From the NCBI GenBank assembly GCA_008632985.1, contig QPGO01000240.1, positions 1 to 64,000 on the forward strand: a stretch of DNA of 64,000 bases. The letters are read 5' to 3'. A program made the translations under genes and the position numbers. Origin of the DNA: Psammoneis japonica. Lineage: Eukaryota. Positions 1 through 64,000 of the stretch are shown piece by piece (position 1 is the stretch's first letter; each line of letters starts with the position of its first letter). The notes beneath the pieces were generated by a model. That model did not search any database, had not been told where the DNA came from, and saw nothing but the letters and a program-made list of their open reading frames with translations.

Positions 1-3000
1 TTGGTCGCAGCATACCCATCTCCTGCAACATCGATGTCCAGAATCAAGGACTTAGAAACGAAGCAAAATCGATTTCCTGTTACGTTCCTCAGTGACTTAC
101 CATTTGGACGTCCAAAAAGAATATTGGAGTCTCGGAGCAATGGGCGAAACGTAGATTTTGAGACTACGGCGGGAAAGACAGTATCTGGGTACGATCTTGT
201 TTCGGTTTCGCTGCAGAACTTCGTGAGTCTCAATTCTTGTTCCCACAATTTTCGAGAGGTAACCAAAGCCATTCAAGCGGTGGAAAAGCAAAAGTCAAAG
301 GTGTGGGGCGGATTGCACTCGCTTGGCCATACTATTGTACATGGCGAGCTGGACCACATCTCGCAATTAGGCGACAATGCATATGCTATTACCCTTGGTG
401 TTGATATCATACCAGACATCAGTTCTATTCGCTTTTCGAATAATCATGTTTTGCTGCTTGAGGTCTTGGAGATCTTTCGGTGGCGTGTCTACCGCGATTT
501 CGACGTAATTCCGCCTAATTTTCCTCGAGGGTCATTGCTTCTCACAAAGACTCACAGTCTCGATGACGGACACATGGATGCTGTGTATCGTGCAAGATGC
601 ATATCCTGTATACTTCAAGCTGGTTTGAATTCTGTTGGACCCGAGAGCGATCTTGCTCTGCGCGATGCAGTTGGTCTCGTGGACAGAGCATTCGCCATTG
701 AGCACCTCCTTCGAATCAAAAGCCGGTCTATTGATGCTTACTATCGTTTTGTAGATCGTGGCATTTCTGAGGAAATCTGGATGCATGTGCTTACTGATGG
801 TGGGTATAAGAGCCCCGAAGAATACTCAATTTATATGCCAAACACGCTCTTTCAGCGAGTTTCAAATAGCACTGTCATCCTCCAGGCTCTCTTCCGGGGA
901 GCACTGGGGAGACAAGCAGCGAAGGTTTTACATCAAGAGAAGGTGGTACCGAAAATTCAAGCCATTTGCCGCTTATTTTTGGCGAGGAGACGTCACGGTG
1001 AAGCGGTAGATAATGTGATTGCTCGACTTTTTCTTATGGCGCAGAGGATTCAATCACGTTGTCGTGGATTTCTGGTGCGATCAAGGTACGGAACGGTAAT
1101 AGACTCTCTTCCCTTCATAAAGGAATGGCACGGATGTTTCACAGATAATGTGACCCCTTTTTCATGGGAAAGGTTGAAGGCTGAGGAAATTGGGACAGCT
1201 CAGGCTTTTGAAGACCTTGACAACGAGTGTGATGAGACATCTCGCTTAATATCCGAGGCGTTTGAGGTAGCGATGCAACCCAGCGAAGGGCTCAATGAAG
1301 ACAGTCAAAATGGAAACGCTTCATCCAATGCCTCAACTTCAAGAGAAGTAAACTTCCCGCGACGTCCGCCATTGATAACCAGAAATACGCAAGTAGACCC
1401 TCGAGTAGAAATCCATAGCATCAAGTTGACACACAGTGCGGTGAAATGGTTCAAAGGCGCCAACCCAAAATATCAAGACATGTTTTGCAGGCGAATCAGT
1501 CAGCTTGCATCCAACGAGAGGTCTCGCATCTTGAAGAAGCACCTGACCGGCTGCAGACATGCAATTTGGGAAACGTATTTGGATCAAGCTACAGCGCAAC
1601 GTTTGCTTTGGACTGAATGTAGGGACAGCTCTGGAAGAACAAGTATTTTGGTTTGGTACGTTGCCAAGCACAAGTGGGTAAGCAGATACATTAGCCTCAT
1701 TGATAAGGCCGAGACCAGATTGGACAACCAGAGCTTCCGTGAATCTGGCCTGCTCGGCAAGGACGGTTCCATGCCTTTAGAGAGCGACACAGTGCTCATT
1801 GACCCGCTTGGCAATACGCCACTATGGATTCATGAGGTGCCATTAAACAAGGTATATAATATGGCGACCGAGGACTGGACACCGCCCCTCCGTCTGACGG
1901 ATACGGAGAGAAAAGTTGTCCAGGCTGCAGGAACTGTGCTTCTTTTGGGGAGAAGTGGTACCGGGAAAACTGTATGCATTTGCAATCGCATCGCATATGA
2001 TCTAGAAAACCGAGGTAAAGATGATCATTTTCGTCAGCTGTTCATTTCCCGGTCCACGCGACTTTGCAAGATGGTTGAAACGCTCGTTGAAAATTCAATT
2101 GATAAGAAGGTAAACGAACGAAATACGAGCTTCTTTGTATTTGGAGCAATGATTGAGCATTTGAATGAGACTCTTGACGATATTGGACACGGCACCACCA
2201 TCAGGCCGGGGGCCTCAAGGTTTGATTTTCGACATTTCAAACAATTTATCGAAGGCAGCCCTCAAATGCAGATTGAAGCACTTGTGATCTGGACGCAAAT
2301 CCGATCGTACATCAAGGGGTCGATCGAAGCTCTCGTGAAAGGGTCATGGCTAAGTCGAGCTGAGTACCTCAAACTGGGTAAGAATCGATGCAGACTGAGC
2401 CCGAGTCAGAGGAATTTTTGCTTCGATACATTCGAAAGGTACAAGGAGTTGCTCAAGACTCGTAACGGCTACGATGACTGTGATGTCATTTCAGATGTCC
2501 TTCAAAGGCTGAGTCGGGTCAGCTTGGAGAATCGTCTTGAAAACGGACTGATCTTTGACAATCTTTATGTTGACGAGGTGCAAGATTTTACGCAGGCGGA
2601 GATTGCTCTATTCTGGAAGCTCTGTGAGGGACGCTCGCTGTTCCTGGCGGGTGATACGGCCCAGTCAGTCGTACAAGGAGTATCTTTTCGGTTCGATGAA
2701 GTTCGCTCTGTTGCCTCTGCTCTTTGTGGTGATCGACGTGACAGAATTCCCAGCAGACCGTTCGTATTGAACATCAACTTCCGGTCACACTCGGGAATAC
2801 TCGACATTGCCGCTCTCACTTTGCAACTCATGTATGACATGTTTCCTGGGTCGACAAACAAGGCGGATCCAGAAAAGGGATTGTTTTGCGGTCCACGCCC
2901 CTCTTTCATTGCACCGAGTGACTTTGACGAAAAGGGGCTACAGCAAGTGTTGGAGATGAATCCGGGTACGGTTGTATTGACTCAGTCCTCAGAGATACGA

Positions 3001-3761
3001 AGCGTCAGAGAAATCGCTGGATCCAGCAATGTACCAGTGTTGTCGATCGTTGACGCGAAAGGGCTGGACTTTGAGGATACTCTCATTGTCAATTTCTTTT
3101 GCGGACTGTCGAAGAAGAGTCAGAAGGCCTGGGTCAAAATGCTTCGAACTGCTGATGGGCCGAAGTCGAAAGCAGCAGATGAGAACACGAGTCCCGAGCT
3201 TGAGATGCAACTTAAGCTACTATACACGGCGATCACGAGGTGTCGAAACCGACTTTTCTTTCTTGAGACCCGTCCAAGCAGTGTCGGAGATAAGTTCTTT
3301 CGGATGCTTTTGTCAAAGTCACTCGTTGACAAACAGAAGATTCGAGACTTACACAGTGGCTTAAGTCGCCAGCCGAATGGTTGGCGCAAGCAATAGAATT
3401 TGCCATGAATGCAGAGTCGTCGGCGGATGAATCTAGGGATGTGGCACAAACATTCTCTGCGCAAGCACAAAAGTGCTTTGTGCTGGCCGGGAAGAGCGAC
3501 TTGGCCGAGAAAGCGTCAAGGCAATGGATGGGACTAGAGCTCATGAATTCAATACGGGATATTGATGATGGAGAAACGGCAGAAGAGACATTGGATGAAT
3601 TGATGGCGAGAGTTCCATGCACAGCTGCCTGTGTACTTAAGGAAGGCTTTGTGGAATTGGCGGAGAAGCTATGTCTTGCCTATGCCGACGCATCAAAATC
3701 AAAGAGAACACAGGGGGTTGTTAAGCACTATCTTTTGAGAAAGATTCATGCATTGTGTTGA
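1..3761 (+). CDS. TRANK1-like SF1 (UvrD-type) helicase with IQ motifs and a RelE-like domain; 5'-partial, with an apparent -1 frameshift near 3330-3363
   Basis: ORF 1..3396 has two IQ-like motifs (KIQAICRLFLARRR, RIQSRCRGFLVRSRY), Walker A GRSGTGKT (1948-1971), Walker B YVDEVQD, and the motifs LAGDTAQSV, NFRSHSGI, AKGLDFED and LYTAITRCR. The -1 frame continues KSPAEWLAQA into ORF 3381..3761, resembling the TRANK1 S-P-x-E-W segment. Confidence 0.8.
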
Positions 3762-3949
3762 AGCCGATAATTCAAAAACAACCAATAGAGCGAAAGCTGC
3801 ACGCAATCCTCTTACTACGGTGTATTTTGAATCGGAAGAGACTCTATTTTCTTGCCAAGCGTAGTAAAGGAGCAGTTATTCCGATTATAGAGAATCATGT
3901 TTTCACGAAGTTCAGACAGCCAGTGCAGCCAGAGTATGCTTTTAGACTA

Positions 3950-4320
3950 CTTGTGCCCCTTCCTCAACACCAACAGCCCCACCCACGCCCCATTCGCCAC
4001 AACGCCACTGCTGGACCCCTCGCCGATGACCCTCCCCACAATGCCCCACCGATCATGTTGCCCCCTCCCCCCCCCCACAACCATTGATCGACATCGCTCA
4101 CCAAAAACCCAATGCCCACTCAATTTCCCGCCCAACGCATGATGCGCAATCCCTGTCGCCCACTCCTCACCCGACATCCAACGCATCACCTTCAGCGATA
4201 CGCAGCCACCGCCACCACACCACTGCTCCGCAAATGACCGAGACATCGGTGGAAGCTGTGAGCCTTTGGCGAGCAAATCAAACTTCGGTGCAAGCTTCAG
4301 GGTTTGAAAAGCGCGGGGAT
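3950..4320. repeat. C-rich, TpA-depleted low-complexity segment; probable degenerate interspersed repeat
   Basis: Strong C skew on the + strand with poly-C runs. I see only one internal TpA (about 4199) in about 370 bp. No credible ORF. Confidence 0.4.
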
Positions 4321-4523
4321 AGCTCTAGTAGAGTGCACCTATCCGGATGCAATCGAACGACGTCGCGTCCCCTTCACGTCGTCGATTCTAAGGATCGGCA
4401 AAGAGGGGGAAACCACAGCTATTATATAGAAGTAATTGTGTTGAAGCAACTATAAAAACTAACAAACCCTTTTCTCTCTCTCGAAGAGACTACCGTAACA
4501 CTGCAATGGAGCCAAATCGCTTC

Positions 4524-6627
4524 TTAAACCATGGTCGCTTCTGAAATTCGACTCAATCGGTGAAAAATAAGAGGAAACGATTGGCTCAAGCTTTGAGGGT
4601 GTTGAGCAAAGCAAATATACACAGCCTTGATGCTGGCTCGTAGTGGCTCCATGACGGTAAAAAGCATTGTGTAGCAAAGCAAAAAAGTCAAGAGCATGCT
4701 TTCCACAATGGCCTTGTCCGACATGTTGTTGCTGTGATGCGAGAGTAGCGATCCAACCAAGAGGACAAGCAGGCCCGAAACGGATCCACAGACACAGGCA
4801 CACATGTGTGTAGTGATATCGTCGTGAACAATTGGTTCCACACCTAGAAACATGTAGAAGCGAGGAATCGTGCGTATCAGATTACATTCATCGAATATCC
4901 GTCAATACGGCACCTCTTACATTAACCTTACCTGACGTTTCCACCAGCACAAAGACATCATTAGCAGCCCGTCGGTAATGCTTAAAGTAGGCCGCCACAT
5001 GGCTCATTGCCAGGTCGGTACGGTTCCGGACAAACGACCGGGCCGACGTATTCACTTTTGACAGAATCTTGCTAAACAACGAATTGCTATGCAAAGCGGT
5101 GCTACCAATCTGCATCCCCTGAAATCGTCCTTGGTTCGAAAAGGCAGCGTCCACATTCCTTATGATGCTCCAGACAAACTGAGCAAGACCGCCCACCAAG
5201 CCACACTGCGCCACGGACCCAAACGAAACCGTCATGGATGAAAATAAAAAGGCCTTGACATTGGAACCACCCATTCCTTGTTGCTGTCGCGGCTGCGGTT
5301 GTCTACTACTTGGAGATCCAAGAAACGTGCCCTCGACTTCTTCTTCGTCATCAAAATCGTCATCGATCCCCTCGTCCATGTCGAGAACCGACATGTAGGC
5401 CGACGCATCAGCCGCCCGATAGGCTTCTGGCATGTTTTGAACGGCATCCGAAGTCTCGTCCTCGTCGTTGTCATCCAAATCTCCTTGAGCTTGTTGCATC
5501 TGTTCCATCTCTTCCATCATTATGGATTGTTCTGCAAACCAACTGGTTATACCACCGGATGCCACCAACCCCAAAATACGAGTGACGGTTCCCGTGGCCC
5601 ACTTGCCTCCAAGCAGCGCCAAAGCAAGAAAGAAGAATCCCTTGAATCCCCATTCAAGCGCCAGTGCCTTGAGCAACACGAGTCGCCACAACCATACCAC
5701 AACAAACTGCAATGCCAACAGAGCACACGTGGCACGATAAAAGCTACACCTTCGTAGCGATCGCGACAAAATGTCAAGAGACATGGTGGCAAGTGCTTGA
5801 AAAAAGGTTTGTCGGCCTTGATCGTACCACACGGCATCCCGCGATCCCGATGCGGGCTGTCCTCCACGACGCCAATGCCGTAACGCCCAAACGTCACGCA
5901 GCAAAAAAAAGAGCGGAATAACAGCAAATCCAATGGCGTGGGGTGTTTGCAAGTAAATGGCCACAATCAACAGAGGATTCATGGCGACCGAAATGGGTGC
6001 ACAAATCAACATGGCCTGTGTCACAAAGTGACGTGCATCGTCTCCATCACCTCCACCCATGGTGCGATACAAGAGTCGATTTAGAATTTGGGAAACAACA
6101 AGGGCACAAATGATACAATACATTGTTGCGTGTCGAGAAGGAGGTGCCGTGGCAACTTGGTACCAATCCGAAGTAGTAGTACTACCGCTGTCCGAGTGTC
6201 GTCGTGGGTAGAGTGCCGGTGTCAGAGAAACGGGAATGAGGAGTAAAAACGCCATGGCCCACGCAATATCACGGGGTCGGCGAGGCATTTTTGGACGATA
6301 AGTTGGCTGGTGGTTGGAAATCGACGTGTGTCGTTCGTGATCCTTGTGTGTCAAACGGTTCAGCTTGAGCGGAGGACGATCGTCGCGGCGAATCGATTGG
6401 GAGCTTGGCATAAGATCTGTAGTATGGGTATCTTGAAGACTGGGTACGTTTAATAACTCGGAAGAACTGGCACTAACCATCGTCTTTTTGGGTTCTGGAG
6501 TCTCAGCAATCGCATGAGCTTCACCCAAGTCGAGTGTAGCATCGGCAAAAAAGCACGGAGCCGAGTCAATCATTGGCGAGCTGCCAGTTGAATGGGGCGA
6601 GCCGGTTCGATCCTCCGCTTCCATCAT
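4524..6627 (-). CDS. Choline transporter-like (CTL/SLC44 family) multi-pass membrane protein, 2 exons
   Basis: ATG at 6627. GT-AG intron 4931..4844 joins VETSG to VEPIVHDDIT. Has an RxPRDxxW N-terminal motif, many TM segments, SFGSVA, and a C-terminal AVYICFAQHP typical of the CTL family. Confidence 0.7.
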
Positions 6628-7497
6628 GGTCTTGGCTTCAACTTGTATGACACGTAAGGTGTGCAACACAATAGAGCAACACAGCAGAAAGGCGCCCTTG
6701 TGGGATGGATGCAGCTTGGGTTCAGTCAGTTTCAGCGGGCTCTGTTGTAATAACAAGCGCAAGAGTTTCAGTTGCAGCAAGCGTCACAAGATACCGTACG
6801 ACACTACAGCCACTTAGTCTACTATACTTTTTGGCATCAGATGCGTCGAAGAAAGTTACGTAACATTTGTACTGAAACTGTCTGTCAATCAGTGCGCTTA
6901 ACATTTTTACGATCGCTGGACAGACCCTTCTTGTTTTTCTTGCGTACAAATTATACCGGGAAGACCTCAAGACGCAATGTTGAACAGACCTTCTTCGACG
7001 AATCTGGTGTCGAAGACGCCCCCAGCTCAGCGGCGTCGCATACACCGGAAAAAAGCTCGGATCTTGCTATTCCGTCGAACTTCCTAAAATCATTGCCAAT
7101 CTTCTGCGGATAAGTACCGGTAGCTTCTATCTCAGTATCATTATCTTCGTTCATCTGGTCGTTTGTCCACGAGGGATGGGCTTCTAGCTACTACTCTAGA
7201 GAATAGTCTCGGCACTTCAACGTATAATACCTGTGTACCGATAGGCAAGCTAACCCACATCACCTCTGCTTTCGTACGTAAGGTACATAATATCTAGTAG
7301 CCCCCCTCTACCGGTAGATACACATCCCAAAACCACCAACTATGATACTGTAACATCAGCTTGCCCCTCAAAAAGCCAGCTACCAACCAGGAGCTGTCTA
7401 GGCTAAGCGTCTTGAATTCAAGTATTATGCTTGCAAATCCAAAAAACGTAAAAAAGTATTAATTATCAAATCATTCCAACATAAAGTAGCGCCTTCA

Positions 7498-10400
7498 CTA
7501 CTTCTTTGAAGCGTCTTTTGTAGGAACTGGCGGGGGAACACCCGTCATTTGTTGTTTCAACTCTTCCGCAGCACCAGAGGTATCCTTGGACGATTGGCTC
7601 TTGCGGTGAAAAAATCGAAGTCTCGGACTGGCGGACGACTTGCTGCTACCTGTAGCGGGTGACATGGAGCCTACCTTGCGAGCGGATCGTTGCTTGATTG
7701 AGGGGTCCTTGGGTGGAGGCGCCTTGGGTGGTGGAGGGGGGGTGACCACGGGCACATTCTTGGTTGACGTTTTCGCTTCGAGTTCTAGGTCCTCAATCTT
7801 TTTCTTTTGGGCCGAGACTTGTTGCTCGAGTGTTTCAATCTTCTTTGTCTTTTCATCCTTGGTAGCGGTAAGGTTCTCGGCCTTTTCTAGACGTTCGCGG
7901 AGTCTGACATTTTCATTCTGAAGCGAGGTGTTACGCCATTGCAGCTTTTCCAAACGCTCCTTGACTTGGTCCAGCCGCTCGTCGTACTCTTCTTTTTGCT
8001 GCTCGTCAATGGATTTCGTCACGACTGGTGGTTCCTCCGCATCCGTCTGTTCGAGAGACGCAATCTTGTCGGCGAGGCGCTGGTTTTCTTCCTTGAACAG
8101 TTTCTCGTTTTCTTCCAGTTTCAGTTTGAGAGCCTTTGCTTCGCGTTCAAATTGTGTCGCCTTGGCCGAACTTTCAAAAGCCTCTTGCTGCATTTCTTCA
8201 ATTTCAGCGCGGCGTGTCACATTGGCGCGTTCCATGGTAGACTGCAGCTGATCCATTTCAGACCGCATATTATCAATCAACTGATCTTGAGATACTAGAG
8301 CTTGTTCCATAGCTTCCAGCTTGGTATCCTTCATCTGAAGCTGGGCTTGTGCCTCCTCCCCGAGATCCTTATTGTGCGCTTCGAGAGCTCTGATTTCATT
8401 TATGAGGTCTTCCTGATCAAAGGTTTCCTTAGCTCTGTACTCTGCAAGTTCTTTTCGTAAACCATCGATTGTTACATCCTTGTCCAGTTTCATAAGTGAA
8501 ATCTTGCGCTCATAGGACTCGGCAATACCCTTCTCCCATGCATCGCGATCCGATTCTGCAGCATCAAGCTTCTCCTTGAGTTCCGACAGCCGGGCTTTGT
8601 CTTCTTCCAACGTTTGGAGCTCGTCTCGCAACGTGGTTATCTCTCTTGTGAGCGACTCCTTTTCTTGAAAGACAACCTCTGGCGTGGTTCGTTCGTCGAG
8701 TGCCCGCCGGAGCTCCATTACTGCAACCTGAGCATCTTCCGCCATTAACTCTTTTTCTTCTAGTTGCATTCGCAGTTTTCCCACCGTCAATTGCAGAGTG
8801 TTCATCTTTTCTTCCATTGCCTCATCAACTTGTTTACTTTCCATCTTTTGTTCCATTTCTAATTGTCTCTCCTTCATATCCGACAATTCTTTCGACGTCT
8901 GTGACAAGTCTTGTTTCAAACTTTCAATCGTATCGTCGCGTTCCTTGATCTGGCTTTCCAAACTCTCGACAGCGCTATTTCTCAACCGCCGGATAGACTC
9001 CATTTGTTGTGCCATTTTTTCGGCCTGCGCTTCCTTGCTGGCGATAGCTTCGTCAAGTTGATTTCTTAGGCCAACAGTTTCTCGAAGACTCGTCCCTTCC
9101 TTGTGGTCACGCTGTTCTAGTGCTCGCTGCGCTTGATACAACTCAATCTGCAAGTCTTCCACCTTATCCGCAGCAGCTTGCTTTACTCGGAGCTCTTTCC
9201 TCAACTCGCGAAGCTCTTGACAATGAGTCTCATTTGCTTCTTTCACTTCGTCCAGTTCTGCTTGTAAGTCTGTAATTTGCTGTATGTCCCCGCCTCCTCC
9301 TTGCGGACTCCGCTTCAATTCAAATGTCATGGAATGGATCTGTCGTTCTTGCTCTGTTATCTTAGCCTTTAAATTCTCCATTTCTTCGTCTTGCTCAATA
9401 ATCTGGCCGGCAAAAATTTCACTCTCCTTTTGCAACCTCTCCAATTCGTCCCAACTCGGACCCGACGACTTTTCGAGCCTTTTGATGACTCGCTTCAGAG
9501 CCGAAATCTCCGCTTCGTGCGCCAAAGACTCCTTCACTAGAGTCGAAATGGCCTCATCTCGCTCCTGAAGCCGATCGCGGTATTCGGGATTATCACTGCC
9601 ATTCACGGCATTGGCGGTACGCGATTCTCGCACTTCATTCAACTCAGCCCTCAATTGGTCAATCTCACTAGAAAGTGTCTCTTCCACCCTTTTGTACTCA
9701 TCGAGAGCCTGTCTCAAATGCTTGATTTCACTCGTCCGCTCTCCTCCACTCATTCCGCTCGGACCCATGAGCTCATCGCCGCCATCGAAAGCAAGTCGGT
9801 CGCGCAAGGTCTGATTTTCCTCCTGAAGGTGCGCAACTTTTCGTTCCTGCACGACAGACGTCTTTAATAATGCAGTAATGGTTGTATCGCGGTCATTCAA
9901 CTTTTCCGACAACTCCCGTTCGACTTGTTCCTTTTCTCTTCGCAGGGCATCCAGCTCCCCATTGGAGGCTCCGCTGTCGTGTCCGTTTCCAATGGATCGT
10001 GACGTGTTGGCTTCCGAAAGCATTGCCTTTGTCTTTTCCAGAGCTGCCTCACGCTCCATCATTTTTTTCTTGAGCTTGACGACTTGCTCTGCCAGTTGTG
10101 CAATCTGGTGTGAGTTTTTTTGCGGGGATGCTTGACTCTGAAGTTCGGCGAGCTGTGCACGGAAATCAGCCTCCATGGAACTCTTTTCGTCTTCCAATAC
10201 TCCAATCTGTTCGCGCAACTGCTCTTCATTCTTTTTCTTTGCATCGTCGAGAGCAACAAGAGCAATCTGGGCCTCTCGCAATTGTTGCTTGGTACGAGTT
10301 GCATTGGACGCTTTGGATTCAGCGTCTTTGAGTGACTGTTCGATTTTAGCGAGTTGCGTATCCTTGTCGTTCAAGTCCGCCTCGGCTCGTTCGAGCTTTT

Positions 10401-12045
10401 CCTTGACCTCACTAAACTCGAGCGTGTCCTGAACGTTGCTCTGTGCCTCTTCTAGCTGTGTTTTGAGAGCAACAATCTCAGCTTGCTTCTCCAGTTCCCA
10501 ATCTTCCTTTTGCTGTTTGAAATCCTTCTCGAGAGCGGCGCGTTCCTCCTCGGCTTTCATTTCAACCTCACGAATCTTGTTTTCAAGCATACCGTCATGA
10601 TTATCATCTCCAACGGATCGTGACTGCGTTTGCTCTTGCGCTTCTTCCAGCTTGTCTTCCAATGCCATGAGGCGTTCCTCGTATTCTTCAGCCGCCTTGT
10701 CTCGTTCATCGTGCAAGTCATTGATTTCCTCCCGAAGATGATCCACTTCTTCTTCATGGGCAGCACGAAGCTCGTCCATTTCGTGTTCTAGACTGTGGTA
10801 TGCATCACGCGCCTCGGTCAATTCCAACGCCAGCTTTCGAGCTTGGCCGCCGCCACCGTCCTCATCATCATCGGAAGCACTATTGATGCCCGCTTTGAGT
10901 TCTTCAATGGTTTCTTGGAGACGCCGATTCTCTTCTTCTTGCGCATCATTTAAAATTCTCAAATCCTCCGCCTCTTCCCGTCGATACCGATCCTGATTTT
11001 CCGCACTCGCCTTGGCTTCCGACACGGCAATCTGCAGCTCCTTGGCTCGCGCCGAATACTTTCTCACGTCGCCCTGCAAATCGGTAATTAACCGCTCTTG
11101 GTCTTCCACTTGTGCTCGCAAATTTTTCGTCAATTCAATATCATCACTCTCCAACACTTCCAACTGTGATCGCAATTCTCGTTCCTTTTCGACCCAATCC
11201 GCAGAGGCCGCCGCGTGCTTGGCTCTTAAAATGAGTATTTCCTCCTCGTGTTCCTTTTGTTTGTGTTTACTAACATTCTCCGCCAAGGCCAAGGCCGACT
11301 GTGCTTCTTCCAACCGCGCCTTGGTTTCCGTATGCATCGCTTGGACTTCTTCCAATTGTTTCCAACTCTGCAACACTTCCTTTCCTTCAATACCATGCGC
11401 CGACATGCGCAGATCCGACACTTGTCGCTTGAGACTCTCGGTTTCACGGAGCAAATCCCGTTTTTCCGAAACCCAATCGTGTCCATCTTCGTACTCACCG
11501 TCTTCAATGTCGGTTTGCAATTGATACAATTGTGTCTTGAGATCGGCAATCGATTGTCGTTGAAAGGCGTTTTCGTCCTTTAATTTTGAGAGCTGCGCGT
11601 CGCGGTCGCGAATGCGATTTTCTGTGGATAAAGTTCGTGATTCGAGGGTGGCAATTTTCTTATCCTTGTGTTTGAGAGCATCTTGCAATTCCTTGTGTTG
11701 GTATTCATATTTGAGTGTCACCTTGTTGACTTGATTCATAAAATCCGCCTCCATTTCTGCCGTTTTCGCCGTCAGTGCCGCGTTGGATGCACGCAAATCC
11801 TTGATGATTTGAGCACTCGATTTGTTTGTGCCATGCGATGAATCATTGTGAATGCTACGATCCAAGGTGTCTTGCGACGGCAATCGCTGAATGCCGTACC
11901 CACCGGGAGAACGGGGACAGGGTGAACTGGGAGCCCCCAGCGACGACGAGCGGCGGTGCTGCGGAGTGGGTGTGGTGGAACGACCGACGGTTGTTCTTCC
12001 CGAAATCACCTCCATGGTTCCCTCGAGCCAACCGCGGCCGCTCAT
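7498..12045 (-). CDS. Large (1515 aa) coiled-coil protein, probably cytoskeletal or centrosomal, function unknown
   Basis: Uninterrupted ORF. E/K/Q/L-rich heptad character over about 1350 aa, with Ser/Pro-rich termini. Confidence 0.85.
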   Translation of the reverse strand: MSGRGWLEGTMEVISGRTTVGRSTTPTPQHRRSSSLGAPSSPCPRSPGGYGIQRLPSQDTLDRSIHNDSSHGTNKSSAQIIKDLRASNAALTAKTAEMEADFMNQVNKVTLKYEYQHKELQDALKHKDKKIATLESRTLSTENRIRDRDAQLSKLKDENAFQRQSIADLKTQLYQLQTDIEDGEYEDGHDWVSEKRDLLRETESLKRQVSDLRMSAHGIEGKEVLQSWKQLEEVQAMHTETKARLEEAQSALALAENVSKHKQKEHEEEILILRAKHAAASADWVEKERELRSQLEVLESDDIELTKNLRAQVEDQERLITDLQGDVRKYSARAKELQIAVSEAKASAENQDRYRREEAEDLRILNDAQEEENRRLQETIEELKAGINSASDDDEDGGGGQARKLALELTEARDAYHSLEHEMDELRAAHEEEVDHLREEINDLHDERDKAAEEYEERLMALEDKLEEAQEQTQSRSVGDDNHDGMLENKIREVEMKAEEERAALEKDFKQQKEDWELEKQAEIVALKTQLEEAQSNVQDTLEFSEVKEKLERAEADLNDKDTQLAKIEQSLKDAESKASNATRTKQQLREAQIALVALDDAKKKNEEQLREQIGVLEDEKSSMEADFRAQLAELQSQASPQKNSHQIAQLAEQVVKLKKKMMEREAALEKTKAMLSEANTSRSIGNGHDSGASNGELDALRREKEQVERELSEKLNDRDTTITALLKTSVVQERKVAHLQEENQTLRDRLAFDGGDELMGPSGMSGGERTSEIKHLRQALDEYKRVEETLSSEIDQLRAELNEVRESRTANAVNGSDNPEYRDRLQERDEAISTLVKESLAHEAEISALKRVIKRLEKSSGPSWDELERLQKESEIFAGQIIEQDEEMENLKAKITEQERQIHSMTFELKRSPQGGGGDIQQITDLQAELDEVKEANETHCQELRELRKELRVKQAAADKVEDLQIELYQAQRALEQRDHKEGTSLRETVGLRNQLDEAIASKEAQAEKMAQQMESIRRLRNSAVESLESQIKERDDTIESLKQDLSQTSKELSDMKERQLEMEQKMESKQVDEAMEEKMNTLQLTVGKLRMQLEEKELMAEDAQVAVMELRRALDERTTPEVVFQEKESLTREITTLRDELQTLEEDKARLSELKEKLDAAESDRDAWEKGIAESYERKISLMKLDKDVTIDGLRKELAEYRAKETFDQEDLINEIRALEAHNKDLGEEAQAQLQMKDTKLEAMEQALVSQDQLIDNMRSEMDQLQSTMERANVTRRAEIEEMQQEAFESSAKATQFEREAKALKLKLEENEKLFKEENQRLADKIASLEQTDAEEPPVVTKSIDEQQKEEYDERLDQVKERLEKLQWRNTSLQNENVRLRERLEKAENLTATKDEKTKKIETLEQQVSAQKKKIEDLELEAKTSTKNVPVVTPPPPPKAPPPKDPSIKQRSARKVGSMSPATGSSKSSASPRLRFFHRKSQSSKDTSGAAEELKQQMTGVPPPVPTKDASKK

Positions 12046-12599
12046 GATGATGATAGTGGTGGCGGTGGTATTGTAGCGTTATTTAGACCAACAGCTGGTG
12101 GATTGGAATGCAAATCGAACGACAGTGATCAAAGTTCTTCTGTTCCCTCTGCATCCAACGCACTTTTTTCTGTGGCGCTGTGTCGTGTGTGCGCGCGAAT
12201 GATCAGAGGCAAAGTGAACCTATTCGATCTTGAATATCTAATAATTGTAATGTCTTACGAAGCTGAAGGTTGACATATTCAATAGCCTATCGCAATGATA
12301 AGATCTCTTTAGTTCTCAATTTAGATTCTCAACGGATCAAATTTATATGAATAACCTTTGATCACATATTACAGTATAAAAATACTTTATATCTTTACAT
12401 GTGTCACACACATACGGTACCGGTAGGTACATTCACATGATAACACGCGTTCTTCCAAAGTTTCCCGCCGACACAAGTGAGACTCCGACCGAGACCTCCC
12501 TCCAAAAAGGTTGCCAGTCAAACGGAATGACATTTAAGTCAATGGCCATGGCACAATGCCATGGCATCTGTGTAAATGCCATTTTCTTTGTAAGCTTTG

Positions 12600-15500
12600 T
12601 GCGCTTCTGAAACAAATTGTGGTTGTTTTGGAAGTGCTGCGCCAGGTGTGTGGTTTTGTGGAAGCTGCTGCACTCCACCTGGCTTGAGAAAAAAGTGGAA
12701 AAGAAAAGAAAAAACTCTCCTGTTGTCGACGGCTTGTCACAATCCACGCACACCTGCTGCCAGCTGGAGCTCCAGCTGAAAACTCCTCATTGCATTTTCA
12801 GTTTGCTGGTTGCTTGTCCCAGGCACTGGCACAGCATTGCATCATCAACATCACTCTTGGCATTTCACACTCTCATGATTTTGCGCGGGTGTGAGGAGAA
12901 AGCAGGACAGAGCTCTCTCAACAAAAGTCGCTTGACATTGTTTGCTGTCCAGGTGCTGAAGGTCATCAAATGGCTTGATTTTTGTTGCTGAGCTTGTGAG
13001 AAGCCATGCATGGACATGCATCAGAAAAGAGTTGTGGGTCTGCTGTGCACAAAATCATTTGAGCAAAGAGAGTGGCAAAACTCCTCCAAAACAGCCAGAG
13101 GCAGCTGCTGCTGCCATGCTTGCCAGATTGGTGGCAAGGCAAGAAAGCACCAGTGTCTTGCCAAAGAGGTGTGCAGCATTTCAGATGATGAGGCAAGCCA
13201 TTTCTTGAGAACAAAAAAGCTGCTCAAGCAGACACCGCTGATGCATTTTGCAGCTCATCTGGTGCAGAGGGAGCTCCGTGCTGTGCTCTGCATCACCCCC
13301 ACCAGAGGCCAATCAAGTTTTTTGTGCTTGCATGTTGTGGAATGCTCAGGTGTAAATTTGGTGGGAACCAACTGGGCAATGGCTGCCAGGTCCACAATTG
13401 GCTCGGGCAAGTGCGCAGACAGCGGCTGCCAAGTGGGTCAACAGATTTTTGACAAAGCTGTCTGAGATCAGGCTTTGCAGTTCATTTTCATTTCTCTGAA
13501 GAAGAGCAACAAGGTCACACACCTCCTTGTTTGGGGTTGACATGAGCGAAACCAGGTTTGTTTGGTTTTGGAGGTTTGGCTCTCTGAGTTGAAGCATCTC
13601 ATTTGTTTGCACCCCAGCTCAACAACAGCGTCACAATTCTTTGGTGTGGGCACACAACACACACTTGTGACACAAAGTCCTCAGGGGCAAAGGAGGGGTT
13701 GAGGAGGATCTTTTTGTTGGTTTTGCAAGCTGGGCAGTGTGTTCAAAATGACACGTGCATGTGTGCAATGGCAGGTTTTGCTGTGCGTGTGTGCACATGA
13801 TGATGAGAAAGAAGGCCCCCATGCTTGCATGGTGCAAAGGAGTGAAAACAAGAAAGAGTTGCCATTGTGTCATGAGAAACCCAGAGATTCTTGCAAAAGA
13901 GCAGCAAGCAGAAAAACAACCCACATCTGCTGAAACAAAGAGAAGCTGCAAAGTGGCAGAGCAAGCACTTTTTCTCCCTCTCTCAAAAAGTCCAGAGAGA
14001 GGAGTGTGTGTGAGCCACAAACGGAAGAGCTGTGCTGCAACCACACAAGCCTGGGTTCAGTGAAAAGAGAGGGTTGCTCACTTGCTCAACACAGGAGGCA
14101 CACCCAAAGTTTCAGGCAAAGGATGCAAATGAACCACAAGCAGTGCTCTCCATCTTGTTCTTTGAGTTGGGAGTGCACTCTCCAGCCCCCCAAAAGAGGG
14201 CTGGGACTCCATGGGATGTTGGGCTGGCAGAATTCCAAATGCAAGCTCTGCAATGACACACATGCTCACATGCTTGGAGCACATTTGTTTTTGGCTTGCC
14301 CAGGAGGTCTTCCCTTCTGACATTGAAGAAAATGTGCAAAACAGGGAGCAAAAAAATGTTTTGTGCAGGAGAGCACACATGGAAATTTGCCCACACAACA
14401 ACACACTCAATGCATTAAGATCAAAGAATGCTTTTGTTGCAGTTCAGCAGCACAAGGTCCAACCTGCCAACAGAGCTGGAGCAGACATTTGGCTGGTGAG
14501 GGTGGCAGCTCCATGCTCAGGAAATGGAGCACAGAATGGAAGCAGGAGCCTGGGCAGGTGCAGGAGTTGTGCCAGCCTTTGGTCTTGCAATGATGGCAAC
14601 AATCCTTGCTGTCAAAGTTGTGATGACTTTCATTGTTCTTTTCTTCTTCAGTCAGCTCCATGGCCAGGCCATTTCTCAGGAACAGGGATTTGAGAGAAGG
14701 CTTGCCAGATGTGTCTTTGTTCCTTTGCACTGTGAGAGCATTTTGCATCAACATCATTGCTCCATTGGTGCACACATGAGAGAGCCTCACCAACAGGAAG
14801 GTTTGGGGGCAGCTGGCCAAAAAGTGAGGGTGCTCACAGTTGTTGAAGCACAAATCACACACTGACAGCGCAAGGAAGAGGTGTGTGGTGCTTGTCTTGG
14901 GCAGTCATGCTGGGGCACTCGTCAGTTGACAATGGCAAAGAACAGCGCTCAATCTCAGAAAGAAAGAAGAGACCTCTTTGACAGAGGTGGCAGTCATGCC
15001 AATGGACCTTTCTGGAGCTTGAAAGTCTTGGCAAGGTGATCAAAAAGGGAGTCATGCTCCAACAGCAAAATTGGGGTTTGGAGAGCCTTTGTGTGAGGTT
15101 GTCGAAGAAGTCGGCAAGAACGAACATCTTGCCCTTCTGGTTTTGCAGATTGTCAAGTCTTGAGTGGCTGCCATGGGCAAGAGAGACAACTTCTCTGCCC
15201 ACATGCTCTTGTCCATCAACAAAGCCAGTGGCAATCTTGATGTGGTTGGCTGTGGTGGCCATCAAATGGCGAGAGTGGGTGGGGCTTCTTCCAAGTTGCT
15301 CTGCAGGGTTTTCATGATGATGATGAGGAACAGGGAACCACCCTGTCACCCAGGTTCACAAACCAGCCATTTTTTGTTTGCTTCTTTCTGGACTGGCTGC
15401 CAAGAGCTCTTGAGGAAGTGCTGGTCCTGTGGGCAAGACCACCTGGCTGGCTCAGGCTCCACATTGGGAGCCATCAAACATTGCATTGTGCCGCCTGTTG

Positions 15501-15770
15501 CTTGCCGCTGTTTGAGCTTCTGTGGCTGTTGAATGTTCTGTGTGAAAGTCACAGGCAGGTTTTGAGAGTTGCAGGATCAACAATTCTTGAGATGCGCCTT
15601 CCACATGCCAGTGCCACGAGTGCCAAGCGAGTGTGCTGCTGCTGTTTGGTTGTCTGTCAATCGTTGAGTTGATTGATTGGTCGAACACAAGGATGACGTG
15701 TCACCAAAAGCAAGGTCAGTGACCAGTGACAACAGGCAGCACTCAAATGCTCTTGTTGCAGCTGCTGGTG
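12600..15770. other. TpA- and CpG-depleted hypermutated block (degenerate repeat/TE or duplicated DNA)
   Basis: By eye only two TpA (about 13353 and 14416) in about 3.1 kb. CpG is rare and TpG/CpA abundant. All six frames hold short ORFs that are Cys/His/Gln-rich and nearly Tyr-free. Confidence 0.85.
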
Positions 15771-16052
15771 TTGGTTACACTCTATGGCAGATGATGAGAT
15801 TATGTGTGGAAAAGCTGAAAAGATGAGCTTCAGGATAAGTGAAGAAGAAAAGAGCGTGAAACCGCACTTTGCCCACTGTCGCACTGCAAGTAAGTGAGCG
15901 CGCCACTACTGTAAGAATCGCGCTGACGGCTGACGGCTCGTGCTGTGCGCTTCAGCATTCAGCATCTGTGTTGAAGCCATGAAGCAACAACAAGCGGCAC
16001 CGGATTTGACAGCGGTTCAATCCCATTCACTTTACAAAGTGTCACTTTAGAC

Positions 16053-16952
16053 ATGGATTTGAATCGAGTTCTAGCATCAAACGTTTTGGGTGAAAGCGGC
16101 AGCACGGATGAAGTTCGACGTGCACTTTTGCGCGGCGCCGATCCAAACATGGTTGTTTACTCCGCTGATGATTCTGCTCCAATCCCCATCCTCTGGGCTG
16201 TTGTTTCTTCGGGTGTCATGACCGATCGCAATGCAAAAGCCCAACTCTTGTTGGAAGCTGGAGCACGCGTGATGGATCGATTGTTTGGCCTGCCGCTGTT
16301 ACACGTTGCGTGTGATCACGGTTACTCATCCATAGCTCGCATGCTCGTATCGCACGGCGCGGCAGTCAATGACAAAACAGATGGTTTGACGCCGTTGCAC
16401 ATAGCTTCGATGAATGGCCATAATGATTTGTGTCTTTTTCTACTGCAGAACGGTGCTGGCGTGGACATGAAGACAACTGATGGAGCCACAGCTCTTCATT
16501 TTGCTGCAGGTTCTGGACACGCAGAAACAGCGCAAGTTCTCCTGGAGAATGGAGGAGCACGAGCCAGTGAGACTGACAGTGATGGAATGACACCCATGCA
16601 TTGTGCAGCCATTTCAGACAGTGAAGGTGTGGCCAGACTGCTGTTGGATCACGGAGCCGATGTGAACGCCAAAGACAACCACGATGAGACGCCATTGGAC
16701 ACGTCCATCAGAGTAGGCCGCCGTGCCGTGACCTCTGTCTTGATGGAAGCACATGGGCAGAAGCTCTTGGCACATGGCAACGTACATCCGGCACTCTGGG
16801 CCCATGTCTTGGCCAAAGTGGGTGAAAGGAGTACTGACATGTCCAGAGTGGGCATTGTTTACTCCTTGCTTGGTGAAAAGCCGGATCTGTTCAATTACAG
16901 GAATGCCGGAAGAAAGAGAAAGCGACCTGATCGATTTGTTCCTGGGGTGTGA
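16053..16952 (+). CDS. Ankyrin-repeat protein with a diatom-type C-terminal LWxxVL...EKPDLF domain and a basic NLS-like tail
   Basis: Ankyrin consensus repeats (GLTPLHIASMNGH, GATALHFAAGSGH, GMTPMHCAA, LLDHGADVNAKD). Tail contains RKRKRP. Confidence 0.9.
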   Translation: MDLNRVLASNVLGESGSTDEVRRALLRGADPNMVVYSADDSAPIPILWAVVSSGVMTDRNAKAQLLLEAGARVMDRLFGLPLLHVACDHGYSSIARMLVSHGAAVNDKTDGLTPLHIASMNGHNDLCLFLLQNGAGVDMKTTDGATALHFAAGSGHAETAQVLLENGGARASETDSDGMTPMHCAAISDSEGVARLLLDHGADVNAKDNHDETPLDTSIRVGRRAVTSVLMEAHGQKLLAHGNVHPALWAHVLAKVGERSTDMSRVGIVYSLLGEKPDLFNYRNAGRKRKRPDRFVPGV

Positions 16953-17618
16953 AGCCATTGCTTAATCTTTGTATTACACAAACAGTAATAAGCTTTGATT
17001 GTCTGCCTTAACGGGGTTACTAGATATTCATCATTACTCATACAAGAATTGTATTATGTCGTTTGTCATGCTTCCACTCTTATCGATCCACGCACCTAGC
17101 TAGTAGGCTAGGCCTAACAGATTAGAACTCCTCTTGATATTTTCAGTCGGTTGTTTGTCCCCCACATTGGCATTGCATCAACACGACTTGGCATTTTTGC
17201 TCTCGTGTTTGTGCGAGCGTGAGAAAGAGCATGTGTACGGAATCAATCGTTTGTGAGAAGGTAAAGAAGGAAGCACAAAGTTGAAGGATAGCAACCACTA
17301 GGCGTTATCGATTGAGATGCAGTTGATGGTTTGGAGAAAGATATTATGAGCAACATGCAGTTGCTGACGAAAAACAAACGAGGTTGAGTACAGTCCTGTA
17401 TGCTTGGATGGCGGTGGAATAGTGAAGGAATCGCAACTCTTAGTCGTTCTCTAGTAGCATTTTGGGAAGTATTCAATCCGCACACCAAAGAACACCGGGC
17501 TTATGTACATTTGGGAAACTGATTCCCTTTCGCATTGTCGTGATGGATAATATGAAGCATACCACATAAATACACATGTAGGGTGCGAGCAAGCATCTAC
17601 GCTTTTAACGAGTGTCAA

Positions 17619-20435
17619 TCACTGAGAGATTTCCCGTTCTGCCTCGGTAGGCTCTGCTTCCTCCGTAGGTTCCGCCTCTTTCTCGGCGTCCGCGATTGCC
17701 TCATACAAATCTCGAGTTCCAGAGCAATACGAGGGCATTGCCATGATGTTGACCTTTTCATCTTTTGTCAGTTCTCCCGGATGCTGCCACCTGGAGCAGT
17801 ATTTTAATTGATCGATAGCATGATCGCAACTTTCGACGTAGCTGCAGGCCTCACGAGGTGTGAGTAACCCTTCGTTTCCAAGATATTCCATGTACCTTGC
17901 ACCCTTGTTCAAAGAATACGACACGCGAGATGCGAAACAATTACCTGAACGTCTCTGTGGTCGTAAGAATGCAACACCTCCTCCGCTTGTGCCACCTCGG
18001 ATTCACTTTCGCTTAAAATCAGCATTTCATCCGCTGAAAACTCACCAACGGCATGATTTTCGGTGAACTCTCTCTTGAAGCGATCTTGTGCATACTGATG
18101 AGCTGCAATGAACGCCAGGGCGCGCTTTACATCCACACGCACCTTGATGTATTCGCTTGACACGGCACGCATATCCTTGCGATAGGCACAATTGAGTCCG
18201 TAGAGATTGTGGATGGAGTACTCGACACGGTTTGTCCAATTGGCGCCCACAAGTGTGGCCGACTCCCAATCATTCAATGGCATGCCCTTGGAGGCTTCGT
18301 CTGCGGCGAATTCGAGGCTCTGAAACAGGACATAGTCGATGAATCCGCGCCCGTCAAGCTCGCCTTTTTCGACTTGCTTCTTGTAGGCATATCGAAGGAT
18401 TTCAATGAAAATACCTCGTAGTTCAATGGCACGATCCGAATGGCCAGCCAAGTCGGGGTTTGCGATTTCAATGGAACGTCTAAGATGTGACCATTGTACG
18501 CGAGGGCCTTCTTCTTCCTCTTCGTTTGTTGACGAAGCCGATTGCTTAGCTGCAACTTGGGAATCCGTTTCAGTAGGTTCTGCTGGACTTTCATGGCCTG
18601 TATGATTGGTGCTACGTCCTTGATGAAGGTATGGCAGAACATTCTCCAGAAAAGGTGCCTTGTAATCGCTAGAAGGAACCTTTTCTCGGTTCCGTTCCAC
18701 CGCGAGTTTGAGCTCTTCTTGGGACAAGCCTCGAAGGATTGGAACATGATAGGCAATAACAGAGTAGTCGACTTTACGAAATCGGGGGTCTGTCAGCAAA
18801 CTGCGGACAACACAATTATCAAATTCGACGGGAAATTTGAGAGAGAGGGGATGACGGATATGGTAAAGGAGACTTTTGAAAAGAGGTGCACGCACTGTAT
18901 AAAATCATCAAGCATGCGCTGTCTCGTAGTTTGTCCGTAGTGCTGGATGATTCGGTTGCGTATATCTGACGTCTTGACAAGGCCTAGTCGGCGAAGCAAG
19001 GGACCCGAAAAGGTTCCGTTAATGACTAAAGTGAAAAGGGCAATCCCACCAACCATTCCAAACAGCTTGGTAGTCAACTCGCGGGTGTCAGTATCCTCGG
19101 TCGAATGAAGAACTTCGTTATCAAGAGAAAGAGCTAGTGCAATGCCCACGGCCCCGCGAAGACCACCAAAGCTAAGGAAAATGGCTTCCCGCCAGTTGCT
19201 TTTGAGTCCAATTCGTGAAAGGATAGGATAGAACGCAAAAACGAGAAAGAACCGTATGGCTTGAACGAGAATGTAAAGGAGAATCAAGTATCCCCAGTCC
19301 TCTGCATTGAATCCAAATCCCTCTCGCTCATCCCCGCCAGCTACAACAGCACCCCACACGACACCACCCAATGTGAAGAGAAGGGTGTTGAGCAAGTATT
19401 CGACCAGTTCCCAGAAGCTCTCCATCATGTGCTGATCGTTGATCATGTTGTTTCCAAACGCCTGCGTGGTATTCCACAAAATACAACAGCAATAACTCCA
19501 GAAGTGTGACAAAGTATCTCTGCGACAAAGAACGAGAGGTACGCCATGGTTATTGTAGCGGCAACCTGGAGCACATTCTCCTCATTGTCCAATCGCCGGT
19601 GCAGGAGGAACAAGAGCAGAATCAGACCCAAGCCAAACGCAACACCAATCGCTGCGCCTCCAAGAGACATGCGAAAGAAAATCTTGACGCCTTCACCCGC
19701 ATCAATATCCTCTCCGAGACCAATGTTCAGCTCGTGAAGAAAGGAAGAACCAAATATGGTAAAGAACACCACAGCGGACCCATCGTTGAGCATGCTTTCA
19801 CCCGACACGTGCATCTTGAGTCTCGGAGGAGCTCCCACTTCATTGAGCAGAGCACTCACAGCGACAGGATCCGTGGCTGCTAGAATCGATCCGAACGTCA
19901 TGGAAAGGTTGAAGCTCCAATCGTACGGAAACACGTAAAACCCCACCAGGGCTGTCAAGACGGTTCCCGCCAGAACCATGGGAAAGGCCATGATTAGTAG
20001 CTGCCAAAAGCTTGCCTGAAAGAGATGAAAATTGACACTAAAGGCATCTACAAACAAGAGGCCAGGCAAAAAGACCAAGAGCAAAAGCTCGCCATCAATC
20101 TTGGCCCAGGTAATTATGGAATCCTGCAGGGTCTCCGCCTTCATGTTTTCATTCTTGACGACAGCGACACCGAGCAATGTGCCAATGGCAAACATGATTG
20201 CCGTGTATGGTAGAGCGTGACAATACCTTGTGAGAACGTAGACAGTTAATACTCCCAAGAGTTCGCTGAACCAAGGAAAAAGAACAGCGGTTGCCGGTTC
20301 AATTTCTTCTTCCTCCTCCTCTTCTTCTGTGTTGGCTCCAGCCACGCAACCCACCGCTACCAGCAGAAGCAGCAGTGGCAGGAAAGTAGGCCACCAATAA
20401 CGTAGCATCCTTGGGATTTTCTTTGCCATGATCAT
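17619..20435 (-). CDS. CPA1-family Na+/H+ antiporter (SOS1/NhaP-like); 1 intron, 2 apparent -1 frameshifts
   Basis: Motifs ATDPVAV, GESMLNDG, TSGVIAVV, FWELVEYLLNTLLF, GGLRGAVGIAL, TLVINGT. Intron 18895..18801. Restoring one base near 19470 (CGITTQAF) and near 17911 (CRILLNKG) gives a continuous frame. Confidence 0.9.
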
Positions 20436-20829
20436 ACCTCTTGCGTTTTCTTAACTTTGCACACGCATCTTTCCATCACATCAATCTTCTCTTGATTCGT
20501 CGTTTCTCATGTGACACGGGTTCTGATTTTGATTTCGCGGAAAGTTGTCACGTTGTCGGAGGGAGTTTTTGGTCCTACAAACCGACATACGGGGATGAAT
20601 ATAAGTATTCAAAAAGAGAAAGATCTGCTGACGTCAACTTGTCTCTCGCGTATCTTTGCGCGCGCAGCTCAAATTGGCGCGCGGCGGTTGCATGGAATCC
20701 ATCGGCCACGGCGGAATCGGCAATGGCGGTGGTATGAGCGCTCTGCAAAGTTCAATTACCGGTGTTGCCTCGAGCACAACAAACAAAATAAGAAACGGAA
20801 ATAGACAGTAGTTCACACCAACCATCACA

Positions 20830-22541
20830 ATGTCGACGTTTTCGGTTGTCGTTCTGGGCAGTTCTGGTGGTGGCACGGCAACACTCGGCCACACAGATCC
20901 CATTCGGCTCTTGACTATTTTACATAAAGAACTTGCAAGCATTACAGGAATTCAAGCCGGCATTTCTCGAGCACTCATGGTGACTCTGGGCAAGAGCTTT
21001 GATGGTGCAAATGAGAATGATATCGCAAAACTGTACGAGGTTCGACAGAGCGCTACAGAAAAAACATTATCGTGTGATATTACCATGACGGCATCCCTCA
21101 AGAGCGTCAATGAGAATTTGAAACGTCGAGATTCTGAAATTGCAAACGAAATCAAAAATGGACAGGTACAGGGACTTGTGTGTATTTCGTGTGCCGTCGA
21201 GTTGTTTTCGAAAACGCTCCAAGCCGCCGCTTCGTCCAACATTCCCGTTACTGGAACGGGCGGGACGTCCCTCTCCAAGGCGGCAGCTTTGTACAAGATT
21301 CGATTGGTTGGAAATGCCGGTGGGTCGGTTGCCAATACGTCCGTCACAAGAGCCGTATCGTATTCACATGCATTGGCACAAGACTGGAACAAAACAAAGG
21401 GAAAAACTCGTATCGACCGTGGCTGCACAACACGGCAGACAACAATCACACCTCACCGGCTTGGACAAGCGTCTTGAATACTTGTCTACCAACATTTTGG
21501 ACTGTGTGTTTGTTAAAGAGACTGTGTCTTACTCTTATTTCCTATTTACAATCATTATCGCTGGAGGAGCACTCTATTTACGTTTCCAATCTGCAATTCA
21601 TGTCTGACGCCTTGGGAAAGTATGCCTTGCCGATGACGCTGCGTCACCATGGCTGTATCTTGTGCGAATCCTACCGTTACTACTCAAGACACAACGTCTA
21701 CCCTCATGGCTGGCACTCTTGCCACAACCGCTTGCCGTCAATCCGTCCTGGCTGGGTTGTTGGCGGGCTGGATGGTATCGCGGTTCCAGAAAAGGCTGCT
21801 GTATTGGTGTATTGTGTGTAACATTCCAGCGACAATGACCAATCTCATGACTGCCGGTGGACTGGGTGGAGTCATTGCAATTGGAGTATCCTTGATTACT
21901 CCGTTCTTGAGAGAATTGACTGTAAGGATTCGGTTCGTCTTACAGCAGACCGTTTCAGGGTCAGGGTGGTTCCCATCCATTGCCGCCTTTTGTTGGGGAT
22001 GTCTTTGCTGCTATGGATCCAAGGTGGGATGGTATCATTCGGTTTTCCTGCCATTGATACTCGTAGAAATGGAATGCGGTGATGCGAGTTTCTTGGGTGC
22101 TGTGGACGAGCTGACACTTGTCTTGGTATGTTTTGGTATTAGCGCTGGAAAACTATTTGCTGCCATGTGTTTACCGCAGTCAGAATCATCCACAAAGGCG
22201 GACCTTGCACTCTGCAAACGAGCCATGTATATAAACTTCTTTTGCGGCGATTTTGTGGAAGCCTGCTATCCATTCATGGAACGACGTGTCCTTGTCAACC
22301 TTGGGGGATACCTTGGGAGTGGATTGTCCTGTGTCGTTTTGGTTGGTTCGGGTCAAGGTGAGGCCATTATTCCGAAGAGTCTTGCTTACCTGCCTCTTCC
22401 TGTTTCGATAGGGCTTGCTGGTGATCAGTGGCAACAAATGGCCTTGGCTTCACTCGTGGCGGTGGGATACCCTTCTTAGCAACAAGCCTTGATGGTGTTT
22501 TCGCTTTTCTACAAAGCAGAACTTCCAAACGCGACGACTGA
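20830..22541 (+). CDS. Bacterial-type PTS sugar-transporter (EIIC-like) membrane protein; split by 3 apparent frameshifts
   Basis: Soluble N-domain has VVLGSSGG, VTGTGGTS and TRAVS. Membrane domain has GWYHSVFLPLILVEME, SFLGAVD and GDFVEACYPFM, which I recognise from a bacterial family annotated as PTS sugar transporters. Frame breaks near 21392, 21640 and 22465. Confidence 0.6.
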
Positions 22542-22719
22542 AACGAATATGCACAACGCATTACTTCGAGTAACCTACTCTCTAGAGGCAATAGGGAACG
22601 ACCAAAAGACCATTCGGATCTATTTTCTACAAAGCGCAGCGTGTATCACGGAAACTTACGAACAACGTGTATCCTGGTGCATCCCCTATCAACCTTGTCA
22701 AATCCCAAATGACTTGCGC

Positions 22720-23333
22720 TCAGACGGTCGTAACATCAGGAATACTAGCCATATGATTTGGCGTTCCATTCACTTGTATCTCAATGTAGTTGGTTTTGTG
22801 CAGGGAAACTGCTTTTCCGTGGGAATGATGGTGATCTCCGTGCATGAGTGGCGCAGTTTGTCGGGTGCATAATTGTGATTCAAAGCAAACACAAAAGCGA
22901 ATCCTTGGACTCTTGGCCGACTGCTCGTCACAGATACGAGAAAGCTCATGCAGCACCTCTTTTTCTTTCCGATCTCTATAAATTGGCAAGATAATACACG
23001 CGAGCACGCTCAAGCAGCCACAATAAGGAGTATGTCAAACCCTTCGAAGGAACTACCCGGATCACCTGTTGCGACAAAGGCAAACCCAGACAGAGTAAAC
23101 AGTATAAAAGCCATCAAATACCCAATCAATAGAAAAATCTGAATTCTTGCTGCCATTGAAAGTGGTATCAAGGCCGCGTCCAGCTTGTCGCAAAGGAAAC
23201 ACCAGTCAAAACTGCTCATGTAGCCGCGCAGCACCGCCGGCATGTTCCGGTTGACTTTGATAGGCGAGGGATCAAAGACACTGGACTGGCAATCAATGTT
23301 GATACGGGCAGTGTTGGTAACCTTAGTCCCCAT
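22720..23333 (-). CDS. Hypothetical two-TM membrane protein (apparent -1 frameshift near 23012)
   Basis: ATG at 23333. Hydrophobic segments IFLLIGYLMAFILFTLSGFAFV and ILLIVAA(L)SVLACIILPIY are joined by adding one T. Confidence 0.6.
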
Positions 23334-24211
23334 CGTCAAGAAGCTGTACTTTGTGGGCGAAAAAGCAACTTGGGAACTCTCTCTCTCTCTTAGATATGAA
23401 TGGTTGAATGATTTTTTTAAAGAACACCGTCCTTGCGATTTCTGGCAGGATGCAGATTCAATGTTGTAAATGTTGAGAAAACCGAGTACGTAAGGTCGAA
23501 AGAGCCAAGTTGATGGATGAAACTCACTGATGCATTTGCGGCAGTTTTTTTTTGACGTTCGGGTTGAAACACCACCAATCACAAATCACGACTGAAACCA
23601 CGACCACCTGCTACCAAATCAAATCCAAAATGCCACACCATGAGGAGCAGACCATCTGCATTGGCTTCCCTTGATGCATTGTCGGTGATGAATTAACAGT
23701 GAATTCTTTTGGAGATTTACATATAGCGGCACTGTAGTGGGCGGTGTGGGAACCCAGGCATCGTCAAAACGGGTGACACGTCACGATTGACATCGCGACC
23801 ACTCGCTCACAGAAGATTCTTTCATGAGAAGCATGACGTGTCCCGGATGCAATGCCGATTGCCTCTCCCGATTCTCAAGACTATGTAGGCTATCGAAGCA
23901 AGGGGCGCACGTATGATCGTTTCGCTTCCGCGAAGGAGGAGAGGGAACGAAGGTGATGGCACAGGGCCATGGAACTTCGGTCGTACAGTATTGTGGTCGT
24001 GTAGCATTGAAAAGCCCGCTTCGATGTTCTGTGTATTATATTCGCATTCATGCATCTATACCCAGTCTTAGAGTGAACTAGACTAAAAAATGAACCAAAG
24101 TACGGGAAATGGAAACTACGATTGATCACGTAATTTTTCGGTTCTAATGAAGCTAGCCTAATATGCAACTATACAATTTTGTTCGGAACTTACAGAGATC
24201 CTAAGAGCCCA

Positions 24212-24811
24212 CTACTTCTTCAGCTCACCCTTGATGATATAATTGGGCTGGTCTTTGGGAATACCCTTGCAAATGATCGTGTGATGGGTTTTGGTTGCAG
24301 TCGCATCCTCTCCGATGCACTCAACCGGACACGATGCCGGATTCTTGTCACAGGTGCACATGTACTCATCGGTATCGGGAAAGAGACTGCAAGAGAGTGC
24401 CTTGTTGACATAGTCGTCACACCAACTGGCCACGAGGGCGTTATTCTCGCAATGGTTCCTCTCGTGCTTTTCCTTCAGGACATAGTTGGGTTCGTCCTCC
24501 GGAATTCCACTACATTGAATACCGTAGTGGGTCTTTTGGTCAGCAGCACTTCCATCGGCACACTCCGATGGACAAAGCGACGAGTGCTCATGGCAGCTGC
24601 ATCCGTACTGGTCAAACTCCGTAGACATGACGCAATCCAGATTTGGATTGACCTTGGTGTTGCACCACGACTCGAGTAGGCCGTGATTGCCTTCGCAAAG
24701 CTTAAACTGAGACCGCTCAAAGATCGAAGGCAACTCTACATCGTTCTCAAACTCCAAGTCAAGAGCCACAGACAAGGTAATGCAGGTAAGGAAGATCGGG
24801 AAGAGCATCAT
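24212..24811 (-). CDS. Secreted cysteine-rich protein with two tandem ~80 aa, 8-Cys repeats
   Basis: Signal peptide MMLFPIFLTCITLSVA. Duplicated unit CE..SWC..VN..L.C..D.Y.C.C..CP.EC..KTH..I.C.GIP.D.PNY. Confidence 0.8.
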   Translation of the reverse strand: MMLFPIFLTCITLSVALDLEFENDVELPSIFERSQFKLCEGNHGLLESWCNTKVNPNLDCVMSTEFDQYGCSCHEHSSLCPSECADGSAADQKTHYGIQCSGIPEDEPNYVLKEKHERNHCENNALVASWCDDYVNKALSCSLFPDTDEYMCTCDKNPASCPVECIGEDATATKTHHTIICKGIPKDQPNYIIKGELKK

Positions 24812-24964
24812 GGTGGAAGCACGGAATATCTTTTGATGATGTCGCGTCGGGTTCGGTTTCTCAAATTTTGTGAGAGCATCACGCTTGACACCACCCGTAG
24901 TACAAACTCAACGTAGAATTCTACGAGGATTCTGATTTGCCGGTCGAAAGAAAGACGATTTCTA

Positions 24965-25170
24965 CCCTTTCTCTCGCTCGCTCGCTCGCTGGCTCTCTAT
25001 CTCTCTACTGTACTTGCTAGCTCTAGAGAGTAGCAGCAGCTAAGTAGCAGCTAGCTAGAGAGTAGAGAGTAGTCAGTTACTTTATCTAGACCTAGTAGAG
25101 TGGTACCGGCAGCTAGAGAGTAGTGGCTGTTACAGAGGTACAAGCAGAAAGGATCGACTCTAGAGAGCAG
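24965..25170. repeat. Low-complexity CTAG/AGAG-rich simple repeat
   Basis: A (TCGC)n run followed by repeated ctagagag/tagcagc/agtagag units. Confidence 0.6.
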
Positions 25171-25249
25171 CTGAGGCATCGTCTTCTGTCGATCGCATCG
25201 CATTGGCGACCAAGACTTGCTGTCCTGTCGCATGTGCATGCACCTAGAG

Positions 25250-26570
25250 AAGCTCTCTGTCATCTCGTCAACCAGATCCACTTGACCAAATGACCCCCCT
25301 CCTTTCCAAGTCCATCCACAGTCACGGGCAAAATTGTGAAATCAGTCAGACGAAGTGGCGCTGACAAGGATTTGGCTGCCGCAGACGATGACGCGAATTC
25401 AAAAGTCCGAAAGGAGCGAAATGACAATGGGACAGCAAAACAGGGCAAAAACGAGGAAAGAAGCAAAGAGAGTGTGGAGATGGATGTCGGGAGAACAAAA
25501 CACACATGTGCGCAGGTTGATGAGAAACGATTTCATCATGTTTGGGCAGGCTTTGCCATCACAGCTAGAAAGAAGCAACAGCGATTGAAACTTGAAACTC
25601 AATTAGCATCGCACGTGCTTAAAATGAGTGGCAGCAGTGGTGCCAGCTGCAAAGAGCAAGATGAGAAATGCTTCCATGCCCGTCATGTTGCACTCACAAG
25701 ACCAGACTCGGAAGGCGATTGTGTGCCCCAGTTGGATGATTCAGACGCCGAATCATCAGAGTCTTCACCGGTTCCTGAAACAAAAGCTTCGTTGTCAGCA
25801 TGTGCACCAAACGCTGACAAGTGTCATGATGTTGCATTGTTCATCACATTTGACTTGCCACCAACCTTCCAAATGCCCAGCTGCGGAGTTCCGTGCCAGA
25901 CACATTCAGGCTTCAACAAATGAGGGAGCATGCCCCTCACCCACATCAGCATGGACTGCTGAGGACCAATGCATGCCCAGGACATGGATTTGAGTGTGCA
26001 GTTGAACAAGATCACACCCTTGTGCATCAGAATGCTGGTGTGAATCGCGGGAGCCTGCTCATTGTGAAGCTGTTCGAGTTGCGCATCCGTTGCCCCTGTG
26101 CAGTTCTTGAGGTGCCCATCAATCGAATGCGTTCCCTTGTTGTCGCGCATGTCAAAGACTTCAGCCAACTCATCGAGTTTGACCACATCCACAGGCAATC
26201 TGATGTGCACATGGACGAGAGTCAAGAGATGCTCAGCCTTGAGCCTGAGCTTCTTGAGAGACACCTCATCATGTGCCAAGTCGGCAAGCAGGCGTTCCTC
26301 AAAGAGAGGATCTTGTGCTTCCACCTTGGCGTGCTCAAGGTCAGCGGCCATGACGGAGTGGTGCAGACGGTGTGTCTCTTCAAATTCCTTGTCATTGTGA
26401 CTGACAATCAAAGGTTGACCTGATTGAATTCTGGGAGTCATCAATGCCACTTTGCAGCAGCGTGAACCCTTGCCGATGTCTTCCTTCTTGCGCAGGATGG
26501 TGGTCGAAAGGCCAAGGTGCTGAAAGAGCACCAGAAGAAACTCGACACACTCGTGGTTGTCCCAAAACTT
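25250..26570 (-). pseudogene. TpA-depleted block containing a degraded coding sequence of unknown family
   Basis: No TpA seen from about 25625 to 26570. Minus-strand ORF 25824..26531 reads protein-like (DPLFEERLLADLAHDEVSLKKLRLKAEHLL) but has no Tyr and an excess of His. CpG is largely retained. Confidence 0.6.
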
Positions 26571-26890
26571 TAAGTTCTAGCAGCCCATGGTAGTACGGAG
26601 TTGCAATGACAACAAACAACAACTGCTCCCGACATCTTGTGAGCCGTCTTTGGTCATGAAAAGCATCCTTGCCACTGTGTTGGTTTTGACGACCTCAGAT
26701 CTCGCGAACCAATTTCCACCAACTTTAGGCGGTGTTGCTTTTCGGGCTGGCGAGAAACCTGGCCTGAAGATCTTGGCATCGTTCCCTGTTACATGCCAAG
26801 AAATTTCAATTAACACAAGTCCTATCGTTGTCAATTAGATGCGCTCCACTACTAAAATTACCAAATAACATACCCCCATTCCACCGCTCT

Positions 26891-27883
26891 CTAAACTCCC
26901 ACGGCACCTTCGGGTTCACTGGTGCGCGCCTTTTTCTTTGGCGTCGCCGGCGGAGGAGCCGACGGAAGCGCCTGAAAGAGATCCCTCTTTCGCTTTTTGA
27001 GTTCATCCGCAGAAATCACCCCTTCGAAATCTTTCAAAAGATCCAAGTGCTCCCGCACCTCCTTCAAAAGCCGACGGCGCTCTTCGTTGGCGGCACTCTC
27101 GGTTGCCGCGGGAGGATTGACAATGTCTTCCAACTCGGCTTCGTTAATGTCGGGATCCGCCCTGGGAGCTACTGCTACAGCTGCTGCTGATGTCGTTGTC
27201 GCACCTCCCTGGTTTACCACCAAGAATGTAGAGTCCTTGCCCTTTTGAGGGCGTTCACTCGGGACAATGATTTGCTTGGGAGGCTTGGGAGCGGGAAGAG
27301 TGGGATCCAACTCCTCACCGCGGTAATACATGCGATACGTCATGAACACATTGTTGTGACTGTGTTCCCAATGACGGGGATGATTCCTGCCCTTGGTTCC
27401 CGACACGAGTTCCTAAAGAGAAGACAAAACGTCACACCACGTTAGATTCCAGAAACTTGAACGACTCATCTACAATCCTATTCATTGAAAACTCACAAAC
27501 TGACTCTGAATAAATTCCTCACAGGCATCGTCAAAAGAACGACCCTCCAGAAAGGGCTTGATCTTGAGCACAAGCTTCTCGAGCTCACGAGAAATGAGCT
27601 TCATACGCTTCCACGCCGTGTCTGAGTTGAGAGCCTCCCGACTCGTGGCGGTACGCCACATGACTTCCCCCTTGGTCTGATCCGACAGAGGAAGACCCTG
27701 AACCAAGTAGTTGGCCATGTCGTAGAGAGCAATCTTGCGTTGAAAGATCCTCAACCCGGGAAGACGATCGGCCAAGCAGCGCTTGGCTTCGTACAGCACC
27801 GCCGTCTGAACCGAGCGACGCATGCAAACGTCATACCCGTCCGGGCCCACGACGGCGCTTAGCCTCTCTGAAAAGGTTGCCAT
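26891..27883 (-). CDS. Hypothetical protein, 2 exons, with a C-terminal SHOCT-like helical motif
   Basis: ATG at 27883. GT-AG intron 27496..27413 joins IQSQF to ELVSGTKG. C-terminal EVREHLDLLKDFEGVISADELKKRKRDL. Confidence 0.75.
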
Positions 27884-28418
27884 TGTGTGCCTGTGTAGAA
27901 CTTACGACTCTAGAACCGCGGTAGAAGACGACGAGAGAAGCAACGAAAAAGGTTTCAGATTGAAGAATAGCACATTTCAGCGTTCGCACGTCATTCAGCG
28001 ATCGTCAGAGAGGGACTGTAGCAACGCATCAAAGCCCCTCTCTCTCTCATCAAGGCGTCATGTTGTGTCTCACTTATTAGCGGCGGGAACCACAAGTCAA
28101 AAATAGGATACGAAACAAAACATGCCATTTCCCATTTTCGTTCTTACCTTTTTTCGATCGTTTTCTTGTGTGTGTCAACGAAAAACGATCAGAAGCCACG
28201 TGCGTTTTGCACGAAGAACACGAAAAAAAAGGAATGAAATTGCTCGCGCCGGCATGGCTACGTAGGATTGAGTAGATTTATTATTGGAGCGAACTCCAAT
28301 GAGAACTCTGATGGATTTCGAAAATTTTCCATCCATTTTTTGCATCCAACCCAAAAGATCCAGTCACAATAAGAGTTCAAAGTTGGAAGTCACAAGATCG
28401 GCGAGCAATAAATTGACA

Positions 28419-29479
28419 ATGGCACGTCGGTCCTCAATGAGCGCTCCTGTCCTTTCCAAGCTAGTGGATTGTTTCTTCTTGTTGTTGATTTTCCTTTGCT
28501 CTGCGTTGGACGAGAAGGAGCGTTTGGCAGAATACCACAAACGAAATTACACATGGCCCCTGACCAAAGTGGTTCCCAACACACCCGGTTGGCGTGACCT
28601 CATGTTTCGTCGACTGTCTCAGGTTTCACGAGTTGTAGACAGTCGAGATCGGTACAATGGTTGGATGACGGCATTGAGTTCCGCGGTTGTAGCTCCCAAC
28701 TTTACAGAACATGGATGGGGTTTGACTCGAGCTCCGAGTGAGCTTGTGGATGAACTAAAGGAGAGCTTGCATCAGGGATGGCGACAGCGAAACCGGAACA
28801 TTACATTAATGTTATTGAAGGAAATGAAGATGAGCGACCACTCTTTATCAACCAAGCAGCACTCAATAGCAAGGTGCTGCGCGAACTCAAGCCGATGCAT
28901 GAATCATGGTCCGGACAATCGCTTCAGGGTGCTGTCGCGTATGGATTGCGCGTGTACCAAAACAACTCGATCCTCAACATGCACGTGGATCGCATGGCCA
29001 CTCATGTCATTTCGTGTATCCTTCATGTCGATCATTCGGAAGACTCGGAGCCTTGGCCCATTTTGATTGAAGACTATCAAGGTAATACCAATGAAGTTTT
29101 GCTCCAGAGTGGCGACATGTTATTTTACGAATCGTCCAAATGTCTTCATGGGAGACCACGTCGGTTCAACGGAAGTTGGTACTCGTCCATTTTTGTGCAC
29201 TACTTTCCCACTGGGTGGGGAGACAAGGATTGGGATAAAGAAGTACACTATGCTGTTCCGCCTCACTGGATCACAATTGGACGCAAAGATCCAAATGTGG
29301 AGGAGCTAGTCATGGCGGGCACGTCCATGAAGGAACCCGATTGTCCAGACAATTGGTGTGCAAGTCAGAATACCATCAAGTGGTTTGGACCGGCCAAAGA
29401 GGGTGAGGTTATTAGTACAGGGTACAAGATCGATGTCGCCAAACTAGAGAACGAGAATGAGAGAAAGGATGAACTTTGA
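28419..29479 (+). CDS. ER-resident 2OG-Fe(II) oxygenase-like protein (apparent -1 frameshift near 28776)
   Basis: N-terminal signal/anchor. GLRVY..MHVD..HVISCILHV..GDMLFYES..HGRP gives an HxD...H triad. Ends in KDEL. Confidence 0.8.
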
Positions 29480-29746
29480 TGCTTACTTGTTGAGATCAAG
29501 ACACACAATGATTTTTGATGATTCATTTCACCACAACTGACATGTAGTACTGGGTACTGGACGTTGTCGTGGGCGATGGTTCGTATGCCACGGTAGTCAA
29601 CAGTCCAACCTCCCCTGGCAAGAACCTCTTAAGCACACGGATGTCATTACCACCAGTTTGCCGTGGATAATAAATGAAAAAGAAAAGAAAAGAGCAAATG
29701 TTGACAAGCTAGAGAAATGTTCGAATGATGGGAGCAACACTACAAT

Positions 29747-30202
29747 GTGGAGAAGAATATTCATTCACAGGATGCATGGAAGGACACGTCCCGCGCAATG
29801 GCGACCTGCGTTGTTGCTATTTTACTTGGTCATTATTACTTTGGCAAGGCGTACCAGTCGATTAGGGCACGTAGAGATGTCTTTGTGCTAGAGGAACGGC
29901 ACGCCGAACTACAGCGGGCGATTGATCGATGCCGTGTGGACGGGAAGCAGAATATATACGAGTTCAGAATTCGAGCTGTTGGTTTCATGCTAAGGCAAGA
30001 AGAGGACGTATTGATATCAAGTTCCGAGACGGGGACGAAAGAATTTCAACATTCTACGGATACCTCTCTAGCTAGAGAGAGAGTATTTATTACGAATGCT
30101 TGGGATGCATCCGATTTGGATCAATCACCCATCATTGATCTCGTAACTTACCGGGGGCATGGACAGGCAGTCGTGAGCGACTCGTCCGATTCGAATCCCT
30201 AG
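29747..30202 (+). CDS. Hypothetical single-TM protein or gene fragment; start uncertain
   Basis: 151-codon frame with one hydrophobic segment (AMATCVVAILLGHYYFG). In-frame stop just upstream at 29726. Confidence 0.35.
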   Translation: MEKNIHSQDAWKDTSRAMATCVVAILLGHYYFGKAYQSIRARRDVFVLEERHAELQRAIDRCRVDGKQNIYEFRIRAVGFMLRQEEDVLISSSETGTKEFQHSTDTSLARERVFITNAWDASDLDQSPIIDLVTYRGHGQAVVSDSSDSNP

Positions 30203-30543
30203 TATGAAACGCCGTACATTTCTACGACTTGCGAAAGCGGCACGACACGGCGCCGCATCATCCAGCATGCCGGATCGCTCACACACTTTCCAACTTTCAC
30301 TCCGATCCGATGGAACAATCGACGCCGAGGGCGGCGGTATTCGTCAACAACGTTCCGTTCCTTGTATCCCCCCCCCTTCCGCACGACCTTCTTTCTGTCT
30401 TGCTGAAGCAACAGCGATTTATCTAGCTAGCTAGAGGTGCACGCGCGCCGTTTGTTTTGCTTTCGTTCTTCGGGCCGGCGGCATTGGTGGAAGCACAACT
30501 TCCAAATAGAATCATCATTGTACAACGAGCTACATTGAAAACC

Positions 30544-31951
30544 ATGCAGCGATACGAATTGAAGGAGACTCTTGGAAGCGGCAACTTTGGCACCGTCTTT
30601 CGTGCGACAAACAAGACGAACGGGCAGGAGGTGAGTTCGTTTGCTGGTTTCGTACGCCGAGTGATGGAAGGTGTGTGAACTCGACTTTGATGCAAGCTCG
30701 TTGACTCGTCCTGCATTGGAGATATGATTCATCGCAGCAAATCACTCTGTCATTCGTGACGCCGTAGATGGAGAACGCATCAACGTTGCTTGTCTCCGCG
30801 ACGTTTGGCGGGAAGTTTCGGCTGGTACTGCGACACGTAGAAATCCGCGTAGCGAACAATCTGAACTAACAATGGTCTTCACCCTCGTTATACCGGTAGG
30901 TTGCAATCAAGCGGATGAAAGCAGACTACATGAGTTGGAGAGAATGCGTGAATTGTCGCGAGCTCCGTGCGCTCCAGGTGAGTAACGCATTCTTGAAGCA
31001 ATGACTTCATGACCATGGCTGAATGACGATGAGCCCGTAACTCAATCTCTTTTTGATTAAAAGGGGTGCGCTAACTCCCCGCACATCGTACGGCTCTTTG
31101 AAGTAATTAGAGAACCCGATGACACGCTTTCCTTAATCTTCGAATATATGAGAGGAGGCAGCTTGCTCGATTTCATCGAGGAATGCCGAAGGCAGATGTT
31201 GCTTGTGCGGCAATCGAACAATCACCTCTTGCCGCACCCACTGAAGGACTTCAAAATCAGGTCAATCTGCAAGCAGGTGCTCCTTGGCTTATCCTCTTTG
31301 CACGAAAAGGGCATCATTCATCGCGATCTCAAACCAGAAAATATTCTGATGGATGGAGATGTCTGCAAAGTTGGTGACTTGGGTTTAGCGCGCAATGCCT
31401 ATTGCCCGGACCGAACCGAATATATCAGTACGAGGTGGTATCGCGCACCAGAAATTCTTCTCAAACTCCCAAATTACAACATGCCGGCCGATATGTATGC
31501 GCTTGGGTGCGTCATGGCTGAAATATACAATTTGAGACCTCTCTTTCCCGGTGAATCCGAAATCGATCAGCTACACCGGATTCTTTCTGTCCAGGGTGCC
31601 GAAGCACTAAACCAATGGCCAGAAGGTGTCAAGGCGATGACAATGGATGTCAGTTTTGATCGGGCGTATGAACACGCCGGCAGGTCAGTCCCGGTGAAGA
31701 CGTTGGTGCCTCGTGCCCCAGATGCCGCGGTGTCGTTGTTGAAGGATCTGTTGCAACTGGATCCAAGTTTGCGCCCAAGTGCCGCTGATGCGTTGCAGCA
31801 CCAGTACTTTCTCGGGGGCGATGGACGGCGCAACTCAATGTCGCCGATGCAAACGAGTCTGGCAGAATTCCCTCCTCAGCCCGTTAGCATCTCACCTAAT
31901 CACAAGAATGCTTCTGTGGGTGTTCGAAAGGCGTTGCTACTTCGTAGCTAA
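30544..31951 (+). CDS. CMGC Ser/Thr kinase of the MAK/ICK (RCK) type, 3 exons
   Basis: Exons 30544-30630, 30900-30977 and 31064-31951 with GT-AG introns, frame consistent. Motifs LGSGNFGTV, VAIKRMK, HRDLKPEN, DLG, TEYISTRWYRAPE, LFPGESEIDQL. Confidence 0.9.
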
Positions 31952-32086
31952 CGTGGTTGGAGGAACGCCGTCCCAGTAATGTGCAGACTCGGAATGATAT
32001 CATCGATTTGAAGATGGTGTGTATACCACAAATAGAACGATGGTCGCCGGACGCCGGCGCTGTAGCTTCTCTGATTTATTTCAACA

Positions 32087-35000
32087 TTAGTAGTACATCA
32101 TGTCGTCCTTCGAGACGGAGCTGAGGTATGTACTCATGCTCTGACAACGAAGGAGGGTCTCCAGGATCAAATCAAAATCATCAAGACTTAGAGCTAGACT
32201 TTCTCCATCATTTTTGGCCGAATCACGGTTCTGGATGTTTTCCATGTCGCCTAACTCCTCCAGCTCAAATAATGGTTGGAAACGCCCTTCGGCGCGAAGA
32301 TTCTTAATGTGGAAGAATCGATCTTCGTCGAACAACACAGTGCACTCTGATTCCGACGTCGCTTCGACCTGCTTTTCTTCAACCCAGTAGCAACAAGATG
32401 GCATCCCTACAAAACAATCATACATTTCGATGAATATCTTAGTCGTTGCCAGCAGCAGCACGGACTTAAACGACCCACTGGAATAAGCTATACGTACCTA
32501 CGACGAGTTCGGAGAGAAAACTATGGCATGTCCTCTGCAAAATACCGAAGGAGGTTTCTTCGCTCGTCTGAGAATCTTGCTCTCCGGATAAAGAATCCAA
32601 CGCGCTATCACTACACCATGCCTGTGATTGCAATCGCGTGCCAAAAAGCACACCTAGCGCTTGAGCCAAGTATAGAACTTGTGATCTCAGGGCCCTAGCT
32701 GTGACAGCTTCGTTTTCAGTTCCTCGAAGCAGACCTTCATCATACGTGAATTTCGGGGCAAGAATCACACGACCAACGTCCAGATCGACAAGCGTTACGT
32801 CATCGGGAAGAGAATTCAATAGGTCCATGCTGCCAGGATCGTCAGAAGGAATTCCAATAATATAGGGAGCGGGATATCCCACCAAATCTGTAGCAAGACC
32901 CGCAGGCACAAGTGGAACAAGCAGATGCGACCACTTGAGTGGTTTAAGAAGCGCCGTTATGGCAGTTGTAGCTGCAGCTAGAAGACTTCGCCTACTGGAT
33001 GACAGAACCACCTTTTGTTCAAGCAAAACAGTAACAAACAGCAGCGCCAGCGGAATAGGAGGTAAGCTCTGAGTAAGCTGAATGCCAGCTGTTTCGCAAT
33101 ACATCTCTGCTTGTCTAGTCAGCGGCGAATCTATCCAGCGAGCAGCAGCTCCCCTCAGGTACGGTTCAAGGACGCATTTCAACGTTACGCCTTCGACATC
33201 TTTGTGCGAGAAATTCCCAAGGAGATTCACCAGGGGACCGCAGCGAAGAGGCCGAGATGATTGATCCGCTTCAGATTGGGTAGCTGGAGTCTTTGAAAAG
33301 TCCAAGAGAAGCCTGCTCAATGTGTCTCGCATTGCCAAAAGAGAATTTTTGTCGCTGACAAGAGCGATTCCAACCAATACTCGGCCTGCTTTTGCTGTAG
33401 AAGACCGATAGTCCACAACGCGTTCTAGCCACGACCGCTCTCTCAGCCTCCGATTGAACTTTGTGATATTCTCGTTAACGTCAAACTGAAGGGCGGTGTC
33501 CGAAGGCTTCACGTCACTGGGTGACTCTTCATGCGCGGCTTTCTCCCTGTAAATGAGTTCAATAGGAACCCTCTCGGCGGTCGATGCTCTTACAGCCTCG
33601 TCAGTCTTCTGGAACACGAGGGACACACCGAAAAGCGAGCCATCCTCACCTCCCTCAGAAGAGGCATCTGCGCATGGTATCATGAAATCAATCAAGGAAA
33701 CCTCCCAGCCGTCAGCACTTACTCTCTGGCTGTCAGCGGCTAGTGAGAAAGGCCGCTTTCTCAGGGGAGGGACAACTGCATAGCTTTCAAGCGTAGGCGG
33801 TATGGCCTTTTCCCTGAGAATGTTTCCAGTTGCCGTCGAATGGCAGACATAGCGCCGCACATCATCTTCTGCGAAGGTTGGATTAGGGATCTGACCCACG
33901 ACGTTCAGTCCATCATCAGTTCCAAACACAATGGCGTGATGCGCGTTAACACCCGACAAATCTTTGCTGATAGGAGCAGTTGAACTGTCTCTTTCAGATG
34001 AGGGTCCAACACGGCGAAGCGGTTTGTGGGAGGAAACACCGACTGGAAAGTCTACCCGTCTCAAGAATCGTCGAATGCAACCGTTTGCGATCCCTGGTAA
34101 AGCACTATCTGACTCGTCTACAGAGTCGGTTGAAAACACTTTGTTCACTTCATTGCACACCCATTCATGGTATTTGTGCTCCTTGAATTTTGGATAAGCG
34201 TTCACAGCGTAATCATAAAGTAGTTCCTCCGAAAGACGATTCAATGCATCGATCATGGCATCATCCGTCAGAGAACCGGCAGCGAGACGACCGAAGTCTT
34301 GTTTACCTTCCACGTCCTTTTCGCAATCCACTACCTTTTGTATCAATTCTCGCATGTTGTTCAGCGCATCGCCAGTTTCACTTGAACTTGAAAAATACTC
34401 CAGAGCACCACCACTAGGAGCCACGAAAGCCTCCCACAAATGATTAAAGGTCTTGAGAAGATCTCTAACGTGACAACTATCACTTCCCTGTAATGCCCCT
34501 TCCTTGCTTGCAAGGAAAGTCGCTTTCACGTCTTTGATACATTTCATCACATTACGTTGAATATACAAGGCGCAAGTTATACCCCCAGCTAGTCCCAGCA
34601 CACGGGTGTCGCTGGCGCCTACCCTAAGGTCATCATTCTCAGTGCCGATTTCACTTTCAGTCAGGCAAAGCGCATGAACCACCATGTACAAGAAATGATT
34701 TTGAGCCGCTGCTTTTGCTTGAAGAGCCTCGTTCTCAGTCGCATCGCTTGCAATAGCATCAAAGATGTCACGCAAAGGAACATTTCTAAACGGGGCTGTG
34801 TTGCGGAGGTAAGCTCTCATACGAGCGCACTCGTTAGACACAAGAAACGAAACAAAGTTTGGACCTGCAAGCGAATCTAAGGTAGCCTCTTGAAAATGGA
34901 CAAAGAGATCCTTGGAGATGGACTGGTTCGTGTCCTTCAGCGCGTCCTCTAGCTGGCGAAGGTTTGCGTCTGGGACAATGTGATGAAAGTCAAACATAGG

Positions 35001-37374
35001 GGGCTCGAGCTGACCTCCTATCGAGGAGGGTAGGAAGAACTTGTAAGCGATGCGTCTGGCGATATCTCTGCGTCTCGACATGGGAGTGACTGCATACAAG
35101 TCGACATACGAAAGCAGTTCAAGAAACAGCATAAGCTGCCGGCTTGCCAACGTCTGCTGGGAAGCATCGTTCTCTGTCGAGGGTTCTGTGTCATAAAAGT
35201 CCTCAGATGAGAAATGAGCAGCAAGGAAAGGAAGCCGCCGGCCATCCAAAGCGCACGTCAGAAACGCACTTCTAAGTGAAGCACGAAAGTTTTCGTCACT
35301 CACAGCTGCATGCATCATCATTGACACAATGAATTTGTCATTGCAGCTTAAACACGGAGGACGAAGGTATGACGTGAGATTTTCGTGTTGCGACAACAAA
35401 CATATGATGCCTAATCATTTTGGCTTACCGCTTCGCAAGGTGAGGCTTCAGGGACTGTTTGACTGGCTCTGGGGGAATGGGGACTTGAGTTGTGTTGAAG
35501 TCGAGAAACGACCGCATCGGAACTTCAACATTTTGCATCTCCTCTGTCGTTGATTCTGCTTCGCTTGGAGACGCCTGTTTTTCGGAATCTTCATCGCCAT
35601 CTTTTATCTCGCCCACTTCAGAAACGACTGGCAACTCCGAGTTAGGAGCATCTTCGTTGGATTTGAGCTTTTTGGGATCGTCAACGCAAGCATCTCCGTT
35701 GGCGCCTAATTGATCATCGGGTCCCGTCGTTTGCGCTGCTGTCTCTCTTTCTTGGGATCTGTCATCGCCTTCATCTTGTTCCGCAGTAATGTCAGCCGCG
35801 CCTTCCTCGTTTGACGACAGCTCTTGTACTTCTTTATCAACTCCCTCCTTGATAGATTCGGTATTCTTGGTTGGTAACTCCTCAGCACGACCATTTTTAC
35901 CTTCAACACCATTCTCAAGAGATTTATTTTTCAGCATTGCTTCCGTGTCACTTACAAGGAGAGGCATGGAAGCAATATTTCGCTGCGTCTCTTCTTCACG
36001 AATCTTATGCATCATTGCAACGGCAACATCAACATAGTCGACGCGATCCAACCCTTTCTCCATTCCGGTGCTAAAGATCAAAACCACTGGCCGTCTCGCC
36101 TTGGCAATCGTTTGCGGCACATCATGAATCGTCCCACGTTGAACGTCGGTCTCTCCTACTTTCACCAATACGTCGCCTACAAACACCACTCCAGCCGACT
36201 CCGCGGCACCACCCTCTAGGAAGTAGTCCATATACACACCATTGTGCCTGAGATAGGTTTGTTTGAGATTGACTCCCAACATGCCGCTTCCCAAAAGCAT
36301 GACGTATTCATGAGGAGCCAAAGAATCTAGAATGGACTGCATGTGCGCCGCCGCACGACTCTTGAGGATGAGAGAAGTTTGGGACTCCACGATATTTCCC
36401 GCTGAGCCTCCCTTTCGTTTCGGTGTCGTGGGTGTCTTTGGCTCGGCGCCGGCGGCGTAGCGACCTCGAAAGCCCGAAGCAACCGAATCCACAATTCCCG
36501 TAGCCGCTTCTTGGACAGAAAACGCTGTATCCATGACACGCTGCTGTCGTTCTGCCGCAGTTTCCACCTTATTGGAATTCTCTGCACTCTTGCGTGAGGA
36601 GTTTGTGTCGTCTCGTTTGCTGTTGCCAGAAGTGTCGTTGGTGACACTCGAATCACTCACACTGGCTGATCCTTCCTCTTCAAAGCTACTGCTGCTCCCG
36701 TTGGAACTCTGGCTCAAATCATCATCATCCTTGATGGCATCTTGTGTTTCGTCCTTTTCTGTTGCAGTCTTGTGGTTGGATCCGACTTGAAACCGACTTC
36801 TCCACGTGGGTGAAGCAATGACGGACTGGCTAATAGTTTCGTTTGTCTTTTTTCTCCACGAAGAGAATCGATTCATCAATATTTGAGCGCCCTTGCTAGT
36901 CGGTTCTGGAGATTTTGGTGGTGGTTGATCTTGGTCATTATCAGCCTCCAAAGAAGAAACATCATCATCGTGATTTGCCTTTCCCTCTTTGTTTTCATCT
37001 AGAGACTGATTCTGATCAATTGCATCAGCCTGTTCCTCTCCGGGTGCGGTCTGATTCTGATCAATAACATCCTCCTCAGCTGGTTCAACACCCGCTAAAG
37101 CCTCATTTGACTCGAGTTCCTGTGTAGCTGGAGACTGCTGAGGGGATATTGCGGGAGTGGATACCGCGTTCGATTCAGCTGGTTGCTCTTCAACAATCGG
37201 AGGAACTTCTTTCGGATCGTCGGCTTTTTCGGCAATGGCATCAATCTCAGTCTTCCCGTCTACACCTGTAAGTTTGCTTTCTGTTCCATCAATTAAGTTA
37301 TCACTTGCGGCAGAAGCATTATGAACGGCAGAGGCTTTCGGAAGCTCGTCAGTTTCGTCAGGTGCCGTCGCCAT
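32087..37374 (-). CDS. PDZ + RGS-like + DENN domain protein (putative Rab GEF), 3 exons
   Basis: Introns 35428..35347 and 32497..32407. PDZ: GMLGVNL..GGAAESAGVVFVGDVLVKV. RGS-like: LMLFLEL..ARRIAYKFFL..FVSFLVS. DENN: LLEQKVVLSS..LLKPLKWSHLLVPLVP..PAPYIIGI..LVDLD, followed by a dDENN-like tail. Confidence 0.8.
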
Positions 37375-37788
37375 TGTCGCCCTTTTTTTGGTTTGGCTGC
37401 TCGCTGATTTCTTTGTTTTCGACAAGACAGACAAATCGATACTGAAAAAGCGTTAGAGACGGAAACACTTGGAGATCATGCATCAGACAGCACAGCGGGT
37501 CTCGTGCGTGCGTGGTGCGTGAGCGCGCGTCTGTGCCTCCCCGCCCCGGCGTCGGTCTCCAGAGTGCAGTGTCCCTCGATCGAAAAACTTCAAACTAGTC
37601 TACTAGACTCGAGCTGCGGTAGCCTAAACTGTCGTCTACAGTATGTTAATAACGCGGCAGTGCAGCAGCTAAGCATCAGTGTGGTCGGGGTAATGTAGCG
37701 ACAAAGAGGGACACAGGCTTTGATGCCACAACTTTTTGGAGAAAAATCGATGAGCTCGGCGAAATAACTAACACATATCATGTGGGAC

Positions 37789-39114
37789 TCATCCTACATT
37801 CTCTTGCTCTTCACCTTTGTAAAGCTCAAATGATATTCTCTGTCGCAGTTCAGCATTTGTCCAATTGTAATTTGTGAAAGCCCTGTCCCCAAATCTTTCT
37901 CGACGAGACTCACTGTCTACAGAATACAAACGCACTCGTTTCGCGTTGCTCAAATAGCCAGCCCAAAAGACAAACGTCGACATTGCGACGCCCACCAACT
38001 CTTTTTGTGCTGAACGGAGAAAGCAGAAATCTTGGTACGGCCGTTGGCGCGTGGCAAGGCGAACTGCCAAGCGCGTGCCTCGAGTGCAGACACATGCTTT
38101 TTCGCTTCTAAATCCCCGGTTGTCATGATGGCTACCTTTTCACCTGGCTTTAAATGACCAAAGAGTTCTGAAGCTGTCCTATTTGAACCCATTTCTATAA
38201 AACCCATGTCATACCATCGATCCGGTAGTTCACCCTTAAAGTTTCGATAGTGCTAGAGAGATTGTGTCACAACAACCGCCAAACAAAAGAGTGAGTCAAG
38301 TCCAAATCGTTTCGATGGCGACTACTCGTTCCTCGTACCGGGTACTCACAAATACAGTCTCGTCTTGGTCCGGTCGTTCTTCGCAGCAAGCGACCTCGTC
38401 AAAGGCAAACAATTTACGGAGCTCTTCGTAGTACCTGTCCATGACAAATAGGGCGTTGCTGCTCATCTGATCTACCAATAGTATGGGGAGCGAGACCTTG
38501 GTGCTAGGGCGACTGTTGTATTCTGGTGGCGGTGAACTCTTTCGCAACGTCTGCAAATATTGAAGAGATCCCTTCAGGCAAACCTCGTCAAGACATGACG
38601 AGTCGATTTCAAGCCTAGAAGCATTCTCTTCTCCCAACCATTCCTTTTGGGCTTCAAAAGCTGCTGATATTTCTTCACTGTTTCCGGCATTGAAATCGTG
38701 CTGTCTCATTTCCGGAAAGCATTTTTTGGTATCTGAAATAGGCCCTTCATAACGAAGATCGCCCTTGATAACAAGCTCTGTGTTGTCTATACCAAAGTCT
38801 TTCTTGGCCATGAGTTGCACTGCTCGACCATAGGCGATTTTGGAAAGATAGTTTCCCATTCGTCCTGACAGCTGCACTACAATTGTGACTTTGTTGTACT
38901 CATCTGTTGGAGTTTCTTGTTCTTTTTTATGCACTGCGGCCAAAGCAGCTTCTATTTTTGTGGATGCGGGTACCACTTCGACCTTGTCGTTTGTTGGCGA
39001 CAACAAGAATTCTGCATAGAAATTCTGTGCAACGATGAGCACAGACAAAGCTACTGCGGTAGTGACAGTTCGGACTATCCCAGTCTTTCCCCTCAAACAC
39101 GACCGTCTTGTCAT
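37789..39114 (-). CDS. Type II membrane glycosyltransferase, GT11/alpha-1,2-fucosyltransferase-like; 1 intron, -1 frameshift near 38072
   Basis: N-terminal TM anchor. LSGRMGNYL; VFHYRNF formed across intron 38349..38253; QDFCFL..STFVFWAGYL. Confidence 0.65.
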
Positions 39115-39531
39115 TTGTATAAAGAGAGGCGCTCCTTCTGTGACTATTATGCTGTGCGGGACACAAGATGTTACCATACGCTTTGAACACTGGGAATGCC
39201 AATGTTCCCAAGTGCATATGTGCAATGCAACGAACTGAAACATGTTTGTCGGAGTGCCAAGTCCCGATTCACGACTCAGTGACGTCACGCGTTCTCCTCT
39301 TTACAAGTACTGTAGTAGAGCTAACGTACCGTACTGTAGGTAGGACTGGTAAGTTACAAAATGGAGGAGGAGCTATAATGAGTGTACCGGCATGGTGTGA
39401 AGAAGAAGTTTGTTTGCAATGTGCATGCACAACAGTAGCCTTCATGCTATATGCAAATAGTCTGATGATTGAAGCAAGCACTTCCATGCAAAATATAAAA
39501 TAAGGTCCATGCCTTGATGGTTCTGCCCACT

Positions 39532-41591
39532 CTAACGATCGCGAAGTATCCAGACGTCATCCAAGATATCACCGGCAGTTGGGTCATTTTCGGGCCCTGC
39601 CTTGACAAATTCAAAATGAAGCGCTGTTCTGTTCATGACGGTGATTCGTCCATACCCGTGATTTTGGTTTCGGAACGCCATGGTCCAATCCTGCTCATAC
39701 AGAGTGCCAGCGTCAAGGAATGCACCCGCAGTTCCAACAGTAATGTGGGTGGGCCCGCCATTGTCACATTTTCCCTTGTACAATCCATCACAAGTTCGCA
39801 GATACGAGTGGTAATGCCCGCTCAGTAAAAGATCCACCTGGTAGTCGTATAGTAAGTCTTCAACTTCGTATCGAAGGCCCATGTCAACCATGTTTTGGTC
39901 CCAAAAGTTCGCGCTATGGTACAAGGGACGGTGCATCTCGACCGCAAGCCACGGAGTGATACTTCGATTCACATTCTTCAATTGATACTCTAGCCACTCA
40001 TACTGCGGTGACCCAATTGACATGTTGTGCTCGGAGGACAGCATGATGGTGCGGAGAGAAGCGTAGTCGTGCGAATACCAAAAGACTCCATTGCCGTTGG
40101 GAGGCATTTCAAACCGTCGCGAGATGGGTGTCCCGCATTCGCCACCGGAATCGTCCCCATAATTTCCCCAAGATGGCATGAATCCGTGAGACGTGTTGAC
40201 AAAGGATGGATCTCTTCCATTGTCTCCTCCCTCCGAATGGTCATACTCATGGTTGCCTACTCCCACCGAGAGCGGTACTCTCGAAGCAAAGGGTTGAATC
40301 ATGTGAAACCAGTCATCCCAAATATGTGCTGCACCTCGAGCATAACTGAGGTCGCCCAAATGATGAACTTGAGTAATGGGTAGTGACTCGTTGTTGCTGT
40401 CAATCTCACGCGTCGCCATGGCTGACGTCCATAAGCCACCGTCACCCCAACCAACTGACGGGCAACCCTGATCACCATAAACGATATAGGAAAAAGGCCG
40501 CTCGTCTCCCACGGGCGGGGCCGATGTAAAGCTGTACACGTCGCTCCAGGTAATGCCTTGACCGGCAGCCAGTCCGACCTTGTAGTGATAGGTGGTGTTG
40601 GGTTCCAGATTGGTCAGCTTGACGACATGTAGCCAGCCCGGAGGTTGAAACTTTCCAACATCTGTCTCATTGGCGGGAGCTTGACACATGTCAATGGCCT
40701 CATACGTCTGGCTCGTGCCTTCTGCTTTAGTCTTTGGGTCGTTGGTCCCATACATGGCGACTGGTTTGCCGGATTCGCCCGTCACGTACTGAACCACCAT
40801 TTCCGACGTGTCATTGGTCCAGGCCAAGTGAATGGCCGTTGGTGTTCGCTTTGAATCGGGTGTTGACAGATAGGCGATTTCGCCATCAAGTGCAATCGCT
40901 TCTTGTGATCTGTCGTCAGACTTGTACAACCGAAACTGACAAGTTTCCTGACGCATGACGGGAAACGAAGGAATCAACCACTCTTCATGACTTCTCCCAT
41001 GCTTTTGCGATGTTGCTCGAACTTGAGCAAGGGTTGCAGCCTCGTAAAATCGCCTTGGATCTTGCTCGGATGCTGGACAAAACAACAGCACCAGATCATC
41101 ATCGTTCATCAGCGCGTTCCCCACCGCATCTCGGCCAAGCGACCAGGAGAGAGTGACGGGCTCTCGGATCTGAATAAGTGTCCTATCCAATGATAACGTT
41201 GGGGCTTCCACGATATTTTGAAATTTTTCATCCTGTGAGGGCTCTGCTGCTGATTCCTCCACAAATTCTGCTTCTTGCACTTGTTTGTAAGGGGATTATC
41301 AAACGCCAAGAGGTACTCGCCCGTCACGGCATCCACAATGGATAGGGGTGTAGGGTGGGTATGTGTCCTCTGCTTATTACCATACGTCGAGACTGTATCA
41401 TCAGATGATTGATTGCGAGAATTCATAAAAAGAGCCGCTGCAAACACAGACATGAAGCACGACCAAACAAACAATCTCGGAACGAGCTTATTCTGCTTTC
41501 GCTGGATACCGCTTTCATGATTGAAAGACTGACGACTCTGATTCTCGTCGATTAATGGTGTGTAAAAGTCAAGATCTAAGTGAGGTTCCAT
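39532..41591 (-). CDS. Purple acid phosphatase family metallophosphoesterase (apparent -1 frameshift near 41290)
   Basis: All five metal-binding motifs are present: GDQG, GDLSYA, GNHEYD, MHRPLY, GHYHSY. Also an FN3-like LHVVKLTNLEPNTTYHYKVG and an N-terminal TM. Confidence 0.9.
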
Positions 41592-41920
41592 AGTATCGTC
41601 TCTCTTTTACTTGACACTTGACACCACTTGTTCTTTGTGCGCCATTTGGACATCCAACATGGGGGGCATTTTTGTGCTGTGATGTCGGTGTGGCGGCTTC
41701 ACATCTCTACAGGGGATCTCCGTAGAATCCGTACTGATTGATGACGTCAGTAGGTTGAAGAGTTCCGGGGGCACCTCTAACCTCTAACACCATGAACCAT
41801 GACACTCCTCAGAAGCTTCCGTAGCGCTCGATTCTTCTTTCAGAGAAGCCGCCCATTAGTCTAGAACCCTTCTTTATTTCCTTATTGCCAATCTTAAAAA
41901 GCACATGCTAACTTATCATC

Positions 41921-43099
41921 ATGTCAGATGATGTCGTGACGAACAGCGATGGCGGAGGATTGTGGATTCTGTTTTTGTCGCTCTTGATTCTCCTCTTACT
42001 GGCAAGCATGTTCGCACTCTGCCACGGTACTCGCTCCTTTTGCAATCAATACATTTTCTGTCACCGTATTGGTGGCTGTTGTTGCTGTACCGTGGATATG
42101 GAAGCCTATCGACAGGAACGCGAGAGTTTGCGTCGACTACGAGAGCTTCGTCACGTACACCGCATGCGCATGGAACAGCTTCAATTACGAGAACGTCTCG
42201 CAGTGGCACACGCCTTGAACCAACAACAATTGCGACGTGGGACAACAGTAGGCAACAATAGTGTGTTGGAGTTGCATCCCATCCCGTTGGAAACCTTTTC
42301 ACAAATACCTGGCCCAATACCCGACTCTTTCTCTTCGAGTGGTCGAGTTTTGACTCCTTCGGAATTGCAAACACGAGGCATGACGCCCGAAATGCGAGCA
42401 GCATATGCTAATATGAGCTCTTTGGGATTTATTCTCGTGCCTCCGCCCTTGCATCTGGATGCCACACACCGGGGACCGAGCGGCATTGTGGGTTCCAACA
42501 CTGAATACCGCGACAGTCTCACGCCGGAACAGCGACGAGAGATTCTGGATCGATTGCTGGTGTTTACAAATTATCATGCACATCATGCGACAATAAGTGC
42601 TACTGCTAATAATAATGAAACTCAAGAGGAAGCAACATTAGCAGACAAAGCCAAGAGCTCGGAAGGAACAACCCCGGAGAAGAACTCAACAAACGAAACC
42701 ACTGCTAAAAATGATCTCGAGGCCGGGCCTTCACAGCACGACATGACAAATGCGGAACAACAACAACATCACGACGAACCACAAACTTTTGCGTTTCCAC
42801 TACACGAAGAACCCGAAGAGACAGACAAGACGTGTGCGATTTGTCTAGATGATTTTGAGGAAGGAGAATTGATCAACGATGCCAGCAAATGCCCACACTT
42901 CTTTCATCGGGACTGTCTACTGAGTTGGTTGGATCGTCACTCGGTTTGTCCTTGTTGTCGACGACCCATGGTAACCGAGACGGATTGGCAGAGTGCTGCT
43001 GCCGCAGACTCACCCACGGAAAACAGCACAAGCGCTACTTCTGAGCAGCAGCAACCGCAGCAACCTACTTCTGCCGTACCTGATTCCCGCCAGCTATAA
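41921..43099 (+). CDS. TM-anchored RING-H2 E3 ubiquitin ligase (ATL-like)
   Basis: N-terminal TM. RING-H2 CAICLDDF..CPHFFHRDCLLSWL..CPCCR. Confidence 0.9.
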   Translation: MSDDVVTNSDGGGLWILFLSLLILLLLASMFALCHGTRSFCNQYIFCHRIGGCCCCTVDMEAYRQERESLRRLRELRHVHRMRMEQLQLRERLAVAHALNQQQLRRGTTVGNNSVLELHPIPLETFSQIPGPIPDSFSSSGRVLTPSELQTRGMTPEMRAAYANMSSLGFILVPPPLHLDATHRGPSGIVGSNTEYRDSLTPEQRREILDRLLVFTNYHAHHATISATANNNETQEEATLADKAKSSEGTTPEKNSTNETTAKNDLEAGPSQHDMTNAEQQQHHDEPQTFAFPLHEEPEETDKTCAICLDDFEEGELINDASKCPHFFHRDCLLSWLDRHSVCPCCRRPMVTETDWQSAAAADSPTENSTSATSEQQQPQQPTSAVPDSRQL

Positions 43100-43686
43100 T
43101 ACTAAAATCATTCAATGCTAACTAGGCTGTCAGTATTCAAACAGAACACTAAAAAAAATCCAATTGGTTTGTGAATCACTGTCTGGAGTACAATCGTCTG
43201 TCGTCGCCGATGCGCGAACGACGTCTCTCTCTAGAGAGGAAGCTAGAGAGACTGTGTAAGTTGCTCTGCGGTGACAGCCGTCATAGAAACCTAATAGTTC
43301 TCTAGCTAGAGTGAATCATTGCAATTTCCACTATAATCAACGATCATTTTCAAGTCGTGGCGCTGTCGTACCGCGGCGACAAGATGTGTGATAGCAATCA
43401 CCTACTACGTAAGGCTAGTCTAGTCAACTCTCGCTTGCAGCAAACTTTGGCTGACAGTGGGTGTGGTTAACAGAGGGCTCATTTTGATCTAAGACATATT
43501 GTAGTAACAATCGTATTCTAACTATCCTTCCTCTTCTACGGTAGCACTGCATACCTGACGTTGTTTCAGATGGCATTTTCGATTTGTTTGTACCACAAAA
43601 TGAAGACTACCAGAAACGTCTGATGGCTAACTGATGAAGTTTATTATTTCTATGCGGCGCTAGTTTAAACACACAAACGCCACTCT

Positions 43687-44920
43687 CTATCTATTATGTG
43701 CTTCGTCGTCATGTCGCACATCCCGTTCGGCAGAAAAGAGCAAGGCGAGTTCTTCCGGTTCACCCGCAACCGTCTCGTGAATTGTCTCGTCGGCCTCTTG
43801 CATTTTGAAAATGCCCACAATCACATGAAACCCAAAATCAAGACTGTGCCGACAATGCTCCAAAGATTGATTGGCTCATGCAAAAAGGCCATTTCAAAAA
43901 TGTACGTAAACACAATTTGAGAGCACGTTGCGAGTGTCCCCGTGGCGGCTGTTTCACGTTGCAAGCCAAGGTTGGTCAAGTATTGACCCATATACGCGGT
44001 GAGACCGGTCAAGACAACTAGAAAGCAATCCCATACAGTAAAGAATTCGCTGCCGACACGCCAGATCTTCCAATTGTCAAGCAAGATTTTGGAGCCTACA
44101 AACGTAATGGGGACCGAAAGTACTCCATAGTACAATACCATTACATTCGCTGAAGCACCGTGTCCAATTTTTCGGACACTCATATATGCCATGCCAGCAA
44201 AGGCCGCTCCAAGCAACGCCACTGCAATGGCTCCCATGGCGTGGCCTTCGTTCTTGGTCGGCTCGTCCGCACCTTCTTCTCCAAATAACCAGCTGGGATG
44301 CGCAATGAGCATGACACCCAACAGACACACCACGGCACCAATCATGTCTAATGTTTGCCATGTTTCTCCCGCAAAACAAACAGCAAAGGCTGCCGCAAAG
44401 GGCGGCGTTGTGAATTGCAACGTGACGGCATCCGGCAGGGGCAAGTGTTGAATGGCATAAAAGAAACAAAGGACCGCTGCTGCACCAATCCCACCCCGTA
44501 CCAACAACCAACCCCGTAAATGCGGTGGACCGAGGGGATTTTCTCGCGCTCGTAGACAGAGAGCCACGGCAATGGGGATTTCAACAAAGCCACGATAAAA
44601 GGTGAGTGTAAAACTATTCGCACGGCCTTGCATGAGCTTGACAAACAAAAACACTACACACAATATTCAAACGAACGATATAATTGTGAGTAAAATAGAA
44701 AATAAGATAACGTCAGACGAAAATGCACAAGATATGGGGAGAACCACGTACTGCAACTGAAGGAGAGAGAACCCAACGTTATGAGCGCTATACCAAGCAA
44801 CGAATGATGAACGACTGGTGATGCCGAAGCATCACTGTGACTTTTGGGAGAGCTTCCACCATATTGGCTGTTGTTGTGGCTCGGCAACAAAGTCTTGTCT
44901 TCCTTGTTTTCTGATTTCAT
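43687..44920 (-). CDS. EamA/DMT-superfamily transporter (SLC35G-like); 1 intron, -1 frameshift near 43823
   Basis: Intron 44751..44654 joins SFSC to MFLFVK. Motifs LLVRGGIG, YAIQHLPLPDAVTLQFTTPPF, VRKIG, QIVFTYIFE. About 10 TMs. Confidence 0.85.
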
Positions 44921-45632
44921 AGCGGCAAAGCGAGGTCGCAACTTGCTCATGGACGATGCGAACGCTGAACTTGAGAACGCTGATGCCTGTGATGATGTTT
45001 TCGTTGCAGTTGCACGTTGGACGGTTTTGGGCTTTTGTGCTCTGCGGGATTTTGAAATTTTGGATTGGCTGGCTCGAGTACGTAGGAAACGTACCGTCAT
45101 TTACGTGTTTGCTAGTTTGATGAAAACGGCCATCCGATCGATGGACACCCGACACCCGACACACGATACAATGATCGAACGATACAATGGCGTGGCAGGT
45201 CGCAAGAGAACGCGAATACGCAGGCATACTGGGTGGACAGGACTACCGGTATTCATGTTTTCATCCTGACATTTACAAAACAGACAACATCAATATGTTT
45301 GGCGGTGCAAGAAGTTGGAACGCAAGCAAGCTCCTTTTTTCTTTCGACTCGCTCAAAGGATGCGGGATGCGGGCTTTGCTATAGGATATTATTTACAAGG
45401 CACTCATAACTGACTCTGACGAAAGTGCTGTACGAAGACCGTTGTACTAACGAAGAATGGATTATGTACACTATAACAAAAAGAAAGACAACAGCGTCTT
45501 GGCGAATGAATCGATTGGTCGAAAACTTGGCAAACAGTGTGTTTCCTTTGAGACATGCAAATACGATCACGAGGCTCTTCAGCCATTCATCCAAAATGTT
45601 CCAATATCGAGGCCGAGCTAAAAAGCTTTGCC

Positions 45633-48191
45633 TCAATGCCAGCCCCGCCACCAAGACGATCCTTTGCCGCCCTTGCGACGGTTTAACTTTTTCCCTTTGC
45701 GCCGTTTCTTTCCTTTGCCGCGGTTGCTTGGACGAAGCCACCAACGGTTACTTTTGGTTGGCTTTCGTCCGGGACCTGGACTATTTGAGGGCCACCAGTT
45801 GGACGGAGAGGGCTGGCGAGGCCTTGCCGTGACCGATGCCCAACGCCAAGGTCGAGGAGTGGGAGTCGGATTTTTGGGATTTGGCGGCACTATGGACGAC
45901 GGGCTGTTAGACGGTTTGCTAGACGGAGCTATGCTGGGTTCAACAGAAGGCGCCACGGTTGGCAACGTCACATTAGGAAGCATAGGACGGTCGGTTGGCG
46001 TCACAGTTGGAAAGCTGGTTGGATTCAATGACGGAGTCTCGCTTGGATTGTTCGATGGCGCAGCAGACTCATTGCTTGGTTGTTCCGACGGCGCTGTTGA
46101 AGGGGAGGTTGATGAGTCATTGCTCGGACGATCCGATGGCGCGGAAGAAGGAAAGCTTGAGGGTGGAGTCGTGGAAGGCGCTATCGAAGGATAGGTTGAA
46201 GGTTGCATCGATAGCGCCTTTGCAGCATTAACGGCGGCCAATGCATCGATTAGGCCATGGCCAGAATCAAAGTCGAAACCAGGCCCTTCCATGTCAATTG
46301 CGGTTTCCTCCAAAATTGCGTATATCTGAGCTGGTGTCAATGTTGGGTTGACCTGCAGCAATAGAATAGCAACTGCTGCTGCATTTGGTGCAGCCGCCGA
46401 GGTTCCTATATGATTGATAATACGCGACAGGGGCATTATATTAGAACACAAGGGATTTCAAAAAGAGAGAGAGAGAGATAAGCTTACCGACAAAATACCG
46501 CCCTAGACCATTTGGAAAATAGGTTGTATTGAGCCCGAAGAAAGTGTTGATGCAACGATCCGGTGCAACAAAACGAGGCTGATTTCGAATTTCATCTGCC
46601 TGTTTTCTTGATCCATCTATCTCAAATAGAATTGGCGTGCCACCGCGACTGGAAAAAGGTTCTAAGAGAGGCGGGCTTTGGTTAAAAGCTGGCGTCTGAA
46701 GATAAAAGGATGCGCCAACAGCGGCAGTGAGCCTCTGGTTCGTGTGACCGAATGAAGTTGGAGACTGAGTGTCGAAAGTAGCAATGTCTACCACTCTGTC
46801 GAACCCAATCCACTTCATTCGGGGAGGAGGGGTGCCGGTGGTGCACAGAGAAAATTCAAGCTCCACGGTACGACCATTAGGCACAAACAACATCTTGACT
46901 GGATCCAAGCCCAAGTCATTGTCATTATTTGCATAAATAATTCCAAAGACTGGATCGTAAACGCGAATATTCATGTTTCTCGCCGCACCAGGTGATGCGA
47001 CACTCACGGTGAGGAAAGGATCTTCCCACTGAAAGACAATTCGTGAGGTAACTTTTGTACTGTTAGGGAGAGTAGGACCGATGGCTACTCGTTGGCGCGT
47101 TACGCCTGGACCGAATTCGTGGATTTCGCATCCACTAGCATCGAACGTTCCCGAGCCAGTAAATATTCCCTCCCACGATAGTCTTCCGTCATTTCCGACG
47201 GCTGTAAAGTAAGGAATGCCATCTATCTCTGCCACTTCATTTGCTGCCTGTGCAATGAGCCCATCCTGGAAAAATGGCTCATCGAGAATCCCTGACAGTC
47301 ACAGCGAAATAGAGAATTACGAAACGCAGGGTTGATACAAACGATCAGAGCAAGGACTACATAATGACATTCCATGTTTCGCTGATCACAAGACTTACCA
47401 ACATCATCGACAATGACATTGCATCCAGCATTTGCCAGCACCCTAATTCCAGTTGGAAAATACCCGTCGAACGCAGTATGAAAGAAAATTTCAGCATCTG
47501 GAACCAAGTCATGGACCAGTTGTGCCATTGCGCGCCCTTCGTCTGACCCATTTCCACTGGGAAGGTCTTGGAGAATATTCCCTTTTCTGAAGTTTTGTGG
47601 TAAATCACCAGAATTCAGGTCATCATCGAGTCTACCATCATTGTCAAAGCTGTCTGAGAGAATTCCTATCTTTAAGCCAGCCCCTGTCAAATTTGTATCT
47701 TCTTGACGTACAAGATCGACTCGAAGAGCCTTGAGTGCCTCACTGACGACTGAACCGGCTTGTTTTGTCACAGCGGCGGTTGGACGAATGGCTCTGACCT
47801 CATCTCGAGCCTCAAAGTCAGGGAAACTCTTAATTGGAAGGTATCCATCGCATCGATGCGCACTGCATGCAGTGACTTCAAAATCGTTGGCTTCAAAAGC
47901 TGGCTTCAGGAGTTCCTCGGCGCTCGCTTCGCCGGAAGTTGCTATGACTTTCACCAACATTTTGCCATCCTTCCAAACGAAGGCGTCCGAAAGAGTCAAC
48001 GCGGGCAAAGAATCTCCTTCAAGTTCCGTTTGAGATCCATCCGCTGACATGTAGTCGTTGTAGATGTTTCGAAGCAATCCATTGACGTTGTTCTCTTCGC
48101 GCGGCACCGCTTGCGTCGTCGTGACAAGCATCAAAACACCCACCACGCTTGCAACAGCGAGCGACGTGCTCGTGTGAACCCTGTTTCTCAT
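45633..48191 (-). CDS. Secreted subtilase (S8/S53-like, DEGRAM type) with a Pro/Ser/Thr stalk and a Trp/Lys/Arg-rich tail, 3 exons
   Basis: Signal peptide. Motifs IGILSDSF, DEGRAMAQLVHD, IVDDV, AVGN, GTSAAAPN, GHGLIDALAAV. Introns 47398..47292 and 46487..46406 keep the frame. xPSxxPS repeats in the stalk. Confidence 0.85.
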
Positions 48192-49089
48192 GGCAACTGA
48201 CAAACTATGAGAAGAAAGAGAATTTTGCTCGAGAAGAAGATGTTCTTCAACCGGTACCCGGGAACCGCCAGTGGCGGATCGAAAGATCGCTTGCAAATTC
48301 CAAAACAAGAAAAAGGCCCTATGTTTGCACGTAGGGCCCTACTGTACCATGCACGGAAAAGGGGTGGAATTTTGTGGAACATGGTTGATTAGTTTGCGCA
48401 CCATACATACCTACACGCATCTGGAATTATCATAAACATTTTAAAAAGAATATCAGTGGAGAAAAACGTTACACTGTTTAATGACGCGATCGAAAGAAAC
48501 TACAGTACGTATGATACTTAGTAATATTATAATTCTTGTATGTATGGTAGTCAGTGTATCATATTCTTAAAAGTACTAGAATCACTACCGGTACATCTAT
48601 CACAAACTTACTGTATACTAGAATACAAAATTTGAGTCTTGCCAAAATATCCCGATGTTGTGACGCTCTCTCCGAACAATAGCCGCCTCCAACGGATGTA
48701 TATAGATCTTAAGCTGTCGTTAATAAGTTAAGCCGAATGGTGAGGCTGCATCAATGAGATACTGTATGTAGATCGATTATTTTCTCATTGGCTGGTGCAT
48801 GGTGCATGCGTTCATTATTTTTGACAAATAATGAAGCACGCCGAGATTCGAGTGCTGTTTTGTCTTGCTTCGGCGTCAAGCGACCGGTTAATCGAGTTAA
48901 CAATCGCTCTCGCTTATCTTGTGTAGAGTCGAACGCCCCTTTCGTTCGTATCGAGCTCGGCGGAGCAATCTACTCTACGTGTGATGCGGCCCTACAACCT
49001 CTTCGTGCAAGGTGCGGATCTCTCCCCATAGCGGGAATCACCTTCGACCTATAATTGCAAGGCTTCGAATTTGATAGAGGTTATGTCAT

Positions 49090-50640
49090 GACTATTGGTA
49101 GAGAATAATTGTGGAGATCCTGAAAGCAGAAGTCTTTGAGGCTCGCACTCCTCCAAGATTGTCTACTACAATCGGAAGCGGCAGAGATTGTATATCAATA
49201 GAGATTGTTTGGAAGATGAAGTCGAGTGGATCCCCTCTAGAAGTAATACTGCTGCCATCTCGGTGAATGGTGCCCGCGGGCAATCTTTCGAAATGAATCC
49301 CAGCGGCGTCTGAATGTGCAGGTCGAAGCAACTGTGCGGGTTGCGCGAGAGTCTCTCCATATTATCTGTTATTGTCAGAGGCGAACGCAAGAGAACCAGG
49401 TGTAGTCGTGGACGAACTTCCTCTAGGCTATTATTTTGGTGGATGGTACCCACGGATTCTGTCTCGAAACGAGTCTGAGCGGCGTCACAATGTGTATGTA
49501 AGTCTCTCGATCCTCGGAGATTGTCTGCTATAGTCGGAAACGAAGCGAAGTAAGAGAGCCAGGTTTAGCGCTAGAGCTTGACAAGTGGATGAATGGAGCG
49601 GCTTTTCTCGGAAAAATGCTGCTACCATCGTCGTGAACTGTGCGAACACAAGAGAGCCAGTTTAAGCAATAAAGATTCAATGGCGGATGGACTCCCTCTC
49701 GGCTACCGTTTTGGTCGTGGTACCCACGGATCCTCTTCGGAATTCAGTTCGAGCGGCGTCACAAAGTGTATGCAAGTCTCTCGATCCTCGGAGTTTGCCT
49801 GCTATTTTCGGAAGCGAAAGTAAGAGAGCCAGGTTTAACGATAGAGCTTGACAATTGAATAAGTTGAGCGGCTTCTCTCGGGACAATTCTGCTGCCATCG
49901 TAGTGAACGGTTCGGATGAAATTCGACGGTTCCTCTCTAGAAAATACTGCTGCCATCTCGGTGAATGGGACCCGCCGAAAATCTTTCGGAATGAATCCCA
50001 ACGGCGTCTGAATGTAAAGCTCGTTGCAACAGTACCGGGTACGGGAGTCTCTCAATATAGTCTGTTATTGTCGGAAGCGAAGACAAGATAGCCAGGTTTA
50101 GCAATAGAGATTCACTGACGCGTGAAATTCCTCTTGGCTGCCATTTTGGTGATGGTACCCACGATTTCTGTTTCGAAACGATTCCGAGCGGCGTTACCAT
50201 GTGTCCGCAAGTCGCTCGATCCTCGCAGAGATTGTCTGCAATTCGGAAACGAAAGTTAGTAAGCCAGGTTTAGCGATAGAGCTTGACGAGTGGATGAATG
50301 GAGCGGCTTCTCTCGGAACAACGCTGCTACCATCGTCGTAAACGGTTCGAACACAAGAGAGTCAGTTTTAGCAATAGAGATTGATTGGCGGATGAACTTC
50401 CTCTCCGCTACGATTCCGATCGGCGTCACAATATCTATGCAAGTCTCTCGATCCTTGGAGCTTGTCTGCTGTAGTCGGAAACGAAAGTAGAAGAGCAAGG
50501 TTTAGCGATAGAGCTGGACAAGCGGATAAATTGAGCGGCTTCTCTCGGAAGAATGCTGCAACCATCGTCGTGAATGGCTCGAAACGAATCCTTGCTGCGC
50601 CATACTGTGTAGCTCGAAGCAGCAGTACGGAGTACAATTG
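49090..50640. repeat. Degenerate tandem repeat array with ~700 bp higher-order duplication
   Basis: The unit aagtc(t/g)ctcgatcc..cggaa(a/g)cgaa..aggttta(g/a)cg.tagagct..gagcggctt recurs at about 49500, 49774, 50209 and 50441. The block ctctagaa..tactgctgccatctcggtgaatgg recurs at about 49235 and 49935. Confidence 0.85.
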
Positions 50641-50865
50641 AATCAGTCCATGCAAACAGTCGGGCGTTTTCACTCGATACAGTAGCGACGACATGGTGTG
50701 TACACGAATGAATCAAGCATCCCTCCGGATACAACAAGTCTACAAGTTGAGGATCGAAATAGTCTTGGAAGAGTCAAAATCACTTGTTTCTATGTATTTG
50801 TTAGGGAGTAACGGTTTTGTCTTGTGGAGGCCGTTGCATGGGACGGAGCAACTGTCGAGGCTTGT

Positions 50866-51186
50866 TCAAGGCTGATACATCCAATTGATACGGGGAGCAT
50901 TGGGGGGGATCTCGGTCCTGTCCATCACTTGTAGCATGAACTGCGTCATCAGGTCCATGTCCTTCTCTCGCTTCCTCGAAGCATCGTCGTCACAAGTCTT
51001 GGTGGAGGAAGACTTGGAGGTCTTGCTTGACGAGTCGTCTTCGGCTTGGCTCTCTGATTCGTTACTGCTCGGTTCCGTGGATTTCGCCAACACTGCTCCT
51101 CCGACTCGAAACCCAAACGCCACGTCTTGGTCGTCAAAGGGAATGACCTCGTTGTGTTCCGCGGGCTTCTTCGTCTTGATCTTCAT
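50866..51186 (-). CDS. Small hypothetical protein (106 aa)
   Basis: ATG-initiated ORF with codon usage like the neighbouring genes and a Ser/acidic middle region. Confidence 0.55.
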   Translation of the reverse strand: MKIKTKKPAEHNEVIPFDDQDVAFGFRVGGAVLAKSTEPSSNESESQAEDDSSSKTSKSSSTKTCDDDASRKREKDMDLMTQFMLQVMDRTEIPPNAPRINWMYQP

Positions 51187-51635
51187 TGCAATGATAAGGT
51201 CGGCCGTGGTGATTCAAAACAAACGTTGTCTGCAAAAGTGAGCGGTCGTTTGAAACGGCGGTTGCTTCGTTTTGGCGTCTTTGCGTGTAGAAACTGCACC
51301 TACGCGAATTCAGTACTGAAAGCTACGTAAAGTAGGCCCAATCGAGATGCTCTCGTAGCTTTCAGCTTCTTCCATCTAGCTGGTTCCGCAATCTTAATTC
51401 TACAAGTGCAAGGAGAAATCATCGACAATGAGATCGTCACATTGGTGTTGTTGCATGTCGAGGACCTACATACGATGTTTTGGGGCGGAAAATGTCAGTC
51501 TTTTGATTTGTTTTTGATGCAAGTCTACTAGATGAATTCTACAACCTACAAGGTGCACCGCCAAGTCGCGAAGCATTGATACGAAGGTTTTATTCATAAA
51601 TCAAGTCTAGGGGAGAATCGTGGTTTTCGGTAGAG

Positions 51636-52172
51636 CTACAGTCCGATGTTCAATCCATTGCGTGCAAACGATTTTAGGATGGAACTCATTTCGCGACCCT
51701 TCGTTCGTGCTTGTTTCGACATTGATTGCACGGTTTTATTGGGCGGATCATTTTCCTTGGTTGGTGTACTGAATTCATTTTGTTCTTTTTGTCGAGAAGT
51801 TTTACTCGCCGACTCAATAATGCCCCTAACAGTGACGATGAATTGATCGTGTCCCTCGGCGTCTGTCCTTGTGCTTGCGTGTTCGTTGTCCGTGTCGGAG
51901 GATCCGACACCTAGCACTTTGTCGTTCCATCTCTGAAGAAATGGTCGTGGGACGCCATTAAAGTTCCAAGATGGGAGTTGCTTTCCGGACACAACATTAT
52001 CGTGAGGGACGTAGATTGGGTCGTCCACGCAAGCAATTCCCCGCGGAACGTCACAACCACGCACAATAACGTCGCCGTCATTGTTGCGAGAAATAGCATG
52101 TGCCGCAGATTTCCTTTTCAACGTTGCTGCACTCTGATCCATGTCGTTATCCTCTTTCTTCGCTACTTCCAT
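51636..52172 (-). CDS. Hypothetical protein (178 aa)
   Basis: ATG-initiated ORF, divergently oriented from the next gene. No recognised motif. Confidence 0.55.
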   Translation of the reverse strand: MEVAKKEDNDMDQSAATLKRKSAAHAISRNNDGDVIVRGCDVPRGIACVDDPIYVPHDNVVSGKQLPSWNFNGVPRPFLQRWNDKVLGVGSSDTDNEHASTRTDAEGHDQFIVTVRGIIESASKTSRQKEQNEFSTPTKENDPPNKTVQSMSKQARTKGREMSSILKSFARNGLNIGL

Positions 52173-52511
52173 TGTACACGATCAATCTCTAAACGATATG
52201 AATATAGGGCCGTCGTTGCGTTCTCGTTCAGCGAAAAGTGTTGGCTCTCGCTCGGATCGAGATCAAAACTTGGCAGTTGGCAGTTGGTGGGGTTTTGGTT
52301 TGCCCATCGAGCTCCTTTTTATGTTGCCTATTCGAGCTCGAAGATTATTAGCATTTAAGATACGAATAGTTATATAAAGTTCCAACGGACAAATCAATCA
52401 CGCGCTGGCTTCGCGAGCTCTCTGCGGATCTCTTGCTTTTTTCGCGTTGGCTTGCGGTCGCATTCACCATGACAACTGCCTCATCATTTGACATCAAAAT
52501 TGACGGGCACC

Positions 52512-53879
52512 ATGATGTCATCTGACGACGCTGACGATGAAATCCGCCCGTGGGCCGAGTCGGAAGTGGTAATTTATCAGAATGAGCGCTTCTGGGTTGG
52601 AGGGGGCTTTTCAAAATCCGGATTGCTTCCAACAGATCGCCGGCCGTATTCAACGGACGATGGATCCATGTCTTGGAAGACGATGGAGCTTGCGAGTGCT
52701 GCAATGTTGCAAAAGGGGTGGGATTATGTCGATCCAGAGTTTTTACCCCCTGACGATGAAGTGGAGGGAGGTTGGTACTATTCATCGGACTTTTCGTCCA
52801 ATTCTCTCAGGACTGCATCGCAAAGAAGAAGAAAGCTCACAGACTTTGTGCGACGACGCAAATTGATTAGAAAGACAAAATTTGCGCCCGAACAGTTCTT
52901 GCCTTTTGAGGTCTATTCAAAATGTGATCACTGTGATTCTACGGTTACCGAAAAGCTGTCATTAAAAATGCTCGAAACCTTCGCACAAGTTACGCAGCTC
53001 CAAAAAAACAACGCGCAGCACGTGCTCACAGATGCAGTCGCTATGCCTCTGAAAGTGAAAATGATAGAAGCACTTGGAATTGGATCGCCATTGCCCGATG
53101 AGCCTGAAGATCCTTTGGATCGTCTCGAGGCTCTGTACAAGGAGCTAGACGAATTCCCCAAAACGCAGCAGTCTGTCTTGTCCAAAGCATATCATTTGTT
53201 TGAGAATGCAAGTGACGAAGAAGCACACCAAACGTATATATCTAAAAGATACTTTCCGAAGGAAGAGCGTGACGCAATCGCAAGCCTAGTTGTACGCCAT
53301 GTTGATCCAGAATACAAGCTTCACTGTGATAAGAGTTTGTGTGGAGATCATTGCGAGTTCTATCCGGTTGCTTGCACAAACAACCGCTGTGACCGAGTCA
53401 TATCACAGAAACACCTTTCTGAACATGATAACATTTGTGGCTTCAAAATAATATCATGCCCTGATGGATGCGGAGACCAGTTCCCTCGTTGCAAGCAGGT
53501 GGTTCATCTCCAGGAAGCCTGTTCTCTCCGCCAAGTTTGCTGCCCATTTCAAAGTATTGGCTGTACAGTCATGACGCAGGCAAAGGATGCAGAAAAGCAC
53601 ATGGTGGAGAATTCGAGCGGTCACCTACTAATGGCAATGAATCGTATGCTCGAGTACCAAACCTTTATGATTCAACTGAACGGCCGGATGCAAGAACTGG
53701 AAAAGGAAAACGAGGCTCTGAAAAAACAAATCGAAGCAGACAACGACAGACACATGAAGAGTGTTACCGGTGTCGAATCAAATCTGAAATCGCTTACGAA
53801 AAAGGTGTCAGCTCTGGACAGCCATTGCAAGTCAGAATTCAAAAAGATTCATCGGCAGGAGCGAAAACACATGAAGTAG
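52512..53879 (+). CDS. DysF (dysferlin/Pex24-like) domain + TRAF-type zinc fingers + coiled coil
   Basis: DysF: IYQNER..LLPTDRRPYS..GW..GWYYSSDF..DFVRRRK. TRAF-type fingers: CEFYPVACTNNRC..LSEHDNICGFKIISCPDGC..HLQEACSLRQVCCPFQSIGC..EKHM. Confidence 0.8.
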   Translation: MMSSDDADDEIRPWAESEVVIYQNERFWVGGGFSKSGLLPTDRRPYSTDDGSMSWKTMELASAAMLQKGWDYVDPEFLPPDDEVEGGWYYSSDFSSNSLRTASQRRRKLTDFVRRRKLIRKTKFAPEQFLPFEVYSKCDHCDSTVTEKLSLKMLETFAQVTQLQKNNAQHVLTDAVAMPLKVKMIEALGIGSPLPDEPEDPLDRLEALYKELDEFPKTQQSVLSKAYHLFENASDEEAHQTYISKRYFPKEERDAIASLVVRHVDPEYKLHCDKSLCGDHCEFYPVACTNNRCDRVISQKHLSEHDNICGFKIISCPDGCGDQFPRCKQVVHLQEACSLRQVCCPFQSIGCTVMTQAKDAEKHMVENSSGHLLMAMNRMLEYQTFMIQLNGRMQELEKENEALKKQIEADNDRHMKSVTGVESNLKSLTKKVSALDSHCKSEFKKIHRQERKHMK

Positions 53880-54799
53880 TTTTGAATCCGCCGGCAAGGT
53901 CGTCGATCGCTTCTTTTCGCAGTCGACTTTTCTCAGCTTGATAGGTGTTGGCATCAAGTCAGATAGACCACGAAACAGTAAACTCTAGATAGAAGTTCCT
54001 TTTTTCGAGAAAATTTGATCGAGCGGGACTTGGAGATAACCATTTGCTGCCTCAAGTATTTTACGTCGTTTTTCATATCATGCCATGGTACGGAAGTGAG
54101 ACTATAATCGAAAAGGCTATACTGTGGAGAACCGCTAGCATGTTATCTTGCGCTGCGTTGTTTCAACTCAAATATGGTAACAATAACCATACCTAGCTTG
54201 GGAATGTTATTGTTATTGTTCACGTTATCATCACGATTCGACTGTCACGTGTCGCCTGCAACAATATGCTCTCACCTTGTCAATCCACGATGCTGACTTT
54301 CGCAGATGCGGCAGTGGTGACCGTGCGCTTAGATTTTGAAATGTGAACAGACAAGAGAGTAACCTGGGGGGTGATTTTGTGATGACAACAAACAACAAAC
54401 ACAGCTCTAAAAAAAAAAAAAAAAATCACTATGGAAAATTGAATAGTTTTACTACATGGCATCGATTGAAAAACATACAATTCGTTATGTCCTATATCAC
54501 TAGTACAGTACTGTACATATTAGTCGATAAATAAGCCACATAGTGTACATTCTATATCATAAAATGCTCTGAATAGAGAATAATGTTCTCTTTTTAGGAT
54601 AGAGGAACTTTCTTCGCGCGATTTTTGTTTGAAAGCAGCGCGTGCCATCAAACAAAAACAAGAATCAATCGCATTTTGGATTTGCGATGACCCTTCTCCC
54701 TTCTCAAAAACATGAGGCGTGTCGACCTTTCCTGTCTTGACCAAAAACAGAAACAAGGAAACTCCATCACTCTTTTTCCTTAGAGCGACTATCGAAGCC

Positions 54800-56017
54800 A
54801 TGTCGGTTGTCTGGAGAAACGATGAATTAGTTGCTACAGAAGAGTTGGAAGCCGCATACACACGCAAGCAACGATTACAATTAGAATTGTACTTTCGAAG
54901 CAGGGGAGAGGAGCAAGCTACGGTAATCGCTGATGCACTTCACAACAGTCCTCCTCAAGAATTGATTCTTCGTGATAGAGAGTTGGGAGACAATGGAGTT
55001 CGAGTACTGGTGAATGGTTTACTGCGCACGAAGTCTCGAGACGTAACACTTGAGCTTTCCGGCAACGCCATTCGGTTCCAAGGAGCATTCATGCTAGGTG
55101 TGCTTTTGGCAGGAAGCACCACTTTGAAAGTCCTTCGGTTGCGCGAAAATCAGATAGGATCATTTGGAATCACTTCGTTCGCGCCTCTACTCGCTGAGAA
55201 TGCTTGCCTTGCAGAGCTTGTTCTAAGTCAGAACCAAATTGATGATGACGGGGCTGCGGCACTTGGTGCCGCCCTTGCGGTCAACCAGACTTTGAAAAAC
55301 TTGCAATTGGGTCGCAATCGGATTTCAGATAATGGAGTAGGCTCGATTGCAAACGGGCTCCGAAACAACACTGGACTTGCGGAGCTGGGCTTGTGTCGAA
55401 ATCGTATCGGACCTCAAGGTTGCTTTGCATTGGAAATGCTGTTACGAATCAACCGTACCTTGACTCATCTGCAGCTCTATGGCAATGAAATTGGAAATGA
55501 TGGTCTAACTACAATCGCAAATGGGCTTGCACACAACAGGACTTTGAAATTTCTAGGGGTGGGACAGAACGGGATTGGCGATGACGGAGCAGCTTCCGCA
55601 GCTGCTTGTTTACAGACGTCGGCGCTGGCGAGTCTCTGTTTAGTAAGTAACCGGATAGGCGACGATGGAACCGTTTCACTCGCCCAAGCGCTTCGACATG
55701 AACCATTGCTCGCAAACCTGCGTTTGAATGACAATCGAATCGGTTCAACGGGTGCGACTGCGTTGGCCTCGTGTCTAAGAGAAACGAATACGATCCTCGA
55801 GCACGTTGAAATTGAACAAAACCAGTTCGACAACATGTCGTTCCCATCGCAAGAAATTCAATTTTACACCGAGTTAAATAGAAATGGCCGAGGTTTGCTT
55901 CGATACCCGGATCAGCCTGTTGCCATGTGGCCGTTCGTTCTGCACAGGTGTTCACAGCCAGCATTGCAATTCTACTTTTTGCGAGAAAACCCAGACATTT
56001 TCAAACGAGACCAGTGA
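54800..56017 (+). CDS. RI-like (NLRC3-type) leucine-rich-repeat protein with a diatom-type C-terminal domain
   Basis: About ten 28-aa repeats LxxLxLxxNxIGDDGAxALAxAL. Tail EIQFYTELNRNGRGLL..MWPFVL..YFLRENPDIF. Confidence 0.9.
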   Translation: MSVVWRNDELVATEELEAAYTRKQRLQLELYFRSRGEEQATVIADALHNSPPQELILRDRELGDNGVRVLVNGLLRTKSRDVTLELSGNAIRFQGAFMLGVLLAGSTTLKVLRLRENQIGSFGITSFAPLLAENACLAELVLSQNQIDDDGAAALGAALAVNQTLKNLQLGRNRISDNGVGSIANGLRNNTGLAELGLCRNRIGPQGCFALEMLLRINRTLTHLQLYGNEIGNDGLTTIANGLAHNRTLKFLGVGQNGIGDDGAASAAACLQTSALASLCLVSNRIGDDGTVSLAQALRHEPLLANLRLNDNRIGSTGATALASCLRETNTILEHVEIEQNQFDNMSFPSQEIQFYTELNRNGRGLLRYPDQPVAMWPFVLHRCSQPALQFYFLRENPDIFKRDQ

Positions 56018-56199
56018 GGTGCTTCGCAACACTATGTGCTGCAAAAAAATTCTCGGGAACTCAAAGCTAGAGAATAGGTCTCGGAATTTGGGAGTTTGGA
56101 GTGAAGTTTGGTGTATGATGGCGGATACAATGATGTCTATCTCGTGATCCCACGCAGAGATTCACCAAAGACTTGCTATGGTGTGCACATTAAGCATTA

Positions 56200-56775
56200 C
56201 TATGATTCAGTTAACTCAAACTTTTCAGCGTGCTGATCCATAAGACGTTGTCTTTCCTGACGCTGAACCTCTTCAACGTCTGACTTTATCGAATGCGCCG
56301 CTAGAACGGTCCAACTCATTCGTCCCATGCCTCCTTTTCGAACCCATTCATCCATAGTCATGGTACCACCGGCGGTCTTTCTGTAAACAATCTCATCTTC
56401 TTGCTGTTGCTGCTCAAGTCGCCTTTCTTCCGTTGCTTCTATAATTGAGGGCGGTACGTGGATTGATCTTTGTGACCACAGAGCATGTGCCAAAAGTCGA
56501 GGATAGCGCTCGGCAAATAATAGTGCTTCTCTTTTCGATGCCATCCAATGAGCGCAGAGGCCAGCGGAATAACCCACCCAAGATCCACAAAGAAAAGGCA
56601 CCAATGGTCCTGTCGACAAGGCAATCGCTCCAACCTGTCCACATACCATTCCTAAAGTCATGCTACTCAATGTGCAGTACACCAGAGTCTCTCCCACAAA
56701 CCGAGCGCGAGCTGGAATGTTCACCCCTGATAACCTCACCAGTGACCCTATTCCTTCGAATTGAGATTCGTCCAT
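56200..56775 (-). CDS. Hypothetical membrane protein
   Basis: ATG at 56775. Gly-rich hydrophobic hairpin followed by a charged C-terminus. Confidence 0.65.
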   Translation of the reverse strand: MDESQFEGIGSLVRLSGVNIPARARFVGETLVYCTLSSMTLGMVCGQVGAIALSTGPLVPFLCGSWVGYSAGLCAHWMASKREALLFAERYPRLLAHALWSQRSIHVPPSIIEATEERRLEQQQQEDEIVYRKTAGGTMTMDEWVRKGGMGRMSWTVLAAHSIKSDVEEVQRQERQRLMDQHAEKFELTES

Positions 56776-57098
56776 CTTTATATATACCACCCCTCACTTC
56801 GAGAGTACCATACGATGCTGTCTAATAGTGTTGGGGACAATCGCTTTATGGCATCTATTGAGCATTGATCGAATCACACACAGAAAATGCTGTTGCGCTT
56901 ATTGCGCGATCTTTTCGCGGATTTTTCGAAATAGTAAATATTTCTTCAATCACGAATATATTTCATGATTCGATGAACACTCTGGTTCGTCTCAGATCAA
57001 ACTTCCGACCAACGAATTGGAAGGAGTTTCATGTTTCATTCGTTGCACTGCACACTGGCAGCAAAGAAAGCCGGTGTTTCGTTCATCTGTTGCTTAAA

Positions 57099-58059
57099 AT
57101 GGTGGCATTAGCACCGGACGCGGACACATCAGCCGTGCCAGAATCAGACAAAGCGTGCAAGCGAACCATTTTAAAAAGATGCGTTCGTCGTATAGTGGTA
57201 CTTCCGCGCTTCCTGAGCGCATCTACGTCTCATGATGCTTGGTTGCGAGGAAAACCATCCTTACGGCCCTTCCGAACACACTGCGGAAATGTTCCTGTCC
57301 ATTATCTGTAGAACATTGGAACAGAAACAGGAGGAATGTGATTGGATCGTAACAATTTCCGTGTACAGAGTCCAGCTGTTTGATTACCCTCAATCGGAGG
57401 AGGAGTGGGACAGCTACGATGGAATTTTGTTGCCAGGATCTTTATCGGGAGCTTACGAAAAGAAGGAATGGATAGAAAAGCTTTGTAACGTTATCCCCAC
57501 GGAAATACATGGCAAGAGTCGCAAAACATTGGGTGTTTGCTTTGGTCACCAGGTGTACGCTCATTCATTCTCCGGTGGCCAAGCTACCAAATGCCCCGCA
57601 GGACTTCAGACGGGACGACGCACTGTCTCCTTGACAGCAGAAGCAGCAAAAATCTTTGCAGAAGAAAGCGCTCTCGAATTGCTCTTTACACACGGCGACA
57701 TGGTGCAGCGCCTACCCGATTGCGCTGTTGCATTGGGAGAAACGCAAGCTGTCCCCGTTCAAGCTGCAGCATATTTTAGATCTGCACGGGAGAAAGAACT
57801 GTTTTTGTCGACAAATGAAGAACAGAAAAGACCACGACCAATTGCCATTACCTTTCAGGCTCATCCTGAATACGCTGATCAGGAACTAGGGGTGAACCAA
57901 ACACTGAAACCAATTTTGGAGAAGTTTGTAAAAGGCGGGGAAATGACTCTAGAAGAAGCGGAATCGACACAGCAGGATGTGTCAGACAATTATGCCACGG
58001 TAGAGAATCATAGTTTAGATGTCATGAGGGATGTTGGAAGGATATTTGGGTGGTTCTAG
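57099..58059 (+). CDS. Class I glutamine amidotransferase-like protein (frame break near 57216-57231)
   Basis: YDGILLPGS, nucleophile elbow LGVCFGHQ, HGDMV, and FQAHPE (Cys-His-Glu triad). Confidence 0.85.
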
Positions 58060-58419
58060 GAACAGTCCGTGATCGAGGGAAAAAAGGCTACAATTGCCAT
58101 GATGATTGATTTTCATCCATTCCATTGGCACAGACACTTATGCCGCATCCAGCAATAGAATTCTTAGTGTTGTTTTAGCGAGTTTGTTCCCCCCAGCTCT
58201 CTACTCTAGCTAGACAGCCGCAACGCACATGTTTGATGTGAATGGCACCGCTCTCAACTCTCTTCACAAGTCACAGGTGAGCAGTGGTTATACTAAGTGC
58301 AGAGTTAAAGAGCCCATTGGGAATGTAAGGGAACAGCAGAAGGAGGCACAGAAGCAGCTGTAACAGCGGAATAGCAGAAGGGATGTACAACACAGCATGC
58401 AGGGCATTTAGCAAAAGGG

Positions 58420-61130
58420 GCAGGAGATCAGTCAGTGCAGAGGGAGGAGGCAAAACAAAGAGCATGCATGGAAAGATGATGCACAAGGTTGCACCCAAGT
58501 GTTTGAACAGCCCATTGGGAGGGAGAAGCAGTGTGATGGGGGCTGCCAAAGCAGTTGCTGGAGAGACAGTTCCAGGCAAAATCAGCAGAGCAGAAGGAAG
58601 GAGGGTGGAAGGGGAGGTTGGGGCACAGAGAAAGGCAGAAAAAGAAGCACCTGAGTTGCGAACAGCAGAGGAGGAAGACCAGGGAGGCTTGGGTGCAGGT
58701 GGGTGAGAGCACAGAGCCAAAGAGAAATCAATGGCAAAAGAAGCCAAGGCCACCAAGATGGTCAAAAGTGAAGGGAACCAACAAGAGAGGAAGGAAGAAC
58801 AGACAGGTGCAGCAGCTTGCACTGGGTGGCAATGTGGCATGGGCATCAGATGCAAGCTGAGAGCTCAGGAAGTGGCAGGGGAGGGAGCAAAGAGGGAGGC
58901 TGGTCAATGAGGAGAGAAGAGATGGCAAAGAGCCCTGCACATTGAAGGAAGGAGGATCAGCAAGAGCAGCAGCAGCAACCACATCCTGCCAATGTCATGG
59001 CAGAGATGGCATGCCAAGCTGGAAAGAGCTGCTGTGGAACCTGTGCCAACAACACCGTGCAAGGCACAGACGGTTCTGGCAGGCAATGCAGCACGAATGC
59101 CACTGAAGTTGAGGGATGTGCAGCTGCTCACCTGACAGAGGGCAGGGCTCACAGCAGCTCAAAAGATCCAAGGACATTCTCATTGTTGCAAGAAAGCCCA
59201 AAAGCAAGTGAGAAAACACCCGCTGTGGCAGTCATGCACTCCATTGGAGTCCCTGATGCCGGGTCAGCAAGAACAAGAGCAGCTGTCATGATGTTCTGTG
59301 CCCCCACATTTCCTTGAAAAAAGTGCTCAAGCTCTCTGCTTCTGCACATGATGTTGGCAAAAGAAAGGTCACTTGAGCAACTCACCTCTTGCCATGCAGC
59401 CTGCTGTGCTTGTGCAAAGAGAAACTCATCAGATGTGCAGCCACCACTGCCTTGCCAGCAAAAAAAAAACTCAAACCCAAATGTTGAGTGCTTTTGCACC
59501 TTTGCCCAGCAACACCATTGCAGGCTCCAACCCACACTTCCAGCGCACCCTGCTGGGGGTGCAGCAGAAGTTTTCATGCAATTGGTCGCTTGGTGCACCA
59601 CTTTGCAGAGTGGCACACACCAGAGACAACCAGTTGAGATGAATTGCACAGAAATGAGACTGTTGTTTTCTTTTTAAGAGGGTGTGCCAGAGCACCCAAA
59701 CTGCCACAGCAAAGGAGGACAATCACACCAAGAAGAGGGCGCAAAGTCAGCACAAACTCTGAAAGAAAAACCTTGCTTCCAAGGATGAGCATTGTCTTCA
59801 ACAAAGACTGACTCTGGGTTTCACAGTTGTGTGTGCCAAAACAAAAACAAACCATTTGCCACTCAGAGGAGTGGCAAGGTTGGCAGGCCAACAGGGAGAA
59901 GATGGGGTGTTCAGAACTTGCAGGTGTGAAATGAGGAGCCTTGATGATGGTGATGAGAAGGACATTGGAAGCAACATTGTTCTCATGCAGAATTGATGTT
60001 GAATCTTGCACAGGTGTGCAAATCTGCACAGCAAATGGATGGTTGTCAGGTGGCGCCAATGGCTCATCCAAATGAGCACTTGCAAGCACCACAGCAGGGG
60101 CAGAGCTGTCACCACGTGAGGCAAAGAAGAAGGACTTGAGCAGCAGGCAGGAGAAAAAGAAACTGTTGTGGGCTGACGCCGGGCATGGATGGAAGATGGA
60201 AGATGATCACATCAAAGACATTGTGGTCATTGGGGTGGGCATTTCTGAAACACATGGAACTTGCACTGGGTCCTGTGCAGAAAATGCACCAAATCTGCAA
60301 AAAATTGCTCAGTTGGACAACAAGCATGCAAGCCACAAGGCATCAATGCCAGTTGTTTTTCACTGAAAATTGTTGTGCATTGTGCTGAAATGAGGGTGCG
60401 CCAATGACAGAAATGGTCAAAAGGGTGTCAGGGGAGGACACAGCAAAATGCCATCTGAAAAGGGTGATGTCAGGAAGTGTCTCGCCAGCAGAGCCCATGT
60501 GCTGCAGCTTTGCGGCCAAGGAGAGAAGCTCCCAACCTCTGGAGCACCTGTGGCACCTGGCTTCCAAGCTGGTGACAGGGTGGCCACAACCAACAGGGGG
60601 GCACTTCTCTGTTGGCAGGCTTTGAACGGGGCATGTTGACACCCAGATGCACTCGAAAATCCTGCAGCTGAGAGGGCATGTGNNNNNNNNNNNNNNNNNN
60701 NNNNNNNNNNNNNNNNNNNNNNNNNNNNNNNNNNNNNNNNNNNNNNNNNNNNNNNNNNNNNNNNNNNNNNNNNNNNNNNNNNNNNNNNNNNNNNNNNNNN
60801 NNNNNNNNNNNNNNNNNNNNNNNNNNNNNNNNNNNNNNNNNNNNNNNNNNNNNNNNNNNNNNNNNNNNNNNNNNNNNNNNNNNNNNNNNNNNNNNNNNNT
60901 GTTCCTTTCAAGTCACACTTTGCAGCTGTTGTGGGGCAGAGCACCGCATCCCTCCACCACCAGCAGTTGGGCCAGATCAAAGTGATGAAAGCATGGCATC
61001 TCACCACTTCATTGACCCAGACAGCTGGCAAAAAAAAAAAGAGCTCTCTCCTGAAGAGAAAAGGAGTGGCATTTGAAGTGTTGACTTTTCATTGCACAGG
61101 TGACATCATCTTTGTAAAAACTGCCAGTTG
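58420..61130. other. TpA- and CpG-depleted hypermutated block (unrecognisable degenerate repeat/TE DNA)
   Basis: TpA falls off over 58270-58420 and is then nearly absent (seen at about 59675 and 61115). CpG is rare. Many spurious Cys/His/Gln-rich ORFs. Confidence 0.85.
60683..60899. other. Assembly gap (217 N)
   Basis: Run of N characters. Confidence 1.
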
Positions 61131-61315
61131 TTTTGGAAAAACCGTCATCGTCATCAGCTGCACTGTGTGCAGAACTGCAAATGCCAATGTCAGAAGAAGT
61201 GCGCACGGCTTTCCCAAAGACCATTTCCGTGCGCGTCTCGAACCCTGTCTTTTTTGTCGTTCGCTCAAGAGATTCTGGATTCACATTGCTTTTTCTCAAC
61301 AAGACAAAACCCAAA

Positions 61316-63306
61316 ATGAGAAAGAAAAATGAAGCCAATGCACGAATGATTGTCGGATGCGTCGGATTGGTCTCTTGCATGGTGAGAGAGGCTTCGGCTT
61401 TCACCGCCACAGACCCAAGAACTTTTGTTGGGAGAGCGATGCTGCCGGCACCCTGCCAGCGAACCACAGAGATGCGCCGGTCTTACATTGGCGCGAAGCC
61501 AACCCGCGAAGCTGTTGAGGAGGCAGTCGGACAAAGCGACAAAGTCAATCCAAACCCCCAGGATCATGGGGTGTTGCAAGGCTTGCCGCACAAGAGTCCT
61601 GCCGATTGCAGCAGCTGCGCCTGCCAAGTGCAAGACGAGAAGCTCCAAGCAAAGCTAGAGGTCTCACTGAGCCGCGTGCATGTCCTCTCTTCCTCATGGA
61701 AAAGGCAGCTGAGACATTGGGGGACCAGCTCCACATCCTTCGATTGGGAAAGTTGCCGTCAATGGTGCAATCGCGGAGACAAAGGAGAAGTTGGTTATTT
61801 TGGGCACCGGCTGGGGAGCTGCTGCCTTGCTGAGCGAGATCGACAATGATCGCTACGACATCATGGTTGTCAGTCCACGGAACTGCTTTTTGTTCACTCC
61901 CATGCTCGCAGGTGCCAGCGCAGGCACTGTGGACGTTCGCAGCATTGCCCAACCTATTCGAGAGGCCGTTGATTTGTTTGAAAAAGAACAGTGTTCTTTC
62001 CAGAACATTGATGCTCACTGCACACGCTCTTTGCCATTCTGTTTCTCCCAGTTCAATCGACAAGCCAACACTTGGAGGCAGCCGCATCCTCTGTCGACAC
62101 CGACACTCGAATTGTAAATTGCCAAGGGGTGCAATGCCACGAGGAATGCGAGATTACAGACATTGAAGTCAAGTGTGATCGGCTTGTGGTGGCGGTCGGA
62201 GCGAGTGCCAACACATTTGGCATCCCCGGTGTCGAGGAGCACTGCCTCTTCCTGAAGCAGATTGGTGATGCAAGGCACATTCGTCGCAAGATTGTCAGTT
62301 TGTTTGAAAGAGCGAATTTTCCCAGACAGTCGGAACAAGAGCGTCGCAAACTGTTGACCTTTGCCGTGATTGGTGCTGGTCCAACTGGCGTTGAATTCAC
62401 AGCGGAGCTTCGAGACTTTGTCAAACAAGATGGACCAAAGTGCTGTCCCCAGTCACTCAAAGACGTTCAAATCAAGGTCATTGAAGCAACACCAGTGATT
62501 CTGAGGCCATTTGATGAGAGCTTGCGAGAAACAGCAATGAACGTGCTTACTCGCGGCATCAACATTGAGGACCCAGCTCGCAGAAGTTTATTCCCAGATG
62601 AATTGACTGAGCTGGTCCTCAACAAGCCTGTCAAAGAAGTGACCACCGACACAATTGATCTTGCAGATGGCTCAGAAACACCTCATGGCTTGGCAGCATG
62701 GGCCGGCAGTGTCGGACCTTTGCCCATTGCACCAGACATTGTTGAGGCGGTTGGTGGCGGACAAGTTGAAGCACAAGAAACGGCTCGCGGAAAGCTTGCG
62801 GCAGATCCGTGGCTTCGAGCCGTGGATGGCAAAGGCAGCATCTTTGCATTGGGTGACTGCGCCTGCATGCAAATGGCTTGCTTGCCGAGCACCGCCCAAG
62901 TCGCTGCTCAAGAAGGCGAGTTCCTTGCTCACGTTTTGTCCAAGGCCAACCTCAGTGCAGAGCACAGTGACGAGGGTGTCATGTTGCCGCCCAAACGTGA
63001 CCCGGAGAAACCCATGAGCTCAATGGATGTGATTGCTTCCTTTGGCGTCCAGACGGATGAGTGCATGGCTCCGTTCCAGTTCCTCGACATGGGCATTTTG
63101 GCATGTGCTGGTGGCTTTTCAGCGCTTGCGCAGGTTCAGGTGACACCAGACGAAAAGACATGCGTCAAGGCCCTGGAACCGTTGGATTTGGTCCATGGAG
63201 AAGCGCGCATTTGATGAAACAAGCATCCATGAGGAATCGCGCTCTTGTGGCCATTGACTGGGTCAAGTCACGTCTCTTTGGGCGTGACATTGCCGCCATC
63301 GACTAG
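61316..63306 (+). pseudogene. Hypermutated copy of a plastid-targeted type II NAD(P)H dehydrogenase (NDH-2)
   Basis: Signal peptide plus ASAF motif (61391-61402). Motifs VILGTGWG, SPRNcFLFTPML, cDRLVVAVGA, TFGIPGV, VIGAGPTGVEF, FALGDCA, PSTAQVAAQEG, WRSAhL, LFGRDI. Probable intron about 61965-62051 with a GC donor, several frameshifts, and conserved Tyr replaced by Cys/His. Confidence 0.9.
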
Positions 63307-64000
63307 ATGCCGCAACTGCTGATTGCATCATGAAAGGAACAAGAAGAACGGCAGTTTTGTGTGACTTGCTTTTTTGGGGTGGTGCAGAAAGACAAGCGGC
63401 ACGGGATTGCCGTCGGCGATTTTCACCCATGTTTGCATGGAAATGTGTTTGGAATGAAGTGAAGCTTGCCACCAGGGAATAAGCAGCGGCTTTCAAGAGC
63501 AGTTTCATCAGTTGGACTTGTGCATGTTGTGCGCATGCGTGTCCGTGTCATGCAGAATGTAACCTTGTGCTGCACACACGAGAAAAGTTGGATGAAAAGA
63601 GAAAACGCAATGCAGCACACAGCGCTCGTGCACAGCAGGCCTTGAAAAGCTCCTGGATGGCCGATTGGGCCATGCTCCCGGGCGGCGCCAAATCGCTCAA
63701 ATCGCTTGAACAGCTCCAATCGTCACTTCAGCAGTGGGCTCCTGTTCGCCGCGATGTTCTCATGCAGCCGACCAGCTCCATCTGATTGCCAATGATGCAG
63801 AGCCATCTGATCAGGTCAAGCAACACATGTCCATTGAGACCACTCATTGCAAGTTCGCAAAGTCAACAGGACATGGAAATCCTTGGCGCAGCACTCCAGT
63901 CTCAGCAGCACAGCAGCATGCTTGTGCAACTCGCGGTGCATTTTCAAGATTGCAGCAAGAGCCTTGACTGTCCTTTGTGGTTCTTTTGAGCATGGAAGAA

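Follow-up and report, generated by a model that had tools for sequence, protein, structure and literature searches.

Two dinucleotides, TpA and CpG, become scarce near the right end of the window analysed here, a stretch of 64,000 nucleotides from the diatom Psammoneis japonica (contig QPGO01000240.1), and the question raised by this locus is whether one process or two removed them. Deamination of 5-methylcytosine in CpG is known to yield TpG or CpA. The initial annotation had proposed that loss of TpA is a separate and faster process, that the two losses are uncoupled, and that the part retaining CpG is a younger target or a host gene captured by or neighbouring an older repeat.

Two states of depletion within one block

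We compared dinucleotide counts with the background at 26600-58200, where the observed/expected ratio (o/e) is 0.56 for TA and 1.03 for CG. The first part of the block, 58420-61130, has 2 TA (o/e 0.01) and 19 CG (o/e 0.12), and is poor in both as originally described. The adjoining 61130-63300, annotated as poor in TpA and rich in CpG, has 9 TA (o/e 0.07) and 117 CG (o/e 0.77); that description stands, but its limit at 63300 does not, as 63300-64000 is similar (3 TA, o/e 0.07; 31 CG, o/e 0.68) and the stretch reaches the window end. Taken as a whole, 61130-64000 contains 12 TA (o/e 0.07) and 148 CG (o/e 0.75), and this CpG-retaining part is mildly CpG-depleted relative to background (p=0.013). 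Across 58420-64000, 14 TA are present against approximately 203 expected at the background rate. Computed separately, the two depletions do not track each other: CpG differs strongly between 58420-61130 and the CpG-retaining part (Fisher p=5e-21). Change-point analysis places the TA edge at 58428 (the last TA is at 58409), the left CG edge at about 58251 (range 58088-58282) and the inner CG edge at 61143 (61090-61202).

Across the window, TA erasure is confined to three blocks with sharp edges, and the genes adjoining the blocks are normal. Among 254 N-free tiles of 250 nt, 213 are normal, 20 are low in both TA and CG, one is low in CG only, and in 20 TA alone is low, a set that includes some noise from ordinary coding DNA. 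CpG o/e is graded across four TA-erased stretches (0.75, 0.54, 0.18 and 0.12). The TA that survive lie in a TAA/TTA context in 14 of 18 cases, against 37% in the background (p=5e-4), a bias that may reflect an enzyme-like preference. For the ORF of block 2, a word-based search among longer proteins was empty and HMMER gave a match.

Simulation supports the proposed separation of the two processes. CpG decay alone leaves TA at an o/e of 0.46, while TA erasure together with CpG decay reproduces TA, CG, CA and TG in both parts, and by mass balance the lost TA is matched by a gain in CA/TG. The same two-clock simulation fails to reproduce a GpC excess and an ApT deficit in the old blocks.

Table 1. 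Features at the right end of the window, with the evidence for each.
Feature	Positions	Strand	Evidence
Class I glutamine amidotransferase gene, intact; unmutated control	57232..58059	+	Pfam PF00117, E=1.4e-8; 36 TA/kb; 3.3% Tyr
Left border strip: CpG-poor, TA kept	58251..58410		CG 1 vs 9.0 expected (P=0.0013); TA 9
Old core: putative relic with multi-copy repeat fragments, without TpA and CpG	58410..61143		TA o/e 0.01, CG o/e 0.12
Young part of domain: TpA erased, CpG mostly kept yet decaying; reaches window end	61143..64000		TA/CG counts; allele differences mostly CpG transitions
Frameshifted diatom type II NADH dehydrogenase (NDH2/NDA) gene copy	61316..63306	+	Homologues, tblastn frames, Pfam PF07992
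Intron of NDH2 copy, 87 nt, begins GC not GT, TA-free	61965..62051	+	87 nt skipped in X2 record 13
Single-copy DNA past duplicated segment, TA-erased	63506..64000		X1 depth 60-66; TA 1 vs 28.1

An NDH2 gene copy in the CpG-retaining part

Much of the young part is occupied by a copy of the NDH2 gene, identified by its Pyr_redox_2 domain (PF07992) and by its closest relatives among the matches listed, which are annotated NDH2/NDA; diatom NDH2 homologues among those matches are at most 67% identical to it. A quick tree, covering only 43 of 61 rows, groups the copy with P0003 and P0004. It runs from a putative ATG at 61316 to a TAG at 63304-63306 and carries frameshifts near 61726, where there is a one-base indel, and near 63173, with a third probably upstream of 61640. 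From its sequence the copy is a pseudogene, and the young part is identified as a host NDH2 gene, and so not foreign.

The exons contain 8 TA against 44.4 expected for host coding DNA, while CG is close to expectation (80 versus 88.3). A single Tyr is left in 514 aligned codons, and in 10 of the 13 columns where Tyr is the majority residue the copy has Cys or His. Erasure extends beyond the exons: the intron has 0 TA where base composition predicts 6.6, and the leader and 3' UTR are likewise TA-erased, so that chromosomal DNA rather than an RNA intermediate appears to be the target. Past the duplicated segment, 63506-64000 has 22 CG against 33.9 expected from base composition and is covered by a single X1 contig that extends 3924 nt past the window; CG o/e drops to 0.33 in 63801-64000, toward the window end. 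Pfam matches within 63300-64000 are sub-threshold only.

TpA and CpG losses at conserved codons

The relative speed of the two losses can be read at conserved columns, which we defined as those where 80% or more of the best 60 homologues share a residue. Of 239 such columns, 26 differ from the consensus in the copy (15 TA-type, 4 CG-type and 7 other); when intron-adjacent columns are dropped, 237 remain with 24 departures (15, 4 and 5, respectively). Random changes would give 4% TA-type departures, far below the 15 of 24 observed (p=2e-15), and the genes of seven relatives, used as a control, show none among 88. The proposal that the TpA process is the faster is supported within this gene, where 15 of 16 informative TA sites have been lost compared with 4 of 39 CG sites (Fisher p=5e-9). 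On the coding strand, nine of the lost TA sites now read TG and six CA, with no strand bias (p=0.61).

Only five departures at the 237 columns are explained by neither process, against a rough expectation of 26. This comparison, as approximate as the expectation itself, suggests that purifying selection acted on the NDH2 copy until recently, and it favours the view that the CpG-retaining part is the younger target. The loci of the seven relatives (metagenomic, 46-60% identity to P0003) have no TA-free gap longer than 272 nt, and among the 60 rows listed there is no convincing match between them and the window outside the NDH2 gene.

The paralogue and allelic differences

A spliced paralogue is about 87% identical to the NDH2 copy, with homology spanning the 5' leader to approximately 63505 and a difference of about 10% at non-TA sites. 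Among the TA sites listed in a partial table of differences, it retains TA at 61695, 61715 and 63021. In the X2 comparison, G>A and C>T changes total 113 against 60 in reverse, and the excess of 53 is near the approximately 42 TA estimated to have been lost. No intact paralogue is present among the 120 protein matches listed, no X2 contig is at least 90% alike over 58180-64000, and nothing from X3 aligned. Depth in X1 suggests two to three copies, and some of the X1 contigs listed may represent the paralogue instead of an allele.

Between the window and X1 contigs from the same locus there are 18 differences over 1357 nt of the young part and 9 over 2341 nt of the core (p=0.002). The listing includes 19 events at which every X1 contig differs, namely 13 CpG transitions, one TA>CA, two TG/CA doublets and three other changes; the share of CpG transitions greatly exceeds the null share of 6.6% (p=8e-12), in a table of 40 of 597 places that were picked by support and are not a random sample. 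Record 8, the only one complete in the young part, has three CpG changes among seven events (p=0.006). The signature of methyl-CpG decay, CpG becoming TpG or CpA, is thus visible in these allelic events as it is in the CG o/e of the core, and the claim of uncoupling is narrowed accordingly: it holds for chemistry and speed and not for place, as CpG decay is also running in the CpG-retaining part. The TA>CA event, at 63021, is private to the window allele and suggests recent TA-erasing activity. Alleles still differ in TA erasure, and the process is therefore apparently recently active and open to study in culture.

The core and its left border

Repeated DNA is evident in the core, which contains the N gap noted originally at 60683-60899. 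Summed X1 depth reaches 347-2841 in bins within 58170-58871 and 59340-60509, compared with 59 in the flank, and 225 of 393 aligned X1 contigs are less than 90% alike. The NDH2 copy lies next to these multi-copy fragments, in agreement with the suggestion of a host gene adjoining an older repeat. No Pfam family was found in six frames of 58270-60682 (stops read as X), no Rfam match at E<=0.1 over 57900-64000, no steady coding frame in the core under a mutation-aware codon model, and no convincing terminal repeats. The core is presumably an old relic, its age being read solely from CpG loss with one decay rate assumed.

The gradual fading of TpA described over 58270-58420 is not borne out, as nine TA are still there (o/e 1.10) before an abrupt drop; CA is already up in this interval (2.23). 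CG is as scarce as in the border strip in only 2 of 2575 overlapping 160-nt strips of the background. A high-copy motif of 50-70 nt lies inside the strip at approximately 58295-58362, and many X1 contigs terminate there.

Two proposed mutation clocks and their alternatives

We consider it likely that two chemically separate mutation clocks have run in one silenced domain, which the gene joined late. Clock 1 would act on either DNA strand of the chromosome, turning TpA into TpG or CpA (A:T to G:C); the counts show this apparent conversion and its rapid approach to completion. Clock 2 would be ordinary CpG decay to TpG or CpA, for which the same counts show an estimated rate some 7-17 times slower by -ln(survival), with 5-methylcytosine as the presumed cause by analogy with the established diatom case. 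The core would have been silenced long enough for both clocks to finish. The NDH2 copy would have been a working duplicate until the domain recently spread over it, starting either in the old core or in a repeat past the window; its TA would then have been erased and its frameshifts gained, with CpG decay just starting, and NDH2 function would be supplied by the paralogue elsewhere. The left edge counts against this explanation, as CpG is lost there over some 160 nt in which TA is still kept, the opposite of what a nested pattern would give.

A single linked process, in which deamination of methyl-CpG elicits long-patch error-prone repair that mutates nearby TA steps, would accord with the occurrence of both losses in the same blocks, with active CpG decay wherever TA is erased and with the rarity of tiles low in CG only. 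Repair with an enzyme like polymerase eta does mutate nearby bases, as in somatic hypermutation, and the WA motif of that polymerase includes AA/TT. We nonetheless judge it improbable: 82-94% of TA has been erased in DNA whose exons have lost only about 10% of their CpG, AA and TT are not depleted (1.12-1.19 and 1.37-1.38, against 1.16 and 1.14), and in the hypermutable NCLDV region of Bigelowiella natans AT>GC changes occur at 6.85e-7 and GC>AT changes at 3.9e-9 (Mettrop et al., bioRxiv 10.64898/2026.01.13.699255). A similarly low probability attaches to capture of the NDH2 copy by a transposon (Helitron or Pack-type), or its death from duplication, with mutation following as cargo. The extent of homology to the paralogue and the adjoining repeat fragments would suit such a history, and DNA-level capture would likewise keep the intron, but so few unexplained departures at conserved codons despite a divergence of about 10% between the copies outside TA sites, the want of convincing terminal repeats and the continuation of erasure into single-copy DNA past the duplicate all speak against it. 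Somewhat less probable again is a CpG-retaining part that is not younger but unmethylated, with a TA eraser independent of methylation. Exon CpG does stand at 91% of the host coding level, and the B. natans main text describes a target with little GC>AT change and makes no mention of CpG; the excess of CpG transitions among the listed allelic events and the signs of recent loss of function argue otherwise. That modified bases misled the assembly or the base calling can be given very little credence, even with an N gap in the block and an X1 sample possibly related to the source: X1 contigs, which were assembled separately, are 99.6% identical to the core and 98.7% to the young part, they agree with the window on TG or CA at almost every site, and the edges coincide with gene borders. 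We rejected RNA editing followed by reverse transcription, given that intron and flanks are erased and strand bias is absent, and also plain codon bias, as host coding DNA carries 21-40 TA/kb.

For the chemistry of clock 1, the leading candidate is a TadA/ADAT2-type enzyme that would deaminate A to I in DNA, the inosine then being copied as G, and that may be recruited to silent, probably CG-methylated chromatin; the deamination itself we rate at about even chances. Less likely, though the strongest of the rivals, is the same targeting and timing with a lesion on T, an oxidised or modified thymine in TpA pairing with G. TpA is self-complementary, A>G and opposite-strand T>C are indistinguishable by sequence, and all counts fit equally; on the other hand, ADAT2-type A-to-I deamination of DNA has precedent (PMC10354150), and the B. 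natans preprint names an enzyme of this type as its candidate. If real, a natural enzyme that deaminates adenine in DNA and is targeted to chromatin would attract wide interest.

Comparison with known systems

Repeat-induced point mutation (RIP) of ascomycetes, which acts in the sexual cycle via RID/DIM-2, makes TpA from CpA; it mutates both copies of a duplication and largely spares single-copy DNA. The locus resembles RIP in its dinucleotide-specific, near-saturating transitions in repeat-associated regions, spilling into neighbours, but runs in the opposite direction: TA is depleted and CA/TG enriched, rather than C>T at CpA making TpA. Here, moreover, the paralogue keeps TA at the three listed sites, and single-copy DNA at 63506-64000 is also erased. 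Diatom transposon islands undergo DNMT5-dependent CG methylation and methyl-CpG decay (PMC9998398), and the removal of TA at this locus is, by our simulation, beyond the reach of that process; from its sequence, TA erasure differs from methyl-CpG decay in chemistry and outpaces it. It is also opposite to the normal mutation bias of diatoms, which is from GC to AT (PMC6604790). More speculatively, and with rather less than even confidence, we suggest an ancient 'reverse RIP' common to diatoms and chlorarachniophytes, in which a DNA adenine editor at silenced, CG-methylated chromatin erases TpA on a time scale comparable with that of polymorphism inside a species, spreads past repeats and irreversibly kills redundant copies of host genes. 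If so, 'reverse RIP' would be an engine of gene loss, with the slower CpG decay as a built-in clock dating each silencing event.

The closest parallel, and the only report of a TpA-erasing signature among the matches listed from a literature search outside subscription journals, is the TpA hypermutation of integrated NCLDV and virophage DNA in B. natans. According to the main text of that preprint, which itself names RIP as an analogy, rates were measured in mutation-accumulation lines and are raised about 1000-fold, with only some lineages active. As there, change at our locus is from TpA to TpG or CpA only, affects both strands, is regional, depletes TpA with a gain of CpA and TpG, and can target single-copy DNA. 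Unlike there, erasure is near complete (o/e 0.01-0.07, compared with a Rho of 0.45 for NCLDV), the host is a diatom, the victim is a copy of a host metabolic gene, CpG decay overlaps (neither 'CpG' nor 'diatom' occurs in the preprint's main text, and its supplements may have CpG data), and the rates are relative and inferred. The TA/CG pair could serve as a two-speed clock for dating the silencing of a stretch of DNA. As read from its sequence, the locus extends targeted A:T to G:C rewriting from the viral inserts of an unrelated alga to a diatom, where TA erasure can apparently overtake and cripple a copy of a host metabolic gene.

Extent and borders of the erased domain

The window is gene-dense, with a GC content of about 48%, and the TpA/CpG feature at 58420-64000 is real. 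TA ends abruptly past 58409: 58420-64000 has 14, against an expectation of about 203. The initial annotation described one large block at 58270-64000 in which TpA and CpG loss are uncoupled, and the pattern is as it described, although the left TA edge is sharp rather than fading. The CpG-retaining part, which it had closed at 63300, extends to the window end, with CpG dropping again near 63800; at the left border CpG loss reaches about 160 nt further out than TA loss.

Coordinates of features in the window (o/e, observed/expected)
Feature	Position	TA and CpG
Core	58420-61143	both low; CpG o/e 0.12 in 58420-61130 (background 1.03)
Inner CpG edge	61143	
CpG-retaining part	61143-64000	TA low; CpG o/e 0.75 in 61130-64000
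NDH2 gene copy	61316..63306 (+)	
Putative N-terminus of gene copy	61316-61405	
Strip at left border	58251-58410	CpG low, TA kept
TA-rich strips at the other two blocks	12250-12440, 24980-25170	
Further TA-free block	about 12600-15776	CG 0.18
Same block (the third), wider limits	12495-15900	TA and CG both gone
Further TA-free block (block 2)	about 25170-26571	CG 0.54 in 25550-26550
Ankyrin-repeat gene	16053-16952	both still somewhat reduced
TA-free gap in that gene (273 nt)	16441-16714	
Diverged tandem array (76-86% identity)	49228-50583	both normal

The strip at the left border is the inverse of the main pattern and overlaps a high-copy short motif, which also terminates a 6537-nt contig of X2, one of the public sequencing runs (X1, X2 and X3) whose contigs were compared with the window; all three derive from a single sample and study, and their coding as DNA is a guess. 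TA-rich strips flank the other two blocks as well, and such strips may be boundaries.

A rewritten NADH dehydrogenase gene

The CpG-retaining part carries a copy of a type II NADH dehydrogenase (NDH2) gene, which contains an intron and is shifted out of frame at least twice; the named homologues are of diatom origin. Its putative N-terminus is a hydrophobic stretch followed by ASAF, which we take to resemble the diatom plastid-targeting motif. One Tyr survives in 514 codons, and Cys or His stands at 10 of the 13 columns with a Tyr majority among the best 60 homologues. Columns shared by at least 80% of these homologues show 24 departures (26 before two intron-adjacent columns were dropped), comprising 15 TA>TG/CA, four CG>TG/CA and five of neither type. 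The same classifier applied to the genes of seven relatives found no TA-type departures among 88, which establishes that TA was originally there and was then rewritten, not the reverse.

The proposal that the TpA process is separate from CpG decay is borne out by simulation: with CpG decay as the sole process TA still stands at 0.46, and adding TA erasure yields the TA, CG, CA and TG values of both parts. The process is also faster, as had been suggested; at these conserved codons, 15 of the 16 TA sites that are informative were lost against 4 of 39 CG sites (p=5e-9), counts that miss synonymous outcomes in both. Exon totals agree (TA 8 against 44.4 expected, CG 80 against 88.3), and, measured as -ln(survival), TA loss exceeds CG loss about 7-fold over the whole CpG-retaining part and 17-fold over the exons.

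Paralogue and second allele

X2 record 13, a contig, matches the gene copy at 87.4% and spans the intron as a join, and we infer it to be a paralogue's transcript with the intron spliced out. Where it differs from the window copy, changes of the kind that TA loss in the window copy would leave are 53 in excess, the estimate being about 42, with about 10% divergence beyond what TA accounts for. Unexplained departures at conserved codons number five, where a rough estimate gives 26 for a copy dead throughout, so the gene was probably functional until recently.

The X1 version of the locus diverges from the window by 0.29% over flanking DNA, 0.38% over the core and 1.33% over the CpG-retaining part. 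Among 19 listed events in 61000-64000 at which all X1 contigs differ from the window (from a table of 40 of 597 places, in which some contigs may be the paralogue), 13 are CpG transitions, two TG/CA doublets, three other, and one a TA kept in X1 and gone from the window (63021). Record 8, which is complete and ends 3924 nt past the window, has three CpG events in seven (p=0.006). CpG decay is thus ongoing in the CpG-retaining part, and TA erasure was almost, not entirely, complete at the allele split. If CpG decays at a steady rate, the age of the core is about 7 to 21 times that of the CpG-retaining part. At 61637-61739 three distinct X1 contigs share differences in mixed fashion, one lacking the frameshift at 61726, which suggests that a third copy exists or that the paralogue is present along with two alleles.

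The core and the other blocks

Searches of the core for Pfam and Rfam matches and for coding signal found none. X1 contigs stack on two stretches of the core, where summed depth is 347-2841 (flank: 59), and the majority of those aligned are less than 90% alike; the core therefore contains pieces of old dispersed repeats, separated by DNA that is apparently single-copy. In the old blocks 12600-15500 and 58420-61130, AAT/ATT, ATC/GAT, TCA/TGA and ATG/CAT are in extra deficit (0.58-0.73 of simulation), AGC/GCT, CTC/GAG and GCC/GGC are in excess, and CpG survivors are enriched for CGC/GCG. The trinucleotide shifts may reflect a low level of A>G activity at sites other than TpA, or original repeat composition.

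Block 2 is a parallel case to the NDH2 copy. It covers (25170-26588) a dead host-type gene on the minus strand, whose start at 26588 coincides with the TA edge at 26571. Six of 10 departures are CG-type, CpG is half gone, an early Trp codon is now TGA, relatives are up to 44% identical, and no Pfam family was found. No adjoining transposon was recognised, so silenced genes may themselves be targets. The ankyrin-repeat gene may be partly erased.

Target and mechanism

TA was erased in leader, intron and 3' UTR as well as in single-copy DNA past the duplicate, and TA>TG and TA>CA outcomes are strand-symmetric; the process therefore acts on a chromosomal domain, and neither on a transcript nor on a paired duplicate. 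The NDH2 copy may lie between two nucleation centres. The tandem array is normal in TA and CG, so repetition alone is insufficient for erasure. We note that in the locus of one relative (L004, 1-2898) TA is normal and CpG o/e stands at 0.53.

The window shows in which context and direction the TA process works, that it acts on both strands and is regionally limited, and how fast it is relative to CpG decay. Diatoms, according to published reports, have CG-methylated, DNMT5-dependent transposon islands (PMC9998398) and a GC-to-AT mutation bias (PMC6604790). Silent chromatin would presumably recruit a DNA-acting adenine deaminase. Surviving TA lies in TAA/TTA context in 14 of 18 cases and AA/TT shows no loss in TA-erased parts, both of which agree more with an enzyme than with an error-prone polymerase; we consider it unlikely that the same targeting and timing acted through a lesion on T instead of A.

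Comparison with known systems

The process is of a barely described kind. It works in a manner like that of RIP but does not pass the tests that define RIP. The signature is the same as in the TpA hypermutation of Bigelowiella natans, for which a preprint (bioRxiv 10.64898/2026.01.13.699255) measured, in integrated viral DNA, TpA>TpG/CpA changes at a rate about 1000 times that of the background; it puts forward an ADAT2 homologue as candidate and, as regards the main text, mentions neither CpG nor diatoms. No diatom report of a TpA-erasing signature was among the literature matches listed. To this the present locus adds a host-gene victim, a comparison of rates inside one gene, and an allele-level sign of recent activity.

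Follow-up and report, generated by a model that had tools for sequence, protein, structure and literature searches.

How can a gene copy come to lack one dinucleotide almost entirely? In the window (the whole 64,000-nucleotide stretch of diatom DNA that was analysed) a copy of the gene for type II NADH dehydrogenase (NDH-2) at 61316-63306 contains 10 TpA where base composition predicts 107.5, an observed/expected ratio (o/e) of 0.093; at the normal TA density of the window (3.68% of dinucleotides) about 73 would be expected. A first-pass annotation had described this copy as strongly TpA-poor, with no TpA from about 62600 to 63300, and as having kept its CpGs. All three statements hold: the TpA-free stretch runs from 62589 to 63304 (715 nt, the window-wide median TpA spacing being 16 nt), and in 61316-63306 CpG stands at an o/e of 0.76, with CA at 1.48, TG at 1.47 and AA at 1.14. 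The answer that we favour, and to which we would give roughly three chances in four, is that a dead NDH-2 duplicate lies inside a domain in which a confined transition process rewrote nearly every 5'-TpA-3'.

The family assignment rests on 604 matches, the top ones being diatom NDH-2 proteins with PF07992 and PF22366 (best E=3e-154, at most 66% identity). The coding pieces located by tblastn together span the full length of the orthologues (Table 1). The intron was placed between ..IRE and FNRQAN.., where the relative P0004 has a read-through insertion. Conserved NDH-2 columns are altered at 42 of 235 places, the median among orthologues being 3.7%, and these changes together with the frame breaks mark the copy as a pseudogene. 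From its sequence it appears to be a diatom gene that was duplicated at the level of DNA and is now dead, having kept its intron and lost four single bases.

Table 1. Features of the window discussed in the text (strand given as a dot where a feature has none).
Feature	Position	Strand	Basis and remarks
Domain A	12536..15775	.	island between genes, devoid of TpA and CpG
Domain B	25246..26570	.	TpA-free, CpG halved; spans the body of one gene and sequence 3' of it
Second disrupted gene copy	25824..26588	-	conserved family starting MGCWN...; phmmer, alignment, sequence
Domain C	58410..64000	.	TpA-free; continues past window end; holds repeat part, N gap and NDH-2 pseudogene
Part C1 of domain C	58330..60682	.	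without TpA and CpG; multi-copy-family behaviour
Assembly gap	60683..60899	.	217 N
NDH-2 pseudogene copy	61316..63306	+	type II NADH dehydrogenase; tblastn of four orthologues, translation
NDH-2 coding pieces	61316-61660, 61663-61749, 61767-61964, 62052-62069, 62072-63172, 63175-63303	+	tblastn frames 2, 1, 0, 0, 2, 1
Frame break 1	61661..61662	+	one codon reduced to two bases
Frame break 2	61726..61727	+	extra T of other copy (CTA) absent here; tblastn places frame change at 61731-61764
Retained intron	61965..62051	+	87 nt, in frame, no TpA
Frame break 3	62070..62071	+	AC where relatives carry Tyr codon (..ANY/LEAAA..)
Frame break 4	63173..63174	+	one codon reduced to two bases; reads do not corroborate
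NDH-2 stop codon	63304-63306	+	TAG

The locus had been called a gene copy, and a second, transcribed NDH-2 copy is indeed visible in public sequence contigs, here termed X1 (a public DNA run) and X2. A third set, X3, yielded no contig that could be placed on the window, and no RNA source was listed as containing the NDH-2 stretch. The X1 contigs are unspliced through introns and hence represent DNA. An X2 contig over 62050-63358 shows 161 differing letters and 2 gaps relative to the window, and several of its variants also occur in X1 contigs (the second copy being seen through a listing of 40 of 551 differing places). This contig starts to fit at 62050, close to the 3' end of the intron, and 130 nt of it precede that point. 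The contigs also bear on two of the frame breaks. Behind 61726 an additional T is present at the full depth of X2 (8.84 of 8.84) and at a depth of 67.3 out of 107.7 in X1, whose other sequence matches the window in having no T; as the other copy would read CTA here, the window lacks the T of a TpA. Behind 63171 both X1 contigs that span frame break 4 have an extra T (90.6 of 90.6), so that this break may stem from the assembly or reflect variation between strains.

It might be supposed that the differences between X2 and the window arose through RNA, either because RNA editing 'corrects' the DNA and the X2 contig is the edited transcript, or because a dsRNA transcript hyper-edited by an ADAR-like enzyme was reverse-transcribed and inserted. 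ADAR has the appropriate preference for a 5' U, as noted in the part of a preprint drawn on here (Mettrop et al., bioRxiv 10.64898/2026.01.13.699255). However, several X2-type variants, including the extra T at 61726, are present in the X1 DNA, which speaks against the X2 contig being an edited transcript of this locus, and we regard any such route as extremely unlikely. A processed retrocopy formed after RNA hyper-editing was ruled out, since the intron is kept and both non-coding flanks are equally TpA-free.

The X1 contigs likewise bear on whether the missing TpA could be a sequencing or assembly artefact, with a modified base miscalled or a polishing error producing a consensus devoid of TpA. 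An N gap adjoins the NDH-2 gene, one frame break lacks support in the public contigs, and differences between the window and these contigs are denser inside the domain than outside. Against this, the separately built X1 contigs match the TpA-free sequence at 58331-60300, 61169-61618 and 63482-64000 at a depth of 56-60, the same as on the normal flanks; because the run may come from the source sample of the window itself, this support is not fully independent. Strand-dependent misreading would mix TG and CA and break contigs, whereas one X1 contig of 1443 nt differs from the window by only 4 letters, and open reading frames of 1131, 1526 and 982 codons are intact elsewhere in the window. An artefact therefore seems very improbable.

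The domain also appears to be diverging faster than its surroundings. Comparison of the window with near-identical X1 contigs gave 19 differences in 2955 nt within the domain and 16 in 12906 nt outside, a 5-8-fold higher density (p=2.4e-6). The in-domain differences listed, 22 in number, are mostly CpG transitions; at a single one, 63021, do the reads carry a TpA, and in two further cases a TG doublet faces a CA. With so few TpA among the listed differences, mutation of TpA is not shown to be ongoing; most TpA targets are already spent.

The depletion does not end with the coding sequence. TA occurs once in the 5' flank (60900-61315), where 29.8 would be expected, twice in the 3' flank (63307-64000), where 41.3 would be, and not at all in the intron, unlike two introns of one gene in a normal region with 9 TA in 82 nt and 6 TA in 107 nt. 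From this it follows that the process acts on DNA and regionally. The first-pass annotation had thus seen the loss correctly within the gene but had overlooked the flanks, the intron, the extension of the domain from about 58410, two further domains and the four frame breaks in the gene. Thirteen TpA survive in 60900-64000. In a set of 21 surviving TpA, T before (p=0.02) and A after (p=0.006) were enriched, the sample being too small for inference. Nor is the depletion typical of NDH-2 genes in general: in a comparison with at least 64 orthologous loci (240 kb), TA o/e in 1-kb stretches went no lower than 0.31 in those listed. These loci came from a metagenome scan in which the best match listed was about 54% identical; the closest relative, P0001 (66%), was not among them.

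Three domains, A, B and C, contain every one of the nine longest intervals without TpA in the window (715-1440 nt). Domain A has 0.15% TA, 1.02% CG and 22.19% TG+CA, with 0-3 TA and 1-9 CG per 500 bp and TpA-free intervals of up to 1360, 1063 and 762 nt. Domain B holds 3 TpA, has a TpA-free interval of 951 nt and contains 0.30% TA and 3.5% CG. At the start of domain C, TpA of ordinary spacing end with the one at 58409, beyond which 0-4 TpA per 500 bp are found instead of the 13-34 expected, and the TA share is 0.04% in 58430-60682 and 0.42% in 60900-64000. In part C1 CG has fallen to 0.80% from 5.80% in normal DNA, and TG+CA has risen to 21.98% from 14.49%. Whereas TA thus drops to 0.04-0.42% in the four domain parts, the sum of TA, CG, TG and CA, which is 23.97% in normal DNA, remains at 22.8-25.4%: in every domain the gain of TG+CA about equals the loss of TA+CG, CG being lost in two of them (A and C1). 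Such a constant sum of pyrimidine-purine steps indicates conversion, not avoidance of TpA.

Conversion proceeded evenly on both strands, as had been proposed from the NDH-2 codons, with TG:CA counts of 370:349, 107:109, 226:269 and 290:302 in the four parts. Runs tests for strand-coordinated tracts of TG or CA were non-significant in all domains (z -1.58 to 1.16), a weak test because native TG and CA dilute such tracts. The proposed confinement to a region was also borne out, at all three domains: adjacent 500-bp bins step from 22-33 TpA to 0-3, and the edges are sharp within about 100-200 nt.

These edges bear on the view that no targeting took place and that a genome-wide bias towards TA>TG/CA mutation let old pseudogenes or junk drift to equilibrium. 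Normal parts of the window are already at a TA o/e of about 0.5-0.6, and the two genes that can be recognised inside the domains are both broken, as drift would have it. But drift of this kind does not readily produce such sharp borders, and adjoining introns and spacers are rich in TA (9 TA in the 82-nt intron mentioned above; 33-48 per 500 bp at 12001, 7001 and 48501). Furthermore, at conserved NDH-2 columns the divergence that involves neither TA nor CG is only twice that of the orthologues, while 89-99% of TA is gone. We consider an untargeted bias very unlikely.

Part C1 looks like a member of a multi-copy family. X1 contigs end loose at 58300-58362, near its start; many contigs match it with 85-95% likeness, and the summed word depth reaches 1101, against about 58 on the flanks, although depth is not the same as copy number. 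Two near-identical X1 contigs, at depths of 57.7 and 60.2, span 58331-60300. Blastn of each domain against the whole window found no homology between domains, and the count of seeds after collapsing to purines and pyrimidines was not above that of a control region. A Pfam search with 28 ORFs of domains A and C1 (16 in A) found no family, a homologue search with the ORF 14858-15355 of domain A found none, and neither search revealed a protein of a transposon or a virus in these two domains, so that the case for their being foreign or repeated DNA is a partial one.

The multi-copy look of C1, and the fact that hypermutable regions in the alga Bigelowiella natans are described in the part of the preprint used here as integrated viruses, could suggest that the domains were acquired from a donor, viral or otherwise, which avoids TA (and CG); alternatively, TA might be counter-selected in transcripts. 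Yet NDH-2 and the gene in domain B are of host type, and their nearest relatives are normal in their content of Tyr and TA. Frame breaks and the disappearance of invariant Tyr show decay in place, and introns and flanks are affected as well. Foreign origin or selection is accordingly a highly improbable explanation.

The gene in domain B shows the same pattern independently of NDH-2. A phmmer search gave 14 matches (best E=2.8e-45, 44% identity over 232 residues); a Pfam search with these relatives found no family. Codon 4 is TAG (26579-26577) where the relatives have Trp. Over 233 aligned columns the copy is without Tyr, while each of 11 relatives has 1-8, and all three columns with a Tyr majority have His (CAT or CAC). 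The open reading frame contains 1 TA, with 44 expected.

In NDH-2 itself the direction and the context of the changes are directly visible. Every example cited in the first-pass annotation of Tyr replaced by Cys or His, and of Val or Leu replaced by Ala or Pro, was found again with its codon. At 14 columns with a Tyr majority the window has Cys 7 times, His 3 times, and Tyr, Val, Asp and Phe once each, whereas 120 orthologues (1370 residues) have Tyr 1156, Phe 134, His 48, Cys 2 and others 30 times. The excess of Cys in the window copy is significant (Fisher p=6e-14). Tyr is absent from all 450 aligned columns of the window copy, compared with 1.4-3.3% in the orthologues.

An excess of TA>TG/CA changes was also found when conserved columns were compared with those of orthologous loci. 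Residue changes explicable by a single such step occupy 11 of 170 conserved columns, against 24 of 5384 in 31 orthologous loci (odds ratio 15, p=3.5e-9), and make up 11 of 35 deviations in the window but 24 of 367 in the orthologous loci. With the best of these loci about 54% identical, the tests were made at the codon level at conserved columns. As regards the claimed TpA context, seven of the eight changes of A>G type at first codon positions are preceded by T. Third codon positions agree: T stands there in 2 of 86 codons before codons that start with A but in 89 of 280 elsewhere, and C in 45 of 86 and 61 of 280, respectively. A region-confined, strand-symmetric process from TpA to TpG/CpA, the reading put forward in the first-pass annotation, is supported by these observations.

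The process probably worked as follows. Within a domain a transition process turned nearly each 5'-TpA-3' into TpG or CpA, the strand being picked at random. Elsewhere in the 64-kb window the same process would have given rise to two or more further domains with sharp borders, one of them with a disrupted gene copy. In parts which look older or repeated, CpG would be converted to TpG/CpA by a second, slower process, the deamination of 5-methylcytosine in silenced DNA; the loss of CpG is most simply read as such a separate event.

As for the chemistry, we infer that an enzyme deaminates adenine to inosine where a T stands 5' of it in duplex DNA; a TadA/ADAT2-like deaminase would be a candidate. 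The same signature could, however, arise by other means: the T of TpA might be modified (for example by TET/JBP-type hydroxylation) or might mispair with G, giving T>C, or error-prone repair might act in silent chromatin. TA>CA and TA>TG are complementary, so A>G and T>C look alike in the sequence, and two of the four single-base losses drop the T of an inferred TpA (61726 and 62070), which could reflect excision of damaged bases. The B. natans preprint, the one experimental precedent considered here, puts forward adenine deamination with an ADAT2-like candidate as a hypothesis. We judge these other chemistries improbable.

Targets would probably be chosen for being repeated, duplicated or silenced, which suggests a genome defence that resembles fungal repeat-induced point mutation (RIP) but changes bases in the reverse direction. 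In its fullest form such a defence would recognise duplicated and repeated DNA, including copies of host genes, and deaminate TpA on both strands until none was left, with CpG decay following. The appearance of the same signature de novo in a rhizarian alga means that the defence would be old and common to the SAR supergroup, and that it would include a natural enzyme editing adenine in double-stranded DNA. This extended scheme is offered tentatively, and we think it rather unlikely to be right in all its parts.

If the favoured reading is correct, it has several consequences. Our literature search found one report of targeted A/T-to-G/C chromosomal hypermutation, a chlorarachniophyte preprint of 2026 of which parts are used here. 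Its occurrence in a diatom as well would mean that more than a curiosity of one lineage is involved, would display the end state of the process, domains without any TpA, and would add duplicated host genes to viruses as targets, which provides the link to the logic of fungal RIP. A natural activity that alters adenine in the TpA context of duplex DNA would be relevant to base editing. Finally, a TpA-free stretch with an excess of TG/CA and with Tyr changed to Cys or His could serve in annotation as a marker of silenced or dead algal DNA.

How does the process compare with known systems? Fungal RIP changes C to T at CpA, making TpA from CpA/TpG in duplicated DNA. Region-confined transitions on both strands, a dinucleotide context, killed genes and sharp borders are shared with the diatom domains, but the base change is the opposite: the dinucleotide that RIP creates is here destroyed, and CpA/TpG are enriched. 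RIP is restricted to duplicated sequence, and in the diatom NDH-2 was seen to have a second copy and C1 to have many similar contigs. Duplication as trigger, premeiotic timing in the sexual phase and a DNMT-like enzyme (RID/DIM-2) are further features of RIP; the likeness here rests on the sequence pattern.

Restriction by deaminases (APOBEC3 on retroviral cDNA, ADAR on dsRNA) is likewise a nearest-neighbour-biased hypermutation, and enzymes of the ADAR and TadA types are known to prefer a 5' U/T. It acts, however, on single-stranded cDNA or on RNA and leaves strand-biased tracts, whereas here a chromosomal intron and flanks are affected, evenly on both strands. Decay of CpG by deamination of 5-methylcytosine resembles the loss of CG with matching gain of TG/CA in domains A and C1, and CpG transitions dominate the listed in-domain differences between the window and public contigs. 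It does not account for the loss of TpA, which is faster and took place without CpG loss in the NDH-2 part.

For diatoms, in which the first-pass annotation was aware of no such system, our literature search for TpA-erasing hypermutation found no report; outside diatoms the same signature has been described. In mutation-accumulation lines of B. natans, 231 of 302 mutations fell in two integrated viral regions; 230 of these 231 were A>G or T>C, all on TpA, and the genome contains 124 clusters of windows poor in TpA and rich in CpA+TpG (Mettrop et al., bioRxiv 10.64898/2026.01.13.699255; statements on this preprint refer to the parts used here). The authors also refer to amphioxus and trypanosomes, in which ADAT2 acts on DNA. 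The hosts differ, a stramenopile here and a chlorarachniophyte there, and so does the kind of evidence: new mutations were observed in B. natans, while the diatom window displays the end state alone. Two of the diatom targets are disrupted copies of host genes, one with a transcribed second copy, and two domains have also lost CpG and have no recognised viral genes, unlike the regions described in the preprint. Erasure is nearly complete in the diatom domains (TpA frequency 0.0004-0.0042, the TpA-poor coding class of B. natans having a mean of 0.0018), whereas the NCLDV region of B. natans keeps 3.3% TpA. In both organisms, nevertheless, TpA is the only target, TpG or CpA results according to the strand, the changes are confined to regions which may be silent or foreign, some coding sequences retain almost no TpA, and a lasting footprint poor in TpA and rich in CpA+TpG is left behind.

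By homology search, the DNA between 61316 and 63306 codes for a protein related to the type II NADH dehydrogenases (NDH-2) of diatoms. Its longest frame had 604 matches, the top one a metagenome protein (66% identity), with 51-54% identity to named diatoms. Together with the intact neighbouring purple acid phosphatase gene (top match 60% identity; named diatoms 43-55%), these low values indicate a diatom-type alga without a close named relative in the database. The NDH-2 copy had 10 TpA compared with 107.5 expected from base composition (observed/expected, o/e, 0.093) and none between 62589 and 63304, while CpG was kept (o/e 0.76), CA and TG were raised (1.48 and 1.47) and AA survived (1.14). 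This agrees with the first-pass annotation, which had reported from the sequence alone a TpA-poor copy, TpA-free from about 62600 to 63300, with CpG and AA retained.

Features located in the window
Feature	Position	Strand	Basis or remark
Domain A	about 12536-15775		TpA per 500-bp bin
Domain B	about 25246-26570		TpA per 500-bp bin
Domain C	58410 to window end		TpA per 500-bp bin
Domain B gene copy	25824-26588 (frame 25827-26576)	minus	homologues
NDH-2 piece 1	61316-61660		tblastn
NDH-2 piece 2	61663-61749		tblastn
NDH-2 piece 3	61767-61964		tblastn
NDH-2 intron	61965-62051		87 nt; site of a read-through insertion in the relative P0004
NDH-2 piece 4	62052-62069		tblastn
NDH-2 piece 5	62072-63172		tblastn
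NDH-2 piece 6	63175-63303		tblastn; followed by TAG
X1 TpA-free match	58331-59771		4 other letters
X1 TpA-free match	59760-60300		3 other letters
X1 TpA-free match	61169-61618		3 other letters
X1 TpA-free match	63482-64000		9 other letters

The encoded protein carries the same signature. Tyrosine amounted to 0 in 450 aligned columns, compared with 1.4-3.3% in 120 orthologues. At the 14 Tyr-majority columns the copy showed Cys 7, His 3 and Tyr, Val, Asp and Phe 1 each, whereas the orthologues had Cys in 2 and His in 48 of 1370 cases (p=6e-14 for Cys). The copy deviated at 42 of 235 columns conserved to at least 80% (orthologues: median 3.7%, maximum 20.9%). For a codon-level comparison 32 single-match loci were chosen from 64 listed NDH-2 loci; one was removed because its match length was not divisible by three or it had an internal stop, leaving 31. 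In the large exon, each departure from a conserved column was assigned to the single-base step explaining it. The window had 35 deviations in 170 columns (TA>TG or TA>CA 11, CG>CA 4, other transitions 6, transversions 6, multi-step 8); the pooled orthologous loci had 367 in 5384, 24 of them TA-type and 4 CG-type. Per column, the rate in the window was thus 15-fold that of the orthologues for TA-type change (p=3.5e-9) and 32-fold for CG-type change (p=5e-5), but only twofold for all remaining change (p=0.01), which supports the proposal that conserved residues had been altered through TA->TG or TA->CA steps. The TpA context likewise held: T preceded seven of the eight first-position A>G-type replacements (Thr>Ala 4, Ile>Val 2, Lys>Glu 1, Ser>Gly 1; p=4e-4). 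Third positions were T in 2 of 86 codons before A-starting codons compared with 89 of 280 before others, and C in 45 of 86 compared with 61 of 280 (p=5e-10). Functional NDH-2 genes lack this pattern: across the 64 listed loci (240 kb) TA o/e was 0.31 in the lowest 1-kb stretch, with a per-locus median of 0.64.

The gene model, built by tblastn with four orthologues, consists of six pieces and contains four frame changes, each with one base missing (61661-61662, 61726, 62070-62071 and 63173-63174). Other genes in the window have frames unbroken over 1131, 1526 and 982 codons, so the assembly is not full of indels in general. Contigs from a public DNA data set (X1) and one from a second run (X2) carry an extra T behind 61726, which mends that break and would read CTA; of the X1 depth there, 40 of 108 lack it, like the window. 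The break at 63173 is uncorroborated, since both X1 contigs over it carry an extra T. Two of the four losses take the T of a presumed TpA (CTA in the other copy at 61726; a Tyr codon in relatives at 62070-62071), only a hint that mutation here may occasionally remove the base it hits. The retained intron opens with GCCGTT (61965-61970) and not with GT: perhaps the donor site was destroyed, or it may lie 3 nt downstream, adding one residue.

The depletion is a property of the domain, not of the gene. The 5' flank (60900-61315) had 1 TpA against 29.8 expected, the 3' flank (63307-64000) 2 against 41.3, and the intron none, whereas introns of 82 and 107 nt in a gene from a normal region, deduced from contig skips, had 9 and 6. 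The kept intron and the affected flanks contradict an origin of the copy by reverse transcription of edited RNA. In 500-bp bins three blocks (domains A to C) had 0-4 TpA and the remaining bins 6-48. Of all intervals without TpA, the nine longest (715-1440 nt; the top one spans an N gap) were inside these domains, the median TpA spacing being 16 nt. Three short spacers are very TA-rich (7001-7500, 12001-12500 and 48501-49000, with 45, 33 and 48 TpA per 500 bp), and one adjoins domain A directly, making a sharp border. Such TA-rich introns and spacers beside the domains, together with the sharp domain edges, contradict an untargeted bias across the genome; the process is region-confined, as had been suggested.

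CpG was also lost in parts: it made up 1.02% of dinucleotides in domain A, 0.80% in the left part of domain C (58430-60682), 3.5% in domain B and 4.81% in the NDH-2 part, compared with 5.80% in normal DNA. The sum of TA, CG, TG and CA stayed constant (23.36, 25.4, 22.82 and 24.32% in the four blocks, 23.97% normal) while TG plus CA rose from 14.49% to 19.1-22.2%, which implies conversion at pyrimidine-purine steps rather than avoidance or foreign composition. Because TG was about equal to CA, without clustering in runs, both strands were hit, as the first-pass annotation had held, and site by site. The 21 TpA surviving in 12540-15775, 25500-26570 and 58410-64000 were enriched in TTA/TAA context (T before in 9 of 21 against 20% normally, p=0.02; A after in 10 against 21%, p=0.006), which may reflect a flanking-base preference of the process. 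A minus-strand frame in domain A (14407-14904) has a Cys/His cluster with faint likeness to a retroviral-type zinc knuckle, for which no database support was found; it may be the trace of a degraded retroelement.

X1 contained 0.70 of the sampled words from 60900-64000. Its contigs, placed on 44001-64000, were nearly identical to the window at a word depth of 56-60 in normal and TpA-free DNA alike, so that TpA-free sequence is present in reads at single-copy depth. An artefact is contradicted by these separate public contigs, long and consistent, though X1 may be the sample behind the window assembly. X1 contigs end loose at 58300-58362, and the last TpA before domain C (58409) lies just inside that border. 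Contigs of 85-95% likeness stack on 58.0-60.7 kb (summed depth up to 1101, not a copy number), which suggests that the left part of domain C belongs to a multi-copy family.

X2 derives from the same sample and is labelled 'DNA?'. One of its contigs, on 45445-48137, leaves out 46405-46486 and 47291-47397, both with CT..AC ends, in a subtilase-like gene on the minus strand; X2 thus behaves like RNA, and the skips are introns of 82 and 107 nt. Another (1862 nt) fits 62050-63358, starting at an exon border, with 2 gaps and 161 letters that differ. Since several of its variants (62324, 63021, 63030, 63353 and the extra T behind 61726) also occur in X1 DNA contigs, RNA editing is not the cause. X1 depth across NDH-2 was 104-133, where some 58 is usual. 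Most simply, these data point to a second, transcribed copy about 88% identical to that in the window, in line with the earlier assumption of a duplicated gene.

The domain appears to be diverging even now: window and near-identical X1 contigs differed at 19 of 2955 nt inside it and 16 of 12906 nt outside (p=2.4e-6). Among 22 differing places listed inside (40 of 551 being listed, so that context counts are lower bounds), 12 make or remove CpG by transition, one puts TpA in the reads and four form two doublets, 63521-63522 and 63530-63531, where the window has TG and the contig CA. Such doublets would arise if a single ancestral TpA (or CpG) had changed in opposite ways in two lineages or haplotypes.

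Domain B holds another disrupted gene copy. Searched against a library with 1.84 billion representatives, its frame matched 14 homologues (top E=2.8e-45, 44% identity over 232 residues); the family has no Pfam model. Proteins of this family begin MGCWN.(S/T)FWDNDEC, and longer members have a Cys-rich C-terminal part. The copy begins ATG GGC TGC TAG where 11 of 11 aligned relatives have Met-Gly/Cys-Cys/Ile-Trp; with TAG in place of Trp it is stopped at codon 4. Tyr is absent from its 233 aligned columns (relatives have 1-8), His (CAT or CAC) stands at all three Tyr-majority columns, and the frame has 1 TpA against 44 expected; several further deviations are of the CpG>CpA/TpG type. The loss of invariant Tyr here and in NDH-2, both host-type genes, contradicts a foreign origin of the TpA-free DNA.

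A DNA-level, domain-confined process has thus converted TpA to TpG/CpA on both strands, accompanied in some parts by CpG-to-TpG/CpA conversion; among the DNA affected are disrupted gene copies and, probably, a repeat. The original observation is confirmed and extended, and its interpretation as region-confined TpA hypermutation supported. The chemistry is probably adenine deamination in 5'-T context; thymine modification, though less likely, would leave the same footprint in sequence. Targets may be picked for being duplicated, repeated or silenced.

With TpA lost and TpG/CpA gained, the base change is the reverse of that of RIP, as the first-pass annotation had noted, and the process is therefore not RIP. 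The annotation also knew of no such system characterised in diatoms, where full-text searches (diatom/stramenopile, RIP, dinucleotides, transposable elements) found no report of TpA hypermutation. One directly relevant paper was found, on another alga (Mettrop et al., bioRxiv 10.64898/2026.01.13.699255). In that study, mutation-accumulation lines of Bigelowiella natans had 302 single-nucleotide mutations, 231 of which fell in integrated giant-virus and virophage regions, and 230 of these 231 were A>G or T>C, all on TpA; the genome has 124 clusters of TpA-poor, CpA- and TpG-rich windows, and in 324 of its coding sequences TpA frequency averages 0.0018. An ADAT2-like deaminase is the enzyme its authors propose, and they liken the process to RIP. 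The TpA signature is the same as in the window. Unlike the system as described there, the window shows a diatom host, near-complete erasure, co-located CpG loss and disruption in copies of ordinary host genes, one of which has a transcribed twin. The diatom domains are thus a further case of a very recently described kind, whose signature had already been published from another alga.
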